A DNA stretch of 63,776 bases, the filler included, from Methanobacteriota archaeon (GTDB taxonomy: Archaea; JACRDV01), in assembly GCA_024860865.1 (NCBI GenBank). It is 7 parts of 7 records of this genome, joined end to end, with 100 filler letters (N's around TTAATTAATTAA, not from the genome) between each part and the next. Parts side by side here need not be neighbours in the genome. Positions count along the whole stretch, not along the records: positions 25,289 to 31,778 come from JACRDV010000154.1; 6 more parts are not named here. One strand, 5' to 3'. The number at the start of each line of letters is the position of its first letter. Positions within the stretch are counted from its first letter, which is position 1. Made by a program: the position numbers and the translations under genes. Of this stretch, positions 1-63,776 are shown one piece after another. Below the pieces are notes generated by a model. That model had not been told where the DNA came from, searched no databases, and worked only from the letters and a program-made list of their open reading frames with translations.

Positions 1-221
1 CAACTTCCCGGCCAAAAGTGAAATAGCGGTTTTTTCTCAACTGGGTCAGGGGCAACCGAAGATGCGCTAGCATAAATTAAAGTATAAAGTATTCCATCTT
101 GATTCTCTCGGACTCTACAAATACCTCGCTTTCCCGGGGCTATTTTGCAATACCAATTACAAACTTTGCATTGAACAATTTTGTTCTCAAGTTTATCGTA
201 GAGATATGCTTCCTTTTTCAT
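1..221 (-). CDS. AmmeMemoRadiSam-system radical SAM enzyme, N-terminal part (runs off the window)
   Basis: Hand translation from ATG 221: MKKEAYLYDKLENKIVQCKVCNWYCKIAPGKRGICRVRENQDG...DPVEKKPLFHFWPGS. The N-terminal Cys cluster and DPVEKKPL motif are typical of this family. Not in the ORF track. Confidence 0.85.
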   Translation of the reverse strand, partial: MKKEAYLYDKLENKIVQCKVCNWYCKIAPGKRGICRVRENQDGILYTLIYASASSVAPDPVEKKPLFHFWPGS

Positions 222-225
222 GGCT

Positions 226-1272
226 TCACTTTAAAAGTTTGTCAACTTCACTTGGTGAGATTATGAAGTGATCATAACCCTTAGGTTGAATTTTTTGGAC
301 TCTGCCATCTGCTCGAATTATTTTGAGCTCTTTATCTTCTGTTGTTATGCCAATTTTAAATAATTGTCCACTAACTTTTTTTATCGCTTCTTCAGCAATT
401 TTCCATTTATCAGGTTTAATGGCCAGTAATAATTCATAATCTCCGCCAATATAGGAAGTCAAATCAATTAAATCGCTGCCGATTAAATTCGCAACTTTTT
501 TTGTAGGCGATAGAATCGGTAAATTTTTTTCTTCTATTGTAAAGCCAACATTGCTCATAATTGACAGCTCATGCAAACTCCATGCTAAACCATCTGTAAT
601 ATCAGTTGCTGCAGTTACACATTTTGCATCAGCTAAAGCGCAAGCTTCTTTAACTCTTGCTTTTGGCTCAAGAGCAGCTTTTACTAAAATTGATCTTTCC
701 TTTGGATCAACCTCTAATTTCTTAAGTAAAATTTGAAGCCCAGCAGCAGCAGTTCCAATCGGACCAGAGACAGCAACTATATCACTTGGTTTTGCGCCAC
801 TTCGAGTCAGCAATTGGTCCTTTGGAACGATTCCAACGGCCGTTCCAGTTAAAGTTAGTTCATCACTTTGCCCTGTATGCCCACCAACTACACAAGTTCC
901 ATATTCAAGGGCCGCTTCGTTCATTCCTTCAGAGATTTCTTTAACAACTTCAGCTTCAGTATCCTTTGGAAAACCAAGTGAAACAACAATCCCAACTGGG
1001 GCTGCTCCCATTGCAGCCAAATCGCTCACTGTAATCGTAATAATGTTTTTTCCGATTTGAAAAGAGGTCATTTCATTTGGAATGTGAGTTTTTTTTGCCA
1101 TCATATCAGTAGTAATCACTAGATAATTTTCAAGCCCAAGATCTAAGACAGCTGCATCATCTTTGCCAGGTCCAATTTTTACGTGTGGCAACATTTTTAG
1201 TTGGTGAACAATTAACTCAACAAGTTTTCTTTCACCTAATTCATGAAGTTTTATGTAACCACTCACCAACAT
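226..1272 (-). CDS. thiL: Thiamine-monophosphate kinase
   Basis: GE-x-x-L N-terminus, DDAAVL, SDLAAMGA, VGGHT, DITDGL and GGDYELL motifs. The true start is probably ATG 1272 or GTG 1266, not 1401. Confidence 0.92.
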   Translation of the reverse strand: MLVSGYIKLHELGERKLVELIVHQLKMLPHVKIGPGKDDAAVLDLGLENYLVITTDMMAKKTHIPNEMTSFQIGKNIITITVSDLAAMGAAPVGIVVSLGFPKDTEAEVVKEISEGMNEAALEYGTCVVGGHTGQSDELTLTGTAVGIVPKDQLLTRSGAKPSDIVAVSGPIGTAAAGLQILLKKLEVDPKERSILVKAALEPKARVKEACALADAKCVTAATDITDGLAWSLHELSIMSNVGFTIEEKNLPILSPTKKVANLIGSDLIDLTSYIGGDYELLLAIKPDKWKIAEEAIKKVSGQLFKIGITTEDKELKIIRADGRVQKIQPKGYDHFIISPSEVDKLLK

Positions 1273-1545
1273 CTTCTTCATTATATCTAGGAATTCCTTA
1301 CTTGACCAAATTTCAATCTGACTTTTTATCTTATGGTTGTCAAAATGTTTCTTATTACTAGTAATAATTCCAGCTTTCAGTTTTAAAGCAGATGCAAGCA
1401 CGGACTGTCTTCTATATGTTCTACAATCTTTTTAGCTTCGGGTAATAAGTCCTTATATCCACTTATAGGAATCCAAATAGTTGGCAAAAGCTTTAAGAGA
1501 AAATTTATTTCTTCGACTGAATATTCTAGTTTCTTTTTAATAGTT
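1273..1545 (-). pseudogene. Degraded PIN-domain toxin fragment running in-frame into thiL
   Basis: Reads ...YKDLLPEAKKIVEHIEDSP / frameshift near 1402 / VLASALKLKAGIITSNKKHF, a PIN C-terminal motif. No start codon or N-terminal PIN strand. Confidence 0.6.
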
Positions 1546-1602
1546 TAATATTTAAATACTTTATTAATAGACTCTTATTGCCAAAATAAGGATGCTTAAA
1601 AC

Positions 1603-1860
1603 TTATCTACGAGTTAAGTAGTACGCAGGTAACACAAAAGCAGGTATTAATAAAGCTCCTGCAATAATTCCAGTTGGAGTACTTAAAGTAGAGGAACATC
1701 GTCCCGGACAATTAATTGAACCCGAACAACCATTGAATTGGCATCCTTTGCATGCCACTGTTGTGTCAATAATCACACTAATTACTAGCAAACCCGTTAA
1801 AACCAATATAATTAAAGCTCTTTTCAATCTTCTCACTAGTTCTAGTGTAATATGAAACAT
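1603..1860 (-). CDS. Small Cys-rich membrane-anchored/secreted hypothetical protein
   Basis: Basic-hydrophobic N-terminus, five-Cys core (CKGCQFNGCSGSINCPGRC), C-terminal hydrophobic helix ending in RR. Confidence 0.55.
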   Translation of the reverse strand: MFHITLELVRRLKRALIILVLTGLLVISVIIDTTVACKGCQFNGCSGSINCPGRCSSTLSTPTGIIAGALLIPAFVLPAYYLTRR

Positions 1861-2082
1861 TACTTATAACTTTTTATATAATTATAATTTTGTAAACATC
1901 GGCAGCAACCAATGGTTTTGCTCTGAGCTCTGAGCGAAAAACACTTATTATACAATAATCAACCGAGATTTAATTTAGCTGACTCATAGCATACAAAAAT
2001 AATTAACAAAATTTTTATATAAATTCTAATTTATGAAAATTGACAATAATACTAATCAATAAAATAAGGTTAGATATTAGAT

Positions 2083-2850
2083 ATGCTCCAAACAGGCATT
2101 ACTGAATTAGACAAGCTTCTGGGAGGAAGTATTCCTCCGGGTTATAGCATTTTAATAATCAATGAAATTGGTGTTAAACCCGAATTCTTAATTAACGAAA
2201 TCGTATTTAATGCACTAAGTAAAAACTGGTCGGTTGGCTATTTTTGCATTGATCAGCATGCTTTTGTTATTCGAGATGAAATGAAACGTATAGGATTCGA
2301 TATTTCTCGTTTTGAAAAAGATAACCAATTACGACTAATCGATGCTTGCTGTACTATTTCAACTGAATCAAAAGAAAAATTTTACCTTGAAAAACCAAGA
2401 GATGTTAACTATTATGTCCGCATGATTTCTTCAGAAACAAAAACTTCTAACCTCCTTTGGGTTTTTGATTCATTATCAACGCTAGTTCAAACGCTCGACC
2501 TACAAGCAATTAATAGACTCATGTCAAGTTTTTCTGATTGTATTCAATCATCAGGTCAAATTGCTTTGTATAGAATAACAGCTGGAATGCACGATAGTTT
2601 AACTTTAAGTACTCTGCAACATTTCGCAACCGGAGCTATTTATCTCGGAATGTATGGCAGGTTAGGCTGCGTATATTATCGAGATGGCACATGCACAAGA
2701 ATGAATGTTCATTGCACTACACCGATAATGCCTGAAAAATTCATTAAAATTTTAAAAATGTGGGGACTCGGCTATAGCGATGAAATAGCAACCTACGAAA
2801 TAGTTAAAAACCGATTTAAAATGAAAACAGCTAAATGGTCAAAAATGTAA
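2083..2850 (+). CDS. KaiC/RAD55-like RecA-superfamily protein with degenerate Walker A
   Basis: TGITELDKLLGG, FDSLSTL and IKILKMWG motifs. The P-loop position reads NEIGVKPE. Confidence 0.8.
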   Translation: MLQTGITELDKLLGGSIPPGYSILIINEIGVKPEFLINEIVFNALSKNWSVGYFCIDQHAFVIRDEMKRIGFDISRFEKDNQLRLIDACCTISTESKEKFYLEKPRDVNYYVRMISSETKTSNLLWVFDSLSTLVQTLDLQAINRLMSSFSDCIQSSGQIALYRITAGMHDSLTLSTLQHFATGAIYLGMYGRLGCVYYRDGTCTRMNVHCTTPIMPEKFIKILKMWGLGYSDEIATYEIVKNRFKMKTAKWSKM

Positions 2851-2913
2851 ATTTAAATTTTAGAAATTTTTATTGCTTTTTAAATTAATCTTTTCTCTAA
2901 TCCGTATATTCCA

Positions 2914-3321
2914 TTAATTAACTATGCTTACATATCCATTAGCAGTTACTACAACTTTAAATGGAGCTACAATCTGTCGACCTTTTATTTTATGGCGTGC
3001 TATTGCATTTATTGCCCCAATGATCTCAGTAGCACACATCCGCACATGGATGTTTTTATAATCTGCGGCTTTGAGAACTAACCGAGGTACTTTGAATAGA
3101 TCTGCCCCAGGTTTAATTAGGACATGAACTGGAGCTTCAATTTCCTCAACTTTTTTGAGAGTTTCATGCGCAGCTTCAATTTTTTGGCGTGCCCTTTGCT
3201 CTAATATTGTAACATTTGTCCTCGTAGTTTTGATTTGCTCGGCTACTTCTTCCTGCGTTAGGCCCTTAGCTCTCAGTCGAAGGACCTCAATTTGCCTTTC
3301 TGTCAGTAATCCATACCTCAC
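2914..3321 (-). CDS. tfx: Tfx-family DNA-binding protein
   Basis: LTERQIEVLRLRAKGLTQEEVA..TTRTNV..LEQRA HTH plus Tfx-type C-terminal domain (PGADLFKVP). Confidence 0.85.
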   Translation of the reverse strand: MRYGLLTERQIEVLRLRAKGLTQEEVAEQIKTTRTNVTILEQRARQKIEAAHETLKKVEEIEAPVHVLIKPGADLFKVPRLVLKAADYKNIHVRMCATEIIGAINAIARHKIKGRQIVAPFKVVVTANGYVSIVN

Positions 3322-3506
3322 ACAACCACCTATTTTTTGTTAATAGTTTTGTTTACAATGAGGTATTTATAGTAAATATACTTTTTACAGTTTTTAAATC
3401 GTTTACCTCTTTTTCAAACAAAATTTGATTGGTAACAATGATAAATTATTGAGGAGGTCTTTTCTTTTAATTACAATTTAATCAACAAAAAAATTCGGGG
3501 AATTTT

Positions 3507-4415
3507 ATGAAAGCAATATATTCTGTAATTCTTGCAATAGTGATATTAGCATTAGGATTCTTTAGCGGATATTACCTATCGCAAGAGAAAATATCTACAC
3601 CAGAAAAACCTGCAGAAGAGTTAGTTCTAGCAACTACAACTAGCACAGTCGACACTGGTTTGCTAGATGCGCTAAATAAACCATTCGAAGAAAAATACAA
3701 TTGCAGGGTGAAAGTGCTGCGGTTAGGCACAGGCGAAGCTTTAAAAACAGCAGAGATGGGCAATGCCGATGTTGTATTAGTACATGCTAGAAAAGCGGAG
3801 GATAAGTTTGTTGGAGAAGGATATGGTGTAAATCGACGAGATGTAATGCACAATGATTTTATTGTTATTGGACCTCTCAATGACCCTGCTGGTATAAAAG
3901 GAATGAAAAATGCTGCTGACGCATTTAAGAAAATTGCTCAAACTGAATCAACTTTTTTCTCAAGAGGGGATAATTCAGGAACTCATCAGAAAGAAAGAGA
4001 GATCTGGGCAAATGCTGGTATAACACCAGTTGGAAAATGGTATAAACCAGTGGGCAAAGGAATGGGAGATACGATAATTATAACAAATGAAAAGCAAGGA
4101 TATACTCTATCCGATAGAGGAACCTATCTCGCTATGGAGAAAAACATCAACCTAGTAATACTGATTGAAGGTGATCCAATTCTTTTTAATCCATATGGTG
4201 TGATTGCTATAAATCCCTCAAAATATCCAAAGAGAAATTATCAATTAGCGATGGCATACATTGGATACATCACATCACCACAAGGTCAAAAGATAATCAA
4301 AGACTATGGGAAATACATGATAATCGATCCATTGACAAAAAAACAGCAATCAGGTTATGGTCAACCATTATTTTATCCAGATGCGATAAATATCACGGTT
4401 TTAGAGAAATTATAA
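3507..4415 (+). CDS. tupA: Tungstate ABC transporter substrate-binding protein
   Basis: ATTTSTVDTGLL, GTGEAL, SRGDNSGTH and SDRGTY motifs; N-terminal membrane anchor. Confidence 0.92.
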   Translation: MKAIYSVILAIVILALGFFSGYYLSQEKISTPEKPAEELVLATTTSTVDTGLLDALNKPFEEKYNCRVKVLRLGTGEALKTAEMGNADVVLVHARKAEDKFVGEGYGVNRRDVMHNDFIVIGPLNDPAGIKGMKNAADAFKKIAQTESTFFSRGDNSGTHQKEREIWANAGITPVGKWYKPVGKGMGDTIIITNEKQGYTLSDRGTYLAMEKNINLVILIEGDPILFNPYGVIAINPSKYPKRNYQLAMAYIGYITSPQGQKIIKDYGKYMIIDPLTKKQQSGYGQPLFYPDAINITVLEKL

Positions 4416-4456
4416 AGTTAATCTTTGTTTTAAAGTGATCTCTCTAGGTGGTTTTT

Positions 4457-5176
4457 ATGAGTAGTTTAGAATTTTTGTTTGAAGGATTTGCAAAAGCAGT
4501 AGAATTAATTTTTACCCTTAATCCATATGTAATCAGCGTGACACAAGTTCAATTAAAAGTATCAGGAATTGCCGTGCTTCTAAGTACACTAACAGCTATC
4601 GCTTTAGCTACTCTTATCTCCTTCAGAAAATTTGTTGGTAAAGGACTTCTGATTACAATAATCAATACATTTATGGGTTTACCTCCTGTTATAGTAGGTC
4701 TAGTTGTGTTTATCCTCCTATCAACTTCTGGCCCCCTCGGCTTTCTCAATTTGATATATACTCCGACAGCCATGATCATCACCCAATACATTCTAGCTAC
4801 ACCAATAATTACAGGTGTGGCTATTTCAGCTATTGGAAGTGTGGAAAAAGAGATCGGAGACACTGCTCTCACGTTGGGAGCAAGTAAATTGGATATGACG
4901 TGGCTCGTCATAAAGGAAGCAAAACTTGGAATTATTACAGCAATATTGGCTGGCTTCGGGAGGGCCATTGCTGAAGTCGGGTCAATACTGATAGTAGGTG
5001 GAAACATAGCGTTTGCAGATGGCACATCTTATACCAGAACATTAACAACAGCAATAACAATAGAGACAGCTATGGGCAATTTTGCAACTGCTATAGCACT
5101 AGGCATTATTTTAATATCACTAGCACTTGCTGCTAACTTTGCAGTGAATATATTGCAGAGGAGAACTGAGGATTAA
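4457..5176 (+). CDS. tupB: Tungstate ABC transporter permease
   Basis: NTFMGLPPVIVGL, GFGRAIAEVG and TRTLTTAI motifs; in operon with tupA. Confidence 0.92.
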   Translation: MSSLEFLFEGFAKAVELIFTLNPYVISVTQVQLKVSGIAVLLSTLTAIALATLISFRKFVGKGLLITIINTFMGLPPVIVGLVVFILLSTSGPLGFLNLIYTPTAMIITQYILATPIITGVAISAIGSVEKEIGDTALTLGASKLDMTWLVIKEAKLGIITAILAGFGRAIAEVGSILIVGGNIAFADGTSYTRTLTTAITIETAMGNFATAIALGIILISLALAANFAVNILQRRTED

Positions 5177-6264
5177 TGTCTAATATGTTCCTCATTAAGA
5201 ATTTGCACAAACGCTACGGTGAAAAAGAGGCTTTAAAGGACACCAATTTAGAGATAAAAAGAGGAGAAATTTTCGGAATTTTAGGTCCAAGCGGTGCTGG
5301 GAAAACAACTTTACTTCGTTTACTAAATCTTCTCGATAAACCAACAAATGGAAAAATTTTCTTTGATGGCATTGATACAGAGAGTGCTTCGAGTTTAGAA
5401 CTTAGAAGGAGAATGGCTATGGTATTCCAAAAAATTACTGTCTTTAACATGAGCGTCTATGATAATGTTGCATACGGTCTAAAAGTTCGAAAAGAGAATG
5501 AGACTGAAATTGATAAGAAAGTTAAGCGTGCCTTAGAGCTTGTTGGGCTTTCAGGCTATGAAAATAGGAATGCTAAGACATTGTCTGGAGGCGAAGCGCA
5601 AAGAGTAGCTTTTGCAATGGCAACTGTATTTGAACCTGAGGTCCTCTTACTTGATGAACCAACAGCTAACTTAGATCCGATAAATGAAAGTATAATTGAA
5701 GATATAGTATTGAGAATCAATAAACTTGGTATTACTGTTGTCTTAGCAACGCATAAACAAGCAGAAGCTATGCGTTTGGCAGATCGGATTGCTGTATTAA
5801 ACAATGGAAAAATCGAACAAATTGGAAAACCAGATGAGATATTTTACAAGCCAAAGACTGAATTTGTAGCTAAATTCGTCGGCACGAAAAACATTATTGA
5901 AGGCAAAGTTAAGGTTGCTGATCCACAAGCAGATATGCTAAAAATTGCAGCGGATAATTTTGATATAATTACTCCCTACAAACCGTTAAAAGAGGGCACA
6001 TATGTAACCATTTGTATTCGCCCTGAAGATGTTATGATAGTAAGACCAGATGTTAAAACAAACAAGAAAAATACGCTATTAGGGAAAATAACTGATATTA
6101 TACCTGAAGGCGCTATGCTTAGATTGCATTTATTATTAAAAGAAAGCGATTATAGCTTGGTTATTGATATACCTAGACACGCTGCGAAAAAAATGGATCT
6201 AAAGGTTGACAAAGAAGTGACTATATCACTGGAAGAAACTGCTATGCATATTATTGAATCCTAA
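5176..6264 (+). CDS. tupC: Tungstate ABC transporter ATPase with TOBE domain
   Basis: GPSGAGKT, LSGGE, LLLDEP motifs and a C-terminal TOBE-like region. Confidence 0.88.
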   Translation: MSNMFLIKNLHKRYGEKEALKDTNLEIKRGEIFGILGPSGAGKTTLLRLLNLLDKPTNGKIFFDGIDTESASSLELRRRMAMVFQKITVFNMSVYDNVAYGLKVRKENETEIDKKVKRALELVGLSGYENRNAKTLSGGEAQRVAFAMATVFEPEVLLLDEPTANLDPINESIIEDIVLRINKLGITVVLATHKQAEAMRLADRIAVLNNGKIEQIGKPDEIFYKPKTEFVAKFVGTKNIIEGKVKVADPQADMLKIAADNFDIITPYKPLKEGTYVTICIRPEDVMIVRPDVKTNKKNTLLGKITDIIPEGAMLRLHLLLKESDYSLVIDIPRHAAKKMDLKVDKEVTISLEETAMHIIES

Positions 6265-6271
6265 ATATTTC

Positions 6272-6898
6272 TTATTTTATAAAATTAAAATTATTATTCA
6301 ATTTTTTTAACTTTTCAAGGTCTTCTATTCTATTTATATTTGAAAAAGATAAGAGCTTAGGATCAAATTTTTTTAATTCTTCAGTGGATATTTTGTTGAT
6401 TTTTATTAACAGCCGAACGGCATCATTAATTTTTAATTTACCATTTTTAAGAGCTTGTTCTGAGGCTCTAAACATCGAAGATACCCTATAGACTGCACAA
6501 AGAGTTTCCAAATAACAATTGGGCCAATGAGGTATTGCTGCATCAAAATTTTGTGCTTTTTTATAAAGATAATCCATAACTTTTGGATTGATTAATGGGG
6601 CATCGATTGGTAAAACAAAAGTATATTCGTTTTTGATAATTTTAAGCCCTGTTAAAAGACCCACTAATGGCCCTTTCTCTTTTTGTTCATCGTAAGCAAC
6701 TTGAACTGTTTTAGGCAAAAATTTTTTATAGAGTTGATATTGTTGCTTATCACTTAGAACAATTACAATCTCATCAGAAATTTTAGAAGCTACGTTAACG
6801 GAATGTTCGATTAAAGATTTATTTTTAAAAAGCGCTAATGCTTTGTTTCCTTTAAACCTAGTGCTCTTTCCACCAGCAAGAATAATTGAACTTCGCAT
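6272..6898 (-). CDS. mobA: Molybdenum cofactor guanylyltransferase
   Basis: ILAGGKSTRF..NKAL, GPLVGL and NINRIEDL motifs. Confidence 0.9.
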   Translation of the reverse strand: MRSSIILAGGKSTRFKGNKALALFKNKSLIEHSVNVASKISDEIVIVLSDKQQYQLYKKFLPKTVQVAYDEQKEKGPLVGLLTGLKIIKNEYTFVLPIDAPLINPKVMDYLYKKAQNFDAAIPHWPNCYLETLCAVYRVSSMFRASEQALKNGKLKINDAVRLLIKINKISTEELKKFDPKLLSFSNINRIEDLEKLKKLNNNFNFIK

Positions 6899-7143
6899 GG
6901 CTTTTACCGAACATTAAAAATTATATTAAACTTATTGATCGATAAGTGTTTTTTATTTTGAGACATGGCAACTATTTTCAATTCACTCTTAAATTATATT
7001 ACCGTCATCGGAAGAACGGTTTCCGTTGCAACAGATGGAGCCTCTTGAAATAAACATAAAAATGTCTAAAAAACATATTTATTATTGTAGATTTAACCAT
7101 ATTTATGTTTATACCGAATCTACTTGCTTCTGAGTGTAATTTC

Positions 7144-7854
7144 ATGCTACAGAAATCCATCTTGTATGAGGGGAAAACAAAGATCGCGTATCTTACAGAT
7201 GACCCTGAAAAAATTTTGCTTGAATTCAAGGATGACATTACAGCATTTGATGGAAAAAAACATGAAATCATACCTGGCAAGGGCAGAACCAATGCATTAA
7301 TTTCTGCTAAGCTTTTTGAGTTGCTTGAAAAATCTAATCTCAATACTCATTATCTAAATTTTGTTGAACCAAATGCTATGCTTGTTCGAAAACTTGACAT
7401 GATTAGATTAGAAGTAACTTGCAGAAATATCGCGACTGGAAGTTTAGTAAAAAGGTTACCTTTTAAAGAAAAGCAAGTTCTTAACAATCCTATTATTGAG
7501 TGCTATTATAAATCGGATGAATATCACGATCCATTGATTAATGATGACCATATTAAAGCGCTTAAAATTGCTAATGAATTTGAAACTGAACAAATGCGAG
7601 AAACAATTTTAAAAGCAAATAGTATTCTTCAGAAATTTTTATTAGAGCGAAAAATTATTCTCGCTGATTTTAAACTTGAATTTGGCAGAGATTCAAAAGG
7701 CCAAATTTTTATTGGCGATGAAATTTCTCCAGATAGCTGCCGATTGTGGGATAAAACTACGCTTAAAAGCCTAGATAAAGACGTTTTTCGACGTGGCGAG
7801 TTAAATGTAAAAGAAATTTATCAAGAAATTTTTAGACGAATTGTAGGTGCATAA
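7144..7854 (+). CDS. purC: SAICAR synthetase
   Basis: LYEGKTK, FKDDITAFDG, DFKLEFG and DEISPDSCRLWD motifs; start moved to ATG 7144. Confidence 0.95.
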   Translation: MLQKSILYEGKTKIAYLTDDPEKILLEFKDDITAFDGKKHEIIPGKGRTNALISAKLFELLEKSNLNTHYLNFVEPNAMLVRKLDMIRLEVTCRNIATGSLVKRLPFKEKQVLNNPIIECYYKSDEYHDPLINDDHIKALKIANEFETEQMRETILKANSILQKFLLERKIILADFKLEFGRDSKGQIFIGDEISPDSCRLWDKTTLKSLDKDVFRRGELNVKEIYQEIFRRIVGA

Positions 7855-7856
7855 GA

Positions 7857-8114
7857 TTGGAACATATTGCTGAAGTTTTAATTGAATTGAAGCCAGGGTT
7901 AGTTGATCCAGAGGGGAAAGCGATTCATAGGGCTCTGAATCTTCTGGGTTATCAAAATGTGAAAGAAGTAAAATCTTCGAAGCAATTGAAAATCAAACTT
8001 GAAGTGAATAACAAAGAAGATGCTAAAAAATTAGTTGATGAAATGTGCAGGCGGCTTTTAGCTAATCCGGTTATTCACAATTATACTATTTCGATTAAAG
8101 AGGCAACTATATGA
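7857..8114 (+). CDS. purS: FGAM synthase subunit PurS
   Basis: DPEG and LLANPVI motifs. Confidence 0.95.
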   Translation: MEHIAEVLIELKPGLVDPEGKAIHRALNLLGYQNVKEVKSSKQLKIKLEVNNKEDAKKLVDEMCRRLLANPVIHNYTISIKEATI

Positions 8115-8809
8115 GAATCGGAATTATCAAGTATCCAGGCACAAACTGTGATATGGATGTCTACAGTGTTTTGAAAAATATTTTACAGGTTAATGCAGAG
8201 TATGTTTGGTACGCTAAGGAAGACCTTGGTGAGTATGATGGAATTGTTGTTCCCGGAGGATTCTCTTACGGGGATTATCTAAGAGCTGGTGCAATCGCTG
8301 CAAGGATGCCAATTACATCTGCGCTCAAAGAGCATATAAAAAAAGGAAAACCTGTTCTTTCAATCTGCAATGGCTTCCAGATTTTAGTAGAATCGGGATT
8401 GCTTTTAGGAGCTCTTATGCCAAACATTGGAGCTCGTTTTATCTGTAAGTGGGTTACTTTAAGGGTTGAAACCTCTTTTACTGCCCTCACCAACCAAATT
8501 CCTAAAGGAAAATTGCTAAGAATGCCAATTGCTCACGCTGAGGGAGATTACTATGCTGAGCCGAAAGTTTTGAGAAAATTGGATGCAAACGATCAAATTG
8601 TGTTTAGGTATGTCGATGAACGCGGTAATCCAACTCCAGAAGCAAATCCTAACGGATCCATCGATAATATCGCTGGAATCTCAAACGAAGAAGGAAATGT
8701 TGTAGCGCTGATGCCCCATCCTGAACGCGCATCTGAAAAAATTTTAGGCTCAGAGGATGGTCGCGCTGTTTTTGAATCTATGGTAAAGTACATTGAGGGA
8801 TTAACTTGA
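8111..8809 (+). CDS. purQ: FGAM synthase glutaminase subunit
   Basis: PGGFSYGDYLRAGA, ICNGFQIL and MPHPER motifs. Confidence 0.96.
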   Translation: MRIGIIKYPGTNCDMDVYSVLKNILQVNAEYVWYAKEDLGEYDGIVVPGGFSYGDYLRAGAIAARMPITSALKEHIKKGKPVLSICNGFQILVESGLLLGALMPNIGARFICKWVTLRVETSFTALTNQIPKGKLLRMPIAHAEGDYYAEPKVLRKLDANDQIVFRYVDERGNPTPEANPNGSIDNIAGISNEEGNVVALMPHPERASEKILGSEDGRAVFESMVKYIEGLT

Positions 8810-11019
8810 CTACGACTGAAGCTGCTATCCAAGTCAGCTTAACTCCAGAAGAAATTGAGCTTGCAAAAAAGAGGATGGGTAGAAAACTAAATTCCACAGA
8901 ACTCTTTATGGTGGAAACCATGTGGTCAGAGCATTGTTCATACAAAAGCTCAAGACCATTGCTCAAACTCTTCACAACAACTGGAAAGCATGTTTTAGTT
9001 GGACCAGGTTATGATGCTGGAGCAATTGATATTGGCGATGGTTGGGCAGTTGTAACAAAAATCGAGAGCCATAACCATCCTTCAGCAATTGAGCCTTATT
9101 CAGGAGCAGCCACTGGCATAGGTGGAATTGTGCGCGATATTTTATCATTAGGCGCAAGACCGATCGCTTTACTTGATTCACTTAGGTTTGGGTCTATTGA
9201 AAAAGAGCGCTCCAGATATTTATTTGATTGGGTTGTTAAAGGAATTGCAGACTATGGGAACCGAATCGGAGTACCAACTGTTGCTGGCGAAGTTGAATTT
9301 GATGAAGGTTTCGAGTTCAATCCATTAGTTAATGTAATGTGCGTTGGAATTGTTCCCAAAGATAAAATTGTTAAAGCAATTGCTGAACATCCTGGCGACT
9401 CCGTTATCTTAGTAGGGAGTTCAACTGGAAGAGATGGAATTCATGGCGTAACCTTTGCTTCTGCAGAATTAACAGCTGCAGCTGAAGAGGTAAGTAGACC
9501 AGCTGTTCAAATTGGGGACCCCTTCACAAAGAAGCTTTTAATTGAAGCTGTGCTTGAGGCACTTGCAAGTGGCAAAGTTCATGGGTTAAAGGACCTTGGC
9601 GGTGGGGGCTTAACATGCGCATCCTCCGAAATGTCATCAAAAGGCAATACTGGCATGGAAATTGATATTTCTAAAATTCCTAAGCGCGAGCCTGGAATGG
9701 TTCCTTATGAGGTAATGCTTTCCGAATCCCAAGAAAGGATGTTGTTAATAGTTGAACCAGGCTCTGAAGAAGAGTTCATAAAAATTTTTCAAAAATATGA
9801 TCTGAATGTTTCAGTTATTGGAAAAGTAACAGATACTGGTTTTGTTGTTGTGAAAGATGGAGATAAAATTATTGCAAAAGTTCAATCTAGATTGCTTGCT
9901 GAGGATTCTCCTGTAGTATACCGAGAAGCAAAAGTACCAATTGATATTGAAAAGTTAAGGGATATTAAAGAACCTCTCGAGCCAGCTGACTTGAAATCCG
10001 TTTTTTTAAAAGTTTTAGCTTCTCCAACTATAGCATCAAAAGAGTGGATCTATCGCCAGTATGATCATGAAGTTCAAATTAGAACTGTAATCAAACCTGG
10101 ATATGCTGATGCTGCTGTTCTTAGGATTGCTGACAAAAAAGGAATTGCTATAAAAACTGATTGTAATAGTTTGCATGTTAAGCTTGATCCTTATTATGGA
10201 GGAGCAGGAGCAGTTGCTGAAGCAGCCCGCAATTTAGTTTGTGTAGGAGCAGAGCCAGCTGCAATTGTTGATTGCCTTAACTTTGGAAACCCAGAAAAGC
10301 CAGAAGTATTTTGGCAGTTTTCCGAAGCCGTCCGCGGAATGGCTGATATGGCAAAGGGTTTGGAAATCCCTGTTATCGGAGGAAATGTGAGCTTCTACAA
10401 CGAGACTGAAGGAGTTGCTGTTAATCCTGCTCCCGTAGTTGGTATGGTCGGAGTAATTGAAGATATTGCTAAATCACCTACTATGGGATTCAAAAACTCA
10501 GGAAATGGAATCGTTATTATAGGTGAAACAAAAAAGGAACTAGGTGGTTCCCAATACTATCTAAAAGTGCATGGCATTCGCGGAGGCTACCCTCCAAAAA
10601 CAGATCCTCCAACAGAAAAACAAACCTTGTTAACAATTCTTGAAACGATTAAAAGTGGTTATGCACTGGTAGCTCACGATTGCTCGGAAGGCGGTTTAGC
10701 TGTAGCTCTTGTTGAGATGGCCATTGTTAGTGGTCTTGGATTTACAATTGATCTGGCGAAAGTTTTAGTTCGAGAGCCTCTAAAAGATAGCGAGCTTTTA
10801 TTCTCTGAGTCGCACTCAAGAATAGTTTTAGAAGTTAAACAAGAAAATATTGAAAGAGTGCGCAGCATTGCAAAAAAATTTGGTGTAAAAGCAAGTGTAG
10901 TCGGAGAAGTTACTAAGGACCCTATCTTAATTATTAAAAGAGATAATTCAATCGTTTTGACTTGCGCTTTAAGTGACGCTCAATCGGTTTGGACTCGGAG
11001 TATTCCGAGTTATATGTGA
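8806..11019 (+). CDS. purL: FGAM synthase subunit PurL
   Basis: MWSEHCSYKSS, ESHNHPS, SESQERM and GGNVSFYN motifs. Confidence 0.97.
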   Translation: MTTTEAAIQVSLTPEEIELAKKRMGRKLNSTELFMVETMWSEHCSYKSSRPLLKLFTTTGKHVLVGPGYDAGAIDIGDGWAVVTKIESHNHPSAIEPYSGAATGIGGIVRDILSLGARPIALLDSLRFGSIEKERSRYLFDWVVKGIADYGNRIGVPTVAGEVEFDEGFEFNPLVNVMCVGIVPKDKIVKAIAEHPGDSVILVGSSTGRDGIHGVTFASAELTAAAEEVSRPAVQIGDPFTKKLLIEAVLEALASGKVHGLKDLGGGGLTCASSEMSSKGNTGMEIDISKIPKREPGMVPYEVMLSESQERMLLIVEPGSEEEFIKIFQKYDLNVSVIGKVTDTGFVVVKDGDKIIAKVQSRLLAEDSPVVYREAKVPIDIEKLRDIKEPLEPADLKSVFLKVLASPTIASKEWIYRQYDHEVQIRTVIKPGYADAAVLRIADKKGIAIKTDCNSLHVKLDPYYGGAGAVAEAARNLVCVGAEPAAIVDCLNFGNPEKPEVFWQFSEAVRGMADMAKGLEIPVIGGNVSFYNETEGVAVNPAPVVGMVGVIEDIAKSPTMGFKNSGNGIVIIGETKKELGGSQYYLKVHGIRGGYPPKTDPPTEKQTLLTILETIKSGYALVAHDCSEGGLAVALVEMAIVSGLGFTIDLAKVLVREPLKDSELLFSESHSRIVLEVKQENIERVRSIAKKFGVKASVVGEVTKDPILIIKRDNSIVLTCALSDAQSVWTRSIPSYM

Positions 11020-11028
11020 GGTTGTATT

Positions 11029-12444
11029 ATGAATCCATTAATTCGAGATAAGTGCGCAGTATTTGGGATATACTCGCTTGATAAACGTGCTGAAATTGCT
11101 AAATCCATATATTATGGATTGCTCTCGCTGCAGCACCGCGGCCAAGAATCAGCTGGGATTGCAACATATGATGGAGCGCAAATCTATCTTGGAAAATCGA
11201 TGGGATTAGTTGCTGATGTATTCCCAGAAGAGGAACTTAAAAAGTTCATCGGATACACTGGAATTGGACATGTTCGTTATTCAACAACTGGCGAGTCTAG
11301 GCTTGAAAATGCTCATCCGCAGCTAGTTGATGGCAAAAGAGGAAGATTAGCTATAGTCCATAATGGAAATTTGGTTAATTATTCTCAACTTAGAAAAGAG
11401 CTCGAGTTAAAGGGCTGCAAATTCCAAACTACTACCGACACTGAAGTGATTGGGCTAGCAATTGCAATGGAAGAGGGAGATTTAACTCAAGCTATTTCTA
11501 GAACAATGGAAAAGCTTGAAGGATCATATTCATTTATCATTCTGACTGATAAGGGAGAATTTGCCGCAGTAAGAGATCCTTTTGGTTTTAGACCGCTTTG
11601 TTATGGTGAGGATGGAAAGAAATTTATTTTTGCATCAGAAACTGTTGCCTTTGATATAGTTGATGCATCTTATGTCCGAGATGTGGAACCCGGCGAGATT
11701 GTCGTTGTAAATGAAAGTGGCCTTCAATCTAATAGGCCAATTAAGTTGACCCGCACTGCCTATTGTATGTTTGAATATGTTTACTTCAGCAGGCCCGATT
11801 CAATTCTAAATGGAAAATCAGTTTATGAAACTCGCAGGAAAATCGGAGAGCTTTTAGCGCAAGAACATCCAGTTGAGGCTGATGTGATCATACCCGTTCC
11901 AGACTCTGCTAGGCCTCACTCTGAGGGTTATGCTAGCATAAATAGGCTGCCAATTGTAGAAGGATTAGTTAAAAACCGGTATATTGGGCGAACTTTTATA
12001 ATGCCCTATCAGAAAGCTAGAGAACTTCTTGTTAGAGCTAAACTAAATCCTGTACGCTCAATTTTAAAAGACAGGCGCGTTGTTTTGCTCGATGACAGCA
12101 TCGTGCGCGGTACAACTTCAAAAAGCATAGTTGAATTGCTGAAAAAAGCTGGAGCAAAAGAAGTTCATGTGAGAATTGGCTGTCCTCCGATAAAATCACC
12201 TTGCTTCTATGGCATTGACATGCCTACTAGGGAAGAGTTGATTGCTTCGAGGAGAACAATTCCAACCATTGCAAGCGAGATTAATGCCGACTCGCTCGGT
12301 TATCTTAGCATTGAAAATTTAATTCAAGCAATTGGATTTAGTAAAGATGAACTTTGCCTTGCCTGTTTAACTGGTGAATATCCTACTCAAATAGCGGCAA
12401 TTAAAGCTGAGGCTCAAATTGCAAATCAAGTAGTTGTAGAATAG
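11029..12444 (+). CDS. purF: Amidophosphoribosyltransferase
   Basis: Short propeptide then Cys; QHRGQES, GHVRYST, DDSIVRGTT and CLAC motifs. Confidence 0.96.
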   Translation: MNPLIRDKCAVFGIYSLDKRAEIAKSIYYGLLSLQHRGQESAGIATYDGAQIYLGKSMGLVADVFPEEELKKFIGYTGIGHVRYSTTGESRLENAHPQLVDGKRGRLAIVHNGNLVNYSQLRKELELKGCKFQTTTDTEVIGLAIAMEEGDLTQAISRTMEKLEGSYSFIILTDKGEFAAVRDPFGFRPLCYGEDGKKFIFASETVAFDIVDASYVRDVEPGEIVVVNESGLQSNRPIKLTRTAYCMFEYVYFSRPDSILNGKSVYETRRKIGELLAQEHPVEADVIIPVPDSARPHSEGYASINRLPIVEGLVKNRYIGRTFIMPYQKARELLVRAKLNPVRSILKDRRVVLLDDSIVRGTTSKSIVELLKKAGAKEVHVRIGCPPIKSPCFYGIDMPTREELIASRRTIPTIASEINADSLGYLSIENLIQAIGFSKDELCLACLTGEYPTQIAAIKAEAQIANQVVVE

Positions 12445-12485
12445 ATTGCTAAAGAAACTATTAAATTCAAATCGGCAGTGGTCCA

Positions 12486-13928
12486 ATGGAAAGAGTTCGC
12501 ATTGGGATTATCAGTTATGGCGCTAGAGAAGCTGCGATAGTGGATGCTTTTTCTCGTAGCAATTATAATGTTGAATTTTATATCGCGGACAAACAAAGAA
12601 ATCCTTTCAATGTGAAAAAAGCCGAAGAGACTAGAGGAGCTCATACAGTAATTCCTGATCTTGATGTAAATGAAATTTGTAAATTTTTTAAAAAACATCA
12701 GAATAAGGTTGATTTTATAATACCTGGCTGCGAGGGTCCGATAATTAATGGTCTTAGAAATGTCGTTGAAGAAGAAACCAGAATACCTGTGATTTGTCCA
12801 ACAAAAGAATATGCTGTTGAAAAAAGCAAAGTTGCTCAACGTTTTTTATTCCAAAAAGTTGTGCCTGAAGTCAATCCTCAATTCAAAGTATTTGATCCAA
12901 AAGACTATAATGGCAAAAGCAGAGATGAGCTAAAAAAAGATATTTACGAGTGGATTAACGAACTTGGTGGCGTAGAGAAAAGTGTAATTAAGCCAGACAA
13001 ACCTGGCTTTGGCAAAGGGGTTGGAGTTGGAGGCGAACATTTCACAACATGGGAGCAGGCTTTTGGGCACTTTCTTTCTCTTTATGGAGATGGAAGAGAG
13101 CCCGTGATAATTGAGGAAAAAATTGAGGGTGAAGAGTCTAGCTTTCAAGCATGGTGCGATGGAAAACATCTAGAAGTGCTGCCGGATACGCGAGATCACA
13201 AAAGAAGATTCGATGGCGATAAAGGCGAAAATACGGGAGGAATGGGCTCTTTTTGTGATGCAAAACCTTGGCTACCATTTATGACTAAAGCAGATTGGGA
13301 AAAAGAAATTGAAATTGTGAACAAAGTTTTTGCACATTTGAGAGGAAATGGTTATAATTCTGGTTTAATAGGTATGCCATTCTACGTTGCGTTTGCACAT
13401 ACTGCAAAAGAACCAAAGGGATTTGAAATTAACTCACGACCTGGCGATCCTGAAATTATTAACATAATGCCGATTATGAAAAATGATTTTGTCGAAGTTT
13501 GCTATCGCATATTAGAGGGAAATTTGCCTCGGCTTGAACTTGAACCGCTTGCAACTGTTGTAACTTATAAAGTGCCGCCCCATTATCCTGAGAAAAAGAA
13601 AGCGACGGAGACAAGAATAGACCTAACTGAAGCCTATAAATTGAAAGAGAAACACGGAGATAAAATTAGAATTTATACCGGCTCGGCTGAATTGGATATG
13701 GATGGGAAAACAATTCATGCTTTAAGTTCAAGAGTGGTAGGAGTTGTTGGCATTGCTGAGACTATTTCAGCAGCGCGTGAGATTTCGCTTGAAGGCATAA
13801 GAGCAATAGGGGGTCCTTTTGAGTTAGATTATAGGAAAGATATTGGGTCGCAGTATTACATTAACAAGACTATCGAACATATGAAAAAGTTGAGAGCCGC
13901 TCTCAATTCTAATCTTTTCGTTCGCTGA
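12486..13928 (+). CDS. purD: Phosphoribosylamine-glycine ligase
   Basis: GAREAA, GKGV, DHKRRFDGDKGENTGGMG and EINSRPGDPE motifs; last gene of the pur operon. Confidence 0.9.
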   Translation: MERVRIGIISYGAREAAIVDAFSRSNYNVEFYIADKQRNPFNVKKAEETRGAHTVIPDLDVNEICKFFKKHQNKVDFIIPGCEGPIINGLRNVVEEETRIPVICPTKEYAVEKSKVAQRFLFQKVVPEVNPQFKVFDPKDYNGKSRDELKKDIYEWINELGGVEKSVIKPDKPGFGKGVGVGGEHFTTWEQAFGHFLSLYGDGREPVIIEEKIEGEESSFQAWCDGKHLEVLPDTRDHKRRFDGDKGENTGGMGSFCDAKPWLPFMTKADWEKEIEIVNKVFAHLRGNGYNSGLIGMPFYVAFAHTAKEPKGFEINSRPGDPEIINIMPIMKNDFVEVCYRILEGNLPRLELEPLATVVTYKVPPHYPEKKKATETRIDLTEAYKLKEKHGDKIRIYTGSAELDMDGKTIHALSSRVVGVVGIAETISAAREISLEGIRAIGGPFELDYRKDIGSQYYINKTIEHMKKLRAALNSNLFVR

Positions 13929-14197
13929 TAGTGAAGTACACTCTTAAAACCTAAAAACTGTGCTCGTTAAGCGCTACTAGTTGACGTGAATAGAAAGTGG
14001 ATGCTAAATGAGCTGTAAACTTAAGAGCTCCCAAAAGTTATGTTGGGTTAAACCTGGTCTAGTGCACATTTTTCCCTAATTCTCAGCAAAATTCGGTTTA
14101 TTCTATCCAGAGGCTGAGGCCTTTGTTTTAACTAAAAAATTAGTAGTTCTGCTTGGGAGAGCCAACAATTTATATAAATTTTGAATAAAATATAACC

Positions 14198-15310
14198 ATG
14201 CTTTTAAAATTACAAGTCAAAAACTACAAAAGTTTAGAAGATTTTGAATTAAGAGTTGACAACTTTAATGTCCTTATTGGCCCAAACAATAGCGGAAAAA
14301 GCAATGTTTTTGATTGCTTATCTTTTCTATCCGAGGTATCAAGAGAAGGCACAATCGTAAATGCCATTAGAAGGCGGGAAGAATATGAGCATATAGTTTA
14401 TGGTGGGCACTCCGACAGAGAGATTCAGATTGGAATTGAAGCCGAAATAGATAGATCAAGAGTAAATTATGAATTCTCCTTCTGGAAATATGATATTATA
14501 AAAGAGAAGTTAACAGTTGATAAAAATGGAGAAACTACAATACTTTTTGAAGGAGAAGGTGGAAGAGGCAAAGTATTTGATGAACTGGAGAGAGTAACGC
14601 GAGAGTATTCTGTTGGATCTCAAACATTAGCACTTTATTCTTTCTACGATTTAAAAAGAAGTCAAACGGCAGTGGCCATTAAAAACTATTTTCAAAACTG
14701 GAAATTTTACAGTTTTATTCCATTTATGATGAGAACATATGAGCAACCTAGAAAAAATTTAGATGCTGGAGTTAGGGGAGAACATCTAGCGCAGGTTCTT
14801 CATACGCTCCTTTCTGAATATCCTTCTCACTTCGAGAAAATTGATGAAACGTTAAGAGCTTCTGTTCGAGAAACTGAAAGATTGCACTCGCCCCTAACAG
14901 AAGATGGAAGAACTTACGTAGGTGTGAAAGAAAAATATTTTAAAAAACCATTCACATCCATGCAGATTTCCGATGGTACCTTACGACTTCTAGCTCATTT
15001 AGCAGTTCTATTTTCCCCTTCCTCACCTCCGTTGGCTTGCTTCGAGGAACCCGAAAACCATGTTCACCCCCGGCTTTTAGAACTTCTAGCCGAGGTGCTC
15101 AAAAAAGGAGCTGCAAAAACACAAGTTTTAGTCTCCACGCATTCACCATATTTTCTCAATTTTATCCCACCTGAAAATTTAATTATTATCGAGAGAGTAG
15201 AAGGAAAGACTATCTCAAAAAGACTTAAAAAAGGAGAATTAAAGGACTTCTTGGAAGAATTTTCCATCGGCGAACTTTGGTATTCAGGTGAACTTGGTGG
15301 AACGCCATAG
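14198..15310 (+). CDS. ABC/AAA-type ATPase (AAA_21-like)
   Basis: GPNNSGKSN Walker A, ISDGTLR signature, EEPENHVHP and VSTHSP motifs. Confidence 0.88.
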   Translation: MLLKLQVKNYKSLEDFELRVDNFNVLIGPNNSGKSNVFDCLSFLSEVSREGTIVNAIRRREEYEHIVYGGHSDREIQIGIEAEIDRSRVNYEFSFWKYDIIKEKLTVDKNGETTILFEGEGGRGKVFDELERVTREYSVGSQTLALYSFYDLKRSQTAVAIKNYFQNWKFYSFIPFMMRTYEQPRKNLDAGVRGEHLAQVLHTLLSEYPSHFEKIDETLRASVRETERLHSPLTEDGRTYVGVKEKYFKKPFTSMQISDGTLRLLAHLAVLFSPSSPPLACFEEPENHVHPRLLELLAEVLKKGAAKTQVLVSTHSPYFLNFIPPENLIIIERVEGKTISKRLKKGELKDFLEEFSIGELWYSGELGGTP

Positions 15311-15824
15311 AGGCATAATTGTAGAAGGACCAAGTGATGAAAAAGTAATCAAAGAGATAGCAACGAGGCTTGGAATTCCAATAAGGGTGAGAGTAGCCAA
15401 AGGAAAACCAGAACTTTTAAAGAAAATGGATAGTTATGCTCTGCTATTAAGGGAATGTGAAAAAGTTATAGCATTGATAGATTCCCATTGTACTGAAATA
15501 TCCAAAGTTGAAGATGAGGTTACTAGGGCAAGAAAAAATTCGCAAAGAGAAATTAAAATTTGCATTGTTAGGCATGCAATTGAAGCGTGGTTCCTTGCAG
15601 ATGAAAATGCTTTGGGAGAATTTGTAGAAAATCCAACAGCAATTTCAAATCCAGAAGAAATTTGTAAGCCTGATGAAGAAATTGAAAAACTATTCAGAAA
15701 TTCGGGAAAGGAATATCTCAAAACTAGAGATGCACTAAAACTAATTAATAAAATTAATTTCACGTCCGTTGAGAGGAAATGTGAAAGTTTTAAAAGCTTC
15801 CTTAAATTATTAATGGACTGCTAG
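15288..15824 (+). CDS. DUF4276-like (TOPRIM-like) partner protein
   Basis: IIVEGPSD, LIDS and IEAWFLAD motifs; overlaps the end of the ATPase gene. Confidence 0.75.
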   Translation: MNLVERHRGIIVEGPSDEKVIKEIATRLGIPIRVRVAKGKPELLKKMDSYALLLRECEKVIALIDSHCTEISKVEDEVTRARKNSQREIKICIVRHAIEAWFLADENALGEFVENPTAISNPEEICKPDEEIEKLFRNSGKEYLKTRDALKLINKINFTSVERKCESFKSFLKLLMDC

Positions 15825-16331
15825 GAGCGATGGAAAAAACATTTCGTATAGATGAAATAAATTTGAGATTAAAATTTCTTAAAAATACCTGTTATTCTCT
15901 ATTTACTGGTATGTGCCCTATTTGGGGTAATTACTTTAAATTTAGTGCTAAAGAAGTCTTTCAATATGATTTCATTGTTACTATGAAAAAGCATTTGGGA
16001 CCTTAGTTTATTGTGCATTGTGGTGTTGATTGAACCGTTGTTTGCTTGGCATTATAGCCCGTTTAAGAACTTGGTCACCCCAGATTCTCGCTTAAATGAA
16101 TGAGCTTCGAGTTTGCATGGGAACATGGCAAAATAGAACTGAGTTCGCACACTTTTTTTCATTATTCTTTTAGTGAGTTTACTCAATGTATGGTTCTTAA
16201 AAGAAACGTTACCTTTAAGGCCTAGACCTTGTGACTAAACCACGCGATTTCATTTCAAGACTGCCTTTCATCAAAGGCTATTTCTTTACAACTAAAAACA
16301 CTAGCATGTTCTTTAAATTTTCAATTTGGGT

Positions 16332-16461
16332 TGCTTTGTTGCACAATTTCGAAAATTTAACCAACTTTGTTAATTTTTCAATATAGAATTATTCTTTATT
16401 ATTTGTATTTCAAATTAAATTTGCATGTTAATTTCGGGTTATTAGGTTATGCAACACAGCA
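16332..16461. mobile_element. 130-bp MITE with IS5/IS903-like terminal inverted repeats
   Basis: TIRs TGCTTTGTTGCACAA (16332-16346) and TTATGCAACACAGCA (16447-16461), 13/15 match. Flanked by direct repeat ATTTGGGT at 16324-16331 and 16462-16469. Confidence 0.75.
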
Positions 16462-16715
16462 ATTTGGGTAGGGGATTAATTCAAGTTGCAATTAGCACTG
16501 TTATCTATTACTTCCTCTTTCTCATTTGAAAAACTCTAACATTCTCATTTAGAAAGTAAATAGAATCTAGCAGAATTTATTAATTAGTTAGAAAATCTAC
16601 TCATACCTCTCATACCTCCTAAAATACTAATAAGAAATTTTTTATCGCTAAATATTCCTAATTAAGGCGAACATGATACTCAAGGAATACATAGGCTTTA
16701 GTAGGGCAATCCATT

Positions 16716-19700
16716 ATGATAGTACTGCATGCAATTGGGGTACTTGCTAAAGAGAACGCTAGTGGATCGTTTTGTTTTTGGGGCGAATCTCAAAAGCTTT
16801 TTGAAGCAATCAAAAGTTCAAAAGGGGAGAGCAAACTTGAGAGCGCTGAACTGATACATCCCTTTCAAGCACCTGAGCAGGAAATACTTGCCGCTCTCAG
16901 CACATTCGATGGGATAAAAAATCGCAAGCATCAAAATAGATGGCAGACTATACTGCTTCCCACAATTGGCGACTATCCTGAGCATTCACACAAGCATTTT
17001 GACGAGCTTAGCCGCAAGTTAGAAAGCGGAGCTAAGCTGAAACTCGCGCCTTGGAAAATTCGATGTATAGAACTTCCTATGTACGAAACACTACAATTGC
17101 TTGTACGTGTTCCTGAGAAAAGCACTGAGCTTCCCGCAGAAGTCTCGTTAGGTGCGGACCTGAAATTCTGGAGCGCTACCGCCAAATTCGCGCTAGAACT
17201 GCTTGCCCGCCAGAGATTTCTGCCTTCTGTAATTGACCGCAAAGTTGGAGTTTGTGCAGCATGGAGAGCCGTCATTAATACCCCTAATGATTTGCAACGG
17301 CTTAAGCTATTAGCTGAATCTATGCCACCAGTTTGCCGTGCACTTCTTGAGAAAAGTCGAAGCCCCTCAACAGAGATTTCTCTCTCACCTCGTGAGCTCA
17401 TAATAGATTTTCTAAATTCTATAGTGGATGCAACAATCCGGAAATGGTTTGCTGATGAACTTAACAGGAGTCGCACTCGGATGGAACAGCTTCTGGGCAG
17501 AGAAAATTTGATGTCAACTTGGTTTAGAGGTTTGAGTTTTTCAAACCCCTCACTTAAAGGAACTACTCATGAGCTCAAGATACTGCGAGAATCTGCGGGG
17601 CTTTGGACTGCGAGCATTGATATGGGTGGGCAAGAGCTTCCGTGGCGAACTTGTTTTCGACTTGAAGAACCCGAATACGATTCGAATCAAAATGAATGGT
17701 ATCTTTCATTTCATCTCCAAGCGACAGATGACAGAAGTCTTCTCATCCCCGCTAAGACACTATGGAAAAATGACTCAACTTTGAAATTTCTCAATCGCAA
17801 ATTCAATCATCCACAAGAAATATTTCTTGAAGATTTGGCAAAAGCATCCAGGCTTTTTACTCCTATAGAACAGAGCCTAAAAGCTCCCTTGCCTGTGGGC
17901 TGTACGCTTAAGGCAGAGCAGGCATGGTGGTTTTTAAAAGAAGGTTCTTGGCTTTTAGAGGAGAGCGGTTATGGAATCTTTGTGCCTTCTTGGTGGACCG
18001 AGAAAGGTAAGTTAGCTAGTGTAGGAATTAGAATTAAAGTAGAGCCAAAAGCTTCAAGCCCTTCAGCGAGTTTTTTCACTTTAGCTAACCTAGTTGATTT
18101 TAGTTGGCAACTCGCTGTTGGTGACGAAACATTAACCTATGAGGAGTTTAAAAAACTTGCACAGCTGAAAATACCGTTGGTGCGTGTGCGTGGAAAATGG
18201 GTGGAGCTGAACAAAGAGCAAGTTGAGAGCGCAATAAAATACTTTCAAAAGTTAGAAGAGGGAGGTTTGACACTAGCCAACGCACTGCGGATAGGACTTG
18301 GGCAAGAAAAAATAGGACTACCTATAGTAAGATTCGATGCTGGAGGTTGGCTTAAGGATTTAGTTGCTGACGGGGATAACGCGCACTTTAACGAGCTTGC
18401 CACTCCAACCGGTTTCAAAGGTACGCTTCGCCCCTATCAAGTGCGTGGCTTTTCGTGGCTTGTCTTTCTTTCGGGAGCGGGGCTAGGCGCCTGTCTTGCA
18501 GACGACATGGGCTTGGGAAAAACTATAGAGCTAATTGCCGCACTTCTGCATGACAAACATAAGAAAAAAACACAACCAACAAAGCCGGTTCTTTTGATCT
18601 GCTCAACATCCATAGTTGGAAACTGGAAGCGGGAGCTTGAGCGTTTTGCACCATTACTAAAAGTAATGATTCATCACGGCTCAGAGCGTTATTCCGGAAA
18701 GAGTTTCATGGAGCAGGCGAAGCAGCATGAGCTCGTTATAAGCACTTATTCGCTTGCTCATAGAGATAAGAAGGACCTTCAGAAAGTAAATTGGGCGGGT
18801 ATTGTTCTCGATGAAGCTCAAAACATTAAAAATCCATACACGAAACAAGCCCAAGCAGTGCGCTGTCTCAGCGTAGGTTACCGTATTGCACTCACAGGCA
18901 CTCCTATTGAGAATCGTCTAAATGAATTATGGTCAATTATGGAATTTCTAAATCCCGGCTATCTAGGATCTCTAAACGATTTCAGACAACAATTCGCTAT
19001 TCCAATCGAGCGCTATCAAGATCAGGAAGTTTCTAAGAAACTTCGGCGTCTGGTCCAACCATTTATACTGAGAAGACTCAAAACGGATAAACGCATTATT
19101 CAAGATTTGCCTGAAAAACTTGAAATGAAAGTATGCTGCACATTGACGCGTGAGCAGGCAACTCTTTACAAAGCAACTGTGGATGATATGATGTCTCAAA
19201 TTGAACGTTCAAAGGGCATCCAACGGAAGGGACTTGTGTTTTCAACGCTGATGAAATTGAAGCAAATTTGTAACCATCCCGTGCTGTTTCTCAAAGATAG
19301 GAGCATCGTCGATAAACGCTCTGGAAAGTTAATGCGTTTAGTTGAAATGCTTGAGGAAGTTCTTGCTGAGGGGGATCGCGCGCTTATTTTTACGCAATTT
19401 GTGACTATGGGCGAAATACTACAGAAACATATACACTCTCTTTTTGGACAGGAAGTTCTGTTTTTGCATGGAGGAGTGAGCCGTAACCTCCGCGATAAGA
19501 TGATTGCTCGTTTCCAAGAGGATGAACATGCACCACCAATATTTATACTTTCCATTAAAGCGGGCGGTTTTGGGCTGAATCTGACAAAAGCAAACCATGT
19601 TTTCCATTTTGATCGCTGGTGGAATCCTGCAGTAGAGAATCAAGCCACTGACCGTGCTTTTCGTATCGGACAAACTCGCAATGTACAGGTGCATAAATTC

Positions 19701-19865
19701 GTTTGTATAGGAACATTGGAAGAAAGAATTGACCAAATGCTTGAGATGAAGAAAGGACTAGCTGAGAACATTCTTGGAACAGATGAAAGTTGGCTGACCG
19801 AGCTTTCAAATGAACAATTGCGTGATATTTTTGCTTTGCGTGCTGATGCTATTCAGGATGAATAA
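16716..19865 (+). CDS. SNF2-family helicase/ATPase
   Basis: LADDMGLGKT, LDEAQNIKN, LTGTPIEN and HFDRWWNPAVENQATDRAFRIGQ motifs. Confidence 0.93.
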   Translation: MIVLHAIGVLAKENASGSFCFWGESQKLFEAIKSSKGESKLESAELIHPFQAPEQEILAALSTFDGIKNRKHQNRWQTILLPTIGDYPEHSHKHFDELSRKLESGAKLKLAPWKIRCIELPMYETLQLLVRVPEKSTELPAEVSLGADLKFWSATAKFALELLARQRFLPSVIDRKVGVCAAWRAVINTPNDLQRLKLLAESMPPVCRALLEKSRSPSTEISLSPRELIIDFLNSIVDATIRKWFADELNRSRTRMEQLLGRENLMSTWFRGLSFSNPSLKGTTHELKILRESAGLWTASIDMGGQELPWRTCFRLEEPEYDSNQNEWYLSFHLQATDDRSLLIPAKTLWKNDSTLKFLNRKFNHPQEIFLEDLAKASRLFTPIEQSLKAPLPVGCTLKAEQAWWFLKEGSWLLEESGYGIFVPSWWTEKGKLASVGIRIKVEPKASSPSASFFTLANLVDFSWQLAVGDETLTYEEFKKLAQLKIPLVRVRGKWVELNKEQVESAIKYFQKLEEGGLTLANALRIGLGQEKIGLPIVRFDAGGWLKDLVADGDNAHFNELATPTGFKGTLRPYQVRGFSWLVFLSGAGLGACLADDMGLGKTIELIAALLHDKHKKKTQPTKPVLLICSTSIVGNWKRELERFAPLLKVMIHHGSERYSGKSFMEQAKQHELVISTYSLAHRDKKDLQKVNWAGIVLDEAQNIKNPYTKQAQAVRCLSVGYRIALTGTPIENRLNELWSIMEFLNPGYLGSLNDFRQQFAIPIERYQDQEVSKKLRRLVQPFILRRLKTDKRIIQDLPEKLEMKVCCTLTREQATLYKATVDDMMSQIERSKGIQRKGLVFSTLMKLKQICNHPVLFLKDRSIVDKRSGKLMRLVEMLEEVLAEGDRALIFTQFVTMGEILQKHIHSLFGQEVLFLHGGVSRNLRDKMIARFQEDEHAPPIFILSIKAGGFGLNLTKANHVFHFDRWWNPAVENQATDRAFRIGQTRNVQVHKFVCIGTLEERIDQMLEMKKGLAENILGTDESWLTELSNEQLRDIFALRADAIQDE

Positions 19866-19869
19866 GTAG

Positions 19870-20757
19870 GTGAAAAGCTTGAGATATTGGGAGTATTATA
19901 CGCCTGCAAAGCCGAAAAGGGTAAAAGACGGAATTAAGCTGCGGTCCAGAGAAATTGGCTCTACTTGGTGGTCAAAGAAATGGCTCTCAGTTCTCGAGTC
20001 TTTCGGTTGGTCAAATAGGCTCCAACGCGGAAGAAGTTACGCGCGCCGCGGGCAGGTGATAGATTTCAAAATTAAGCCCGGCATTGTTAATGCAAAAGTG
20101 CAAGGGACCAGCCCTAAACCATATTCAGTAAGAATAAAACTTAACATGCTTTCAGATAAGCAGTGGAAAGATGTGATTTCTGTGATGAGTTCACAAGCAA
20201 TTTATACAGCAAAACTCCTTTCAGGCGAGATGCCTTTAGATGTCGAAAATGCATTTTTAAGGGCAAAGGTAAATCTCCTCCCAAAATCTAGAAAAGAACT
20301 AAAAACAGAATGTTCGTGTCCTGACCTGGCGAATCCTTGTAAACATATAGCGGCAGTGCATTATATTCTTGCTGAAGAATTTGATCGAGACCCATTTATG
20401 ATTTTTCATTTGCGCGGTCGAGCCAAACAGCAAATTCTTGCTGAGCTTCACAAAATGCGAACTTCCAACGCGGTACAACAAAAAGAGAATAAAGAATCGG
20501 TTAACACTATAAGAAGAGACAAAAAAGATTCTGAGATAATAGTACCGTTAGAAAAATGTATTGATAAATTTTGGTCTACTGGGGAGCGATTTAATACATT
20601 TGGTCTCTCTATTTGTCAACCGAGTGTGAATTGTGCACTCCTCAAGCGGTTAGGAGCGCCAACATTTTGGCGCGAAAAGCCAGATTTCGCAACCGAAATG
20701 GAACGTATTTATAAAATGATTAGCGACCGCGCAATAAAAACTGCTTTCGAGGTTTAA
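19870..20757 (+). CDS. SWIM zinc-finger protein (SNF2 partner)
   Basis: CSCPD..NPCKH SWIM motif and NRLQRGRSYAR; directly downstream of the SNF2 gene. Confidence 0.9.
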   Translation: MKSLRYWEYYTPAKPKRVKDGIKLRSREIGSTWWSKKWLSVLESFGWSNRLQRGRSYARRGQVIDFKIKPGIVNAKVQGTSPKPYSVRIKLNMLSDKQWKDVISVMSSQAIYTAKLLSGEMPLDVENAFLRAKVNLLPKSRKELKTECSCPDLANPCKHIAAVHYILAEEFDRDPFMIFHLRGRAKQQILAELHKMRTSNAVQQKENKESVNTIRRDKKDSEIIVPLEKCIDKFWSTGERFNTFGLSICQPSVNCALLKRLGAPTFWREKPDFATEMERIYKMISDRAIKTAFEV

Positions 20758-21187
20758 GTCCAAGATAATTGATGACCTTTTTTGCAGGTTATCTTTTCTT
20801 TGGTTTTAGAGATGTAATTCCTGAGTTTCTATAAATTCCTTGAGGTTGGTATCGTAACGATGATTACTATTTGGGCATTGAAGTGTATTTTCGTTTTCTT
20901 TAACTTCACTAAGGCCAGATCGCCTAAATGAAAATTTATCAAGTTGGCTAAATTGGTTAGACTTTGTCCATAGCAGACAAAATGTCTTAAATTCAAATTA
21001 TAATTTTAAATTTATAAGCCTCTTTGTTTGATTGGAAAATTATATTTTTTTATTGTGAACCGCAATAGATGGCTACTTGGTTACCAATAAAAAATATTTG
21101 CTGGAATCAGATGTGCAAAAAAGCTCTTGCGAATATGAATTTTAAATGAATAAAATTTAGTTTGAGGAATTAGGTTCCAAATTTTTT

Positions 21188-21589
21188 CTAATATGTTTCA
21201 ACTTGAACTCCAGGTATACTACTAAAGTGTTCAATATTTCGAGAAATAACTATAGAGCATCCACGTGTAAGGGCAATTGCTGCTGTTAACCCATCTAAAG
21301 TGCTAACTTCTTTTCCTTCTCTGGCTAGTTTACCCAGGATTTCCCCCGCCTTTAAAGCTGCTGCGTGGTCTAAAGGGAAAACTGTCAAGCGACTGAAAAG
21401 CCTTTCGGCTTGGCTTAACCTTAATCCTTGATCTAATCTTTTGCTCCGATAAATTCCATAAACTAATTCAAAAACGTTAATCTCAGTAGTAACAGTTCTA
21501 CCGGTTTCATCCAGTTCTTTTGCTTTTTCCAAGGCATTTTCGTCATTTCGGAGCAAGTCTATCAGAAAAGTTGTATCCAAGCACTTCAA
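21188..21589 (-). CDS. vapC: VapC/PIN toxin
   Basis: LDTTFLIDLL, EL.YG, DGLTAA and SRNIEHF motifs. Confidence 0.9.
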   Translation of the reverse strand: MKCLDTTFLIDLLRNDENALEKAKELDETGRTVTTEINVFELVYGIYRSKRLDQGLRLSQAERLFSRLTVFPLDHAAALKAGEILGKLAREGKEVSTLDGLTAAIALTRGCSIVISRNIEHFSSIPGVQVETY

Positions 21590-21828
21590 GTTAATTCAAG
21601 TCCCCGCTTTAACGTTTCGTCCAAAGTTTTTCGCATTTGTTTAATTCCAGTTTTAATCTCTTGAATTTCTTCTTCTGACATATCGCTCCAAAGCCCAGCA
21701 CACTCGCTCAGTTTTCCTCCTTTCTTAGCTAACCTAGCTATTGTCTCTGAGAAACTCTCTCCCTTCAGCTTTAATTTTAAAAGCAGCTCATAAACTTCTT
21801 TAGTTATCGATATAGTCTTAGATGTCAT
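21586..21828 (-). CDS. VapB-family antitoxin (DUF217-like)
   Basis: KTISITKEVYELL..LK..GESFSETI; overlaps the vapC start. Confidence 0.85.
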   Translation of the reverse strand: MTSKTISITKEVYELLLKLKLKGESFSETIARLAKKGGKLSECAGLWSDMSEEEIQEIKTGIKQMRKTLDETLKRGLELT

Positions 21829-22211
21829 ATCTATGTATACATACACATACACATTTTAATTTTTCGCTTTTCATTAAAAAAGGTCTTGAAAATTAGATGC
21901 CAAAGCCGAAAAACAATAAAATTAGTTTCATCAGTGTATAAATTAGCCAATTCCAATCCCAAATGATCAATATTGATTCCTCCATTAGCTCGAACTCATT
22001 TTAACAGCTTTCTGAACTCAATTAGACTTATTACAAGGCAAAAAGTTTGTAAAAACAATTCCAGTATTATTTGAACGAACGAACTTTCAGGAAATAAGAT
22101 TGTTATTGTAGTTTGACTCATCATTAAGCTATTAACCGGTAATTCTGGATAAATATACTTACCACGTTATTGTAAGTATCTTTTTAGTGCAATAAAAAAT
22201 TGGGTATAATT

Positions 22212-23309
22212 ATGGCGAGCAAATCTTTAAACTACATCATTGCGTTTGATGTGGAAGGCCCAATATTAAATCCAGCAATTGATTTTGCTTGGCTAAGTTT
22301 AAAAAAATTCGCAAAAGAATTTTATGAAAAAGTAAAACTGTTTGATGAATATGATGACTTGCGATGGGTTTATGAAAGAGATAAGAATGGACACTCAACT
22401 GGGGCTATGCCTTTGATTTCATTATGCGCTTGCATATGCAAATCGATTACTGATGAGGCATTACTACAACTTGCTAAAAAAAGTGTAATAGAAAATCTTG
22501 GAACGAAAGAAGTTCTTGACTGGCTCAAAGAAAAAGAGATTCCAGTTTATTTTGTAACAAGTTCTTATCCAGCAGTATCATTAATAGAGGGATATAGACA
22601 CGGAATTAAATCGTCACATATCTACTGCTCTGGATACCAGCTATCCGAAGAAAAGGCAAAATATTTCAATTTTAAGAGGGATCTAACCGAAGAATTGCGC
22701 GAAAGATCGCCAGTAAGTAAATTAAAGATGTTTCAAACCGAATTATCTGGGTTTTTAGGAGATTATCTCCAAAATTGTTCTGAATTGAGATCAGCATACA
22801 TAAAAAATAATGTTTCAAAAATAGAAACCTTGAAAAAAGAACAAGAATTAGTTTTCAAGAAAATACGAGAAAAAGAGTTACGCGAGGAGTTAACTTATCT
22901 TCTATACGAAGAAAAGGGAATAATGGGCTCCCATAATAAAAAAAGAGTCCTTCAGTCAATTTCAACATATGAAAATATAATATACATTGGAGATGGAATA
23001 GTAGATTGTGATGCTTTAGCATATTCAAAATATGGAATTTCACTGAATTGCACAAACGATTATGCTCTTTTATCATCTAAAATCAATGTTGCAACTAATA
23101 ACATTGCAAATATTATTCCAATTATTTCTGAGATAATAAAAGGAAATTTTAATGTTAATAAAATTAAAAATGACTTTACTTCAGATGAGATCAAAATTTT
23201 TTCCAACAATGATATTAAAAACAATTTACCCAATATTAAAAACATAAATAACTTTTTTAAATCCATTTTAAGAGAGAATACCAGTCTATTTGACCCAGTT
23301 GTCTGGTAG
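22212..23309 (+). CDS. HAD-superfamily hydrolase (COG4030/EhaR-like)
   Basis: FDVEGP motif I, VTSSY motif II, YIGDGIVD motif IV; very AT-rich. Confidence 0.7.
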   Translation: MASKSLNYIIAFDVEGPILNPAIDFAWLSLKKFAKEFYEKVKLFDEYDDLRWVYERDKNGHSTGAMPLISLCACICKSITDEALLQLAKKSVIENLGTKEVLDWLKEKEIPVYFVTSSYPAVSLIEGYRHGIKSSHIYCSGYQLSEEKAKYFNFKRDLTEELRERSPVSKLKMFQTELSGFLGDYLQNCSELRSAYIKNNVSKIETLKKEQELVFKKIREKELREELTYLLYEEKGIMGSHNKKRVLQSISTYENIIYIGDGIVDCDALAYSKYGISLNCTNDYALLSSKINVATNNIANIIPIISEIIKGNFNVNKIKNDFTSDEIKIFSNNDIKNNLPNIKNINNFFKSILRENTSLFDPVVW

Positions 23310-23354
23310 CAGAAATACGCAATCGTTTCATAAAATTCTTTGCCTTTTAGAGTC

Positions 23355-23433
23355 GAGGATAAACGAAACAGGTTCGGATTATTTCCATTCTTGGAGGCAT
23401 AAACGAAATATGTTCGGTTATTTTAAGTTAGGC
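23355..23433 (+). other. Putative attI-like recombination site
   Basis: Two imperfect direct repeats (23355-23384 and 23394-23423), each containing CGAA-N4-TTCG, followed by a GTTRRRY core GTTAGGC at 23427-23433 just ahead of the first cassette gene. Confidence 0.5.
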
Positions 23434-23474
23434 GAAAAACCTCGGCTTTCAAAAGGCACGGAGGTTAAATAAAA

Positions 23475-24330
23475 ATGGCAGTACCAGAGCAGTATCAATC
23501 TGATGTCGAAGCGATTCTGGCAAGGCGATATGACAACGGTGGTGATTTATGGGCCACACCTGATCGACGGTTAGGTAAGGGAAGCCCATTCTCTACTCTC
23601 GACTGCGCTATGATGCTTTGGGAGTTGGGAATGGATCCTTCCGAGCCTATATTGAAAGAGACAGCCGAGCTGATCTTAGGTGCATGGCGAGAAGGCGGAA
23701 GGTTCCAACTGGCGCCAAAGGGTGCAATAATATCCCTGTCATACCGCTACAACGGCGAGAATCCTTTGCCGCTTAGGATACGCTTCTGATAGCCGACTTA
23801 GGAGAACGTTTGAACATCTCTTGGAAATCCAACACAGCGACGGCGGCTGGCGTTGTAATACCTACAAATTTGGTAGAGGTCCAGAGACAACCTTTTCTAA
23901 TCCCGGCCCGACATTAGAAGCCCTGGACGCTTTTAGATTCACACATTTCCTCAATCAGGACCAGCGTCTTGATAAGGCAGGGGAATTCTTGCTTGATCAT
24001 TGGGTAACACGCAAGCCCCTTGGTCCTTGTCATTTTGGGATTGGTTCTCTGTTTATGAAAGTTGAGTATCCCTTTCTTCGCTATAACCTCTTTTTCTATG
24101 TTTATGTTCTATCTTTTTACAACAAAGCAAAGAAAGACCAGAGATTTCTGGAAGCGCTTCGGGTTTTAGAATCCAAGTTAGTTGATGGAAAGATTGTGGT
24201 CGAAAATCTTAATCGGAAGTTGGCAGGTTTTTCCTTCTGCAAAAAAGGGGAACCAAGTGACCTTGCGACTAAGCGTTACCATGAGATATTGAAAAACCTC
24301 GGTAGAGACCATGAAAAAACAAAAGTATAA
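23475..24330 (+). pseudogene. Prenyltransferase/squalene-cyclase-repeat-like cassette gene with one frameshift
   Basis: One extra A near 23730. Removing it joins the two ORFs (GAIYPCHTATTARILCRLGY...QHSDGGWRC). Confidence 0.75.
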
Positions 24331-24341
24331 CTGGGCTCATC

Positions 24342-24426
24342 GCATAACATAGCGTATCTGGCTTTGTGCCTTCGACACTCCGCCTAAATCCATACTGGTA
24401 CTTCAGATACGCTCGGAACGTTAGGC
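24342..24426 (+). other. attC-like gene-cassette recombination site
   Basis: R'' GCATAAC (24342-24348), perfect 10-bp inner inverted repeat AGCGTATCTG/CAGATACGCT, and R' GTTAGGC (24420-24426). Lies between two co-oriented ORFs. Confidence 0.75.
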
Positions 24427-24457
24427 GAAAGGCTGCCCAAAAATGGAGGTACAAACT

Positions 24458-25188
24458 ATGGCAGAAAAATTAATAATCCAAGGGTTTAAACAATTTGGAG
24501 GAAAGCATTGTCAGACCGCTGCATTGAGGAATATCTTGGATTATCATGGCTTGCATCTTTCAGAAGAGATGCTATTAGGTTTGATGGGAGGAGTTGGATT
24601 CGTTTACTGGTATATGAGACTTATGCCAGCTCCTTTTATTGGCACCAGGTTTGGGAAGCGTGAAGAACCTTTGATAGATGTATGCAAAAGAATTGGCGGT
24701 AATGCCACTATATTTCAAACTACAAGTGCTGAAAAAGGGTATGAGGAATTAAAAGAATTACTCCGTGCAGGAGAACCAGCTTATGTATTCGTAGATATGG
24801 CTTATCTTTCTTATATGGCTATTCCAGAAGTAGCTCATTTTGGTGGTCATACTGTCGTTGTCTATGGCTTAGATGAGCAAGAGGACAAAGTCTACATTTC
24901 AGATCGTGGGAAAAGTCCGGTAACAGTTAGTATAGAGGACCTAAAGAAAGCAAGAAATTCAAAATTTCCTCCGTTTCCCCCGAAGAATAAACTGCTGAAG
25001 GTAAAATATCCTTCAAAGGTTGGGAATTTGGAAGAGGGGATCAAAGAAGGAATTAAAGAATGCTGCGCAAATATGTTAAAACCACCGATAAAAAATCTTG
25101 GTCTCACCGGGATAAAGAAATGGGCGAGTTTAGTGCCAAAGTGGCCAGAACAATTTAAAGGAATAAATCTGTTCGGTTGTCTTTTTAA
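24458..25188 (+). CDS. BtrH N-terminal-domain protein, truncated by contig end
   Basis: GKHCQT..LRNIL, SEEMLLGL.GG and HFGGHTVVVYG motifs; GGAGG SD before ATG 24458. Confidence 0.75.
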
Positions 25189-25288
25189 NNNNNNNNNNNN
25201 NNNNNNNNNNNNNNNNNNNNNNNNNNNNNNNNTTAATTAATTAANNNNNNNNNNNNNNNNNNNNNNNNNNNNNNNNNNNNNNNNNNNN
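25189..25288. other. Artificial contig spacer
   Basis: N44-TTAATTAATTAA-N44. Identical spacers at 31779-31878, 40271-40370, 42381-42480, 51857-51956 and 60547-60646. Confidence 0.98.
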
Positions 25289-26125
25289 CAAATTTGCTTT
25301 ACTTTTTTGAAGATTCAAAGAAATATTAATTCAAAATACATAAGTTTATCGCTTAAAAAGACTGTTAACAAAATTATTTGAAATTTCAGATAAAAATTTA
25401 GCATAGTTAAGAACATTCTAAAACTTGGAATGCCAATTCTTTTAGAATGCCAAAACAAAACTCTCGTGAACGGTATCAAAATTAAGTGATCAAGAACTCC
25501 ACCACAGATGTGCGAGTTTAGGATTTAATGTAACTTTAAAGTTGAATTCAGACAAGAGGTTCCGGCCAACAAAACCCTCGCGATTTGGATTGGCAAGAAT
25601 TAAGGGACTCTTTTTCCAGTCCTTTACTAAACGGGCTGATAGAATTTTACTCACAATTTTTTCTTTAGCATCTTTTATACAAATTTTAATTTTCCTAACG
25701 AAGTGCCAGTAAGAACTTCCAAAGTGAATTCCTCGATGAAACTCTTGTAAAGTTGCGTTAGGAACAATTTTCTCACAAAATTAGTTTCGATGAGGCCGAT
25801 ATTCATCGGTAGCTAGTTTTAAAAAATAGACAGGCCACAGATCGTGATAAATGCCTGACGTTGGAACTAAAATTTTTTGCTCTCCGAACACATAAAGAAA
25901 TATTGGTACTAATATTACCTCCGCTTAAAAAAGCACCAAGAGGTAGGAATTTCCATTTTAATACCATCTGCTGCTTTCTACTACGTTTGTATAACCGAAG
26001 GTATTCCATTTTATCATCTCCTTGGTGCTTAAACTTGAATCCTTTATTTCTACGAAATCCTTCATTTCGGTTGTTTGGTGATATAAGAAAGTTTAAATAA
26101 ATTTAATTAAAAAGAACGCTCAAGT

Positions 26126-26383
26126 ATGGAATATGAGATCCTTTTGCATCCAGAAGTTAAGAAAGAATTTGATAAACTATCGAAAAAGCAGCAAGTAATA
26201 TTTCTTAAAAAATTGGACAAAATTAGGCAAAATCCAGAAATTGGAAAGCCGTTAAAATACGACCTTAAAGGTCGGAGAACTCTATATTTTGAAAGAAAAT
26301 TTAGAATTATATATTCTGTTGACAATGAGAGAAAAGATGTATTGGTTCTGAAGTTAGAACACAGAAAAAAAGCATATGATTAA
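26126..26383 (+). CDS. RelE/ParE-family toxin
   Basis: YEILLHPEVKKEFDKL, NPEIGKPLKYDLKG, FRIIY and HRKKAY motifs. Confidence 0.88.
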   Translation: MEYEILLHPEVKKEFDKLSKKQQVIFLKKLDKIRQNPEIGKPLKYDLKGRRTLYFERKFRIIYSVDNERKDVLVLKLEHRKKAYD

Positions 26384-26551
26384 CTATTTCTTAGGTTTTT
26401 TTAAATCTTCTAAAGTAATAAATTTACCTTTTCTAATATCCTCTTCTCTCTTATCAAGTTCTTTTATTAGATCAAGGTTTTTAATTACCTCTAAAGTAGT
26501 TATTATACTCTCATATTCTTTTTTTGATATCACTATAGATTCATTACCCAT
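26384..26551 (-). CDS. Putative RelB/Phd-like antitoxin (55 aa)
   Basis: Hand translation MGNESIVISKKEYESIITTLEVIKNLDLIKELDKREEDIRKGKFITLEDLKKPKK; below the ORF-track cutoff. Confidence 0.7.
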   Translation of the reverse strand: MGNESIVISKKEYESIITTLEVIKNLDLIKELDKREEDIRKGKFITLEDLKKPKK

Positions 26552-27034
26552 ATTAAAAATTAATTTCCTAGTTATTTAAATACTTAATGATTGCAACTCT
26601 AAAATTTCTCGGAGTGAGGCCTTCATTGCCCGGTTGTAGTGCAGACTTTTCTTAAAAAAATCCACCACTTTTCCTTTACAAAGCTCGTAAGCCTAGATGC
26701 TAGTTGAACATAAGCCCAATTTTAGAACATCTTCATTTCTTCCGGCCTAGCTAATCTAGGCTTACCAGTTCGTGGCGAATCCCATCGTGCTATTTCCATC
26801 AATCGGTCTTTTTTCTTTGGTATTTTCTTCAAAACAAATCTACCGTTTACTTTTTCAAATCTCACCAAAAATAGTTTATTTTTTTCATAATGAGTTATTT
26901 ACTCATTTTATAATAAATAGGTAACTCGGAAGCGATTCTCTAGGAAGCGCGTCAGTAACAAATTAGCCAATAATAATGAGCAATAAGAATAAGCTAAAAA
27001 TTTAAATGCTGAAATATTTTTTTGGAGAACTAAA

Positions 27035-27862
27035 TTAAACTGGTTTTTCAAGCAGCTTTCTTTTTCTAAGGACTTTTCCTTCAGAGTCATGAGGCGTTCT
27101 TAAAACCTCATCATTTCCTTTTTCAAGCTCATGTGCTTCATCTACAAGCTTCGCAGCATACCTAAGAATTTCATGCGCGGCTGCCACAATAGGGATATAC
27201 TTCTCTCTCTCTTTTAAAATGAAGCATCCTTCAACATCAAGAGCTGCCACTCTTTCAGCCATTTCATAAGCTGCCACTGCCTTAGCTTTTGCATATGGAT
27301 TTGAAAAGTCCGCGGCCTTAACTGCTAATTCTTTGTCAATTATAATTTTTGGAAGCTCTGGCTTCTTTCTAGCTTTAATAGAGTCAATTACTCCGTCAAG
27401 CTCGAATTGAACAACTCTGAATGCTCCAGTGATTGCCAATACTTTAATTATATCTGAATTAAAAATAGCCATTTCAGTTGGATCTAAAAATTCGCGCCGA
27501 GCACCGATCATAGGGTCGCCTTTGATTAAGATATAGCCAAGCCCCTGTTGCTCAAGTTCAGCTTTAATTTTTATACTCACAGCATCAGAAATCATAATAG
27601 TTGGAATTGCGCACTTTGACAATATCTCTCGCGCTTTAGTTGGACCATGAGTAGCAAGATTCGGGCTGACCCAAATAATTAACTCTGGCTTATATTCTAA
27701 CATTTTTTTAATTATGTTTTCTGTTTGCTCCGGCCCCATCTTTGCTCCGCTTGAAATCACTCTAACGTCTAAATCCTTGCGCTCAGCTCGCTCATCAAGT
27801 AAAAGATCAAGCAGAGATGATGTTCCAATAGCTCCAGATTTAATGACTCCAACTCTAACCAA
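27035..27862 (-). CDS. mtd: F420-dependent methylene-H4MPT dehydrogenase
   Basis: LLLDERAER, SGAKM, MIGARREFLDPTEMAIFNSD and RTPH motifs. Confidence 0.95.
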   Translation of the reverse strand: MVRVGVIKSGAIGTSSLLDLLLDERAERKDLDVRVISSGAKMGPEQTENIIKKMLEYKPELIIWVSPNLATHGPTKAREILSKCAIPTIMISDAVSIKIKAELEQQGLGYILIKGDPMIGARREFLDPTEMAIFNSDIIKVLAITGAFRVVQFELDGVIDSIKARKKPELPKIIIDKELAVKAADFSNPYAKAKAVAAYEMAERVAALDVEGCFILKEREKYIPIVAAAHEILRYAAKLVDEAHELEKGNDEVLRTPHDSEGKVLRKRKLLEKPV

Positions 27863-27967
27863 GATAACTCACAATTTTTAATTTCGAACCGAAAATTTCT
27901 TACAAAGTAAATTTATAAAAAAGTTAGCTCCAAAATCTTAAAACTTCCAAGAGCTGACTTGAAGCTA

Positions 27968-28443
27968 TTATAGTTCGATACTAGGCTCATCTTTTATTGA
28001 CGAAAAGATAACATTTGTTCGGGCTTCTTTTATCCCTGGTAAAGAGATTAATTGCTGCTCAACGAACTCTTTCAAATCATTCATATCTTTAGCTAGAATT
28101 TTGGCCACTATATCATATTCTCCAACTACTGTATAAACTTCCGACACTCGTTTCATTGTGCTCAGTTGTTGGGCTATGTTAAGAGTATCGTTTGCATTAG
28201 ACCGAATTGATACGACGGCTGAGATAGCATAGCCAACATTGTTAGGATTAACAAGTGCTGTAAATCTCCGAATTACGCCATCGCGTCGGAGTTTTTTCAC
28301 GCGTTTATTTGCGCTCGCCCTGACTAGCAGGAACGAAATACGCTAACGTCGCTTACTCCAACTGCCTTTCCGATCTCTACAAACGGTGTGCGGGCATCTT
28401 TTTGTAGGATTTCTATAATTCTTCTATCGAGGTCGTCAACCAT
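27968..28443 (-). CDS. Lrp/AsnC transcriptional regulator, two exons (28338-28443 + 27968-28308), 148 aa after splicing
   Basis: Exon 1 reads MVDDLDRRIIEILQKDARTPFVEIGKAVGVSDVSV. Removing 28309-28337 gives ...VSVYKRVKKLRRDGVIRRF..., an intact HTH plus RAM domain (VVGEYDIV); 106+341=447 nt. Confidence 0.88.
28309..28337 (-). other. Candidate bulge-helix-bulge mRNA intron (29 nt)
   Basis: Sense strand: GUUA-GCGU-AU|U-UCGUUCCUG-CUAGU-CAGGGCGA-GCGC-AA|A-UAAACG. Central 4-bp helix GCGU/GCGC, two 3-nt bulges, inner and outer helices. Carries an in-frame UAG. Confidence 0.8.
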
Positions 28444-28580
28444 TTTATCACCTGATTATGAAATCTAACTCTTATTGTTTTATGCACAAATATCTCAATT
28501 GTGATTTGATTTTCCAACCCCAAGTTTTCTACTGGAAAATTTATGCACCGATGTCATTTCGAATTTATTATTAGATTTTG

Positions 28581-28615
28581 AAGTATATAAGTTGACAGAG
28601 GTGGCCGGAAGTATT
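28581..28615 (-). repeat. 35-bp repeat, inverted copy of 31351-31385
   Basis: Reverse complement AATACTTCCGGCCACCTCTGTCAACTTATATACTT versus AATACTTCCGACCACCTCTGTCAAGTTATATACTT, 33/35 identical. Confidence 0.85.
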
Positions 28616-28921
28616 CTTAGAGTTAAGAATTCTAAACAAAGTTAAAGTTTGATTTTCGACTGACTGAGTACAACCACCAACATTCAAAGACTTTCATGTC
28701 TCAATAAAATTAGACTTCAAAAAAGTTATAAATAGCTTCTCTATAAGAATGGGGCTAGATAAAGGCTCCCTTGATTGAAATCCTAGAGTACCGAGCTTAT
28801 CTTGTTAAAATATCTAATATTAAGGAGTATTATTGGTTCGTAAAAAATGAAAGTTTGAATCGAATCTGATAAAACAAGCTAGAGATGACATGCTTCGTGA
28901 CTTGTAGAAATATTAAGTGAC

Positions 28922-31204
28922 GTGAAAATAATGGAAAGTTCTTCAGTAAAAAAAGTTGTAGGACTAAATGTTGTAAAGTCCAGCGGTGAAATGGAAGTAT
29001 TCAACCCAAATAAAATCAGAAATGAATGCATTGAAGCAGGAATACCTTCCTGGACAGCAGCTGAAGTTTCGCTTGCAATTGCAAATCGAGTTTATAATGG
29101 TATAAGCACAAAAGAAATTCAACGTTTAGTACTCGAGTTTTTAAGAATTAAAGACCCTGATTCTGCGAAAAGGTATGAAAGATTCCACAGTATGTTAGTC
29201 AGAACTTCAAAGAATCTAATTGAACCATTTAATAGAGAGAAAATTATAATTTCATTAATAAAAGAGGCTGGACTTCAAAGCGATGTTGCTGAAAGAATTG
29301 CAAAGGAAGTTGAGGAAACTCTTAGGCATTTAAAGCTCGACTTTTTGACTTCGCCACTAATACGAGAAATGGTCAGCGTAAAACTTCTCGAATATGGCCT
29401 AGAAGAAGCTAGAACGAGTTATACTAGAGTTGGACTGCCTGTATTTGATGTTGCCCTTTTGATTGAAGGCAACCACCCCTCTTTTTTAAAAGAAAATACA
29501 AACTTGCAGCTTAACCCTGAAACAATTCATAAACACATGGGAGATACTGTTGCAAAAGAATTTACTTTACTTAAGATACCATTAAAGCTTGCAGATGCCC
29601 ATTTAAAGGGTCTAATCCACATCCACAATTTAGAATTTTTTATGACGAGACCATTCTCTCAGGGACATGATTTGCGATTTTTCTTAAAAAATGGATTAGT
29701 TGGTTATAATAATTCAGTTACGGGGCCTGCTTGTCATCCCGAAGTTGCAATCTTACATTCTGTTAGAGAGTTAGATATTGCTCAAACAAATTGGTCTGAT
29801 GAACAAAGCTATGATTTCTTTAATATTTGGTTAGCACCTTATGTTGCTGGCTTAAAATATGAAAAAATAAAACAACTCGCTCAGATGTTTATTTATGAAG
29901 TTAACCAAATGTTTGTTGCAAAAGGACAAACTGCCCCCTCATTAATTATGCTTGAGCCGACTGTTCCAAAGGTTGTTGAAAATATTCTAGCTGTTAAGCC
30001 AGGTGGTAAAAATGGCCCAGAAACCTATGGGAACTACGCAAAAGAGGCTAACCAACTGTTTAACGCTTTTATTGATGTGCTTTTACAAGGCGATTATTTA
30101 GGAAAGCCATTTAATCTTCCAGTTATTGAGATTAAACTCACTCGAGAACATCTTTCCAAATTTGAAGAAGAATACTCCAAAACAGCAAAGCTAGCTGCAA
30201 AGTTTGGAATGCCGTATTATCTAAACTTATGTCCAGAGTACATGTATAACATAACAAACTCATTGTACAGGAGGATTACAGCACAGGATTCAGGTGATGA
30301 AAATTACAGAGGCTACCTTAGGACAGGTTCGCTCCAAGTTGTAACTATTAATTTGCCAAGAATTGCATATGAAGCAAATGGTAACGATGTTAAATTTTTT
30401 GAAATTTTAAGAGAAAGAATGAATCTTGCAAAAGAAGTTTTAATGTTTAAACGCGAAATCATTAAAGAAAGAATGAAACATGGAGCACTGCCTTTTTGCA
30501 GCATGGATATTGGTGGTGAATATTATCTAGACCTTAATGAGCAAACGCTTGACATCAGTTTTGTTGGTTTAAATGAAATGTTAAAAGCTCATATCCAACA
30601 GGAACTCCACGAAAGTCAAGAAGCAGAGAATTTCGGCCAAAAAGTCGTTAAATATATGGTTGATACAAAAAATGAGTTTATACGCCAAACTGGCCTGCGA
30701 TTTGAGTTGATTCAAACTGCAGATGAAAGTGTAAGCCACAGACTTGCTTTGCTTGATTTCAAAGAATTTAACGGAAAAACTGTTGTTCAAGGCAACAAAC
30801 TTTCTGGATCTATTTATTATACAAATTTTTCACACATCCGTTCAAGTGCACCTATCCCACTAAGTGAAAGAATCAGGACTGAAGCTAGCTTCCATCCACA
30901 TGTTCAAGGAAAAGCAATTTTAGATTTATTCTTTAATGAATCAGATCCGGAAAAAATTTGGATATTAACGAAGAAAATCGCCACGGAAACTTTAACAGCT
31001 CGCTTCACTTATACGAAAGATCTTACTTTTTGTCACAAGTGCAACAAAATGAATAGCGGATTGTTAGAAAAGTGTCCAAATTGTGGGGCTGAAAATAATA
31101 ATTTAGAATTTTATTCGCGCACATCTGGATATTATCAAGCACTAAAACAAGGTTGGAGTAGCAAGAAACAAGAGTTACTTGATCGGTATAAATACAAAAT
31201 TTAG
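28922..31204 (+). CDS. nrdD: Class III (anaerobic) ribonucleotide reductase-like protein with two ATP cones; catalytic Cys apparently missing
   Basis: Two ATP-cone motifs (VVKSSGEMEVFNPNKI; VRTSKNLIEPFNREKI), HLKGLIHIH, TINLPRIA, YYTN, CxxC...CxxC and SRTSGY glycyl-radical motif. Confidence 0.85.
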   Translation: MKIMESSSVKKVVGLNVVKSSGEMEVFNPNKIRNECIEAGIPSWTAAEVSLAIANRVYNGISTKEIQRLVLEFLRIKDPDSAKRYERFHSMLVRTSKNLIEPFNREKIIISLIKEAGLQSDVAERIAKEVEETLRHLKLDFLTSPLIREMVSVKLLEYGLEEARTSYTRVGLPVFDVALLIEGNHPSFLKENTNLQLNPETIHKHMGDTVAKEFTLLKIPLKLADAHLKGLIHIHNLEFFMTRPFSQGHDLRFFLKNGLVGYNNSVTGPACHPEVAILHSVRELDIAQTNWSDEQSYDFFNIWLAPYVAGLKYEKIKQLAQMFIYEVNQMFVAKGQTAPSLIMLEPTVPKVVENILAVKPGGKNGPETYGNYAKEANQLFNAFIDVLLQGDYLGKPFNLPVIEIKLTREHLSKFEEEYSKTAKLAAKFGMPYYLNLCPEYMYNITNSLYRRITAQDSGDENYRGYLRTGSLQVVTINLPRIAYEANGNDVKFFEILRERMNLAKEVLMFKREIIKERMKHGALPFCSMDIGGEYYLDLNEQTLDISFVGLNEMLKAHIQQELHESQEAENFGQKVVKYMVDTKNEFIRQTGLRFELIQTADESVSHRLALLDFKEFNGKTVVQGNKLSGSIYYTNFSHIRSSAPIPLSERIRTEASFHPHVQGKAILDLFFNESDPEKIWILTKKIATETLTARFTYTKDLTFCHKCNKMNSGLLEKCPNCGAENNNLEFYSRTSGYYQALKQGWSSKKQELLDRYKYKI

Positions 31205-31350
31205 AGTAAAGTTCGTCAATTCTTTTTTAGAGAATTTTTTCTTAAACTACAAATTTTCTAAACGATTTAGGGCGAGATTTTTTCAAAATGGAGTTAAAAA
31301 ATTCCTATACTATTTTTTATAGTAGAGGTTCTGTTGCGTTTTCGGGACTT

Positions 31351-31385
31351 AATACTTCCGACCACCTCTGTCAAGTTATATACTT
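31351..31385 (+). repeat. 35-bp repeat with TATA-like box upstream of tnpB (possible IS left end)
   Basis: 33/35 identical to the inverted copy at 28581-28615; ends 20 nt before the tnpB ATG. Confidence 0.8.
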
Positions 31386-31405
31386 AAAGAATTGCATAAT
31401 AAGGT

Positions 31406-31778
31406 ATGCAAGCTATTAAAACAGTTCAGATATCTTATCAACCTACCCACGAGATTCTCAACCTGCTTGAAGCCTCCAGGGACATGGTTAATTATTCCAT
31501 TTTTATTGGCTTAGGGAAAAACATAACCTCTAGGTTCAAGCTTTCGAACGAGGTCTACCACAAGTTAGCAGAGTCTGGATTGCACACTTGGTATGCGCTC
31601 TCTGCAATTGAGGTTGCTACTGCTATCTTGAAGAACTATCGAAAAGCAATTAGGAGAGGAGAAAAACCAAAGCAACCACATGCTAAAAAACTTATGGCCA
31701 AACTTGGGAACCAAGCATACAAGGTCGAGGGAGACGAGCTCAGAATTCCGATAAAGCCCAGAGAATACTTCTATGTTA
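31406..31778 (+). mobile_element. tnpB: IS200/IS605-family TnpB-like gene, N-terminal part (contig end)
   Basis: LLEASRDMVN..I, A..ILKNYRK and LRIPIKPREY resemble archaeal TnpB N-termini. The RuvC/Zn-ribbon half is not in the window. Confidence 0.65.
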
Positions 31779-31878
31779 NNNNNNNNNNNNNNNNNNNNNN
31801 NNNNNNNNNNNNNNNNNNNNNNTTAATTAATTAANNNNNNNNNNNNNNNNNNNNNNNNNNNNNNNNNNNNNNNNNNNN

Positions 31879-32701
31879 AAAAATTAATTTTGGGATTATT
31901 TTTAATGAACCCAAATTTTTTTGCGCAATCAAAATATTTTATTAAGCCTTTCTCATTCTCTTTATCAAACCCATAATCCAATTTTGACAAGTGTTCTTTC
32001 ATAAAATTTGTGCTTATATTAATTCCTTTTGAAAGTTTTTCAGAAATCACATCAAAATTTTCATAAGCATATTTTTTCGATTTACATAGTTTTTGATATA
32101 ACATTTGTAGCTGCTCAGGATGTTGTTCTGCAAATTCCTTCCTAATTGCCCACAATGCATAGACCATTTTATTCCCCGTAAGAGCTTTCCATTCTTCGCC
32201 TAGATCAGTCAAGACTTTATTTTTTCTATAGTTTGCAATCAGTGCGTGGTCTCCAATAAGGAGTGCGGCATCAGCTTTTTTAAGCATACTTTTTATATCG
32301 GGATTGCTGTGGTAAATGATTTCAGCATTGATACCTTTAATTTTCAAAATGATTTGAGCAAGGATAGTTGAGCTTGCCGATGTACTAGGAACGGCTAATT
32401 TTTTATCCTTTAAATCTTCTAAAGAAGTGCAATTCTCAGAAAAAATAAGTATGCTTTTTGTTTCACCATAGCCGCTTATCGAAAAATCAGGGAGAATCAA
32501 TAGATTCTTAGAATTTTGTCCGTAGATAATTGATGGAATTGGCCCTATATCGATTTCATTGTTAAGAAGCATTTCTCCAAGTTTAGGTGGGTGGGCAGTA
32601 TGAAAACTAGAATCGTCCAATTTAACTATACCATTTACAATTGCATAATAGATAAAATCAGTATTTTTAAAAAAAGTTTGGCCAATTCTTATATTAACCA
32701 T
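31879..32701 (-). CDS. mqnA: Chorismate dehydratase MqnA-like (futalosine pathway), 3' end at contig edge
   Basis: IG..F.N, SASS..LAQIIL, ALLIGDHAL, DLGEEWKALTG..MVYALW motifs. Confidence 0.82.
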
Positions 32702-32794
32702 TTTGCTCCAAAGAGATTTTCATATTCAGAATTTATATTTTTCTCTTGAAGTTTTTAAAACTTTTAGAGATACATTTAAACACAATAGAAAGTA

Positions 32795-33007
32795 TTGTAT
32801 ACATATGATAGAGATGCAAAAATTGCAGCCACGGTTTTAAAAGTTGATTTCCAGAGTATATCAATTATCTTGTTGGAGGCCCTCATGAAAGATATTATAT
32901 CAGTCGATGAATTTGAACTTAAGCTCGATGAACTTGCATCTATAGCAGGTTTACCAAAAGATAGAGTAGTTGAAATTAAACGTATTGGAAAAATATTAAA
33001 AGGATGA
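32795..33007 (+). pseudogene. Probable C-terminal remnant of a PIN-domain protein
   Basis: YTYDRDAKIAA..L motif with no N-terminal part; precedes a UPF0175-like gene. Confidence 0.45.
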
Positions 33008-33013
33008 TTTGAA

Positions 33014-33355
33014 ATGCCACAAACTGTTGTTACTGTTAGAATAGATCAAAAACTTCTGAGATGGTTAGATGAGATAGCAAAAGCGCTTAAAATTGATCGA
33101 GCAAGTATAGTGCGGATATTATTGAACGAAGGTGTACAAAAACATAAACTAGAACTTGCATTAAAACTCCTAAAGGAAGGAAAAATCACCACTGAAAAAG
33201 CTGCAGAGATGTGTGAACTTTCTATTTATGAAATAATTGAAGCTGCCAGAAAAGAGGGTATACCAAGTCAATTAACAATTGAGGATATTAGAAAAGAAAC
33301 AGCTACCATGCTGAAAAGGCTAAAGAAAGTCGAATTAGCCAAAAAAATCTCATAA
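33014..33355 (+). CDS. UPF0175-family (RHH + HTH) putative antitoxin
   Basis: VVTVRID, DRASIVRILL and GKITTEKAAEMCELS motifs. Confidence 0.8.
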   Translation: MPQTVVTVRIDQKLLRWLDEIAKALKIDRASIVRILLNEGVQKHKLELALKLLKEGKITTEKAAEMCELSIYEIIEAARKEGIPSQLTIEDIRKETATMLKRLKKVELAKKIS

Positions 33356-33383
33356 GAAAATCTAAGAAAGAATATAGAAAGTT

Positions 33384-34511
33384 TTAGAAGACTTTAATAA
33401 TTTCATATGTTGTAGTTCTCTGTGCTGGAATTCTTCCTGCTTCTCTTATCAATTCTACAAGCTGATCTTTTGTGATGTATTCCTCACTCGTAGCGCCGGC
33501 AGCGTGAGTTATCTTTTCTTCTACCACTGTTCCATCTAGGTCATTAACCCCATAATTTAAAGAGATCTGGGCTAATTTTCTCCCCAACATTATCCAGAAC
33601 GCTCTGATATTTTTTATATAATCATTTAGTAGAATCCTTGAAACTGCAAGAGTCTTTAAATCATCAAAACCGGTTGGGCCATTTTTAACTAATCCTTCTT
33701 TTAAAAGACATGTGTTCTGGGGATGAAAACTCAGAGGTATGAATGCTTGAAATCCGCCAGATTTCTTTTGTGTCTCTCTCAGTTTAAGGATATGATCAAC
33801 TCTATCTTCTATAGTTTCGATGTGGCCATAAAGCATAGTTGCGTTGGTTTTTAATCCTAGTTTATGGGCAATCGTATGAACATTGAGCCATCCCTCTCCG
33901 CTTACCTTATTCGGGCATAGCTTTTTTCTAAGCTCTTCATTAAACACTTCTGCCCCGCCACCGGGAATTGAACCTAAGCCGGCATCAATAAGCCTTTTCA
34001 AGACTTCCTCTATACTATTTCCAGAAATTTTTGTGAAATAAGCTATCTCCACAGCCGTAAAGGCTTGAATGTGAATATTTGGAAATTTTTCTTTAATTTT
34101 TTTTAGCATTTCTTCATAAAATTCGAAGGAAAGATCAGGATGCAATGAGCCAACAATGTGAACTTCAGTAATACCAAGTTGTACTGTCTCTGAAATTTTT
34201 TTTAAAATTTCATCAATAGATAGAGTATATGCTTCAGGTGATTCTGTATCCCTATAGAAGGCGCAGAATTTACATTTACTAACACATATGTTAGTGTAGT
34301 TTATGTGCCTGTTGATCACGAAAGTTACAATGTCCCCAACTGTTCTTTTTCGGAGATTATCTGCTAAAGCACCGAGCAAAAGAAGGTTATTTGATTTCAT
34401 TAAAACAATACCGTCTTCTCTATCAAGTTCTTCTCCATTTAGTGCCTTTTCTACTACACCTGAAATTTCATCTTCGCGAAATTCTTTTAATAAAGCGCTT
34501 AATTTTTGCAT
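33384..34511 (-). CDS. mqnE: Aminofutalosine synthase (radical SAM, MqnE/CofH family)
   Basis: INYTNICVSKCKFC, PGGGAE, NATMLYGHIE, FQAFIPL and DLDGTVVEEKI motifs; sits among mqn genes. Confidence 0.85.
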   Translation of the reverse strand: MQKLSALLKEFREDEISGVVEKALNGEELDREDGIVLMKSNNLLLLGALADNLRKRTVGDIVTFVINRHINYTNICVSKCKFCAFYRDTESPEAYTLSIDEILKKISETVQLGITEVHIVGSLHPDLSFEFYEEMLKKIKEKFPNIHIQAFTAVEIAYFTKISGNSIEEVLKRLIDAGLGSIPGGGAEVFNEELRKKLCPNKVSGEGWLNVHTIAHKLGLKTNATMLYGHIETIEDRVDHILKLRETQKKSGGFQAFIPLSFHPQNTCLLKEGLVKNGPTGFDDLKTLAVSRILLNDYIKNIRAFWIMLGRKLAQISLNYGVNDLDGTVVEEKITHAAGATSEEYITKDQLVELIREAGRIPAQRTTTYEIIKVF

Positions 34512-34523
34512 AAGAACATCCTG

Positions 34524-35243
34524 CTAGGGTTTAATACCAATATGTATAGCAACTACGCCACAGGTAAGATTGTAAATTTTGATATTTTTTAATCCAACAT
34601 CTTCCATTATTTTCTTTAGTTTTTCTTTAGAAGGAAAATTTATTACTGAATTAGGAAGATAAACGTATGCATCTTTCCTTTTTGAAACTAGTCCCCCAAT
34701 AATTGGAAGAACTTTGAGAATATAAAAGTAGTAAATTTTTCTAAATAAAAAATTTTTAGGTTGAGTGAATTCGAGAGAAATAACTTTTCCACCTGCCTTA
34801 ACAACTCTAGTCATTTCTTCAAAAGTTTTTTTAACATCTGTAACATTCCTTAAGGCAAAACTAATTGTTGCGCAATCGAAGGTATTGTCCAAAAAAGGGA
34901 GATTTTCTGCTTTTTGTGCGATGAATTCAATTATTTTTTCATATTTAGTATTTTTAATCTTCTCTTGAGCTTTAGCGAGCATTTTTTTGACGAAATCCAC
35001 TCCAACAACTTTGCCATTTGCTCCGACAAGTTTGGCTAGCTCTATGGCTAATTCACCTGTTCCAGTAGCAACGTCAATTGCCCTACCTCCTGGTTTAAGT
35101 TCAGACTTAATGGCAGTGAATTTCCTCCAGTATTTATCTCGGTTTAAACTTAGCAACGTATTTAGAAGGTCATACTTATCTACGATTGCTGAAAACATCT
35201 TTTGAACATACTCTGCTTTTTTTTCCGTATTGAAATCTATCAT
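34524..35243 (-). CDS. menG: Demethylmenaquinone methyltransferase (UbiE/MenG)
   Basis: YDLLN.LLS, DVATGTGE, FALRNV and AYVYLPNS motifs. Confidence 0.9.
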   Translation of the reverse strand: MIDFNTEKKAEYVQKMFSAIVDKYDLLNTLLSLNRDKYWRKFTAIKSELKPGGRAIDVATGTGELAIELAKLVGANGKVVGVDFVKKMLAKAQEKIKNTKYEKIIEFIAQKAENLPFLDNTFDCATISFALRNVTDVKKTFEEMTRVVKAGGKVISLEFTQPKNFLFRKIYYFYILKVLPIIGGLVSKRKDAYVYLPNSVINFPSKEKLKKIMEDVGLKNIKIYNLTCGVVAIHIGIKP

Positions 35244-35350
35244 GATATCTCTCCTAAACGTTGCGAAAACGAATTAAAATCAATCTTAACTTTTTTGTTT
35301 AAATTTTCTACCGTAGAGATTTGTTAGAATTAGAAAATTAGTCTTTTAAT

Positions 35351-35857
35351 TTACTTGAGAAGTTCTTCAATTGATCCAGTAAGCTCGCTTTCGCTTATAG
35401 CCCCTGTATACCTTCGAGCAATTTTTCCATCTTTTGTAATAAAGAAAGTGGTTGGGATACCGGTAACTTCATAGTCTCTCGCGATCTTTCCATCCCTATC
35501 ATAGCCATTTAGGAAAGTAATATCAAATTCTTGAATAAAAGCCCTTGCGTTAGCCTCGCTATCTGCAATATTTATTCCAATAAAAATGACTCCTTTTTCT
35601 TTGTATATTCTGTAGACTTTTTCAAGAGTAGGTGCTTCAAAACGGCAAGGGCCGCACCAAGAAGCCCAAAAATTTAGTACAACTGGTTTACCTCTAAACT
35701 CTTTGAGCGTGAGTTCTTTACCATCGAATAATTTTAAGGTAAATAGTGGAGCATCAGATAGAGAAGTTTTCTTAGTATATTTATCAATAGCATATACAGC
35801 AAACACCAAAAGTAAAAATATGGTGGCTGAAATCAGTACTATTTTCTTGGTTTGCAA
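35351..35857 (-). CDS. TlpA/ResA-like thiol-disulfide oxidoreductase
   Basis: [12 protein letters not shown] and GIPTTFFI motifs; N-terminal TM anchor. Confidence 0.9.
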
Positions 35858-36065
35858 ATTTTTCTCCTTTTTTCTTTAGTTTTAATTATGGAATGAACTA
35901 GCTATGTTCTATCCATTTTTATATCTTTTGATAGTTGGTGGCAATTGGTTAATTTGGCCATTTTCTGCGAGTGAAAATTTTTATAAAAAACAAAAAAAAT
36001 TTTTACTAATAAAACCCGGTGATAAATTGGGAATGCACAACAAGTTTCTATAAAAATTAAATTGG

Positions 36066-36950
36066 TTATTTGTTTCTGGCTTTAAAGCTTTCTTCATACC
36101 AGTCAACCAGTAAGTCTTTCTTAAAAGTTTTTGAAATAGTTAAAGTTGAAATTGCAAAGAGCAATATAATAGCTCCAGTTGCAGCATGAAGAACATCTTG
36201 AAAAGCATGAGTCATAACATACAACCATCCGTTCTGAGCTATATGAGCATATCTTCCAACAAGTATATCTATTCCTAAAAGAGTTGTTGCAATTCCAAGA
36301 GTTGGAAGGTTCACCATAATTATGCCGTGTTCAAAATAGGCCCTTTTTGTCTCTCTAATAAGTAAGTAAGTTAAAACTAATGTGGGAAGGAATACAACAT
36401 AAATAAAAGGCGCTTCAATTCTTTGATCCCAAGGAGTTTCAGCTTGGCTTGCAAGAATTGCTGAAAGTGAAATAAATGATATAAAAATTATAAAGATTTC
36501 TTTTGTTGAGGCAGCACCAAAGCCTTCAAATTGATCTAAATACTCTTTCAAACCAATGTAAAAATAATATAGCACTAAAGGAGCAGCCATCATATGGGTA
36601 TAGTGGAAGAAGTCATGTCCAAACGGTCCAAAGAAATGCTCTGCCACTTCTCCGAATCCGATTAAACCAGAGAAAATAATTCCTACCATAGTAGGTTTCC
36701 AACCATATCTTGAGCCTCGGAAATAGATGTGGATAACATACACAGCAACCAAGCTTGCCAAAAAATGAAACATGCCAACATATAGATGCACGGGGGTTTC
36801 AAGCATTCCAAAATGAACGTCCCATTGCCCTGCTAACATAGATTCTTCATTAAAATTTGCTTTTTCAAAATCAAGTGTAAATAACCAAATTAAAGAAGCT
36901 AAAATCACGATTATTAATAAACCTTTTTTTATATTAATTGAATTTCCCAT
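36066..36950 (-). CDS. His-rich multi-pass membrane protein, function unknown
   Basis: About eight hydrophobic segments with many His residues (EHFFGPFGHDFFHYTH; HAFQDVLH). Confidence 0.7.
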   Translation of the reverse strand: MGNSINIKKGLLIIVILASLIWLFTLDFEKANFNEESMLAGQWDVHFGMLETPVHLYVGMFHFLASLVAVYVIHIYFRGSRYGWKPTMVGIIFSGLIGFGEVAEHFFGPFGHDFFHYTHMMAAPLVLYYFYIGLKEYLDQFEGFGAASTKEIFIIFISFISLSAILASQAETPWDQRIEAPFIYVVFLPTLVLTYLLIRETKRAYFEHGIIMVNLPTLGIATTLLGIDILVGRYAHIAQNGWLYVMTHAFQDVLHAATGAIILLFAISTLTISKTFKKDLLVDWYEESFKARNK

Positions 36951-37027
36951 ATTTTAATTAAGTTAATTTTTCTAATATTTAAGTATAAGAGAAAACTTTT
37001 ATAAATAATTAAGAAAATTGTTTAATT

Positions 37028-37495
37028 ATGGCATACGATGTTTTCAAAATAGTTGGGGATAAAAGTAGATTAAATATATTGAAGTGTATTGGATTAAAAC
37101 GCAGTGGAATATCTGTGAGCGAGATAGTTAGATGTACGAAGCTAGAGCAATCTCTAGTATCCCATCATTTGCAAAAATTGAGAGAAGAGGGCTTTGTGCG
37201 AAGCAAAGCTGAAGGACAGCAGAGAATTTATACAATTTCTGATCCTAGAATTTTATTTCTTATTGAAAAAACCGCGGATGCATTGAGGTACGTCGCAAGG
37301 GAACCATTAGGGATTACTGGAGAAAAGAAAATCGAAAAACAAATTAAAACGGGGAAATTGCATTCAAAGGAAGAGTTGTTAAAAGAAATATCTAGTTTTG
37401 AAAGGGAATTTACACTGCTATTTGGAGAAACAATGGCAAGGAAAATGGCAGTACAAATGAGGAAAGTTGTTAAAGAAATGTTTAGTAAAGGTTAA
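37028..37495 (+). CDS. ArsR/SmtB regulator with C-terminal extension
   Basis: FK..GDKSRL.IL and QSLVSHHLQKLR motifs. Confidence 0.85.
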   Translation: MAYDVFKIVGDKSRLNILKCIGLKRSGISVSEIVRCTKLEQSLVSHHLQKLREEGFVRSKAEGQQRIYTISDPRILFLIEKTADALRYVAREPLGITGEKKIEKQIKTGKLHSKEELLKEISSFEREFTLLFGETMARKMAVQMRKVVKEMFSKG

Positions 37496-37768
37496 TTTTA
37501 TCTTTTTCAAGCTGATTAGTGCCAGAAAAATTTGATTTAATTATAGGAATTCTGATTCTCTTCTGCCAAATTAAACCGACCAAAATTACCTTCAAAAAAT
37601 CTTTTAATGTACATGGACGTGAATAAATACCCATATATTTATAAAAATTTTTTAATTTAATTAAAAAACAATAACAAAAAATTTATATTAGTTAAATTCC
37701 CCCTTTTGGCTGTGGAAAAATGAAGATCTGCTTTTTTGTTAGTATCAATTAAGAATAGGTGATGAAAA

Positions 37769-38482
37769 ATGCCAGAACAAGTAGATCCTTTAACTATAAT
37801 GGAAGAGGACCTCAAGAGGGCTCTGAAAAAAGCTCCAGATCAAAGGCAGTGGGCGATGGTGATTGATCTCAAAAAATGTGTTGGATGCCACGCGTGTACT
37901 ATCTCTTGTATAGCTGAGAATGTTCTGCCGCCAAATGTGATTTATAGAGTTGTCTTTGAAGAGGAGTCAGGAGAGTTTCCTAACACTAAAAGGAAGTTTA
38001 TCCCCCGCCCATGTATGCAGTGTGATAATCCTCCCTGCGTACCAGTATGTCCAGTTAAGGCTACATGGAAAAGAGAGGACGCTATAGTAGCAATTGATTA
38101 CAACAAATGCATTGGCTGCGGTAGATGTGTTAGGGCATGTCCCTACAACGCGAGAAGTTTAGATTATGCAAGATTCTACACAGATGGAACTCCCAAAATT
38201 GAGGATTACGAAAAGAGGCCTAGTTTTGAGTATAAGAAAAAATGGCCGAGAGTTAAATATGCCCCACCAATGCTGAGCGCTAGGAAATGTCACTTTTGTA
38301 TCCATAGAATAGAAAACGGTGTGCTTGGCACATGCACCACAACTTGCATAGGAAGGGCCACTTATTTTGGCGATGCAAACGACCCGGACAGCTTAGTTTC
38401 CAAGAAATTAAAAACACCAGGTGCTGCAGTTCTTAGACCAGAACTAGGTACAAAACCCAGAGTATACTACCTTGGCCTGTAG
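37769..38482 (+). CDS. 4Fe-4S subunit of a molybdoenzyme (TtrB/NrfC/DsrO-like)
   Basis: [38 protein letters not shown] and GTKPRVYY motifs. Confidence 0.9.
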
Positions 38483-38493
38483 GAGGTTAAAAA

Positions 38494-40270
38494 ATGGTCG
38501 AAACGAAAAAATTTGAAAATAGTGAAAATAATTCACAACCCATAACTGATTTCACATTAACTCGTAGAGATTTTATTAAACTCTCTGCTTTTGCGGCAGG
38601 AAGTATAGTTGCTGCTAACTCTTTGGTTACAAGGGCTCAAGCCCAGCAATTAACTCCAGAGGAAGTTTACGAGCTTTCTAAACCAGAGAACATATTGTAC
38701 TCTAGTTGCCTGCAGTGTAACACAGGTTGTCCGATTAAAGTAAAAATCCTAGATGGTGTTGTTGCGAAGATAGACGGAAATCCTTTGAGCCCATGGAATA
38801 GATTCCCGCACATGAAGTATACTACGCCTATAAAAGATTTAGCTACTATTGATGCAGGACTTTGTCCAAAGGGCCAGTCTGGAATACAAACATATTATGA
38901 TCCTTATAGAATACGTAAGGTTCTGAAGCGCGCCGGCAAGAGAGGTGAGAATAAGTGGGTATCCATTCCCTTTGAGCAAGCTATTGAAGAAATAGTAATG
39001 GGCGGTTTACTTTTTAAAAATGTTCCCGGCGAGGAGAATCGCTACGTAGAAGGGCTCAAAGACGTAATTGTTTTGCGCGACCCAAAGGTTTCGAAGGAAA
39101 TGAAATCAGAAATCGATAACATCTGGCATGAAAAGGATGCTGCTAAAAAGAAGGAGTTAGTCAATGCTTTTAAAGAGAAGTTCAGGTACGAACTTGGCAA
39201 GTTAATAGACCCAGAGCATCCGGACTTAGGGCCAAAGAATAATCAGTTTGTATTTATGTGGGGCAGGATGAAGGGAGGACGTAGTGATATTGTTAAAAGA
39301 TTTGTTGCTGGTGCTTGCGGTTCTTACAACTATCATGGTCACACAACAGTGTGCCAAGGTTCTCTCTACTTCACAGGTAAGGCCATGAGCGAACAGTATC
39401 TGTACGATGCTGGGGAAAAGAAGTACAAATGGACTGGAGGCGATAAGTTCTATTTCCAAGCGGATGAGGGTAATGCAGAATTCATAATATTTGTCGGTGC
39501 TGGCTTGTTTGAAGGTAACTATGGGCCTACTAATAGAGCAATGAAAATAATGGAGGGCGTAGAGTCAGGTCGCTTAAAGTTTGCGATTTTAGACCCAAGA
39601 TTTTCTAAACTGGCTGCAAAGGCTTGGAAGTGGATTTCGACTAAGGTTGGAACAGATGCTGCTTTTGCTTATGGGATGATAAGGTGGATTTTAGAGAACA
39701 AAAAGTATGATGAGAATTACTTGAAAAATGCTAACAAAAAGGCAGCTGCAGATGCTAAAGAACCTACTTTTACAAACGCTGTTTGGCTAGTTAAAATAAA
39801 AGATGGAAAACCAGAGAAGTTCCTATATGGATCAGAAATTGGGCTTTCAAAAATAAAGAAAAAGGAAGGTACCGAAGAAGTGGAAATGGATCCATCAGTA
39901 GTTTTGAAAGATGGAAGTCCAGTAGCTGTTGATCCATATGATGAGGTTACAGGAGTCACTGGTGACCTATTTGTGGACACAGAGGTAGGAGGCATTAAAG
40001 TAAAGAGCGCTCTTCAGCTTGTCAAAGAGGAAGCTTTTAAGCGAAGTATAAAAGAGTGGGCAGAGCTTTGCGGTGCAAAGGAAGAAGACATAATAGAGTT
40101 AGCCAGAGAATTTACCAACCACGGGAAAAAAGCAGCAGTTGATGTTCATAGAGGAGTATCACAACATACGAACGGCTTTTATAATGTAGGTTCTTGGTTC
40201 CTCTTAAACCTCCTGATAGGTAACTACAGCTGGCTAGGGGGAGTTGTACAGCTCACAACGTATAGTGGTG
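38494..40270 (+). CDS. Tat-exported molybdopterin oxidoreductase, tetrathionate reductase A-like (truncated by contig end)
   Basis: TRRDFIKL Tat motif, CLQCNTGC..CPKG Fe-S motif, LKRAGKRGENKW and HTTVCQ. Confidence 0.85.
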
Positions 40271-40370
40271 NNNNNNNNNNNNNNNNNNNNNNNNNNNNNN
40301 NNNNNNNNNNNNNNTTAATTAATTAANNNNNNNNNNNNNNNNNNNNNNNNNNNNNNNNNNNNNNNNNNNN

Positions 40371-41184
40371 AACATATTCCATATGGGTAATTTCTTTGGC
40401 AATTCTTTCGCTTATTTTGATCTATTTTGCCTCATTTTTAGCTTCATCTATTGCAACTAACATAAAAAGTGAATCCATATTAATGGATCTAGTATCAAAC
40501 ATAGCTTTTTTAATAATCATTTTTGGAGTAGTACAAGCAGTCTATATTGCTGTAAGCTATTTAATAACACTCCCAATTGCAGCGCACGCTGTCCCTGAAC
40601 TTTATCGAGGTACTTCAATGACTGTTATGGGGTACATTGGATTTGGTGGAGGCAATGTTTTAAGATTCATATTTGGTGCACTTGGATTCTTTACTACTAT
40701 CCTGATAAATGACATAAAGAATATTCAAAATATCAATTGGAAACTTATACCCCCGACTCTATTCTGTCTGATTTTAGCATTGCTGCTTCCCATTGTTGGA
40801 CCTATTTTAAGCGATATTTTCTTAGTAGCAGCAATGGGTGAGATAGCACAAACTGGTACTGAAGTATCAAATACTTTAGCATCTTTACAAAAACCATTCC
40901 TCGTATTTTTTACCACTCAGGAGGGTATGATAAGCAGAGGAATTCTCATGTACTTTTTCGCCGGATTGGCGATATTTGCCACCAAGTATTTGCATAAAAA
41001 TAGCCGAACTGTTGCATTAGTATTAGCCTCTTTCTTTTGGGCAAGAGGATTAACTAGAGTAGGAAATTTAAATCCAGCTCAGTTTATTAGTAGTATACTG
41101 CCGGGAGTTTTCTTTGGCTTAGCTATCTTCATAATAATCTTAGGCATAGAAAATGTGTTAAAATTCTTGCGGAAGACTGTGTAA
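40371..41184 (+). CDS. Multi-pass membrane protein, 5'-truncated by contig start
   Basis: Long hydrophobic ORF; no family recognised. Confidence 0.6.
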
Positions 41185-41273
41185 AAGAAACCCTAAAAAT
41201 ATTATCAGATAAAAGAAAAATGATTTTTTGGAAGTCAATTAAAGTCAAACTTAAAGTTGAGGTTGTTTAAAGC

Positions 41274-42374
41274 ATGAAAGTTTGCATTCTTAGCCCTTAT
41301 CCAGAATTTCGGAATGGATTATCTGCATATACTGCGTTTTTAATTGAAAAACTGCGTAACTATGTAGAGGTTTCCCCTATATCCTTTTATCAAAATAGAA
41401 CTATGCCGCTATTAAAAGAATTCTCGAGTCCCATAAAGATACGCAAAATATGCAAAAGAATTGAAGAGATAGACCCAACAGTCGTTCATATTCAGTTCAC
41501 AACTGTGGCTTATCCAAAGGTAAGCTTTTCTCTATTACTTTCTTTGCTTAGAAAACTTAATAGGCCAATAGTTTTAACTCAACACGAAGCAATTCCTGAA
41601 ATTAGAAAAATAAAATTGCGAACGGGATATGAAAAATTTATCTATGAAAAAGTTGATGCAATAATTGCGCATACAGAACATATAAAGAAATACTTGCTAG
41701 ACATAGGAGTTCCAAAGGAAAAGGTAGCAATTATCCCTCATGGGGTTCATATAGCATCTAAAATCAGTAAGGGAGAAGCTCGAGAAAAGTTAAATCTCAG
41801 CTCAAATGCTTTAATACTTCTTGTTTTTGGCTATATTTCACGTCATAAAGGAATTGAATACGCAATTAAAGCTATGAGGTCGATTCGTAAAGACGTAGAA
41901 CAAGCTCGACTTATTATAGCTGGGGGATTACCCCCTCTTTCGAATGATTTTGCTTATCTTAAAAAACTTAAAGCGTTATCCGAAGCAGAAGGCGTTGTTG
42001 GCAAAACCCTTTTTACAGGCTATGTAGAGGACGAGTTAATTTCAAGTTACCATAGGGCTGCTGACATTCTTCTTTTACCTTATACAAATGCATCTGAAAG
42101 TGGAATTCTTCATTTAGCTGTAGGGGCGGGATTGCCAATAATAGCTTCAAATATTAAAGGGTTAGAAATTGTAAGTCAAAACGGAATAGGGCTCTCTGTT
42201 GATCCATATGATAGTGAAAGTATTGCTGCAGCTGTTAAGAGACTGCTAAAAGATAAAGAATTGTATCAAAAATGTATAAAGGCTTGCCAAAATTTAGCGA
42301 AAGAACGATGTTGGGAAAAAATAGCAGAGATGCATGTACAATTATATGAAAGTTTGAAATCTAATTTTAATTAA
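41274..42374 (+). CDS. GT4-family glycosyltransferase
   Basis: IIPHG, FGYISRHKG and ESGILHLA..GLPIIAS motifs. Confidence 0.88.
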   Translation: MKVCILSPYPEFRNGLSAYTAFLIEKLRNYVEVSPISFYQNRTMPLLKEFSSPIKIRKICKRIEEIDPTVVHIQFTTVAYPKVSFSLLLSLLRKLNRPIVLTQHEAIPEIRKIKLRTGYEKFIYEKVDAIIAHTEHIKKYLLDIGVPKEKVAIIPHGVHIASKISKGEAREKLNLSSNALILLVFGYISRHKGIEYAIKAMRSIRKDVEQARLIIAGGLPPLSNDFAYLKKLKALSEAEGVVGKTLFTGYVEDELISSYHRAADILLLPYTNASESGILHLAVGAGLPIIASNIKGLEIVSQNGIGLSVDPYDSESIAAAVKRLLKDKELYQKCIKACQNLAKERCWEKIAEMHVQLYESLKSNFN

Positions 42375-42480
42375 CCATAGNNNNNNNNNNNNNNNNNNNN
42401 NNNNNNNNNNNNNNNNNNNNNNNNTTAATTAATTAANNNNNNNNNNNNNNNNNNNNNNNNNNNNNNNNNNNNNNNNNNNN

Positions 42481-42615
42481 CAAATACTTAAAGTTATCGG
42501 AGACTACCCCCCATCTAAAGAAAATATTCATGCACGCGTAACATCAGACGGCCATGAAGTGTTAGATGTTATCAATGAAAGGGATAGCTTCAGAATTTTC
42601 ATAAAAAAGAAATGA
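42481..42615 (+). CDS. TusA/SirA-family sulfur (selenium) carrier, C-terminal part
   Basis: Hand translation QILKVIGDYPPSKENIHARVTSDGHEVLDVINERDSFRIFIKKK*; directly upstream of selD. Confidence 0.7.
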   Translation, partial: QILKVIGDYPPSKENIHARVTSDGHEVLDVINERDSFRIFIKKK

Positions 42616-42636
42616 ATAAATTTTAGGAGGGATTTA

Positions 42637-43662
42637 GTGGGAGACAAGCTTAGATTGACACAGATGGTAGCTTTACATGGATGAGCTTGTAAAGTAAGGG
42701 AAAGAGAGCTAGACAAGTTGCTCAGCGGTGCAGGTATAATAGTTCCAGAAATGGGCAAAATTTTACTCGGACCAGGTGATGATGCAGGGGCAATAAAGAT
42801 TACAGAAGACCTTGCTTACGTTACACACCTCGATTTCTTCACTCCAATTATAGATGATCCTTATCTCTTTGGTAAAATAGCTGTTTGCAATGCTATGAGC
42901 GATATCTTTGCAAAAGGTGCAGTAGAGAACCTTGGAATCTTGATAATAATGGGCTTTCCAATTAAAGTTCCTATAGAAATAATGCAACAAGCATTAAAAG
43001 GAATTCAGGATTTTTGTTCAGAAGTTAATGCTGCAATCTTAGGCGGCCATACAATAATTAACCCCTGGCCAATTGTTGGAGCTGCAGTCGTAGGTACAAT
43101 AAATCCTAGCAAAATAATCAAAAATTCTACCGCAAAACCCGGTGATGCTTTGATTTTAACTAAACCTCTTGGAACTCAACCAGCGATGGCTGCACATAGA
43201 GCGATTGGAACTGATGCCGAAAAGGAAATAACAGCTATACTATCAAAAGCAGAAATTGAAAAAATGATTAATGCTGCAGTCGAAATTATGATAACCTCAA
43301 ACAAAGCTGCTGCTGAAGCAATTATAGAAATTGGGGCTAGTGCAGCAACGGATATAACTGGATTTGGAATTCTAGGACATGGCGGCGAGATGGCAAAACG
43401 GAGCAAAGTTGACATTGAGATCCATACTCTTCCAGTAATAAAAGGAACGCTTCAAATATCGAAACTCTTTGGTTATGGTTTAAAAGAAGGAAGATCTGCA
43501 GAGACTTCAGGTGGACTCTTAATTTCAGTTTCAAAATTAAAAAAAGAAGAACTTATTCAACAACTAAAAAAGCAAAATATTCCAGCATTTGAAATTGGCC
43601 AAGTTAAAAGTGGAATTGGAAAAATCTCTTTACAAAAGGATCTTAGTATAATTGAAATCTAA
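42637..43662 (+). CDS. selD: Selenophosphate synthetase, itself a selenoprotein (UGA-Sec at codon 16)
   Basis: AGGAGG SD and GTG start. MGDKLRLTQMVALHG-U-ACK with TGA at 42682-42684 is in frame with the DDAG, DFFTP, GGHT, TDITGFG and ETSGGLL motifs. Confidence 0.95.
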
Positions 43663-43663
43663 T

Positions 43664-43711
43664 GGTCAATGAAAAACTAGTAAACCTTTTAGGAACTAGT
43701 TTTGAGTTACT
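43664..43711 (+). promoter_or_regulatory. Eukaryote-type SECIS element in the selD 3' UTR
   Basis: AUGA (43669-72), stem AAAACUAGU, unpaired AAA, mini-stem CCU-UUU-AGG, stem ACUAGUUUU, then GA (43704-05). Confidence 0.85.
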
Positions 43712-43877
43712 GCTGCAAAGCAGACCACTAATAAAAATTTTGGTATATAAAATATAACGTAAAGAGTATAAATGCGAGTATAAATCCTTTAGAGAAAAAT
43801 TTTATAGAGCTAAGAATGAAACTAAACTTTATTTAAAAACAAAATACCTTGTGACTTTAATGAAGTTAGAAGGAAAG

Positions 43878-43999
43878 TGGCGGCGGCCACGGGGATTTTC
43901 GAGTTAGCACTTATCGAACCCCAAGCCCTACTGGGCTTACCGAATCTCTCCTAGAGATCTGAAGTTCGGTGTGAAGCACCAGCTACACTGATAGCCACC
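43878..43999 (-). tRNA. selC: tRNA-Sec(UCA) with two BHB introns (43946-43958 at 37/38; 43896-43912 at 59/60)
   Basis: 9-bp acceptor, 4-bp T stem, 7-bp D stem, 6-bp anticodon stem, long variable arm, UCA at 43960-43962, G73 and encoded CCA; mature length 92 nt. Confidence 0.92.
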
Positions 44000-44149
44000 A
44001 CTTTAAGTTTTGTTTTTATGAAATGAAAGATAACTTTTTAGATAATATGTTCTCAACTATTTATTTTAAATTTCCTAAGCCAATTTAGGGGGTAGAATCG
44101 ATAAACTTTACAGAATTCTTCGATAAAGTCCAGAAAACCAGTTTCTATA

Positions 44150-44730
44150 GAAAAATGCCCATTGATTTTCTTAAATTTTGTCGGACCTAGACCTAAACCT
44201 AACATGTCTGCTCTAGGATGTACGCTGCTGTCCTAGAGCTTTAACAATCGAGCTAGCTAAAAAAACAAAATTGTTATAGGGATAGATCATTCTGAAGATA
44301 TAATAAAGAGAGCTAAGGAAATGCAATTTCAGCTAAGATGTTATAACGTAGTATCTAGAGCGGGAGATGCCGAGAATATTCCTTTTCAGATGGAAGTTTT
44401 GACTTGGTAATAGCAACCTCTGTGCTGTATCTCTTACTAGATCCTCTAAAAGGGCTAAAGAGATGATCAGAGTGGCAAAGTTTGGAGGTAGAGTAGCAAC
44501 TCCTCACCTTTCGGATAAGATAAATGGGGAGAATGTTGAAAGGTACAGCGAGCACTATGCGCTAAAAGGTTTTGAACTCGAGGCTATCTATGGGTTGGGT
44601 GCGGCAGAATCCAATCACAGATTCTAAGATTGTCCTTGGAAGAGTTGCATGGAAAATGTGAGCTATTAAACATTGAACTTTTTAAAACGATGGATGGGGG
44701 GCGCTCTTCTCTAAGGGGGAAAATGAAAAA
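44150..44730 (+). pseudogene. Decayed class I SAM methyltransferase
   Basis: Fragments GIDHSEDII, GDAENIPF, SFDLVIATSVL and EMIRVAKFGGRVA in different frames; boundaries approximate. Confidence 0.65.
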
Positions 44731-44895
44731 TGAAAACTTATTTTCTAAGTATCTTTGTTTTAAAACAATCTAATGTTTGGTTCAAATTTAAAGCGCTTTT
44801 TTCTCATTTTGGTTATTTGTTGAGCAAGTCCTTACAAAATATTTATAGTTCCAGTTTCATACTGAAGCGGCATTAAATCAAAGTCCTTTGTTTAG

Positions 44896-45387
44896 GTGCT
44901 CTCTTTGAAGCTAAATCCGAAATTCAAGGATGAAATCACAAAGATTCACGGTGGCGAGAAAATAAAGCTTTGCTATCAATGCGGTACTTGTTCTGGCAGT
45001 TGCCCAATTACTTTCATAACCAAAGCTTATAACCCTAGGGGATTCATCCAAATGGCTTTGCTAGGTTTAAAAGAAGAAGTTCTTACTAACAAAAATATTT
45101 GGTTATGCACCGGTTGCTACTCGTGCTACGAGCGATGTCCACAAGGAGTTGAGCCAGCCTATGTTATTAGGGTTCTCTGCAGTTTAGCCGCAAAAACTGG
45201 TAATATCCCAGCAGCGACTAAAGCTGGCGCACAAACGATCCTTAAGCAAGGGCTTCTTGCTCAAGTGACTGATTTTGTTCAAAAGCAACGCGAGAAACTT
45301 GGTTTGTCAAGGATCGGCCAAACTGGTGTTGAGGAAGTACAAAAAATTGCAAAAAAAACTGGCTTTGACAAATTGGTTGGGTTATAG
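44896..45387 (+). CDS. hdrC: Heterodisulfide reductase subunit C
   Basis: CYQCGTCSGSCP and CTGCYSCYERCPQGV motifs. Confidence 0.92.
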   Translation: MLSLKLNPKFKDEITKIHGGEKIKLCYQCGTCSGSCPITFITKAYNPRGFIQMALLGLKEEVLTNKNIWLCTGCYSCYERCPQGVEPAYVIRVLCSLAAKTGNIPAATKAGAQTILKQGLLAQVTDFVQKQREKLGLSRIGQTGVEEVQKIAKKTGFDKLVGL

Positions 45388-45395
45388 GTGACTTA

Positions 45396-46277
45396 ATGGC
45401 CCTAGACTACGCTCTTTTTTTAGGTTGTGTAATCCCAACTAGAGAGTTTGGATTGGAAGTTTCAGCTAAAAAAGTTCTTGAAGCATTTGATGTAAAGTTT
45501 CATGAAATGATTGGTGCAGGTTGCTGTGGAACTGCCGGTCCAATTGCTGCAGTTGATTTTTTAACAATGGCTGCTATTGCAGCTAGAAACATATGTATCG
45601 CAGAAGAAATGGGCATGGATATAATTACATTTTGTACTGGTTGTGCAGGAACTCTTGGAAAATATAACAAACTTTTAAAAGAAGATGAACATCTCAGAGA
45701 GCAAGTAAATGAAATTTTAAAAGACATTAACAAAGAGTTTAAAGGAAAGATAGAAGTTAAACACTCTCTTGATGTTTTGGTAAATGATATTGGATTAGAT
45801 AAAATAAAAAATTCCATTAAAAAGAAATTCAATGGATTAAATGTTGCTGCCCATATAGGTTGTCATGCTGTTAGACCAAGTGATATTCGGAAATTTGATT
45901 CACCCGAGCGCCCGATTCTCTTTGATCAATTGATAGAATTAACAGGTGCAAAGAGCATCAACTTCCTTGGGAAAAACCTTTGTTGCGGTGCGGGTTTAAT
46001 AGGTGTTGCAGATGACTATTCACTAGCATTAGTGCGGGAAAAATTAATTAAAGTTAAAGCAGCTGGAGCAGATTGTATGTGCACGATTTGTGCGGCTTGT
46101 CATCTCCAGTATGAAATGAGCCAACTTTCATTAAAAACAAAGTTTAAGGAAGATTATAATATTCCGGTTTTACATTATTACCAGCTACTTGGTCTTTCAA
46201 TGGGCGTGAAGCCTGAGGAGATAGCTCTTCAAACCGTAAAGATTAAAGCCGATAATGTATTAGCAAAACTGAAATAG
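45396..46277 (+). CDS. hdrB: Heterodisulfide reductase subunit B
   Basis: Two CCG domains (GC..GCCG..CTGC; HIGCH..CCGA..CAAC). Confidence 0.92.
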   Translation: MALDYALFLGCVIPTREFGLEVSAKKVLEAFDVKFHEMIGAGCCGTAGPIAAVDFLTMAAIAARNICIAEEMGMDIITFCTGCAGTLGKYNKLLKEDEHLREQVNEILKDINKEFKGKIEVKHSLDVLVNDIGLDKIKNSIKKKFNGLNVAAHIGCHAVRPSDIRKFDSPERPILFDQLIELTGAKSINFLGKNLCCGAGLIGVADDYSLALVREKLIKVKAAGADCMCTICAACHLQYEMSQLSLKTKFKEDYNIPVLHYYQLLGLSMGVKPEEIALQTVKIKADNVLAKLK

Positions 46278-46286
46278 GTGAGAAAT

Positions 46287-46709
46287 ATGGCTAAAGCGGG
46301 AGAATACGAGGTTCCTGAGGATTTATACTACAGTGAGGATTTAATATGGGCTAAAGTTGAGCCAGATAAAAAAGTAAAGTGTGGTCTTACTGACTATGGT
46401 GCAAAAATTTCTCAAAATATTGTATACATTGAATTGCCAATTGTGGGTACAGCTGTTACTAAAGGAGAAGTAATTGGTACTGCTGAAACTGTAAAAGCAG
46501 TTGGAGAAATTAAGGCACCATTGAGTGGAACTGTAACAGCCGTAAATGAAGATGCAATAAATGACCCATCGTTGATCACTTCAGATCCCTATGGCAAGGG
46601 GTGGTTTGTAGTGATTCAGCCCTCTAATTTAGATGCCGATGTAAAGGAATTGATGGATGGAAGAGCAGCTATTGAGTGGTTCAAAAAGAAAATAGCTGAA
46701 TCTAGCTAA
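46287..46709 (+). CDS. gcvH: Lipoyl-carrier protein (GcvH/LbpA family)
   Basis: GLTDY, ETVKAV lipoylation Lys, APLSG and DPYGKGW motifs. Confidence 0.9.
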   Translation: MAKAGEYEVPEDLYYSEDLIWAKVEPDKKVKCGLTDYGAKISQNIVYIELPIVGTAVTKGEVIGTAETVKAVGEIKAPLSGTVTAVNEDAINDPSLITSDPYGKGWFVVIQPSNLDADVKELMDGRAAIEWFKKKIAESS

Positions 46710-46741
46710 CTACTATTTTTTTCTCTTTTTTTGGTCATTCT

Positions 46742-47785
46742 ATGGATTTTGAACAAGCTTTAGCTCTAGCGATCAAATCTCAAATTAGCAGTCAAGTTAT
46801 TGAATATCTTTTTAGCGCAGATGATAATCAACTCGAGACTTTGTTGAATGCCGCTCGAAATGTTTCAACGCCGGATGTGATTTACTTCTTTTATACGTCT
46901 AGTTTGTTTCCAACAATTTCGCTTACTGCAACATATTGTGAATTAAACTGTAAACATTGCGGTAGAAACTTGTTAAAGAAATTAGTTCCAACTTTTTCAC
47001 CTGAAGAATTAGTGAATATTTGCCAGCGATTCAATAGAAATGGTGCAACGGGAGTCTTGTTAAGCGGTGGATGTAATTTTGATGGTGTAGTTTGTTTTGA
47101 AGAATTTTATGATGCAATCAAGACAATAAAGAAAACTACTGATTTGATTTTGGTGGCACATCCTGGGGTTATTGATTATCAACAAGCAAAACTATTGAAA
47201 GAAGCAGGGATTGATGGTGTTTTTGTTGATGTAGTTGGTGATGAAGATACTGTGCAAGAGATATATGGTAAAGAGTCCAAATTAGATGATTATCGAAATA
47301 TGTTGAAAGGGCTCACAAAAGCTGAAATAGAAATTATTTCTCCACATGTATGTGTTGGTCTTTATTACGGCCAAGTGAAAGGTGAGCTAAAGGCTTTAGA
47401 AATAATTTCAGAATTTAAACCAGCAGTTGTAGTTATTACAGCTCTTATGCCAATAAAGGGCACTCCGCTAGAAAATTGTAAAGTGAAACCCATAGAAGTT
47501 GGAAAAATTATAGCTATTGCAAAACTAATGATGCCAAATGTACCGATAGCACTTGGCTGTGCGCGTTCAAAAGGAATAGACCGTAGCAAAATCGATGAGC
47601 TGGCAATTAAAGCAGGTGTAAATCAAATTGCAATTCCAACTACAGTTGCATTTAAAATTGCTCAGAGGTCAGGAATTAAAACTCGATCTTTAAATTCGTG
47701 CTGTGCAGTACCAGCAAATTATTTGCTTAACTTGAATAACCCAAATGTTTTTACGGACCAAACAAGGATGTTAGGAGAAATTTAA
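46742..47785 (+). CDS. lipS1: Archaeal-type lipoyl synthase subunit LipS1 (radical SAM)
   Basis: CELNCKHC, SGGC, LGCAR and C-terminal CC motifs; next to gcvH. Confidence 0.8.
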   Translation: MDFEQALALAIKSQISSQVIEYLFSADDNQLETLLNAARNVSTPDVIYFFYTSSLFPTISLTATYCELNCKHCGRNLLKKLVPTFSPEELVNICQRFNRNGATGVLLSGGCNFDGVVCFEEFYDAIKTIKKTTDLILVAHPGVIDYQQAKLLKEAGIDGVFVDVVGDEDTVQEIYGKESKLDDYRNMLKGLTKAEIEIISPHVCVGLYYGQVKGELKALEIISEFKPAVVVITALMPIKGTPLENCKVKPIEVGKIIAIAKLMMPNVPIALGCARSKGIDRSKIDELAIKAGVNQIAIPTTVAFKIAQRSGIKTRSLNSCCAVPANYLLNLNNPNVFTDQTRMLGEI

Positions 47786-48774
47786 TGCGAATAGAAAAAA
47801 TTAGAATGTCAGTTGGAACTGCAGCTGTTCTTGGTTTCATAAAGATGGAGATGTTTGCTACTCCAACAACTGCTTATCTTCTCACTTATTACCCTGGAAA
47901 GTGTACTGCTAATTGTCAGTTCTGCGCTCAAGCTCGGGAAAGTAAGGCAAGCGGTGAGATAATTGCTAGAGCTATTTATCCCGTTTATTCATTAATTGAA
48001 ACAATACCAAGAATTAAGGCTACTTTTGAAAGTGGAATTTTAAAAAGAGTTTGCATTCAAACTATTAACTATCCCAATATGCACGAAGATGTATTAGAGT
48101 TAGTTCGAGCAATCAAAGAATGTAGTGAGGTCCCTATCACTGTTTCGAGACACCCGTGTACAAAGGAAGAATTGGAACAATTAGCTCAAGTTGGAGTAGA
48201 CCGGATAGTAATTCCACTTGATGCTGCGAGTGAGAGAGTATTTGATAAAATAAAAGGAAGGAGTGCAGGTACCTCATATTATTGGGAAAAACATTTTAAA
48301 GCTTTAAAGCTAGCAAAAGAAATTTTTAAGGGGGAAGTTGGAACTCATTTAATTATTGGTTTGGGCGAAACGGAAAAAGAAGCTGTTGAAATCATTCAAG
48401 AATTGAGTAGTTTAAAAATTAAGTGTAGTTTGTTCGCATTTACTCCTATAAAGGGAACTCGATTAGAAAAAAACCCAAGACCAAATATTGGGTCATATCG
48501 ACGAATTCAGCTTGCCCAATGTTTAATCGAATCCGGCGTAAGTTCAGTAAATAACATGCTGTTTGGGGAAGATGGGACCATCTTAAATTTTGGTGTTGAT
48601 GAAAAAGTGCTTGAGAGAGTAATTAAAAGTGGGGCTCCATTCATTCCATATGGTTGCCCAGGTTGCAATAGACCATTCGCAACCGAAAAGCCTAGCGGAG
48701 TACTTTACAATTTCCCACAACTGCCAACAGAGTTTGAAATTGAAAGAATTGAAAAAGAATTGAATTTGTCTTAA
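47785..48774 (+). CDS. lipS2: Archaeal-type lipoyl synthase subunit LipS2 (radical SAM)
   Basis: CTANCQFCAQ and GCPGCNRP motifs. Confidence 0.8.
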   Translation: MRIEKIRMSVGTAAVLGFIKMEMFATPTTAYLLTYYPGKCTANCQFCAQARESKASGEIIARAIYPVYSLIETIPRIKATFESGILKRVCIQTINYPNMHEDVLELVRAIKECSEVPITVSRHPCTKEELEQLAQVGVDRIVIPLDAASERVFDKIKGRSAGTSYYWEKHFKALKLAKEIFKGEVGTHLIIGLGETEKEAVEIIQELSSLKIKCSLFAFTPIKGTRLEKNPRPNIGSYRRIQLAQCLIESGVSSVNNMLFGEDGTILNFGVDEKVLERVIKSGAPFIPYGCPGCNRPFATEKPSGVLYNFPQLPTEFEIERIEKELNLS

Positions 48775-49351
48775 TATTAATATTAATAACAAAAAATCTT
48801 TTTTAAAATATAGATTGGTGCAATTTTTTTAGGTTATATTTTGATACGAAAAAAATTTAGAAACACGATTTGGTTGCTATTAGCTTCAATTTGCCTGAAC
48901 GGAGCAATTTTGCTTGGTTTGAAGCTCAGCTCGCTTACTATTTCGCTTAATTTTTAAATTGAGTAGTTTTGGCTTTCGCTTCGTTCAAAAGCTCAATTTT
49001 TTTCATTCTTGACTGAAGGAAGCGATTTTGCTTTATGGCGTTTCAATTGTTTCATTTTTGAACTTTTGGTAATTGGTAATTTGTAATTTGTATTTGGAAA
49101 AAATTAAAAAGCAGAAAATGTGAAATTAACTCAGGCGCAGGTGAGCTCGAGGGAAATAGCGGGCCTTCTGTAGGAAGACAGCATTCGAGTTGTTCTTTCC
49201 TACGGAGTGTGGATGCAAGCCTGAGGCACGCCCAAGGTGTTATCACCGCTAAGATGTGCTCCATAGTGAGCCCCTGCGCCCACTTTGTCCAGATGCATCA
49301 GGAAGCCTTTTGAACATGGATATAGGTAACTCTTGAAGGAAGGTTAGAGAA

Positions 49352-49762
49352 ATGCCGAGAAAACAGTGGATATTTATCGGCAGCGACATACCTGAGGACA
49401 CTCGCAGAGTCTTGAAAGAGCGTATAGAAAGGCATGCTGTAAAGAAGTGGCAAGGACGCTACCGTGAAATTTCCCTGCGCTTTCGCGGCAAATTCGCTTA
49501 TATCGATGTCTTCGAGCCCCTAAGCAAGTACACTAAATCCTATGTGAAGGATAAAGAAAGGTTAAAAGTCATAGAAGCCACACCGACTAAGCTATGCCGT
49601 CTGCGCTATTCCGGAGACCCTGACAAATGGGAATTTGCCTTCTACAAATACAGCGATGGATGCTACGAGCTCTGCTACTTGCCATCTGGTAGCTTTTTCG
49701 GCAGGCCTGAAGAATGTTTCGATACCGCCGCAAAGGTGTATTTGGATCACAAAAAAATTTAA
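49352..49762 (+). CDS. Hypothetical protein, GC-richer than its surroundings
   Basis: Intact 136-aa ORF (RFRGKFAYID, LCRLRY, WEFAFYKYS). Confidence 0.7.
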   Translation: MPRKQWIFIGSDIPEDTRRVLKERIERHAVKKWQGRYREISLRFRGKFAYIDVFEPLSKYTKSYVKDKERLKVIEATPTKLCRLRYSGDPDKWEFAFYKYSDGCYELCYLPSGSFFGRPEECFDTAAKVYLDHKKI

Positions 49763-50133
49763 ATTAACTCAACATCTTCTAATTGCTTAAAATGTTTATC
49801 CTTTGTCATTAGCTTTTGTTTAATACTTCTTGCACTTGTTAAAATAAGACCATCCATTAAGCCAAAACTTTTATCTTTCTTTTTCATTTCAAAAGCAATT
49901 TTAGCTCCAACTTTATACATTTCTTCATTTAGATCTAAAATCTCAACAATTTCTCTGATTTCTTTAAAACGCCGAGTTACATCTTCTTTTTCTCTACAGC
50001 ACCATAGAGCTATCTCAGCTAAGCTAATTTCAGAGATAAAACACGACTCTGTTTTTAATTTTTCTTTTACCTTTTCCCCTCTTTTTGAACCTAAAAAATG
50101 CTCTATGATGGCATTGCTGTCAAAAAACATCAA
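49759..50133 (-). CDS. vapC: VapC/PIN toxin
   Basis: FDSNAIIE, SLAEI, DGLIL and TKDKHF motifs. Confidence 0.88.
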   Translation of the reverse strand: MMFFDSNAIIEHFLGSKRGEKVKEKLKTESCFISEISLAEIALWCCREKEDVTRRFKEIREIVEILDLNEEMYKVGAKIAFEMKKKDKSFGLMDGLILTSARSIKQKLMTKDKHFKQLEDVELI

Positions 50134-50348
50134 ATATCCCTATTCAAATTGTCAAGCCTTATGAAACCTTTTTTACCCTTTGCCGAACCAAACGTTCTTT
50201 CAATAGCTTTTAATTTTTCCCTGCTCACAATCGCCAATTTAATTGGTTCTCCTATGGTTATCTTTTCTTTTTCAACTAATTCCTTTGGAATTAAAACGCC
50301 AATTGAATTTCCAATCTTCAAAGTTTTCGATTCAAAAACCTCGGACAT
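50130..50348 (-). CDS. AbrB/MazE-family antitoxin
   Basis: KIGNSIGVLIPKE motif; overlaps vapC. Confidence 0.85.
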   Translation of the reverse strand: MSEVFESKTLKIGNSIGVLIPKELVEKEKITIGEPIKLAIVSREKLKAIERTFGSAKGKKGFIRLDNLNRDI

Positions 50349-50566
50349 TTTTATTCACTAAAAGAATGGTTTAACGTTAAACTATTTAAACTTTCTTAAT
50401 AAGGTAATAGTAGAGCGATGGATAAATTTCCTCTGCTTCAGGGTAAGAGCAAGAGTGAAGTTACCTCCACCGCGAATGAAGGAGTAGCATAGCAAAGTAC
50501 GATGGAACAAATTTGTAGAACTTACAGATATACTTAGAAAATCTTTGCGTTTAGCTAATAGCCCAA

Positions 50567-51408
50567 TTAAGGGTAAATAATTGATCTTGCAATAAGCAGG
50601 ATGTTTCGTTTTCTTTCACGAATTCTACGGATAGAGTAAGGCAGCCAATCCCTGCCATAAGGAATATACTCACTTACTCTGTAGCCGCTATGAGTCAGCT
50701 TCGATTTAGGTCATCTCTTATTCCCATAAGCATCTGAAATTCGAAATCCTTAGGGTATATGCGATTGAGCTCTAGGGCCTCATTAATAAGATCATTATCA
50801 TGAGTGGCAATTGCAAATTCTTTCCCTTCCATAAATAGCAGTTTCAATAACTTAGCGAAATTAGAGCTTATCTCTTGTTTAGTTTTGAAAGCTATCTTTG
50901 CGCTCTCTCTGTATGCGCCTTTGCACAGCCTTATCTTGCCATTTTTTAGAATAAGGTTTCTTATGTCATCTTCACTTCTCCTAAGGTATGCTTGAATTGC
51001 CACTCCAACATTCTTATGTTTGTTCAATAGTGAAAAGTATAAGTCGATCGTAGTTTGAGTGTACTGCGAGCTTTCCATATCTATCCAAACGAAGTTTCCT
51101 AAGGCTTCCGCTTCTTGAACTATATGCTCAACATTAGCATAGCAGAAGCTATCATTTATACTTAGACCTAGCTGTGTTAGTTTGACAGATATGCAGCTCT
51201 GTATTTTATCTCTCTCAATACGCCTGAGAATATTCAGATATTCTTTAACTGTTGCTTGAACTTCCTTCTCTAATTCGATGTGCTCGCCTAGCTTGTTAAT
51301 TATTCCTCTTATGTTGCGGGCATTAGCTAATTTAGCCATTCTAATTGCATCATCTGCTGTCTGTCCAGCTATCCATTGTTTTGAAAGGCGAAGTAAGATT
51401 TCGCTCAT
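50567..51408 (-). pseudogene. Proline dehydrogenase with a 1-nt frameshift near 50706
   Basis: SVKLTQLG, WIDME, IRLCKGAY, IATHD and EFQMLMGIR motifs. The C-terminus YIPYG.DWLPYSIRRIRE continues in another frame to TAA at 50567. Confidence 0.85.
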
Positions 51409-51514
51409 CTTTTTGCCCAGAATTTGATTTTTAACGTGAATATTTATACTTCCAAAAACTAAATGAATTATTTGAAATTTTGAGAGATTAAATAAAAACT
51501 TTGTTAAGTGATTG

Positions 51515-51856
51515 TATGGCAACTTCAAGTATTTTAGAAGAGGGGAATGAAATTGTGAAATGGATTAAAAATAAAAAAGTTTAACGCAGTAGCCACAATT
51601 CTTTTTGGGTCTGCAGCTAGAGGGTGGAAAGAAGCTGAAGACTTAGATGTTTTAGTAGTTGTAGATGGAACTGATGAGGATGTGAATAAATTACTTGTAG
51701 AATTTAATAAAGAAAGTAAATGGATAGAAAAGTAGGTCTTTATCCAGAACTAACTATATTGAAGAAAAACTCAATAGGAAAAGGCAATCCTTCATTTTAT
51801 TATAGTATAATCCGCGATGGAATAAATCTTGCAGGAGACAAAAGTTTATTTATAAA
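51515..51856 (+). pseudogene. Minimal nucleotidyltransferase (MNT) remnant
   Basis: ILFGSAARG..EDLDVLVV and SIIRDGI fragments in different frames; ends at the contig edge. Confidence 0.65.
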
Positions 51857-52184
51857 NNNNNNNNNNNNNNNNNNNNNNNNNNNNNNNNNNNNNNNNNNNN
51901 TTAATTAATTAANNNNNNNNNNNNNNNNNNNNNNNNNNNNNNNNNNNNNNNNNNNNAGCCTTTTAGCGGACCTAGGCGATTCTTTGCTTTGCTGCGATGG
52001 GTCCACGAGGACATGCAGAACAGAGAGCGATATGTAAAAACCGGCTGGAAGAGTTGGTCGAAGTGGAAGAACTACAAGTTCAGAGAATTATGAACATCCT
52101 TGTGGCTTAGTTTGTTTCGAATATAGTGATGTATTGCCAGACGGTTCGTATTAAAAATGTTACTAACTCTGAATAACAGCGATT

Positions 52185-52775
52185 TTATTCAAAGGTAGTG
52201 TGCCTTGCCTTTAACTCTTTTTCAGTTTTACCTAAGATAATCATTAGTTCGCTAATAATTCCATCTAAAAAGAGGAGCGCAGTATCTTCAAACACAGTTC
52301 CTAGTGGAGCAAGTGTGGTATGCTTGCCTAGCATTTGTCTAGCTATATAGCTCGTTGGTTTTTCCATCAACTTGGTGCGCCCTCGAACTTTAACAACTAA
52401 GTCAGCAATTTTTCCAAGAGTAGATTCAGGGTGAGAAGTTATTGCAACGACTTTTGCTTTTGTTGCCTTGCTGATCTTTGCAGCATCTATTACTGAATGA
52501 GTTTCACCAGAGCCTGAGATAGCAATATAGAGATCTCCACGAGAAACTGGAGGGGTAACAATTTCTCCTATCACCCAAACATTAAACCCAAGGTGCATTA
52601 ATCTCATTGCAAATGCTTTCGCAACTAATCCAGAGCGCCCAGTTCCATGTATAAAAATTTTCTTTGCTTTTAGTATAGTTTTAATCATTTGCTCAACTTT
52701 TCCCTCATCTAATTCATAAATTGCATTTTGAATGTGCCCTAAAACTTCTCTCATGGCAGATTTTACCGTTGCCAT
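52185..52775 (-). CDS. hxlB: 6-phospho-3-hexuloisomerase
   Basis: GRSGLVAKAFAMRLMHLG, ISGSGET and PLGTVFE motifs. Confidence 0.93.
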   Translation of the reverse strand: MATVKSAMREVLGHIQNAIYELDEGKVEQMIKTILKAKKIFIHGTGRSGLVAKAFAMRLMHLGFNVWVIGEIVTPPVSRGDLYIAISGSGETHSVIDAAKISKATKAKVVAITSHPESTLGKIADLVVKVRGRTKLMEKPTSYIARQMLGKHTTLAPLGTVFEDTALLFLDGIISELMIILGKTEKELKARHTTFE

Positions 52776-52779
52776 ATTC

Positions 52780-53616
52780 TCACTTCAACAATTTTTCGAA
52801 AATAACCTTCATTTTCAAAGAATCTTTATCGAGTATTGGAGATTCGCTTATTATAGTAGGTGAAATTCCTCTTTCAACTATCTCTCTTGCAAGTAAATCA
52901 AACTTTGGTCCATTAGATCCGAGAACTAGGTGATGTTTTTCATTCCCTTTTTTAAAAAATACTTCTGTAAAGTGGCTATGGAGGTTTCTAATAGCTTCAG
53001 CTCCAAGCCTTTTTTCAATTAGATCAAAAATATTGGCAAAGTCAGCTTGAGTTTTCAGGCCACCATCAGTCCTAGCATGAATATGCGCAAAATCAACCGT
53101 TGGAATAACTCCATCTATTTCTTCACAAAATGAAATTATTTCTTCTAGAGTTCCAACCTGAGATTGACGACCAGTTGTTTCTGGTGCGAGAAAAACGTCC
53201 TTAATTCCCTCATCTCTTATTTCCCGAACCGTCTGTCGAAGGGCTTCCTTAGTTATTTCCACAGCATGTTCTTTTGACTTTCCATAATAAGCTGGATGAA
53301 AGACAATATTTGATGCCCCCATTGAATGTGAAATTCTTGCAGTTTGAATGAGCCAGTTGATACTTTTTTTTAATTTGATTTTTTCTTCAGAAGCAAGATT
53401 TATAAAATAGGGAGCATGAGCGCTCAATAGGACATTACTTTCTTTTGCAACCTTACCAACCTCTTTTGCCAAATAAATTTTCATCTTAACTCCGCGAACG
53501 AACTGACACTCAAATGCGTCCAATTTCTCGCTAGCAACATATTTGATCCCTTCAAGGGTTCCTCCCTTAACTCCAACAGGTGTCCCAGCAGGGCCAAAGC
53601 GAGGTTGAGCTTTCAT
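52780..53616 (-). CDS. Endonuclease IV-like TIM-barrel protein
   Basis: RFGPAG, SAHAPYFINL, PETTG, DFAHIHAR and IISESP motifs. Confidence 0.88.
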   Translation of the reverse strand: MKAQPRFGPAGTPVGVKGGTLEGIKYVASEKLDAFECQFVRGVKMKIYLAKEVGKVAKESNVLLSAHAPYFINLASEEKIKLKKSINWLIQTARISHSMGASNIVFHPAYYGKSKEHAVEITKEALRQTVREIRDEGIKDVFLAPETTGRQSQVGTLEEIISFCEEIDGVIPTVDFAHIHARTDGGLKTQADFANIFDLIEKRLGAEAIRNLHSHFTEVFFKKGNEKHHLVLGSNGPKFDLLAREIVERGISPTIISESPILDKDSLKMKVIFEKLLK

Positions 53617-53701
53617 GCTAAACTAACCTAGTTAATGTTATAACTAAAACTAAAGATTACTCTAAAAAACTTAATAGCACAAACAAAAATAAAACTTTGG
53701 T

Positions 53702-54070
53702 TCAGACTTTTCTAACAGATAGAATTGGTTTAAGCTCGAGCTTATTCGGATCGACTGAAAATGCTGGGTATTGCTGCAGAAACGCCTTTAGATCCTCGAC
53801 CTTAAGTTGGACTATTACCTCTTGCTTCTGAGAAGCCATTATCTCAGGCCTCTGGAAATGTGGGCTTTCAATCGCTTTCGAAAGTTGGGCAGCTAAAGCA
53901 AAAATGGCTCGTTTATGTTCAGTTTTTGACTTATGCAAGTGACCTGGACCCACTTTTAGATTTTCGTACTCCTTAAAACTGTCGTGAGAAAGGCCCTGCT
54001 TTAGGAGATATTCTTTAAACTTGTTTAAGTGGCGATGTAGAGTTATGAGCTCAAGTTTTGTAAGAGTCAA
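53702..54070 (-). CDS. UPF0058-family protein with C-terminal extension
   Basis: KLELITLH, EYENLKVGPGHLHKSKTEHKRAIF motifs. Confidence 0.8.
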   Translation of the reverse strand: MTLTKLELITLHRHLNKFKEYLLKQGLSHDSFKEYENLKVGPGHLHKSKTEHKRAIFALAAQLSKAIESPHFQRPEIMASQKQEVIVQLKVEDLKAFLQQYPAFSVDPNKLELKPILSVRKV

Positions 54071-54249
54071 AATCTCAAACCAGCTATAACCTCTCTATTT
54101 CCAAATCTAAATTGTTATTAAGCCAAACACATTGAAATAACTGTCGTCTGCCTTTTGTCTGACAAAAGAGGAAATATTAAGTATTGTCTTAGTAAAATAA
54201 GAAAAGTGAAGCTTCCGTTGGCTATAAAATAAATTTAGGAGGGAAATTT

Positions 54250-54765
54250 ATGGATGCCCTCGTGCCTGCATTGGCTATTATAACTGCAGCTGGAGCATTT
54301 GGATTGAAGTATAGATGGGATTGGAAAAAGTGGAAGGCCAGCTTAGAAGATATAAAGACCAAATTTGATGTTCTTCAATATCACGATAGAACATTGCACA
54401 CTAAAGTTGATACGCTTTCAGAAATTCTTGAAACTGCTTCTACTGAACGATTACAAACTCAACATGGATTTTTAACAATCAAATATCCCCCGGTAATAGT
54501 AACGCAACCAAATAAAGCAATAACCCTGGACATCGAGATGTTTAATATAGGAACTTTTGCACCTCAAACCTATAGTATTGGTATTAGAGTTACAAAAACA
54601 AACACAAATTTTGAAGTCTTAAACAAAATCAATGGTACACTAAGTCCTCATGAGAGAAGAGTTCACAATATACCGCTCAAAATTACTAAAGAAGGATTTA
54701 ACATATTTGAATATTTTGCCCCTTACGGCAAAATCGGTGAGACTATAGTCTTCGCTGTCTCTTGA
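54250..54765 (+). CDS. Hypothetical membrane-anchored protein (coiled coil plus Ig/CARDB-like C-terminus)
   Basis: GGAGG SD, N-terminal hydrophobic stretch, beta-rich C-terminus (MFNIG...TLSPHE). Confidence 0.6.
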   Translation: MDALVPALAIITAAGAFGLKYRWDWKKWKASLEDIKTKFDVLQYHDRTLHTKVDTLSEILETASTERLQTQHGFLTIKYPPVIVTQPNKAITLDIEMFNIGTFAPQTYSIGIRVTKTNTNFEVLNKINGTLSPHERRVHNIPLKITKEGFNIFEYFAPYGKIGETIVFAVS

Positions 54766-54776
54766 TGAGATGAGGG

Positions 54777-55265
54777 TTGAATTTGGATAAGCAGAAGATG
54801 ATAGAATCACTAGTGCAAAGTGCTATGCGCGGTTATAAAAAAGATTCAAAGGATGCAACTATAATCAAACCTAGTAAACAAGACCAAACAGTTGAAGGAA
54901 TAATTGTAACTATTGATAATACAAAGTTTTACGGAAAGATTTCCTTAAGTGATGGTTTAATTGTTATGTACAACCCATGCTCCGTCGAAGATGATGGCTC
55001 TCTTAAATCTGTGAAAATAAAAGTCAATGGCACAGAATCTACAACAAGCCAGCTAATTTTTGGCGATGGAGGAGTTAAGTATATCCATTTGATCAATTCA
55101 ATTGCCCCTTCAGCGCCAGAAGTTGCAAAGGACCCAGAAGTATCAACTAATCAGAGCAATCTCCCAAGTGAAAAATCGTTTGAAGTATTGAACGGCGCTC
55201 CAAATGCCTTAGCTGTTTCTCCATCTGCAAAAACCTCTAAAACTTATGATATAATTTCCCACTAG
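54777..55265 (+). CDS. Hypothetical protein
   Basis: 162-aa ORF closely following the upstream gene. Confidence 0.55.
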   Translation: MNLDKQKMIESLVQSAMRGYKKDSKDATIIKPSKQDQTVEGIIVTIDNTKFYGKISLSDGLIVMYNPCSVEDDGSLKSVKIKVNGTESTTSQLIFGDGGVKYIHLINSIAPSAPEVAKDPEVSTNQSNLPSEKSFEVLNGAPNALAVSPSAKTSKTYDIISH

Positions 55266-55486
55266 TTCGATAAAATTTGAACTTAATTCCTTTCACCCTT
55301 TTTGAGAATTAAATTAATTAGCCCTTCTTTGCTTTGTAGCTATTTAGCAAATACGAGAAAGATTGGTTCTTATTAAAACTATGATGAAACTCTTTTCTAC
55401 AAGAAATGTTTTGCAATAGGGAAATTGCCACAAATACAATTAAACAACCTTAAATACCTATGTTGTGACATTTCACCTAGGTAAAT

Positions 55487-55795
55487 ATGACAGGCCAAAT
55501 AGGCCAAGTACATATACTGTTTGTTATTGTAACAATTGTTGTTATAACAATCTCTTTCGCTTGGATTTACAAATATACTAAAAAGCTTCTTCTTAGGCCA
55601 TTACTATTGAGATATTCGATCTCTACGATATTTCTCTTAGGTTTTATAGCATGGCATTGTTTTCGAGTATACTTCAAGTGGGGAGGAGAAGATTTAGCCA
55701 TGTATCTAGAAATGGCCTTTATAGCAATGGCTAATATCGCATTTCTTTTAGCTGCAGTAAAAACAGTAAAACTTGCTAAAGATTATAGGTTTTAA
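55487..55795 (+). CDS. Small 3-TM membrane protein
   Basis: Three hydrophobic helices with a His at the end of TM2. Confidence 0.6.
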   Translation: MTGQIGQVHILFVIVTIVVITISFAWIYKYTKKLLLRPLLLRYSISTIFLLGFIAWHCFRVYFKWGGEDLAMYLEMAFIAMANIAFLLAAVKTVKLAKDYRF

Positions 55796-56219
55796 AAGGA
55801 TTGGTCCCATACTCCCTTAAAGAAATGTTAGTTTCCCCAATTTGGTATGTTAAAACCAAGATGAAACGGTAAGTGAGACCGACTGTCAATTATTTTTGAT
55901 TATTTTAAAGATAGTTTTATTTTACGCTCATGTTAAGAAAGTTGTGGCTGAAGATTAAAAGTTTCAAAAAATGAAACAATTAAAAAACTGTTAAAGCAGA
56001 ATTTTCTTCAGATAGAATAAATTTCAGATAAGAACCCTATTTAAGAAAATTTTTAACTAAATTCACAAAATTAGTTAGCTTTTATAAGGATTAGAGCTTT
56101 TAACTAATTGTATTTCTCAGCCACAATCTTCGTTACAAGGGCGAAAAATTTATTCCATTAACCCATTAACGCAAAAATCTTTTATCTTGCTAATTCTCTT
56201 TTCTTTAATTGGAGCGCAA

Positions 56220-57095
56220 ATGCTAACAGTAAGTGAGCGAGCCGCAGTTATTTCAACTGTTTTAAACATAAGTTTTACTCTCTTAAAGTTACTAGCTGGT
56301 TTGTTGTCTGGAAGTTTAGGTTTAATTGCTGAAACAGTACACTCTGCTATGGATTCTTTTTCATCAATTATCGCTTTCTCTGGTTTACATTTCGGAAAAC
56401 GACCTCCTGACGTAACTCATCCCTATGGACATGGTAAAATTGAGACATTTAGCGGTGCTTTAATCACTTTAGTTCTGATTATTTCTGGAGTTACCATTGC
56501 TTGGGAAGCTACTCAGAGAATATTGAAAGGTAGCTACGTTCAGTTTACGGTTTTTGGATTTATAGTCGTTTTAGTCTCAATATTCTTCAATGAAGCCTTA
56601 GCGAGATATGAATTTAAAATAGGGCAACAAACTGCAAGCATATCGTTAATCGCTGATTCATATCACGCAAGAAGTGATGTACTCAGCTCAATCTCAGTTT
56701 TAATAGGTTTAGTTGGAGTAAAGTTTGGTTTTCTAATCATAGATTCAATTGCCGCATTAGCCGTTACTATTTTGATTATTAGAACAGGAGTGAGAATAGG
56801 GCATGAAGCAATCGATGTCTTACTGGATATCAGCCCAAGGCCAGAGGTCATAAAAGACATTGAAACAACTTGTTTAAGTGTCCCAGGTGTTAAGAGTTGT
56901 CATGCTATAAGGGCAAGAAAAGCCGGCGGGAGAATTCTAGTTGATTTGCACATTAAAGTTGACCCTGGTCTAACCGTCAAAGAGAGCCATAAGCTGGCTA
57001 CTAAAGCGGAAACACGAATAAAGGATAAAATTGCTGGGATTGAGTCTGTATTGACCCATGTTGAGCCTTTAGAGAATAAAAACAAAGGGGTTTAG
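56220..57095 (+). CDS. Cation diffusion facilitator (FieF-like)
   Basis: HSAMD, HPYGHGKIE, HARSD and VLTHVEP motifs. Confidence 0.92.
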   Translation: MLTVSERAAVISTVLNISFTLLKLLAGLLSGSLGLIAETVHSAMDSFSSIIAFSGLHFGKRPPDVTHPYGHGKIETFSGALITLVLIISGVTIAWEATQRILKGSYVQFTVFGFIVVLVSIFFNEALARYEFKIGQQTASISLIADSYHARSDVLSSISVLIGLVGVKFGFLIIDSIAALAVTILIIRTGVRIGHEAIDVLLDISPRPEVIKDIETTCLSVPGVKSCHAIRARKAGGRILVDLHIKVDPGLTVKESHKLATKAETRIKDKIAGIESVLTHVEPLENKNKGV

Positions 57096-57145
57096 TTTTT
57101 TTTCCGATAGTTATTTGGGGCAAAAATTAATTCTTAAATAAATGA

Positions 57146-57286
57146 AGCCGGGTGGGGTAGTGAAGGTTTAGAAATCATTCTAAACCTCTATAAGCCAATC
57201 CTGCGGGGCTTTGGAGATAGAATCGAAGAAACCCCGTGACCGCGGTTCGAATTGAGGAAAACCTCACGGATCTCCGCGCCCGGCTA
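57146..57286 (+). tRNA. tRNA-Gln(UUG) with three BHB introns (57163-57193 D-loop; 57215-57230 at 37/38; 57252-57272 at 59/60)
   Basis: Spliced form AGCCGGGTGGGGTAGTG-GCCAATCCTGCGGGGCTTTGG-ACCCCGTGACCGCGGTTCGAA-TCCGCGCCCGGCTA has an A1-U72 pair. Each intron has a 4-bp central helix and 3-nt bulges. Confidence 0.9.
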
Positions 57287-57493
57287 TCCAGTTTTCATAC
57301 TTAATCAACACTAATTTATGTAAATCCCTGTTGAAGGTATATCCGAAGCATGACCTAGAATATGTAAAAGAAAAAGTTTAGAAGAATTTAAAAGAGAAAT
57401 TGGCTTTTTGCCTAGCATTAAAATGCTGAAAATGTCTAACAAAAGCACAATGTGAGCAAACAATAAATGCCTTTGTTACATAAAAATATTAAT

Positions 57494-57615
57494 AGCCCCG
57501 TGGGCTAGCGAGACTTTAGGAGTATCCTAAGTTCTAGAAGCCAATGCTGGCGGACATCCAAGTTGACCGCAATCTGGATCCGCAGGCACCGGTTCGAATC
57601 CGGTCGGGGCTACCA
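57494..57615 (+). tRNA. tRNA-Gln(CUG) with two BHB introns (57511-57539 D-loop; 57556-57572 at 32/33), CCA encoded
   Basis: Spliced form AGCCCCGTGGGCTAGCG-GCCAATGCTGGCGGAC-TCTGGATCCGCAGGCACCGGTTCGAATCCGGTCGGGGCTACCA. Confidence 0.9.
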
Positions 57616-57817
57616 ATTTTTTATACTTTTTGCGGTCTTTATGATATTCTAGATTACTTTTGTAGCATCGAAGCTTCTGATGATGGAAGCAATAATCAAA
57701 TTTCAAATGAAAAGAAGTTTTGTTGTAACTAGTTGTAACTTTGATGAAAAATTTCATAAAAAATGTAATACCACAATTTTTATAAACTAGTTCACTCTTT
57801 TTAAAAAAAATGAGATA

Positions 57818-58279
57818 ATGATTCCAAAAGAATTTTTCATCACTAGCGGAAAAGCTGTTAGCAAAGTCTCAGCTTTAAATGCCTTTGATCTAGCCTTAGT
57901 AAATGCTGGTATAGCCCAATGTAATCTCGTTCCAGTTTCTTCGATTTTACCGCCAAAAGCAAAACAAGTCCGCAGAAAAAACTTTCCTATTGGTTCAATC
58001 ACCCATGCTGTAATTGCTCGCATGGATGGTAATGAAGGTGAGACAATTGGAGCAGGAATTGCCTGGGCTTGGGAGAAAGGAGCTACGTATGGCTTAGTTG
58101 CGGAAGCCCATGGCCATATGGATACAAAGGCTTTAAAAGAAGTTCTTGAATGGAAAATTACAGAGATGGCAAAAATTAGATCCATTGAGCTCGGAGAAAT
58201 AAATTATAAAATTGAGGAACTTTGGATTCCAATGGATAACTATGGGTCGGTAATTTCTGCACTTGTATTCTTGTTTTAA
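57818..58279 (+). CDS. pdaD: Pyruvoyl-dependent arginine decarboxylase
   Basis: LNAFDLALVNAGI..CNLVPVSSILP with the SS self-cleavage site. Confidence 0.92.
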   Translation: MIPKEFFITSGKAVSKVSALNAFDLALVNAGIAQCNLVPVSSILPPKAKQVRRKNFPIGSITHAVIARMDGNEGETIGAGIAWAWEKGATYGLVAEAHGHMDTKALKEVLEWKITEMAKIRSIELGEINYKIEELWIPMDNYGSVISALVFLF

Positions 58280-58318
58280 TGTTAGTTTATCGTTTAAATT
58301 TTTAAACTTTAGTTAATT

Positions 58319-58657
58319 TTATATTTTTAACTTTGCTCGTTCTTGCCATCGTAAATACACTAAAGACTTACCTCCATGAAGAGCTGGCACTATAAAAATT
58401 TCGTCATTATCTTTAAGCTGCATTTTTAAGGCACTTGGGCGAGTATGTAAAACAGTCTTTCCATTCACAAGAATACCCATATAACCGTGAACTTTGCCAG
58501 TATTTTTGTTTATCAATCTCCCCTCAAAGTCGTTTCCATATTTTGCAACAAGCTTCTCTATTAGCTCCTCAACTGTTGTTGCATTTATGTTTATTTCCTC
58601 TTCATCATGTGTTACATCGGTTAAAAATGATGAGAAGCGCACTTTAACGGCGGCCAG
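58319..58657 (-). CDS. MoaD/ThiS/SAMP ubiquitin-like protein with 16 residues after the GG motif
   Basis: VKVRF, TVEELI, ILVNG, LKDNDEI and PALHGG motifs. The SD-spaced start is CTG at 58657; the alternative is GTG 58642. Confidence 0.82.
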   Translation of the reverse strand: MAAVKVRFSSFLTDVTHDEEEININATTVEELIEKLVAKYGNDFEGRLINKNTGKVHGYMGILVNGKTVLHTRPSALKMQLKDNDEIFIVPALHGGKSLVYLRWQERAKLKI

Positions 58658-58750
58658 ATCCCTACCTCCGCTTGAAAATGAATTGTTTTTATCCTCTAGG
58701 AAGTAAATTCTACGAACTCTAATTTTATAACCTTTCTAAATCCTAGAAAG

Positions 58751-59293
58751 CTAGACCATTTGAACATGCTTAACTAAATGCGGAAGTTCAGGAATTATAA
58801 GTTTAGTTAAAGCGAGCTCAACTGCATTAGGTGAACCTGGTAAACATATTATAATTTTATTATTTATCGTGCCAGCAGTTGCCCTTGAAAGTATAGCAGC
58901 TGAACCAATTTTGGCATAACTAATGGATCGAAATAGCTCTCCTACGCCTGGCAGCTCCTTTTGAAACATCGGAGATAGAGTCTCTATTGTTATGTCTCGA
59001 GAGGTTATGCCGGTTCCACCTGTCGTTATTATTGCTTCAGCATCTGAATCGATAAGCTTAAGAATAGTTTTTTTTATGGTCTCCTTTTCGTCAGGCACTA
59101 TTGAATAGGATACAACTTCGAACTTTGCTTTTTCAAGCAACTCTTTCATCAATTTTCCAGAAACATCTCCAATCTTTTTCGGGTCTAGTATTTTTAGTTG
59201 AGCAAAATTTCTAAACTTGGAATCGCTTATTGTTACTATCGCGCATTTGACCAGGCTGGAAGCCATTTCTTTGTGCTCTTTATAGCTAAGCAT
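58751..59293 (-). CDS. moaB: Molybdopterin adenylyltransferase MoaB/MogA family
   Basis: VTISDS, TTGGTG..RDIT, LSRATAG and LPGSP motifs. Confidence 0.92.
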
Positions 59294-59744
59294 GCGGTAT
59301 TTCCTTTATTTTCTCAACTACTTTTATATCTTCGATTTTTGTGCGAGGATATTGCCCTTTTTCATCCTTTTCATACTGCTTGACCATATCCCATACTGTT
59401 AGAAGGGCAGTAGTAACGCCAACTAATGCTTCCATCTCTACGCCTGTTTTCCCGATGCTTGAGACCTCGACTTCTGCCGTTATTTTTTCTTCTGCTGTGT
59501 TCAGATCAACTTTAACATTTGTTATTGGTAGAGGATGGCAGAGAAAAAGCAGCTCAGAAGTTTTCTTTGTTGCTGATATTGCTGCTAACTTAGCTGCTGT
59601 GAATACATCGCCCTTTTCAATTTTTCCAGCTTTTACTTTTTCAATGGTTTCTTTTTTAAGTTTAATGCTACCTTGAGCTTTGGCGATTCGAATTACATCT
59701 GGTTTTTTGCTAATGTCGACCATTTTGGCGGTCATTTCTGTCAT
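59286..59744 (-). CDS. moaC: Cyclic pyranopterin monophosphate synthase
   Basis: [20 protein letters not shown] and WDMVK motifs. Confidence 0.95.
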
Positions 59745-59944
59745 CTATTTTTATTAAACTAAGCTAGATTTATAAAAATGTTTTGAGTCCATCGCCAAGT
59801 TATGAGCGAATTTATTAGTGGCTAGATTATTTCAAAAATGTGCAAGAGCTAAGTGAAAAAGCAAGCGAGATTGAGGGAATAATATTTCGATAAAGATAAA
59901 AATAAATGTATCTGTGTGATATGAAATTTTACTGCCGTTCTTTT

Positions 59945-60417
59945 GAGTGCCTTTCTATCAAAATCTAAACCTTGCCATTGCAAATTCCTCACTTCATTCA
60001 GGCGCAAACCGGCATAGTAGAGGAACACGAGAACAAGTTTGTGCTTAATATTGTTTGTCACTTCAATCATTTTATTCACTTCCTCCTTGCTCAGCACTAC
60101 AGGTAGCTTCAAGGTTTTTTAGCGAGAGGCAACTTTTCCTCGAATTTTTCATGCAACACATTTTCATAGAAAAATCTTAAAGCAAAATATGTCACTCTCA
60201 TAGTGGATTTGCTCTTATTGGATTGCGATAAAAGGAATTCCCTCGGTGTTTTGCCAAATTTTGAGGAAAAATTCTTAAACACGGAAATGTAAACCTTGCC
60301 GGTTTGGTAGGAATACTTTCTAAGCTTTATCTCTTCAATCAGCTTTCCTATGAGCTGGTATCGTTGCTGCGGCGAAAGGGTTTTAATTTCTGCATGTGAA
60401 TCTCTATAGTGAAACAT
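59945..60417 (-). pseudogene. Truncated, frameshifted tyrosine recombinase (integron-integrase-like)
   Basis: SAM-like N-terminus (LRKYSYQT..Y; ALRFFY), frameshift near 60113, then KLPVVLSKEEV..YYAGLRLNE. The catalytic C-terminal half is missing. Confidence 0.8.
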
Positions 60418-60646
60418 AGATTATGAAACATGAATGCAGGAATAAGAATTGGTAAGGGCTAGATAGCAGGATCACGGTTAGACTCCCTTACAATCCTGCA
60501 TATATTTCAAAAATGAAGAGCATCAACGGCTATCGCTGACAACCCGNNNNNNNNNNNNNNNNNNNNNNNNNNNNNNNNNNNNNNNNNNNNTTAATTAATT
60601 AANNNNNNNNNNNNNNNNNNNNNNNNNNNNNNNNNNNNNNNNNNNN

Positions 60647-60714
60647 ACAACAGCAGTTATAGTAACAATTATCCAACCAGTAGCCATTAAAGATTCATTA
60701 TAATATGGATCCAT
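60647..60714 (-). CDS. N-terminus of a small membrane protein (contig edge)
   Basis: MDPYYNESLMATGWIIVTITAVV..., resembling the N-terminus of 60783-61121. Confidence 0.4.
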
Positions 60715-60782
60715 CTTTTGTACCTTTTTTTGGTTTTGAGATAATTTAGATATTAAAGTTTTAATTTGAAATTTTAAATCCG

Positions 60783-61121
60783 TTAAGAGCTTTTCTCCAA
60801 TTCTTTCCTCAAAGTTTCGAATATACCTTTGATAACTAAAGATGATTTGAAAAGCATTGCAACTCCAACGATATAAAATACAACTGCTAAAAGAGTAGTA
60901 AGAGCCTCAAACATTTCTTTTTCACTAAACTCCACAATATGATGTAATAGTATTAAAGCCCCAGTCAAAGTGAAGCAAATTATAGAGGAAACGACCCACT
61001 TATACTCAGGACTAATCATAGAAAACTTTTTGTAAATCCTCCAAATCTGGTAGCATGCTATAGTAGCAACTATAAGACCAACAGTCCATAGTGATGCAAT
61101 AAAATATTGGTTAAATGTCAT
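60783..61121 (-). CDS. Small 3-TM membrane protein
   Basis: Three hydrophobic helices, HH at the end of TM2, basic/amphipathic tail. Confidence 0.6.
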   Translation of the reverse strand: MTFNQYFIASLWTVGLIVATIACYQIWRIYKKFSMISPEYKWVVSSIICFTLTGALILLHHIVEFSEKEMFEALTTLLAVVFYIVGVAMLFKSSLVIKGIFETLRKELEKSS

Positions 61122-61315
61122 CCTTTGTTGTTTAGAATAATTTAGGTATTAAGTTTTTTGGTTTGAATTATAAGGATGTATATTAGAAATCCAATTGGAG
61201 AATTTATATTAATTCTCAAACCCACAAACTAGTGGCAAAATTTTGTTCAGCTCAAATTTTTACTCAGATACGGACTCAAAAACTTTCTAAAGCAATACTT
61301 GAAAGCTGGACTTAA

Positions 61316-61534
61316 TTATTTTATCTTAACCTGATCAAAATTCAGCTTTAGTTTCCCGAAACACTCGAAGCAAATCTTCTTTAGCTGCCCCTCCATTTTT
61401 AGCTTGAGCAAGTGCCCAGTGCGTTTGGGCTTACCACAAATATCGCAGAATTTCTCTAATAACAATTGATCTCTAACATATCTCAACAAACTACGGTCGT
61501 TAACGAATGTTGGAGCAGCAACAGACAAACCCAT
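61316..61534 (-). CDS. Small zinc-finger protein (72 aa)
   Basis: CDIC...CFEC. ATG 61534 avoids overlap with tgtA. Confidence 0.6.
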   Translation of the reverse strand: MGLSVAAPTFVNDRSLLRYVRDQLLLEKFCDICGKPKRTGHLLKLKMEGQLKKICFECFGKLKLNFDQVKIK

Positions 61535-61582
61535 AAAAAGCCCTAAAGCTTTTTTAGTAAAGAGATTTTTAAAGGTTTCGAT

Positions 61583-63226
61583 ATGGATGTTAAAAACACT
61601 TTCGAAATAAAGGTCAGAGATGCGATGGGCCGGGTAGGTATTTTGAAAACACCCCATGGAACTGTTCAAACCCCAACACTAATGCCAGTCGTTAACCCCC
61701 AGCGAATGGTTGTTCCGGCTAAAAAATTGTCTGATTTTGGCATTCAGATGGTCATGGTAAATGCATATTTATTAAAAAAATACTTTGAAGCCGAAGTTAA
61801 AGAAAAAGGGGTTCACAAGTTTTTGGGTTTCAGTGGTCCAATAATAAGTGATTCCGGGGCTTATCAGCTCCATTTATATGGGGATATCCAAGTCCAACCA
61901 GCTGAGATAGTGAAATTCCAAGAGGCAATCGGTTCTGATATTGGAGTTATCTTAGATGTCCCAACAGGAGCTAACATGAATTATGAAGGAGCAAAATATA
62001 CTGTTGAAGAGACTTTAAGGAGAGCCAGAGAAGCCCTAAAAATAAAAGAAAGAGAGGATATACTGTGGGGCGGTCCAGTTCAGGGCGGCCATTTTTTAGA
62101 TTTAGTTGAATATAGCTCTAAGAAAGTTGGAAAACTTGATTTTGATTTGCATCCAATTGGTGAACCAGTTCAATTTTTAGTTCAATATCAGTTTGATAAA
62201 GTAATTGATATAATAATGGCTGCCAAAAAGAACTTACCAATCGAGAGACCAGTTCATTTATTTGGAGCGGGCCATCCAATCTTTTTCGCATTAGCAGTTG
62301 CTCTCGGCTGCGATTTGTTTGATTCCGCTGCATATGCTTTGTATGCTAGAGATGGGCGATATCTAACCGTTGAAGGAACATTTAGATTAGATTCGCTTCA
62401 GGAATTGCCATGCTCTTGTCCAGTATGCTCAAATTATTCAAGCCAAGAATTAAAAAAAGCAAAGAATAAAGAGCAATTGCTAGCTGAACACAATCTCTAC
62501 GCAACTGTTTCTGAAATCAAAAAGATTAGACAAGCAATCTATGAAAATTGGTTGTGGGAACTAGTTGAAATGAGAGCAAGATCACACCCATCATTGTTGC
62601 AAGCTTTGAGACATTTAAAAAAATATTCAAGATTTATTGAACAATTTGATCCGGTTACAAAAAAAAGTGCCTTCTTTTATAGCGGATCTGAATCATTATT
62701 TAGGTCAGAGATCATCCGGCATGTGGATAGGCTGATAAATCGATATAAACCGCCTGAAAAAGCAAAAATTTTGGTTTTATTGCCCAGTTCAGAGCGAAGA
62801 CCATTCAGAACATCTTTTGAACATCGAGAGTATCAAAGGACAATTGCAGAAGCAACCGGGTCAAAGATCGATTTCATTCATGAATGCACATATTCAGCTC
62901 CATTTGGAATAATCCCAAGAGAACTTGAGGATACTTATCCACTCTCTCAGTTTGAAGCGCCTAAAATACTTGACTTGGATTCAGTCGAGTTCGTTAAACA
63001 AACTCTTAAAAACTATCTAAAGAGGTTTAGAGACAAGTATTTGGTTATTATTTGCCATAATGATAATTTATATTGGCACAATTACATTATTAAACAATGC
63101 AAGAGAATAACTGCTCAGATTAAGCGAGAGTTATTTGTTACATCTGTTACAGAAAAGCCGACTTCAAAAGCAGCTCTTGAAAAACTGAAGATAGCAATAA
63201 AGCTTGCATTAGAAAAGGTGGATTAA
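61583..63226 (+). CDS. tgtA: Archaeosine tRNA-guanine(15) transglycosylase
   Basis: TPTLMPV, DSGAYQL, ILDVP, PVQGG, HLFGAGHP, DLFDSAAY and CSCPVC..HNL motifs; no C-terminal PUA domain evident. Confidence 0.93.
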   Translation: MDVKNTFEIKVRDAMGRVGILKTPHGTVQTPTLMPVVNPQRMVVPAKKLSDFGIQMVMVNAYLLKKYFEAEVKEKGVHKFLGFSGPIISDSGAYQLHLYGDIQVQPAEIVKFQEAIGSDIGVILDVPTGANMNYEGAKYTVEETLRRAREALKIKEREDILWGGPVQGGHFLDLVEYSSKKVGKLDFDLHPIGEPVQFLVQYQFDKVIDIIMAAKKNLPIERPVHLFGAGHPIFFALAVALGCDLFDSAAYALYARDGRYLTVEGTFRLDSLQELPCSCPVCSNYSSQELKKAKNKEQLLAEHNLYATVSEIKKIRQAIYENWLWELVEMRARSHPSLLQALRHLKKYSRFIEQFDPVTKKSAFFYSGSESLFRSEIIRHVDRLINRYKPPEKAKILVLLPSSERRPFRTSFEHREYQRTIAEATGSKIDFIHECTYSAPFGIIPRELEDTYPLSQFEAPKILDLDSVEFVKQTLKNYLKRFRDKYLVIICHNDNLYWHNYIIKQCKRITAQIKRELFVTSVTEKPTSKAALEKLKIAIKLALEKVD

Positions 63227-63675
63227 TGGGACAACTTAAGAAGATGTTAGCCTGCCTTTTCCAAATTAAAAGAAAAACAGAGTTACCCAAAAACGAACTA
63301 GTTTTTGCTGTGGCCTTTGATCACAAGTGGTTCTCTCCTAAACAAGCAACTGATTTGATTGAATTTGCACAATTAGTTGACCTAATTAAAATTGAAGACG
63401 GAGTAGTGAAATTAAATTTTAATGCAAATGAAATCCAAGTAGATCCTTCTTTTAAACCAAGTGAAAAATTAGTTGACTTGCCTTTATTTGAAGAACTTGT
63501 AAACGAAATATCAGAGACCATTGGAATGCCGGAGAAACAAGTCATCAGCCAAATCAATGAAAAGCACATGAAATTTGGAAACATGCTTTCACTCGAAGTG
63601 GCTGCGATTCTATTTGCCAGAGAAAAAAATGTGGATGTAACTAGATTTTTGCCGGCAATAAAACAGAAATTTTAG
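63226..63675 (+). CDS. DUF2240-family protein
   Basis: FAVAFDHKWFSPKQA and EVAAILFAREKNVDV motifs. Confidence 0.8.
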   Translation: MGQLKKMLACLFQIKRKTELPKNELVFAVAFDHKWFSPKQATDLIEFAQLVDLIKIEDGVVKLNFNANEIQVDPSFKPSEKLVDLPLFEELVNEISETIGMPEKQVISQINEKHMKFGNMLSLEVAAILFAREKNVDVTRFLPAIKQKF

Positions 63676-63776
63676 CTAAATAATTTTGAATCCTTCATCT
63701 GTAATTTGATATTTGTGCCAGTCAGGGTCATGTTTAGAACCGCGCATTCTAGCGATTCTTAGAACTCGCTCTCCAT
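63676..63776 (-). CDS. C-terminus of a KaiC/RAD55-like ATPase
   Basis: ...GERVLRIARMRGSKHDPDWHKYQITDEGFKII*. Confidence 0.7.
   Translation of the reverse strand, partial: GERVLRIARMRGSKHDPDWHKYQITDEGFKII

What the first reader, a model, noticed from the sequence alone, without database searches (positions are those of the whole stretch)
27968..28443. Transcription factor split by a candidate BHB mRNA intron: possible splicing-controlled Lrp/AsnC regulator
Seen: the gene looks frameshifted, but the disruption is one 29-nt, GC-rich (17/29) insert at 28309-28337 in the HTH recognition helix. On the sense strand it folds as outer helix (G)UUA/UAA, central 4-bp helix GCGU/GCGC, bulges AU|U and AA|A, and inner hairpin UCGUUCCUG-CUAGU-CAGGGCGA. 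Cutting after the second nucleotide of each bulge rebuilds codon U|AU and gives GVSDVSVYKRVKKL, with exact Lrp spacing and a full 148-aa protein. Unspliced RNA hits an in-frame UAG inside the insert (39-aa peptide). The intron ends in AA, like 5 of the 7 tRNA introns in this window. Established: archaeal EndA cleaves BHB motifs regardless of tRNA context and RtcB ligates; the mRNA example I know is crenarchaeal cbf5. Inference: this organism uses its tRNA-splicing machinery as an on/off switch for a regulator, conceptually like HAC1/XBP1 non-spliceosomal splicing (short frameshifting intron, RtcB/tRNA-ligase joining, different nuclease). The regulator sits between mtd and an nrdD-like gene.
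Basis: partly seen in the sequence, partly recalled or inferred. Interest (0 to 1): 0.95.

Follow-up and report, generated by a model that had tools for sequence, protein, structure and literature searches.

The report
tRNA-type intron inside an archaeal regulator gene
An archaeal Lrp/AsnC regulator gene is interrupted by a 29-base insert shaped like the introns this organism cuts out of its tRNAs, which would make it a rare case of a protein-coding gene that needs tRNA-style splicing.

Summary
On the minus strand, an Lrp/AsnC gene (27968-28443) carries a 29-nt insert (28309-28337). The insert and its flanks fit a strict bulge-helix-bulge (BHB) motif. Cutting after the second base of each bulge gives a gapless 148-aa protein. 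The predicted junction scores best of 17 alternative cuts, and an intact homologue has the same eight junction residues.

The insert stands unchanged in contigs from three studies. A relative about 78% identical has the same two separate ORFs on what appears to be one 2595-nt contig. Its exon-1 similarity stops exactly at the predicted 5' splice site. Three tRNA genes in the window carry six BHB introns, some at non-canonical positions.

Weak points: loose BHB motifs are common by chance, and the fold is not unusually stable. No RNA data, host genome or relative's DNA was available.

Verdict: a real EndA-type pre-mRNA intron, probability about 0.75. Published cases I found are crenarchaeal cbf5 and the Haloferax HVO_1309 5'UTR. 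It is a new member of a known kind.

The parts
28338..28443 (-). Exon 1 of the Lrp/AsnC gene: ATG at 28443-28441, 35 codons plus the first base of the split codon. It encodes most of the HTH.
   Evidence: Pfam HTH_AsnC-type E 1.2e-13, profile 2-33/42. 28/36 identical and 36/36 positive to the relative's 43-aa ORF P0153.
28309..28337 (-). Predicted 29-nt BHB intron, 17/29 G+C. It contains the in-frame TAG (28326-28324) that ends the unspliced 39-aa product.
   Evidence: Unique in the window at up to 3 mismatches. Present without indel or substitution in contigs of 3 studies.
27968..28308 (-). Exon 2: the last two bases of the split codon, the end of the HTH, and the RAM/AsnC ligand-binding domain. 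Stop codon at 27970-27968.
   Evidence: Pfam AsnC_trans_reg E 3e-17. 81/102 identical, 92/102 positive, no gaps to the relative P0002. The four strain differences are 3 synonymous plus S65T.
28305..28346 (-). The whole hBHBh' motif. Outer helix 28346-28344 with 28307-28305. Central 4-bp helix 28343-28340 with 28314-28311. 5' bulge 28339-28337, cut after 28338. 3' bulge 28310-28308, cut after 28309. Inner hairpin 28336-28315.
   Evidence: Read. My scanner gives outer helix 3 and inner helix 6. Constrained BHB energy is -10.2 kcal/mol against an MFE of -16.7. Shuffle null: 67 of 400000.
28448..28452 (-). Shine-Dalgarno-like GGTGA, 4 nt upstream of the exon-1 ATG.
   Evidence: Read. No comparable motif lies directly upstream of the internal GTG at 28300. 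Its function is an inference.
27035..27862 (-). Downstream neighbour on the same strand: F420-dependent methylene-H4MPT dehydrogenase (Mtd). Starts 105 nt after the regulator's stop.
   Evidence: Pfam MTD E 3.2e-126.
28922..31204 (+). Divergently oriented neighbour: anaerobic ribonucleotide reductase NrdD with an ATP-cone. It is 478 nt from the regulator's start.
   Evidence: Pfam NRDD E 1.2e-118, ATP-cone E 2.3e-17.
57146..57291 (+). Context: tRNA-Gln(UUG) gene with three BHB introns. They lie at 57163-57193 (31 nt, D-loop), 57215-57230 (16 nt, position 37/38) and 57252-57272 (21 nt, T-loop).
   Evidence: ARAGORN returns a clean 73-nt cloverleaf only after all three are removed by coordinates. 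BHB parameters.
57494..57615 (+). Context: tRNA-Leu(CAA) gene with a 29-nt BHB intron in the D-loop (57511-57539).
   Evidence: ARAGORN after in-silico removal. BHB parameters.
43882..43999 (-). Context: tRNA-Sec(UCA) gene with two inserts. One is 13 nt at 37/38 (43958-43946). The other is 15-17 nt in the T-loop.
   Evidence: Rfam tRNA-Sec 35.5 bits, E 2e-5 on the 501-nt stretch, with two inserts. ARAGORN calls tRNA-SeC after removal.

Best explanation
The 29-nt insert is a genuine archaeal bulge-helix-bulge (BHB) intron in the coding region of an Lrp/AsnC-family regulator gene.

In the pre-mRNA, seven exon-1 bases pair with the 3' end of the intron and the first bases of exon 2. An intron-internal hairpin closes the far side. 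This presents two 3-nt bulges separated by a 4-bp helix.

The host's tRNA-splicing endonuclease (EndA) cuts after the second base of each bulge. An RtcB-type ligase joins the exons. The mature mRNA then encodes a normal 148-aa regulator with an intact HTH and RAM domain. Unspliced RNA yields only a 39-aa fragment.

Shown here: the motif, the exact in-silico junction, the presence of the insert in independent assemblies, the split in a relative, and BHB introns in the host's tRNA genes.

Inferred: cleavage, ligation and expression. I take splicing to be constitutive maturation, as is assumed for cbf5. I do not take it to be a regulated switch.
For: 1. Geometry. The motif is a strict hBHBh': a 4-bp central helix, two 3-nt bulges on opposite strands, an outer helix of 3 bp and an inner helix of 6-8 bp. 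The cut rule, between bulge residues 2 and 3, is the published one (PMC2738675, section 8).

2. Junction. Removal gives 447 nt, or 148 aa. The product scores 183.2 bits against an HMM of 49 single-domain homologues and aligns over 146 positions. Its first 70 residues, which span the junction, align without a gap. Among 17 alternative 29-nt cuts, the BHB cut scores highest (183.2 against 174.3-181.7). The intact homologue P0006 has the same 8 residues across the junction.

3. Chance. With the exons fixed and the insert shuffled, 67 of 400000 trials give an equally good BHB at any of the 7 frame-restoring offsets. 1191 of 400000 give a minimal one.

4. Not an artefact. The insert is identical, with no indel, in contigs from 3 studies. 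X1 has an 888-nt contig with 0 differences. X2 has a 2701-nt contig with 11 differences over 912 nt. X3 has a 294-nt contig with 4 differences. No contig skips the insert.

5. Selection. Strain differences in the gene are 3 synonymous plus one S-to-T. A relative has the two halves as separate ORFs, each on a 2595-nt contig. P0153 matches exon 1 at 28/36 identical and 36/36 positive. P0002 matches exon 2 at 81/102 identical with no gaps. P0153 is identical over the last 19 residues before the predicted 5' splice site. None of the 3 residues after the site is identical (window FRSC-stop, relative YIL-stop).

6. Host competence. Three tRNA genes in the window carry 6 BHB introns, including D-loop and T-loop positions. 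Their helix values are (2,10), (7,3), (5,5), (2,5) and (6,1) for the five measured, which bracket the regulator's (3,6).

7. Translation signals. A GGTGA lies 4 nt before the exon-1 ATG. Nothing similar precedes the internal GTG.
Against: - No RNA evidence. No listed run that holds the locus is on record as RNA, so cleavage and ligation are not shown.
- Loose BHB motifs are as frequent in the window (1442) as in shuffles (mean 1417).
- The local fold is not unusually stable: z = -0.70, and 48 of 200 shuffles fold as well.
- The canonical BHB (-10.2 kcal/mol) is 6.5 kcal/mol weaker than the MFE. The MFE keeps the central helix, the 5' bulge and the hairpin, but slips the outer helix by one base so the 3' bulge collapses.
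- The outer helix is only three A-U pairs.
- The relative's DNA could not be fetched. Its interruption is known only from two ORF translations, no compensatory base changes could be examined, and that P0153 and P0002 lie on one contig is an inference from equal contig lengths.
- The strain variants are too close to test the intron: 1.2% divergence predicts about 0.35 changes in 29 nt.
- EndA and RtcB were not seen. No genome is held, and neither gene is among the 42 window ORFs I scanned.
Confidence: 0.75

Rival explanations
1. Regulated switch. The intron is real, but its removal is conditional. The cell would gate production of the active regulator through EndA/RtcB activity, or through competition between the translating ribosome and BHB folding. 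This would be analogous in logic to HAC1/XBP1.
For: The intron is not a multiple of 3 and carries an in-frame stop, so unspliced RNA cannot make the regulator. The canonical BHB competes with a more stable slipped fold. It lies only about 100 nt into the ORF. In a coupled transcription-translation system, that could make splicing efficiency sensitive to conditions; this is an inference. The host gene is itself a regulator.
Against: No data on expression or splice ratios exist. No dedicated sensor is implied. The same enzyme must constitutively process many tRNA introns in this organism. For the two published archaeal mRNA cases, the passages I read describe no regulation (PMC7714728; PMC10485636). 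A frameshifting intron with a stop is also what a non-regulatory intron looks like.
Confidence: 0.1
2. Pseudogene. A 29-bp insertion inactivated the regulator, and the BHB-like fold is a coincidence.
For: The gene is formally frameshifted. Loose BHB motifs are common by chance. The fold is not unusually stable. No transcript evidence is available.
Against: Both halves remain open and similar in a relative that differs at about 21% of residues. There are no gaps, substitutions are mostly conservative, and similarity ends exactly at the predicted splice site. Strain differences are 3 synonymous and 1 conservative. An equally good BHB at a frame-restoring position arises in only 67 of 400000 shuffles. 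The junction reproduces an intact homologue's sequence.
Confidence: 0.07
3. Split gene with two independent products. One would be a stand-alone RAM-domain protein translated from an internal start. The other would be a 39-43-aa N-terminal peptide. No splicing would occur.
For: Exon 2 has an in-frame GTG at 28300, giving the 110-aa ORF. Gene callers report both halves as separate proteins here and in the relative. From memory, not tested here: stand-alone RAM-domain proteins exist in archaea and bacteria.
Against: The called start is not conserved: V39 here and V47 in the relative. No Shine-Dalgarno-like motif precedes the GTG at 28300. A 39-aa peptide that ends inside the last HTH helix (Pfam profile 33/42) has no obvious function, yet it is 36/36 positive against the relative right up to the junction. 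This reading does not explain the BHB geometry or the exact junction.
Confidence: 0.05
4. Translational recoding. A -1 frameshift or a ribosomal hop across the insert joins the two frames without RNA splicing.
For: The exon-2 frame is open back to 28342. A -1 shift between 28342 and 28327 would therefore give one continuous protein.
Against: That product would carry an insertion of about 10 residues in the last HTH helix. None of the 49 homologues has an insertion there. No X-XXY-YYZ slippery heptamer and no matching take-off and landing codons are present, by direct reading. In the relative, the exon-1 frame stops three codons after the junction with a different sequence.
Confidence: 0.02
5. 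Assembly or sequencing artefact.
For: None beyond the apparent frameshift.
Against: The stretch across the insert is identical in Logan contigs of three studies, with no indels and no joined form. The best holder, X1, may be the window's own source. X2 and X3 carry a distinguishable strain.
Confidence: 0.01

Closest known systems
cbf5 pre-mRNA intron of Desulfurococcales and Sulfolobales (Watanabe 2002 and Yoshinari 2006 seen only as citations; Yokobori 2009, PMC2738675: abstract and section 8 part 1 read)
   Same: A BHB-type intron inside a protein-coding region, cut between residues 2 and 3 of the bulges by the tRNA-splicing endonuclease and then ligated. The intron interior varies between relatives while the exon-paired parts are kept. 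Gene callers mis-annotate the gene as split.
   Different: The host gene differs: an Lrp/AsnC regulator, not the pseudouridine synthase Cbf5. The motif here is a strict hBHBh', whereas most cbf5 introns are described as unconventional or relaxed BHB. The organism is an uncultivated, AT-rich groundwater archaeon, not a cultured hyperthermophile. Splicing was shown by cDNA for cbf5 and is not shown here.
BHB intron in the 5'UTR of HVO_1309 in Haloferax volcanii (Schwarz et al. 2020, PMC7714728, passages read; PMC10485636, passages read)
   Same: An mRNA substrate of the archaeal splicing endonuclease outside tRNA and rRNA. It is a short intron (46 nt) whose BHB folding energy (-14.9 kcal/mol) is in the range of the -10.2 found here.
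   Different: That intron lies in the untranslated leader and does not interrupt a reading frame. Here the intron breaks a codon in the HTH, so splicing is obligatory for the protein.
Non-canonical tRNA introns of archaea with broad-specificity EndA, types (alpha-beta)2 or epsilon2 (PMC5829648, passages read)
   Same: Same motif, same size range and same A-rich 3' bulge as the six tRNA introns in this window (13-31 nt, 4 of 6 ending AA). One tRNA-Leu intron is also 29 nt.
   Different: The host RNA is a messenger. There is no sequence similarity to the tRNA introns, by direct comparison of the sequences printed.
IRE1-dependent HAC1/XBP1 splicing (mentioned in PMC13149111 passages; RtcB link in the abstract of PMC8718801, listing; other details recalled)
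   Same: Spliceosome-independent removal of a short, frame-changing intron from the mRNA of a transcription factor, by an endonuclease that leaves ends for a tRNA-type ligase.
   Different: The nuclease (IRE1) and recognition motif (paired stem-loops) are different, and that system has a demonstrated stress-regulated trigger. None of these was found or tested here. The likeness is one of logic only.
Lrp/AsnC (FFRP) transcription regulators
   Same: The spliced product has the full two-domain architecture, an N-terminal HTH_AsnC-type domain and a C-terminal RAM/AsnC_trans_reg domain, at the usual length of about 150 aa.
   Different: Its closest intact relatives are only about 40-43% identical over exon 2. 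No other family member with an intron turned up in my literature searches.

Membership tests
Archaeal BHB (EndA-dependent) intron | A central 4-bp helix flanked by two 3-nt bulges on opposite strands | tested here: met
   GCGU/GCGC with bulges AUU and AAA.
Archaeal BHB (EndA-dependent) intron | Flanking helices h and h' of at least 2 bp (the strict hBHBh' form) | tested here: met
   h is 3 bp, all A-U. h' is 6 contiguous pairs, or 8 with one bulge. RNAfold prefers a one-base slip of h.
Archaeal BHB (EndA-dependent) intron | Cutting between bulge residues 2 and 3 and joining the ends gives the functional RNA | tested here: met
   The in-silico product is a gapless 148-aa Lrp/AsnC protein. It has the best HMM score of 17 offsets.
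Archaeal BHB (EndA-dependent) intron | Cleavage by EndA and ligation observed as spliced RNA or a circular intron | not testable with these tools
   No listed run that holds the locus is on record as RNA.
Archaeal BHB (EndA-dependent) intron | The host encodes EndA and an RtcB-type ligase | not testable with these tools
   No genome is held. Neither gene is among the 42 window ORFs scanned. Their presence is inferred from six tRNA introns.
Archaeal BHB (EndA-dependent) intron | Intron position kept in relatives, with the BHB maintained by compensatory changes | tested here: inconclusive
   A relative has the same split, and similarity stops at the 5' splice site. Its DNA was not obtainable, so no base pairs could be compared.
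cbf5 intron family | The intron lies in the cbf5 (pseudouridine synthase) gene | tested here: not met
   The host gene is Lrp/AsnC.
Lrp/AsnC (FFRP) regulators | N-terminal HTH_AsnC-type domain | tested here: met
   Exon 1 alone gives E 1.2e-13 over profile 2-33/42. The spliced protein aligns without a gap through the HTH of 49 homologues.
Lrp/AsnC (FFRP) regulators | C-terminal RAM / AsnC_trans_reg domain | tested here: met
   PF01037 at E 3e-17, profile 2-72/73.
IRE1-type regulated unconventional splicing (HAC1/XBP1) | A dedicated stress-activated endonuclease and condition-dependent splicing | not tested
   No RNA data and no genome. No IRE1-like protein is expected in archaea (recalled). 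Only the frame-changing short intron matches.

The most novel reading that the evidence does not exclude
Splicing of this intron may be rate-limiting and condition-dependent. The canonical BHB competes with a more stable slipped fold, and with ribosomes that reach it about 100 nt after the start codon. The amount of active regulator would then track the cell's EndA/RtcB capacity or its translation rate. That would tie a transcription factor lying next to C1-metabolism (mtd) and dNTP-synthesis (nrdD) genes to RNA-processing status. It would be an archaeal counterpart in logic to HAC1/XBP1. It would also suggest that BHB introns in coding genes are under-annotated across uncultivated archaea.
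Probability: 0.1. Interest if true: 0.9.

Novelty: new member of a known kind. Interest (0 to 1): 0.62.

Why it matters
Published BHB introns in archaeal messenger RNAs are very few. In the literature I could search there are two: cbf5 in some Crenarchaeota, and a 5'UTR intron in Haloferax. A 2023 review states that more likely remain to be discovered (PMC10485636).

A second coding-region case has three consequences:
- It is in a different gene class, carries a textbook strict BHB, and sits in an uncultivated groundwater archaeon with heavily disrupted tRNA genes. That suggests the tRNA-splicing machinery is used on mRNAs more widely than is known.
- It shows concretely how such genes get mis-annotated as frameshifted or split in metagenome-assembled genomes. 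Both halves are filed as separate proteins in the public protein collection.
- It offers a small, easily testable substrate: a 29-nt intron that any EndA type should cut.

If splicing also turned out to be conditional, it would be the first post-transcriptional switch of this type in archaea.

Tried and rejected
Searches that led nowhere:
- Host genome. None is held, so EndA, RtcB, cbf5 and a genome-wide BHB scan could not be done.
- RNA evidence. No RNA holder is listed.
- The relative's DNA.
- A small search on the genome behind L001 showed that control genomes carry no handles. I therefore had no route to TACK genomes.

Tools that missed real features:
- ARAGORN and Rfam at gathering score find no tRNA in the window. 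The tRNAs appear only after in-silico intron removal or at relaxed thresholds.

Controls that weaken the case:
- Thermodynamic distinctiveness of the fold: rejected (z = -0.70).
- Rarity of loose BHB motifs: rejected (1442 hits against a shuffle mean of 1417).

Other negative results:
- A naive scan for BHB removals that merge ORFs gave 82 hits, almost all inside or between ordinary genes. It yielded no second convincing split gene.
- Is the insert a repeat or mobile element? It occurs once in the window at up to 3 mismatches.
- P0027, a 105-aa homologue starting at the same position as P0002, begins with V and sits on a 977-nt contig. I read it as a contig-end fragment, not a second split gene.
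- The bacterial-type promoter and terminator scan was uninformative for an archaeon.
- GC-rich unannotated stretches at 49130-49315 and 23517-23764 have no Rfam match at E <= 1.

Taxonomy: only weak leads. TgtA resembles clusters from Bathyarchaeota, Thermoproteota and Nitrososphaerota. Mtd resembles Methanobacteriota clusters.

Supplementary files of papers were not opened. Those of PMC2738675 list cbf5 intron sizes, which I did not see.
Full report
**1. Observation**

The region 27968-28443 holds an Lrp/AsnC-type gene on the minus strand. A 39-aa ORF starts at the ATG at 28443 and stops at a TAG at 28326-28324. A second ORF, in the frame offset by 2 nt, runs to the stop at 27970-27968.

Pfam assigns the first piece to HTH_AsnC-type (E 1.2e-13, profile positions 2-33 of 42). 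It assigns the second to AsnC_trans_reg (E 3e-17). Removing 28337-28309 (29 nt, 17/29 G+C, in a window of 36% G+C) gives 447 nt, which is 148 aa plus a stop.

On the sense strand the motif reads as follows:
- outer helix UUA/UAA (28346-28344 with 28307-28305);
- central helix GCGU/GCGC (28343-28340 with 28314-28311);
- bulges AU|U and AA|A;
- an intron-internal hairpin of 6 contiguous pairs, or 8 with one bulged U.

The neighbours are Mtd (27035-27862, same strand, downstream) and NrdD with an ATP-cone (28922-31204, divergent).

**2. Is it more than chance?**

Two controls go against a naive reading. First, RNAfold finds the local fold no more stable than shuffles: MFE -16.7 kcal/mol, z = -0.70, with 48 of 200 shuffles folding as well. 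The canonical BHB, at -10.2 kcal/mol, is not the MFE. The MFE keeps the central helix, the 5' bulge and the hairpin, but slips the A-U outer helix by one base.

Second, a loose hBHBh' definition (outer helix >=3 bp, central helix 4 bp, inner helix >=3 bp, G-U allowed, intron 14-150 nt) hits 1442 times on both strands of the window. Ten dinucleotide shuffles average 1417. The motif as such is therefore not evidence.

What is improbable is its placement. Only 7 cut offsets of a 29-nt deletion keep the conserved V and R codons on either side. With the exons fixed and the 29 nt shuffled, a minimal BHB at any of those offsets arises in 1191 of 400000 trials. One as good as the real motif (inner helix >=6) arises in 67 of 400000.

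**3. The junction**

I built an HMM from 49 single-domain homologues of 136-175 aa, taken from the 150 listed hits. I left out the roughly 300-aa two-domain proteins and the fragments.

The in-silico spliced protein scores 183.2 bits against this HMM and aligns over 146 positions. Its first 70 residues, which span the junction, align to the homologues without a gap. Of 17 alternative 29-nt deletions (offsets -8 to +8), the BHB-predicted cut scores highest: 183.2 against 174.3-181.7. The margin is small, 1.5 bits, because the two affected positions are variable.

The intact homologue P0006 carries exactly the same eight residues across the junction. In the 49 homologues the junction residue Y is the second commonest at that column, with 9 of 49.

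**4. Not an artefact**

Logan contigs from three studies cover the insert with no indel and no substitution in it:
- X1: an 888-nt contig with 0 differences. This run may be the window's own source.
- X2: a 2701-nt contig with 11 differences over 912 nt.
- X3: a 294-nt contig with 4 differences.

No contig joins across the insert. The four differences inside the gene all lie in exon 2. Three are synonymous and one is S65T. At 1.2% divergence, an unchanged 29-nt intron is uninformative.

**5. A relative has the same split**

Among 5.8 billion clustered proteins, the only close relative of exon 2 is P0002. It is 102 aa, 81/102 identical, 92/102 positive, without gaps, and on a 2595-nt contig. 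The only relative of exon 1 is P0153, a 43-aa ORF also on a 2595-nt contig. That both lie on the same contig is my inference from the equal lengths.

P0153 is 28/36 identical and 36/36 positive to exon 1. It is identical over the last 19 residues up to the predicted 5' splice site. After the site the two read-throughs differ completely (FRSC-stop here, YIL-stop there).

The interruption is therefore old enough for about 21% protein divergence, yet both halves stay open and conservatively substituted. The discontinuity falls exactly where the BHB predicts. This is the strongest argument against a pseudogene.

It is protein-level evidence only.

A HMMER search of 1.84 billion cluster representatives found no intact orthologue above 43% identity. 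Intron-less alleles are therefore unknown.

**6. The host uses BHB introns heavily**

ARAGORN and Rfam at gathering score find no tRNA in the window. After removing BHB-bounded segments by coordinates, ARAGORN returns three tRNAs:
- a clean 73-nt tRNA-Gln(UUG) with three introns: 57163-57193, 57215-57230 and 57252-57272;
- a tRNA-Leu(CAA) with a 29-nt D-loop intron at 57511-57539;
- a tRNA-Sec(UCA) at 43882-43999 with two introns.

The tRNA-Sec also matches Rfam tRNA-Sec at 35.5 bits, with two inserts. The five introns I measured pass the same test of 4-bp helix plus two 3-nt bulges. Their (outer, inner) helix values are (2,10), (7,3), (5,5), (2,5) and (6,1). The regulator's motif is (3,6). 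Four of the six introns end in AA, as the regulator's does.

Introns at D-loop and T-loop positions are associated in the literature with broad-specificity (alpha-beta)2 or epsilon2 endonucleases (PMC5829648, passages). The enzyme itself could not be examined. No genome is held, and neither EndA nor RtcB is among the 42 window ORFs I scanned.

**7. Mechanism**

My best reading, with probability about 0.75, has four steps:
- The pre-mRNA folds the BHB.
- EndA cuts after 28338 and after 28309.
- An RtcB-type ligase joins the exons.
- The mature mRNA encodes a normal 148-aa Lrp/AsnC regulator.

Unspliced RNA gives only a 39-aa fragment that ends in the last HTH helix. The motif, junction, conservation and host competence are shown. 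Cleavage, ligation and expression are inferred. A GGTGA 4 nt before the ATG, with nothing similar before the internal GTG at 28300, fits one translated gene better than two.

Rivals:
- Regulated switch (0.10): not excluded, but no evidence.
- Pseudogene (0.07).
- Two independent products, including a stand-alone RAM-domain protein (0.05). The called starts differ between the two organisms.
- Recoding by a -1 frameshift or a hop (0.02). The exon-2 frame is open back to 28342. The product would carry about 10 extra residues in the last HTH helix, where none of 49 homologues has an insertion. I see no slippery site.
- Artefact (0.01).

**8. Comparison with what is known**

By passages read, a BHB had been found in one mRNA (cbf5) before 2020. 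Schwarz et al. then added the 46-nt 5'UTR intron of HVO_1309 (PMC7714728). [quoted passage not shown]

For cbf5, the cut lies between bulge residues 2 and 3, most of the motifs are unconventional BHBs, and the intron interior is highly variable (PMC2738675, section 8). All of this parallels what I see here, except that this motif is strict.

Five full-text searches found no report of a BHB intron in an Lrp/AsnC gene. The library lacks most subscription journals.

The HAC1/XBP1 comparison is one of logic only: a short frame-changing intron in a transcription-factor mRNA, with tRNA-type ligation. The nuclease, the motif and the proven regulation all differ (other details recalled).

**9. Organism**

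The organism is unknown. The DNA occurs in groundwater and other metagenomes. The gene content is archaeal:
- TgtA, Mtd and PurL/F/D;
- futalosine-type menaquinone genes;
- a tetrathionate-reductase-like molybdoenzyme;
- a SelD-like gene beside the tRNA-Sec.

Language-model look-alikes of TgtA are commonest in Bathyarchaeota, Thermoproteota and Nitrososphaerota. Look-alikes of Mtd are commonest in Methanobacteriota. These are leads only.

**10. Verdict**

The intron reading is well supported in silico but has no RNA proof. The switch reading is untested. This is a new member of a known but very small class. Interest: 0.62.

Noticed in passing
window 43882-43999 (-) and 42718-43662 (+): A tRNA-Sec(UCA) gene carries two introns, one at 37/38 and one in the T-loop. 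It sits next to an AIR-synthase-family gene that looks like SelD (AIRS plus AIRS_C). The organism therefore probably uses selenocysteine, and even its tRNA-Sec is intron-disrupted.
   Followed up: partly
window 57146-57291 (+) and 57494-57615 (+): tRNA-Gln(UUG) has three introns and tRNA-Leu(CAA) has a 29-nt D-loop intron. The first Gln intron and the Leu intron sit at the same D-loop position, with similar exon flanks. Standard tRNA finders miss both genes.
   Followed up: yes
window 25189-25288, 31779-31878, 40271-40370, 42381-42480, 51857-51956, 60547-60646: Six places each hold two 44-nt runs of N separated by 12 bases; these are masked stretches. One pair falls at the end of the ORF 38494-40326. 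I did not try to recover them.
   Followed up: no
window 37769-41184 (+): A 4Fe-4S ferredoxin-type subunit is followed by a tetrathionate/thiosulfate-reductase-like molybdopterin subunit (610 aa). That ORF ends inside a masked stretch. A 262-aa ORF without a Pfam hit follows. This may be one longer gene, possibly with a Sec codon.
   Followed up: no
window 14198-20757 (+): A defence-island-like cluster: an AAA ATPase similar to MADS3/PtuA-type proteins, a 1049-aa SNF2-family helicase, and a SWIM zinc-finger protein. It has locally raised G+C of up to 0.61.
   Followed up: no
window 31823-35243 (-): Futalosine-pathway menaquinone genes sit close to the H4MPT gene mtd: a VitK2_biosynth family protein, an MqnE/CofH-like radical SAM protein and a UbiE methyltransferase. 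The radical SAM protein scores over the cut-offs of both MqnE and CofH.
   Followed up: no
window 21188-21852 (-), 26126-26551, 49759-50348 (-): Several small adjacent ORF pairs look like toxin-antitoxin modules, judged by eye from the translations. No family search was run on them.
   Followed up: no
window 49130-49315 and 23517-23764: These are G+C-rich stretches (up to 0.60) outside long ORFs. Neither has an Rfam match at E <= 1. They could be unrecognised structured RNAs or further disrupted RNA genes.
   Followed up: partly

Follow-up and report, generated by a model that had tools for sequence, protein, structure and literature searches.

Among the closest described counterparts of the gene reported here is the tRNA-Sec gene of Lokiarchaeota. 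Its product has a 9/4 fold, G73 and a D arm with a stem of 7 bp and a loop of 4 nt, and its T-loop is interrupted by a 31-nt intron (Mariotti et al. 2016, PMC4989117). A preliminary description of the present locus had assumed a lokiarchaeal D stem of 6 bp, which the published structure corrects. According to the accessible parts of two later papers, the lokiarchaeal gene was the sole known intron-containing archaeal tRNA-Sec gene as of 2017 and 2022 (PMC5330540, PMC9499178). A D stem of 6 bp is described in the accessible literature for the tRNA-Sec of Sifarchaeia and Methanopyrus, and eukaryotic tRNA-Sec also has one of 6 bp (PMC5330540, PMC9499178). Published studies, among them PMC11291895, used Secmarker at 35 or 40 bits.

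We analyzed a window of 63,776 nt, that is, the whole stretch of joined sequence from one genome assembly of an uncultured archaeon with a low G+C content (36%). It contains a locus that we interpret, with a probability of about 85%, as a working tRNA-Sec gene interrupted by two protein-spliced archaeal introns. This reading is drawn from sequence, covariance-model matches and predicted folding. The features of the locus and its surroundings are listed in table 1. With 55% G+C from 43999 to 43878, the gene stands out from the window at 36%.

Table 1. Coordinates of the tRNA-Sec gene, its parts and the adjoining features, counted along the window
Feature	Position	Strand	Basis or content
tRNA-Sec gene, precursor of 122 nt	43878..43999	minus	RF01852 match, ARAGORN on the spliced form, folding
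Anticodon UCA	43962..43960	minus	
G73	43881	minus	
Encoded CCA	43880..43878	minus	
Exon 1, 41 nt	43959..43999	minus	9-nt acceptor 5' strand, CA linker, D arm, anticodon stem 5' strand, loop positions 32-37
Putative intron 1, 13 nt, site 37/38	43946..43958	minus	relaxed bulge-helix motif
Exon 2, 33 nt	43913..43945	minus	position 38, anticodon stem 3' strand, variable arm, T stem GGGG, T-loop 54-59
Putative intron 2, 17 nt, site 59/60	43896..43912	minus	strict hBHBh' motif
Exon 3, 18 nt	43878..43895	minus	T-loop position 60, T stem CCCC, 9-nt acceptor 3' strand, G73, CCA
selD (selenophosphate synthetase)	42637..43662	plus	Pfam AIRS and AIRS_C
SECIS-like hairpin in the selD 3' UTR	43664..43726	plus	folding
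TusA-like gene, 3' part	42481..42615	plus	Pfam PF01206 TusA, E 8.3e-8; 5' part in the N stretch
Block common to the window and a run X2 contig	43875..44004		130 nt, 3 substitutions, 0 gaps

The gene escapes routine annotation, as the preliminary description had anticipated: ARAGORN called no tRNA gene across the entire window, and Rfam at its gathering cut-offs gave no match in it. With permissive thresholds, the Rfam tRNA-Sec model RF01852 matched the unspliced gene from 43999 to 43882 over model positions 1-91, with 35.5 bits (E 3.6e-5 for 901 bases searched), below the gathering score of 47. The alignment contains two insertions: in the anticodon loop 15 nt stand against 2 in the model, and in the T-loop 18 nt against 1. 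At this gene RF01852 scored higher than RF00005, its clan's general tRNA model; RF00005 was the best model for ordinary intron-bearing tRNAs at other loci. Ordinary tRNAs of 71-86 nt also obtain 36-46 bits with RF01852, so the score by itself carries little weight. The evidence lies in the fact that excision gives back exactly two 7-nt loops within a full tRNA-Sec cloverleaf, the score being unspecific and the splicing motif, as shown below, common. When the two putative introns were deleted in silico (13 nt, 43958..43946, and 17 nt, 43912..43896), ARAGORN called the product as tRNA-SeC(UCA), and it did so only with both segments removed. With intron 2 alone deleted and relaxed settings, ARAGORN itself reported the identical 13-nt intron 1.

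The spliced product has 89 nt plus the encoded CCA (92 nt with CCA). Its unconstrained minimum free energy (MFE) structure is the 9/4 cloverleaf, at -43.8 kcal/mol (z -3.9), and 30 of the 31 designed pairs are standard, the exception being a U.U at position 4 of the D stem. The 9-bp acceptor stem consists of six Watson-Crick and three G.U pairs and the T stem of four G-C pairs, with no non-standard pair in either; the same 9 + 4 acceptor/T pairing is also found in the MFE structure of the precursor. The 9/4 fold, the UCA anticodon and G73 claimed in the preliminary description are thus all present. Its 7-bp D stem stands only in part: the D arm (GUGUAGC / UGGU / GCUUCAC) has a stem of seven positions and a 4-nt loop, but only six of the positions pair, owing to the U.U mismatch at the fourth. 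In the Rfam alignment the same arm has a stem of 6 bp, each side carrying one inserted base. The anticodon stem has 6 bp (ACCGAA/UUCGGU) and the spliced anticodon loop, CUUCAG followed by A, has 7 nt with U33. The variable arm of 16 nt forms a stem of 5-6 bp with an AGUA loop of 4 nt. The spliced T-loop, UUCGAUU (7 nt), is the same as that of three intron-free relatives. Position 37 is G, where all six other aligned archaeal tRNA-Sec genes have A, and the acceptor stem contains U3.G70. The latter stands in place of C3:G70, which we take to be the identity pair for PSTK.

The two introns differ in how closely they conform to the bulge-helix-bulge (BHB) motif. On the minus strand, the arm of intron 2 reads GGGG, UUCG, AUA, AGU, GCUA, ACU, CGAA, AAU, CCCC. 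It thus comprises an outer helix (GGGG/CCCC), a central helix (UUCG/CGAA), the bulges AUA and AAU, an inner helix of 3 bp (AGU/ACU) and a GCUA loop, and intron 2 is predicted to be a strict, textbook BHB substrate. This BHB is present in the MFE structure of the precursor, up to a register shift of one pair, with pair probabilities of 0.83-0.96 in the central helix. The arm of intron 1 reads ACCGAA, CUUC, AGA, UCUCUA, GGAG, AGA, UUCGGU. Its central helix (CUUC/GGAG) has 4 bp, including one U.G pair. The 3' AGA forms a 3-nt bulge adjoining the 6-bp anticodon stem, and the 5' AGA opens a 9-nt loop that holds the 5' cut site and lacks an inner helix. In the isolated arm, the BHB form reaches -7.0 kcal/mol. 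A competing hairpin of 6 bp (AUCUCU/AGAGAU) is the MFE structure at -8.4 kcal/mol, better by 1.4 kcal/mol, with pair probabilities of 0.41-0.62. As the cutting-competent form is not the MFE, intron 1 is predicted to be a relaxed splicing substrate. In both introns each 3-nt bulge or AGA is predicted to be cut between its second and third bases. This agrees with the junctions given in the preliminary description, which had placed a CUUC/GGAG helix with AG|A on both sides at 37/38 and a UUCG/CGAA helix with AU|A and AA|U at 59/60. The complete precursor folds at -50.6 kcal/mol (z -4.13; none of 200 shuffles equals it), and its MFE structure already holds the acceptor, D, variable and T helices together with the BHB of the T arm.

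How readily such motifs occur by chance in this A+T-rich DNA was assessed with a BHB scan of both strands of the window, which asked for an outer helix of 4 bp, four central pairs and an intron of 11-40 nt. Relaxed BHB-like motifs numbered 2,017, or 15.8 per kb of strand, compared with 1,683 +/- 45 in 20 block shuffles. Strict motifs, with an inner helix of at least 3 bp, numbered 121 (0.95 per kb of strand). A caution that relaxed BHB classes arise frequently by chance is also given in the accessible part of a recent preprint (bioRxiv 10.64898/2026.10.13.758758). The scan recovers both introns and one further hit inside the gene, and of these hits only intron 2 has an inner helix of at least 3 bp. 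We also deleted two segments in all combinations of a grid around the sites. Among the 26,244 variants, any ARAGORN tRNA call was obtained for 176 and tRNA-SeC(tca) for 128. All 128 need a first deletion of 13 nt starting at precursor positions 40-46, a range in which some starts are equivalent, AGA being repeated at both junctions of intron 1. With the boundaries fixed by the loops, base-composition arithmetic puts the chance of four given positions pairing at about 0.02 per intron. Each insert is so placed that its removal leaves a loop of exactly 7 nt, with four central pairs in cutting register.

The transcript is almost certainly cut at four sites and rejoined, judging from its sequence. 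The predicted fold of the precursor presents a strict BHB in the T arm, and the anticodon arm can present a relaxed one. By analogy with known archaeal tRNA splicing, EndA would cleave the four sites and RtcB ligase would join the three exons; the cuts would remove 13 nt at 37/38 and 17 nt at 59/60 and leave an 89-nt tRNA with CCA. Along the known archaeal selenocysteine (Sec) pathway, SerRS would then load serine onto the tRNA, and PSTK and SepSecS would convert it to selenocysteine with selenophosphate from the neighboring SelD. aSelB would presumably carry the charged tRNA to UGA codons of mRNAs with a kink-turn-type SECIS, including the selD mRNA itself.

The gene is convergent with selD, as first described: the selD stop codon occupies 43660-43662 and 215 nt separate the two 3' ends. 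The selD gene starts with GTG, preceded by AGGAGG. Its codon 16 is an in-frame TGA (Sec16, 42682..42684) within the motif HG-U-ACK, at the catalytic position. Downstream of the stop codon, the predicted hairpin contains AUGA (43669-43672), a 9-bp upper stem, an AAA bulge, a 3-bp ministem and GA (43704-43705). Its MFE is -21.8 kcal/mol (z -3.21), equaled by none of 200 shuffles. The type II eSECIS-like model for selD of Asgard archaea comprises a 5'-GA_[G/A]A-3' core, an upper stem of 7-15 bp, a bulge of 4-12 nt, a ministem of 2-8 bp and an apical loop of 2-6 nt (Huang et al. 2024, PMC11227280). The predicted structure, with a mismatch-free upper stem of 9 bp, AAA and A in the bulge and a 3-nt loop, fits this model, in line with the eukaryote-type SECIS claimed at the outset. 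The hairpin in the metagenomic runs X2, X3 and X6 has one base fewer, at 43687 in the apical U run. Since selD, with its in-frame TGA and SECIS-like hairpin, needs Sec decoding, its adjacency speaks for a working tRNA-Sec gene.

The tusA-selD-SECIS/selC cluster of the preliminary description is present in the window, but it is not conserved. Relatives of selD comprised 13 genome loci and 20 metagenome loci, and an RNA scan of nine of the genome loci detected no tRNA-Sec within about 3 kb of selD in any of them; in run X2 the tRNA-Sec gene lies on a contig separate from selD. Apart from selD, a Pfam scan of the 61 ORFs of the window revealed no Sec-machinery gene. A Prx-like gene (35351..35857) has a CGPC motif and no Sec codon.

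Related populations were compared over 42600..44400 in Logan contigs of four DNA runs (X1, X2, X3 and X6). Run X1 is identical to the window over 43465..44400 and may be the sample from which the window came. A 2,971-nt contig of X2 matches the window only over the common block of table 1, both flanks being unlike. The homology ends 3-5 nt beyond the predicted gene, and both introns are of full length. As this block is intact while its flanks differ, what is kept is the gene together with both introns. The selD contigs of X2, X3 and X6, from two studies, all diverge from the window at 43747 and have one continuation in common, so the DNA after the selD hairpin differs there. The homology breaks off sharply at 43875 and 44004. 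Together with the divergence at 43747, this could be read as the trace of a hot spot of recombination or integration, at which the 130-nt unit stays intact and its flanks are exchanged; the introns would then persist by breaking a sequence recognized by integrases or by other elements that target tRNA genes. We regard this reading as unlikely. That introns protect tRNA genes is an old idea, and the reading, if true, would offer a natural test of it on a tRNA that exists in a single copy.

The same comparison bears on whether this could be a decaying or non-functional tRNA-Sec copy, in which the inserts stay or only one is removed and another genomic copy decodes Sec. This reading is favored by G37, the U.U of the D stem and U3.G70, which differ from the relatives, and by intron 1, which has no inner helix and for which the BHB form is less stable than the MFE structure. 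G37, the U.U, the three G.U pairs of the acceptor stem and the folding of intron 1 indeed speak against a working gene. However, a decaying copy would hardly be expected to place both inserts so that 7-nt loops are restored with four central pairs in cutting register, to keep 30 of 31 pairs in its exons, to recur in a second population as 130 nt with three substitutions, no indels and unrelated flanks, or to adjoin a Sec-dependent selD. Decay is in our view quite improbable, and a working gene with two introns remains the preferred reading.

The lineage that carries this gene is poorly sampled. The nearest relatives of its selD, at 61% identity, are found in Ca. Hecatella orcuttiae (Bathyarchaeia) and two metagenome contigs. 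Its archaeosine TGT has best matches of 50-52% identity (top 579 bits) among 251 Thermoproteota and of 48-50% identity (top 561 bits) among 151 Asgard genomes. The TGT distances are thus a draw between Thermoproteota and Asgard, and these comparisons do not place the lineage in Asgard. A blastn search of 401 Bathyarchaeia genomes with the precursor returned three hits of 21-31 nt with E of at least 0.0016, which we took as noise.

With RF01852, intron-free tRNA-Sec genes were found in Helarchaeota (67.7 bits), Promethearchaeota (66.1 bits) and two Bathyarchaeia (62.7 and 67.0 bits). Another gene from Bathyarchaeia (genome G107, L025:1501-1606) still reaches 59.3 bits with an 18-nt insertion in the T-loop. 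Reading its sequence by eye, we interpret this insertion as an intron at 59/60 with a bulge geometry like that of intron 2. A complete genome of Freyarchaeia contains a tRNA-Sec gene (L086, 27 bits) whose D arm carries one insertion of about 30 nt. Of the seven genes read, only the present one has two introns, and no other has an intron in the anticodon loop. As the others carry none or have them at other sites, tRNA-Sec intron content varies from lineage to lineage. G73 followed by an encoded CCA is found here and in five of the six other archaeal genes. No tRNA-Sec was found in the Ca. Hecatella genome, where five candidate places were ordinary tRNAs, nor, at E of 0.01 or below, in Borrarchaeum, Jordarchaeia, Sifarchaeum and one further genome. 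Five candidate places in these latter four were likewise rejected as ordinary tRNAs. MAFFT placed the D arm and the introns of the tRNA-Sec sequences wrongly, and a covariance model from four sequences would not have improved on the Rfam seed.

The preliminary description had proposed that a 7-bp D stem and two introns, combined with a eukaryote-type SECIS, mark a possible intermediate state. The selD hairpin that fits the type II eSECIS-like model and the intron at 37/38, the sole intron site of eukaryotic tRNAs (PMC5330540), are consistent with such a transition. Yet 37/38 is also the most frequent intron site of archaeal tRNAs (PMC11291895), and the D stem of eukaryotic tRNA-Sec has 6 bp, as noted above. 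In a Bathyarchaeota genome, selD has a similar AUGA...GA hairpin behind it, so this form is no sign of Asgard affinity. The lineage is not placed in Asgard by selD or TGT, and the other tRNA-Sec genes are intron-free or have introns elsewhere. Nor is the combination of D stem and T-loop intron new: the published lokiarchaeal tRNA-Sec already joins a 7-bp D stem to a T-loop intron (PMC4989117), and for this reason we see nothing intermediate here. All features of the gene are of archaeal type, and a transitional state is very unlikely. That the product is a tRNA-Sec-shaped UGA suppressor carrying serine or cysteine, like the allo-tRNAs, is extremely improbable: U3.G70 in place of the presumed PSTK identity pair C3:G70 would suit it, but the 9/4 fold, G73, 6-bp anticodon stem and archaeal D arm are those of tRNA-Sec, RF01852 outscores RF00005, and selD has Sec at its catalytic site and a SECIS-like element.

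As a probable working tRNA-Sec gene with two introns, the locus widens a known class of genes, is no step towards eukaryotes and leaves the picture of Sec evolution unchanged. It adds an intron in the anticodon loop and a second lineage, the accessible literature that we searched reporting an archaeal tRNA-Sec intron in Lokiarchaeota only. Together with the genes L025 and L086, it shows that the intron content of tRNA-Sec differs among archaeal lineages. Surveys of archaeal Sec use rely on score cut-offs for tRNA-Sec, and for them the gene is a warning: with 35.5 bits on the Rfam model and no ARAGORN call for a gene of this kind, they can underestimate Sec use where lineages are rich in introns.

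Among known systems, no two-intron tRNA-Sec and no archaeal tRNA-Sec with an anticodon-loop intron was found in the accessible literature; a preprint census that includes Sec tRNAs (bioRxiv 2026) might list some. Genes with several short BHB introns each are described for tRNAs of Thermoproteales, Atabeyarchaeia, Freyarchaeia and Jordarchaeia. Their introns occupy canonical and non-canonical sites and annotators often miss them, as here (PMC11291895; bioRxiv 10.64898/2026.10.13.758758). The accessible parts of these two sources describe no multi-intron tRNA-Sec, and among the matches listed for the supplement of PMC11291895 there is no Sec tRNA entry, only PSTK rows. In Daphnia pulex, tRNA-Sec genes likewise have an intron in the anticodon loop, one base beyond the anticodon on its 3' side. 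Unlike the present gene, they are eukaryotic and have one intron each, 25 or 16 nt long, excised by a splicing machinery that sets its cuts by distance from the mature domain (Santesmasses et al. 2017, PMC5330540). The tRNA-Sec of Methanococcales shares the archaeal 9/4 fold and the 7-bp D stem (PMC5330540, PMC9499178). Its genes have no introns and do not encode CCA (PMC9499178), whereas the present gene has two introns and encodes CCA. The Bathyarchaeia gene L025 has in common with it the putative 59/60 intron (18 versus 17 nt), the U.U at the fourth D-stem position and G73 with an encoded CCA. It differs in having no anticodon-loop intron, a D stem of six positions, A37 and 59.3 rather than 35.5 bits. 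The lokiarchaeal tRNA-Sec shares UCA, G73, the 9/4 fold, the D stem of seven positions with a 4-nt loop, the long variable arm and a T-loop intron, and it was likewise detected only by a dedicated covariance model (PMC4989117). It has one intron of 31 nt and lies about 6 kb from EFsec, whereas the present gene has two introns, of 13 and 17 nt, the additional one in the anticodon loop, and adjoins selD.

Six of the seven archaeal tRNA-Sec genes inspected encode G73 followed by CCA directly 3′ of the 3′ strand of the acceptor stem. These are the gene in the window, that of the Bathyarchaeia genome G107 (locus L025) and those of four further archaeal loci, L024, L016, L014, and L015. In the seventh, from a complete Freyarchaeia genome (L086), the sequence after the acceptor differs from G73-CCA, and the end of the alignment is uncertain there. 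A 2022 review (PMC9499178) describes archaeal tRNA-Sec genes as having no encoded CCA. The Freyarchaeia gene has a D-arm insertion of about 30 nt and scores only 27 bits with the Rfam tRNA-Sec model RF01852; it is a further example of a tRNA-Sec gene that score thresholds would overlook. Genome G107 carries a second tRNA gene (general tRNA model RF00005, 41.6 bits) at a distance of about 350 nt from its tRNA-Sec gene; the anticodon region of this second gene holds a long insertion, and its variable region is long as well.

Coordinates of the features in the window and in the comparison loci
Feature	Locus	Position	Strand
G73-CCA end of tRNA-Sec gene	window	43878..43881	minus
End of shared selD region	window	43747	
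Shared tRNA gene block	window	43875 to 44004	
RAGATH-12 match	window	43678..43745	
HdrC-like (4Fe-4S) and HdrB-like (CCG domain) genes, then glycine-cleavage H protein and two radical-SAM genes	window	44896..46277	opposite to tRNA-Sec gene
Molybdopterin oxidoreductase, broken by masking	window	38494..40326	
N runs, example of a pair	window	42381-42424 and 42437-42480	
tRNA-Sec gene	L086	G659:C1:810418-810533	
Second tRNA gene	L025	1950-2063	minus
SECIS-like hairpin	L011	3940-3980	

Compared with the window, contigs of other metagenome runs share selD up to position 43747 and also share the tRNA gene block, with no match between the two regions or outside them. On this sequence comparison, the tRNA-Sec gene may be a point of rearrangement or integration. 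The Hdr-like, H protein, and radical-SAM gene group lies upstream of it. Twelve N runs of 44 nt each, arranged as six pairs, mask parts of the window, and several genes are broken by such stretches, including the TusA-like gene preceding selD.

A weak match to the Rfam family RAGATH-12 (22 bits vs. a cut-off of 75), overlapping the SECIS-like hairpin of selD in the window, was taken as chance. No clear counterpart of the hairpin found at L011 was seen at the selD locus of Ca. Hecatella orcuttiae (L001). The L011 hairpin, downstream of selD in Bathyarchaeota Bin_245, consists of AUGA, an 8-bp stem, an A-rich loop of 11 nt, and GA. Its shape is that of a type I eSECIS-like element, here in an archaeon that does not belong to Asgard.
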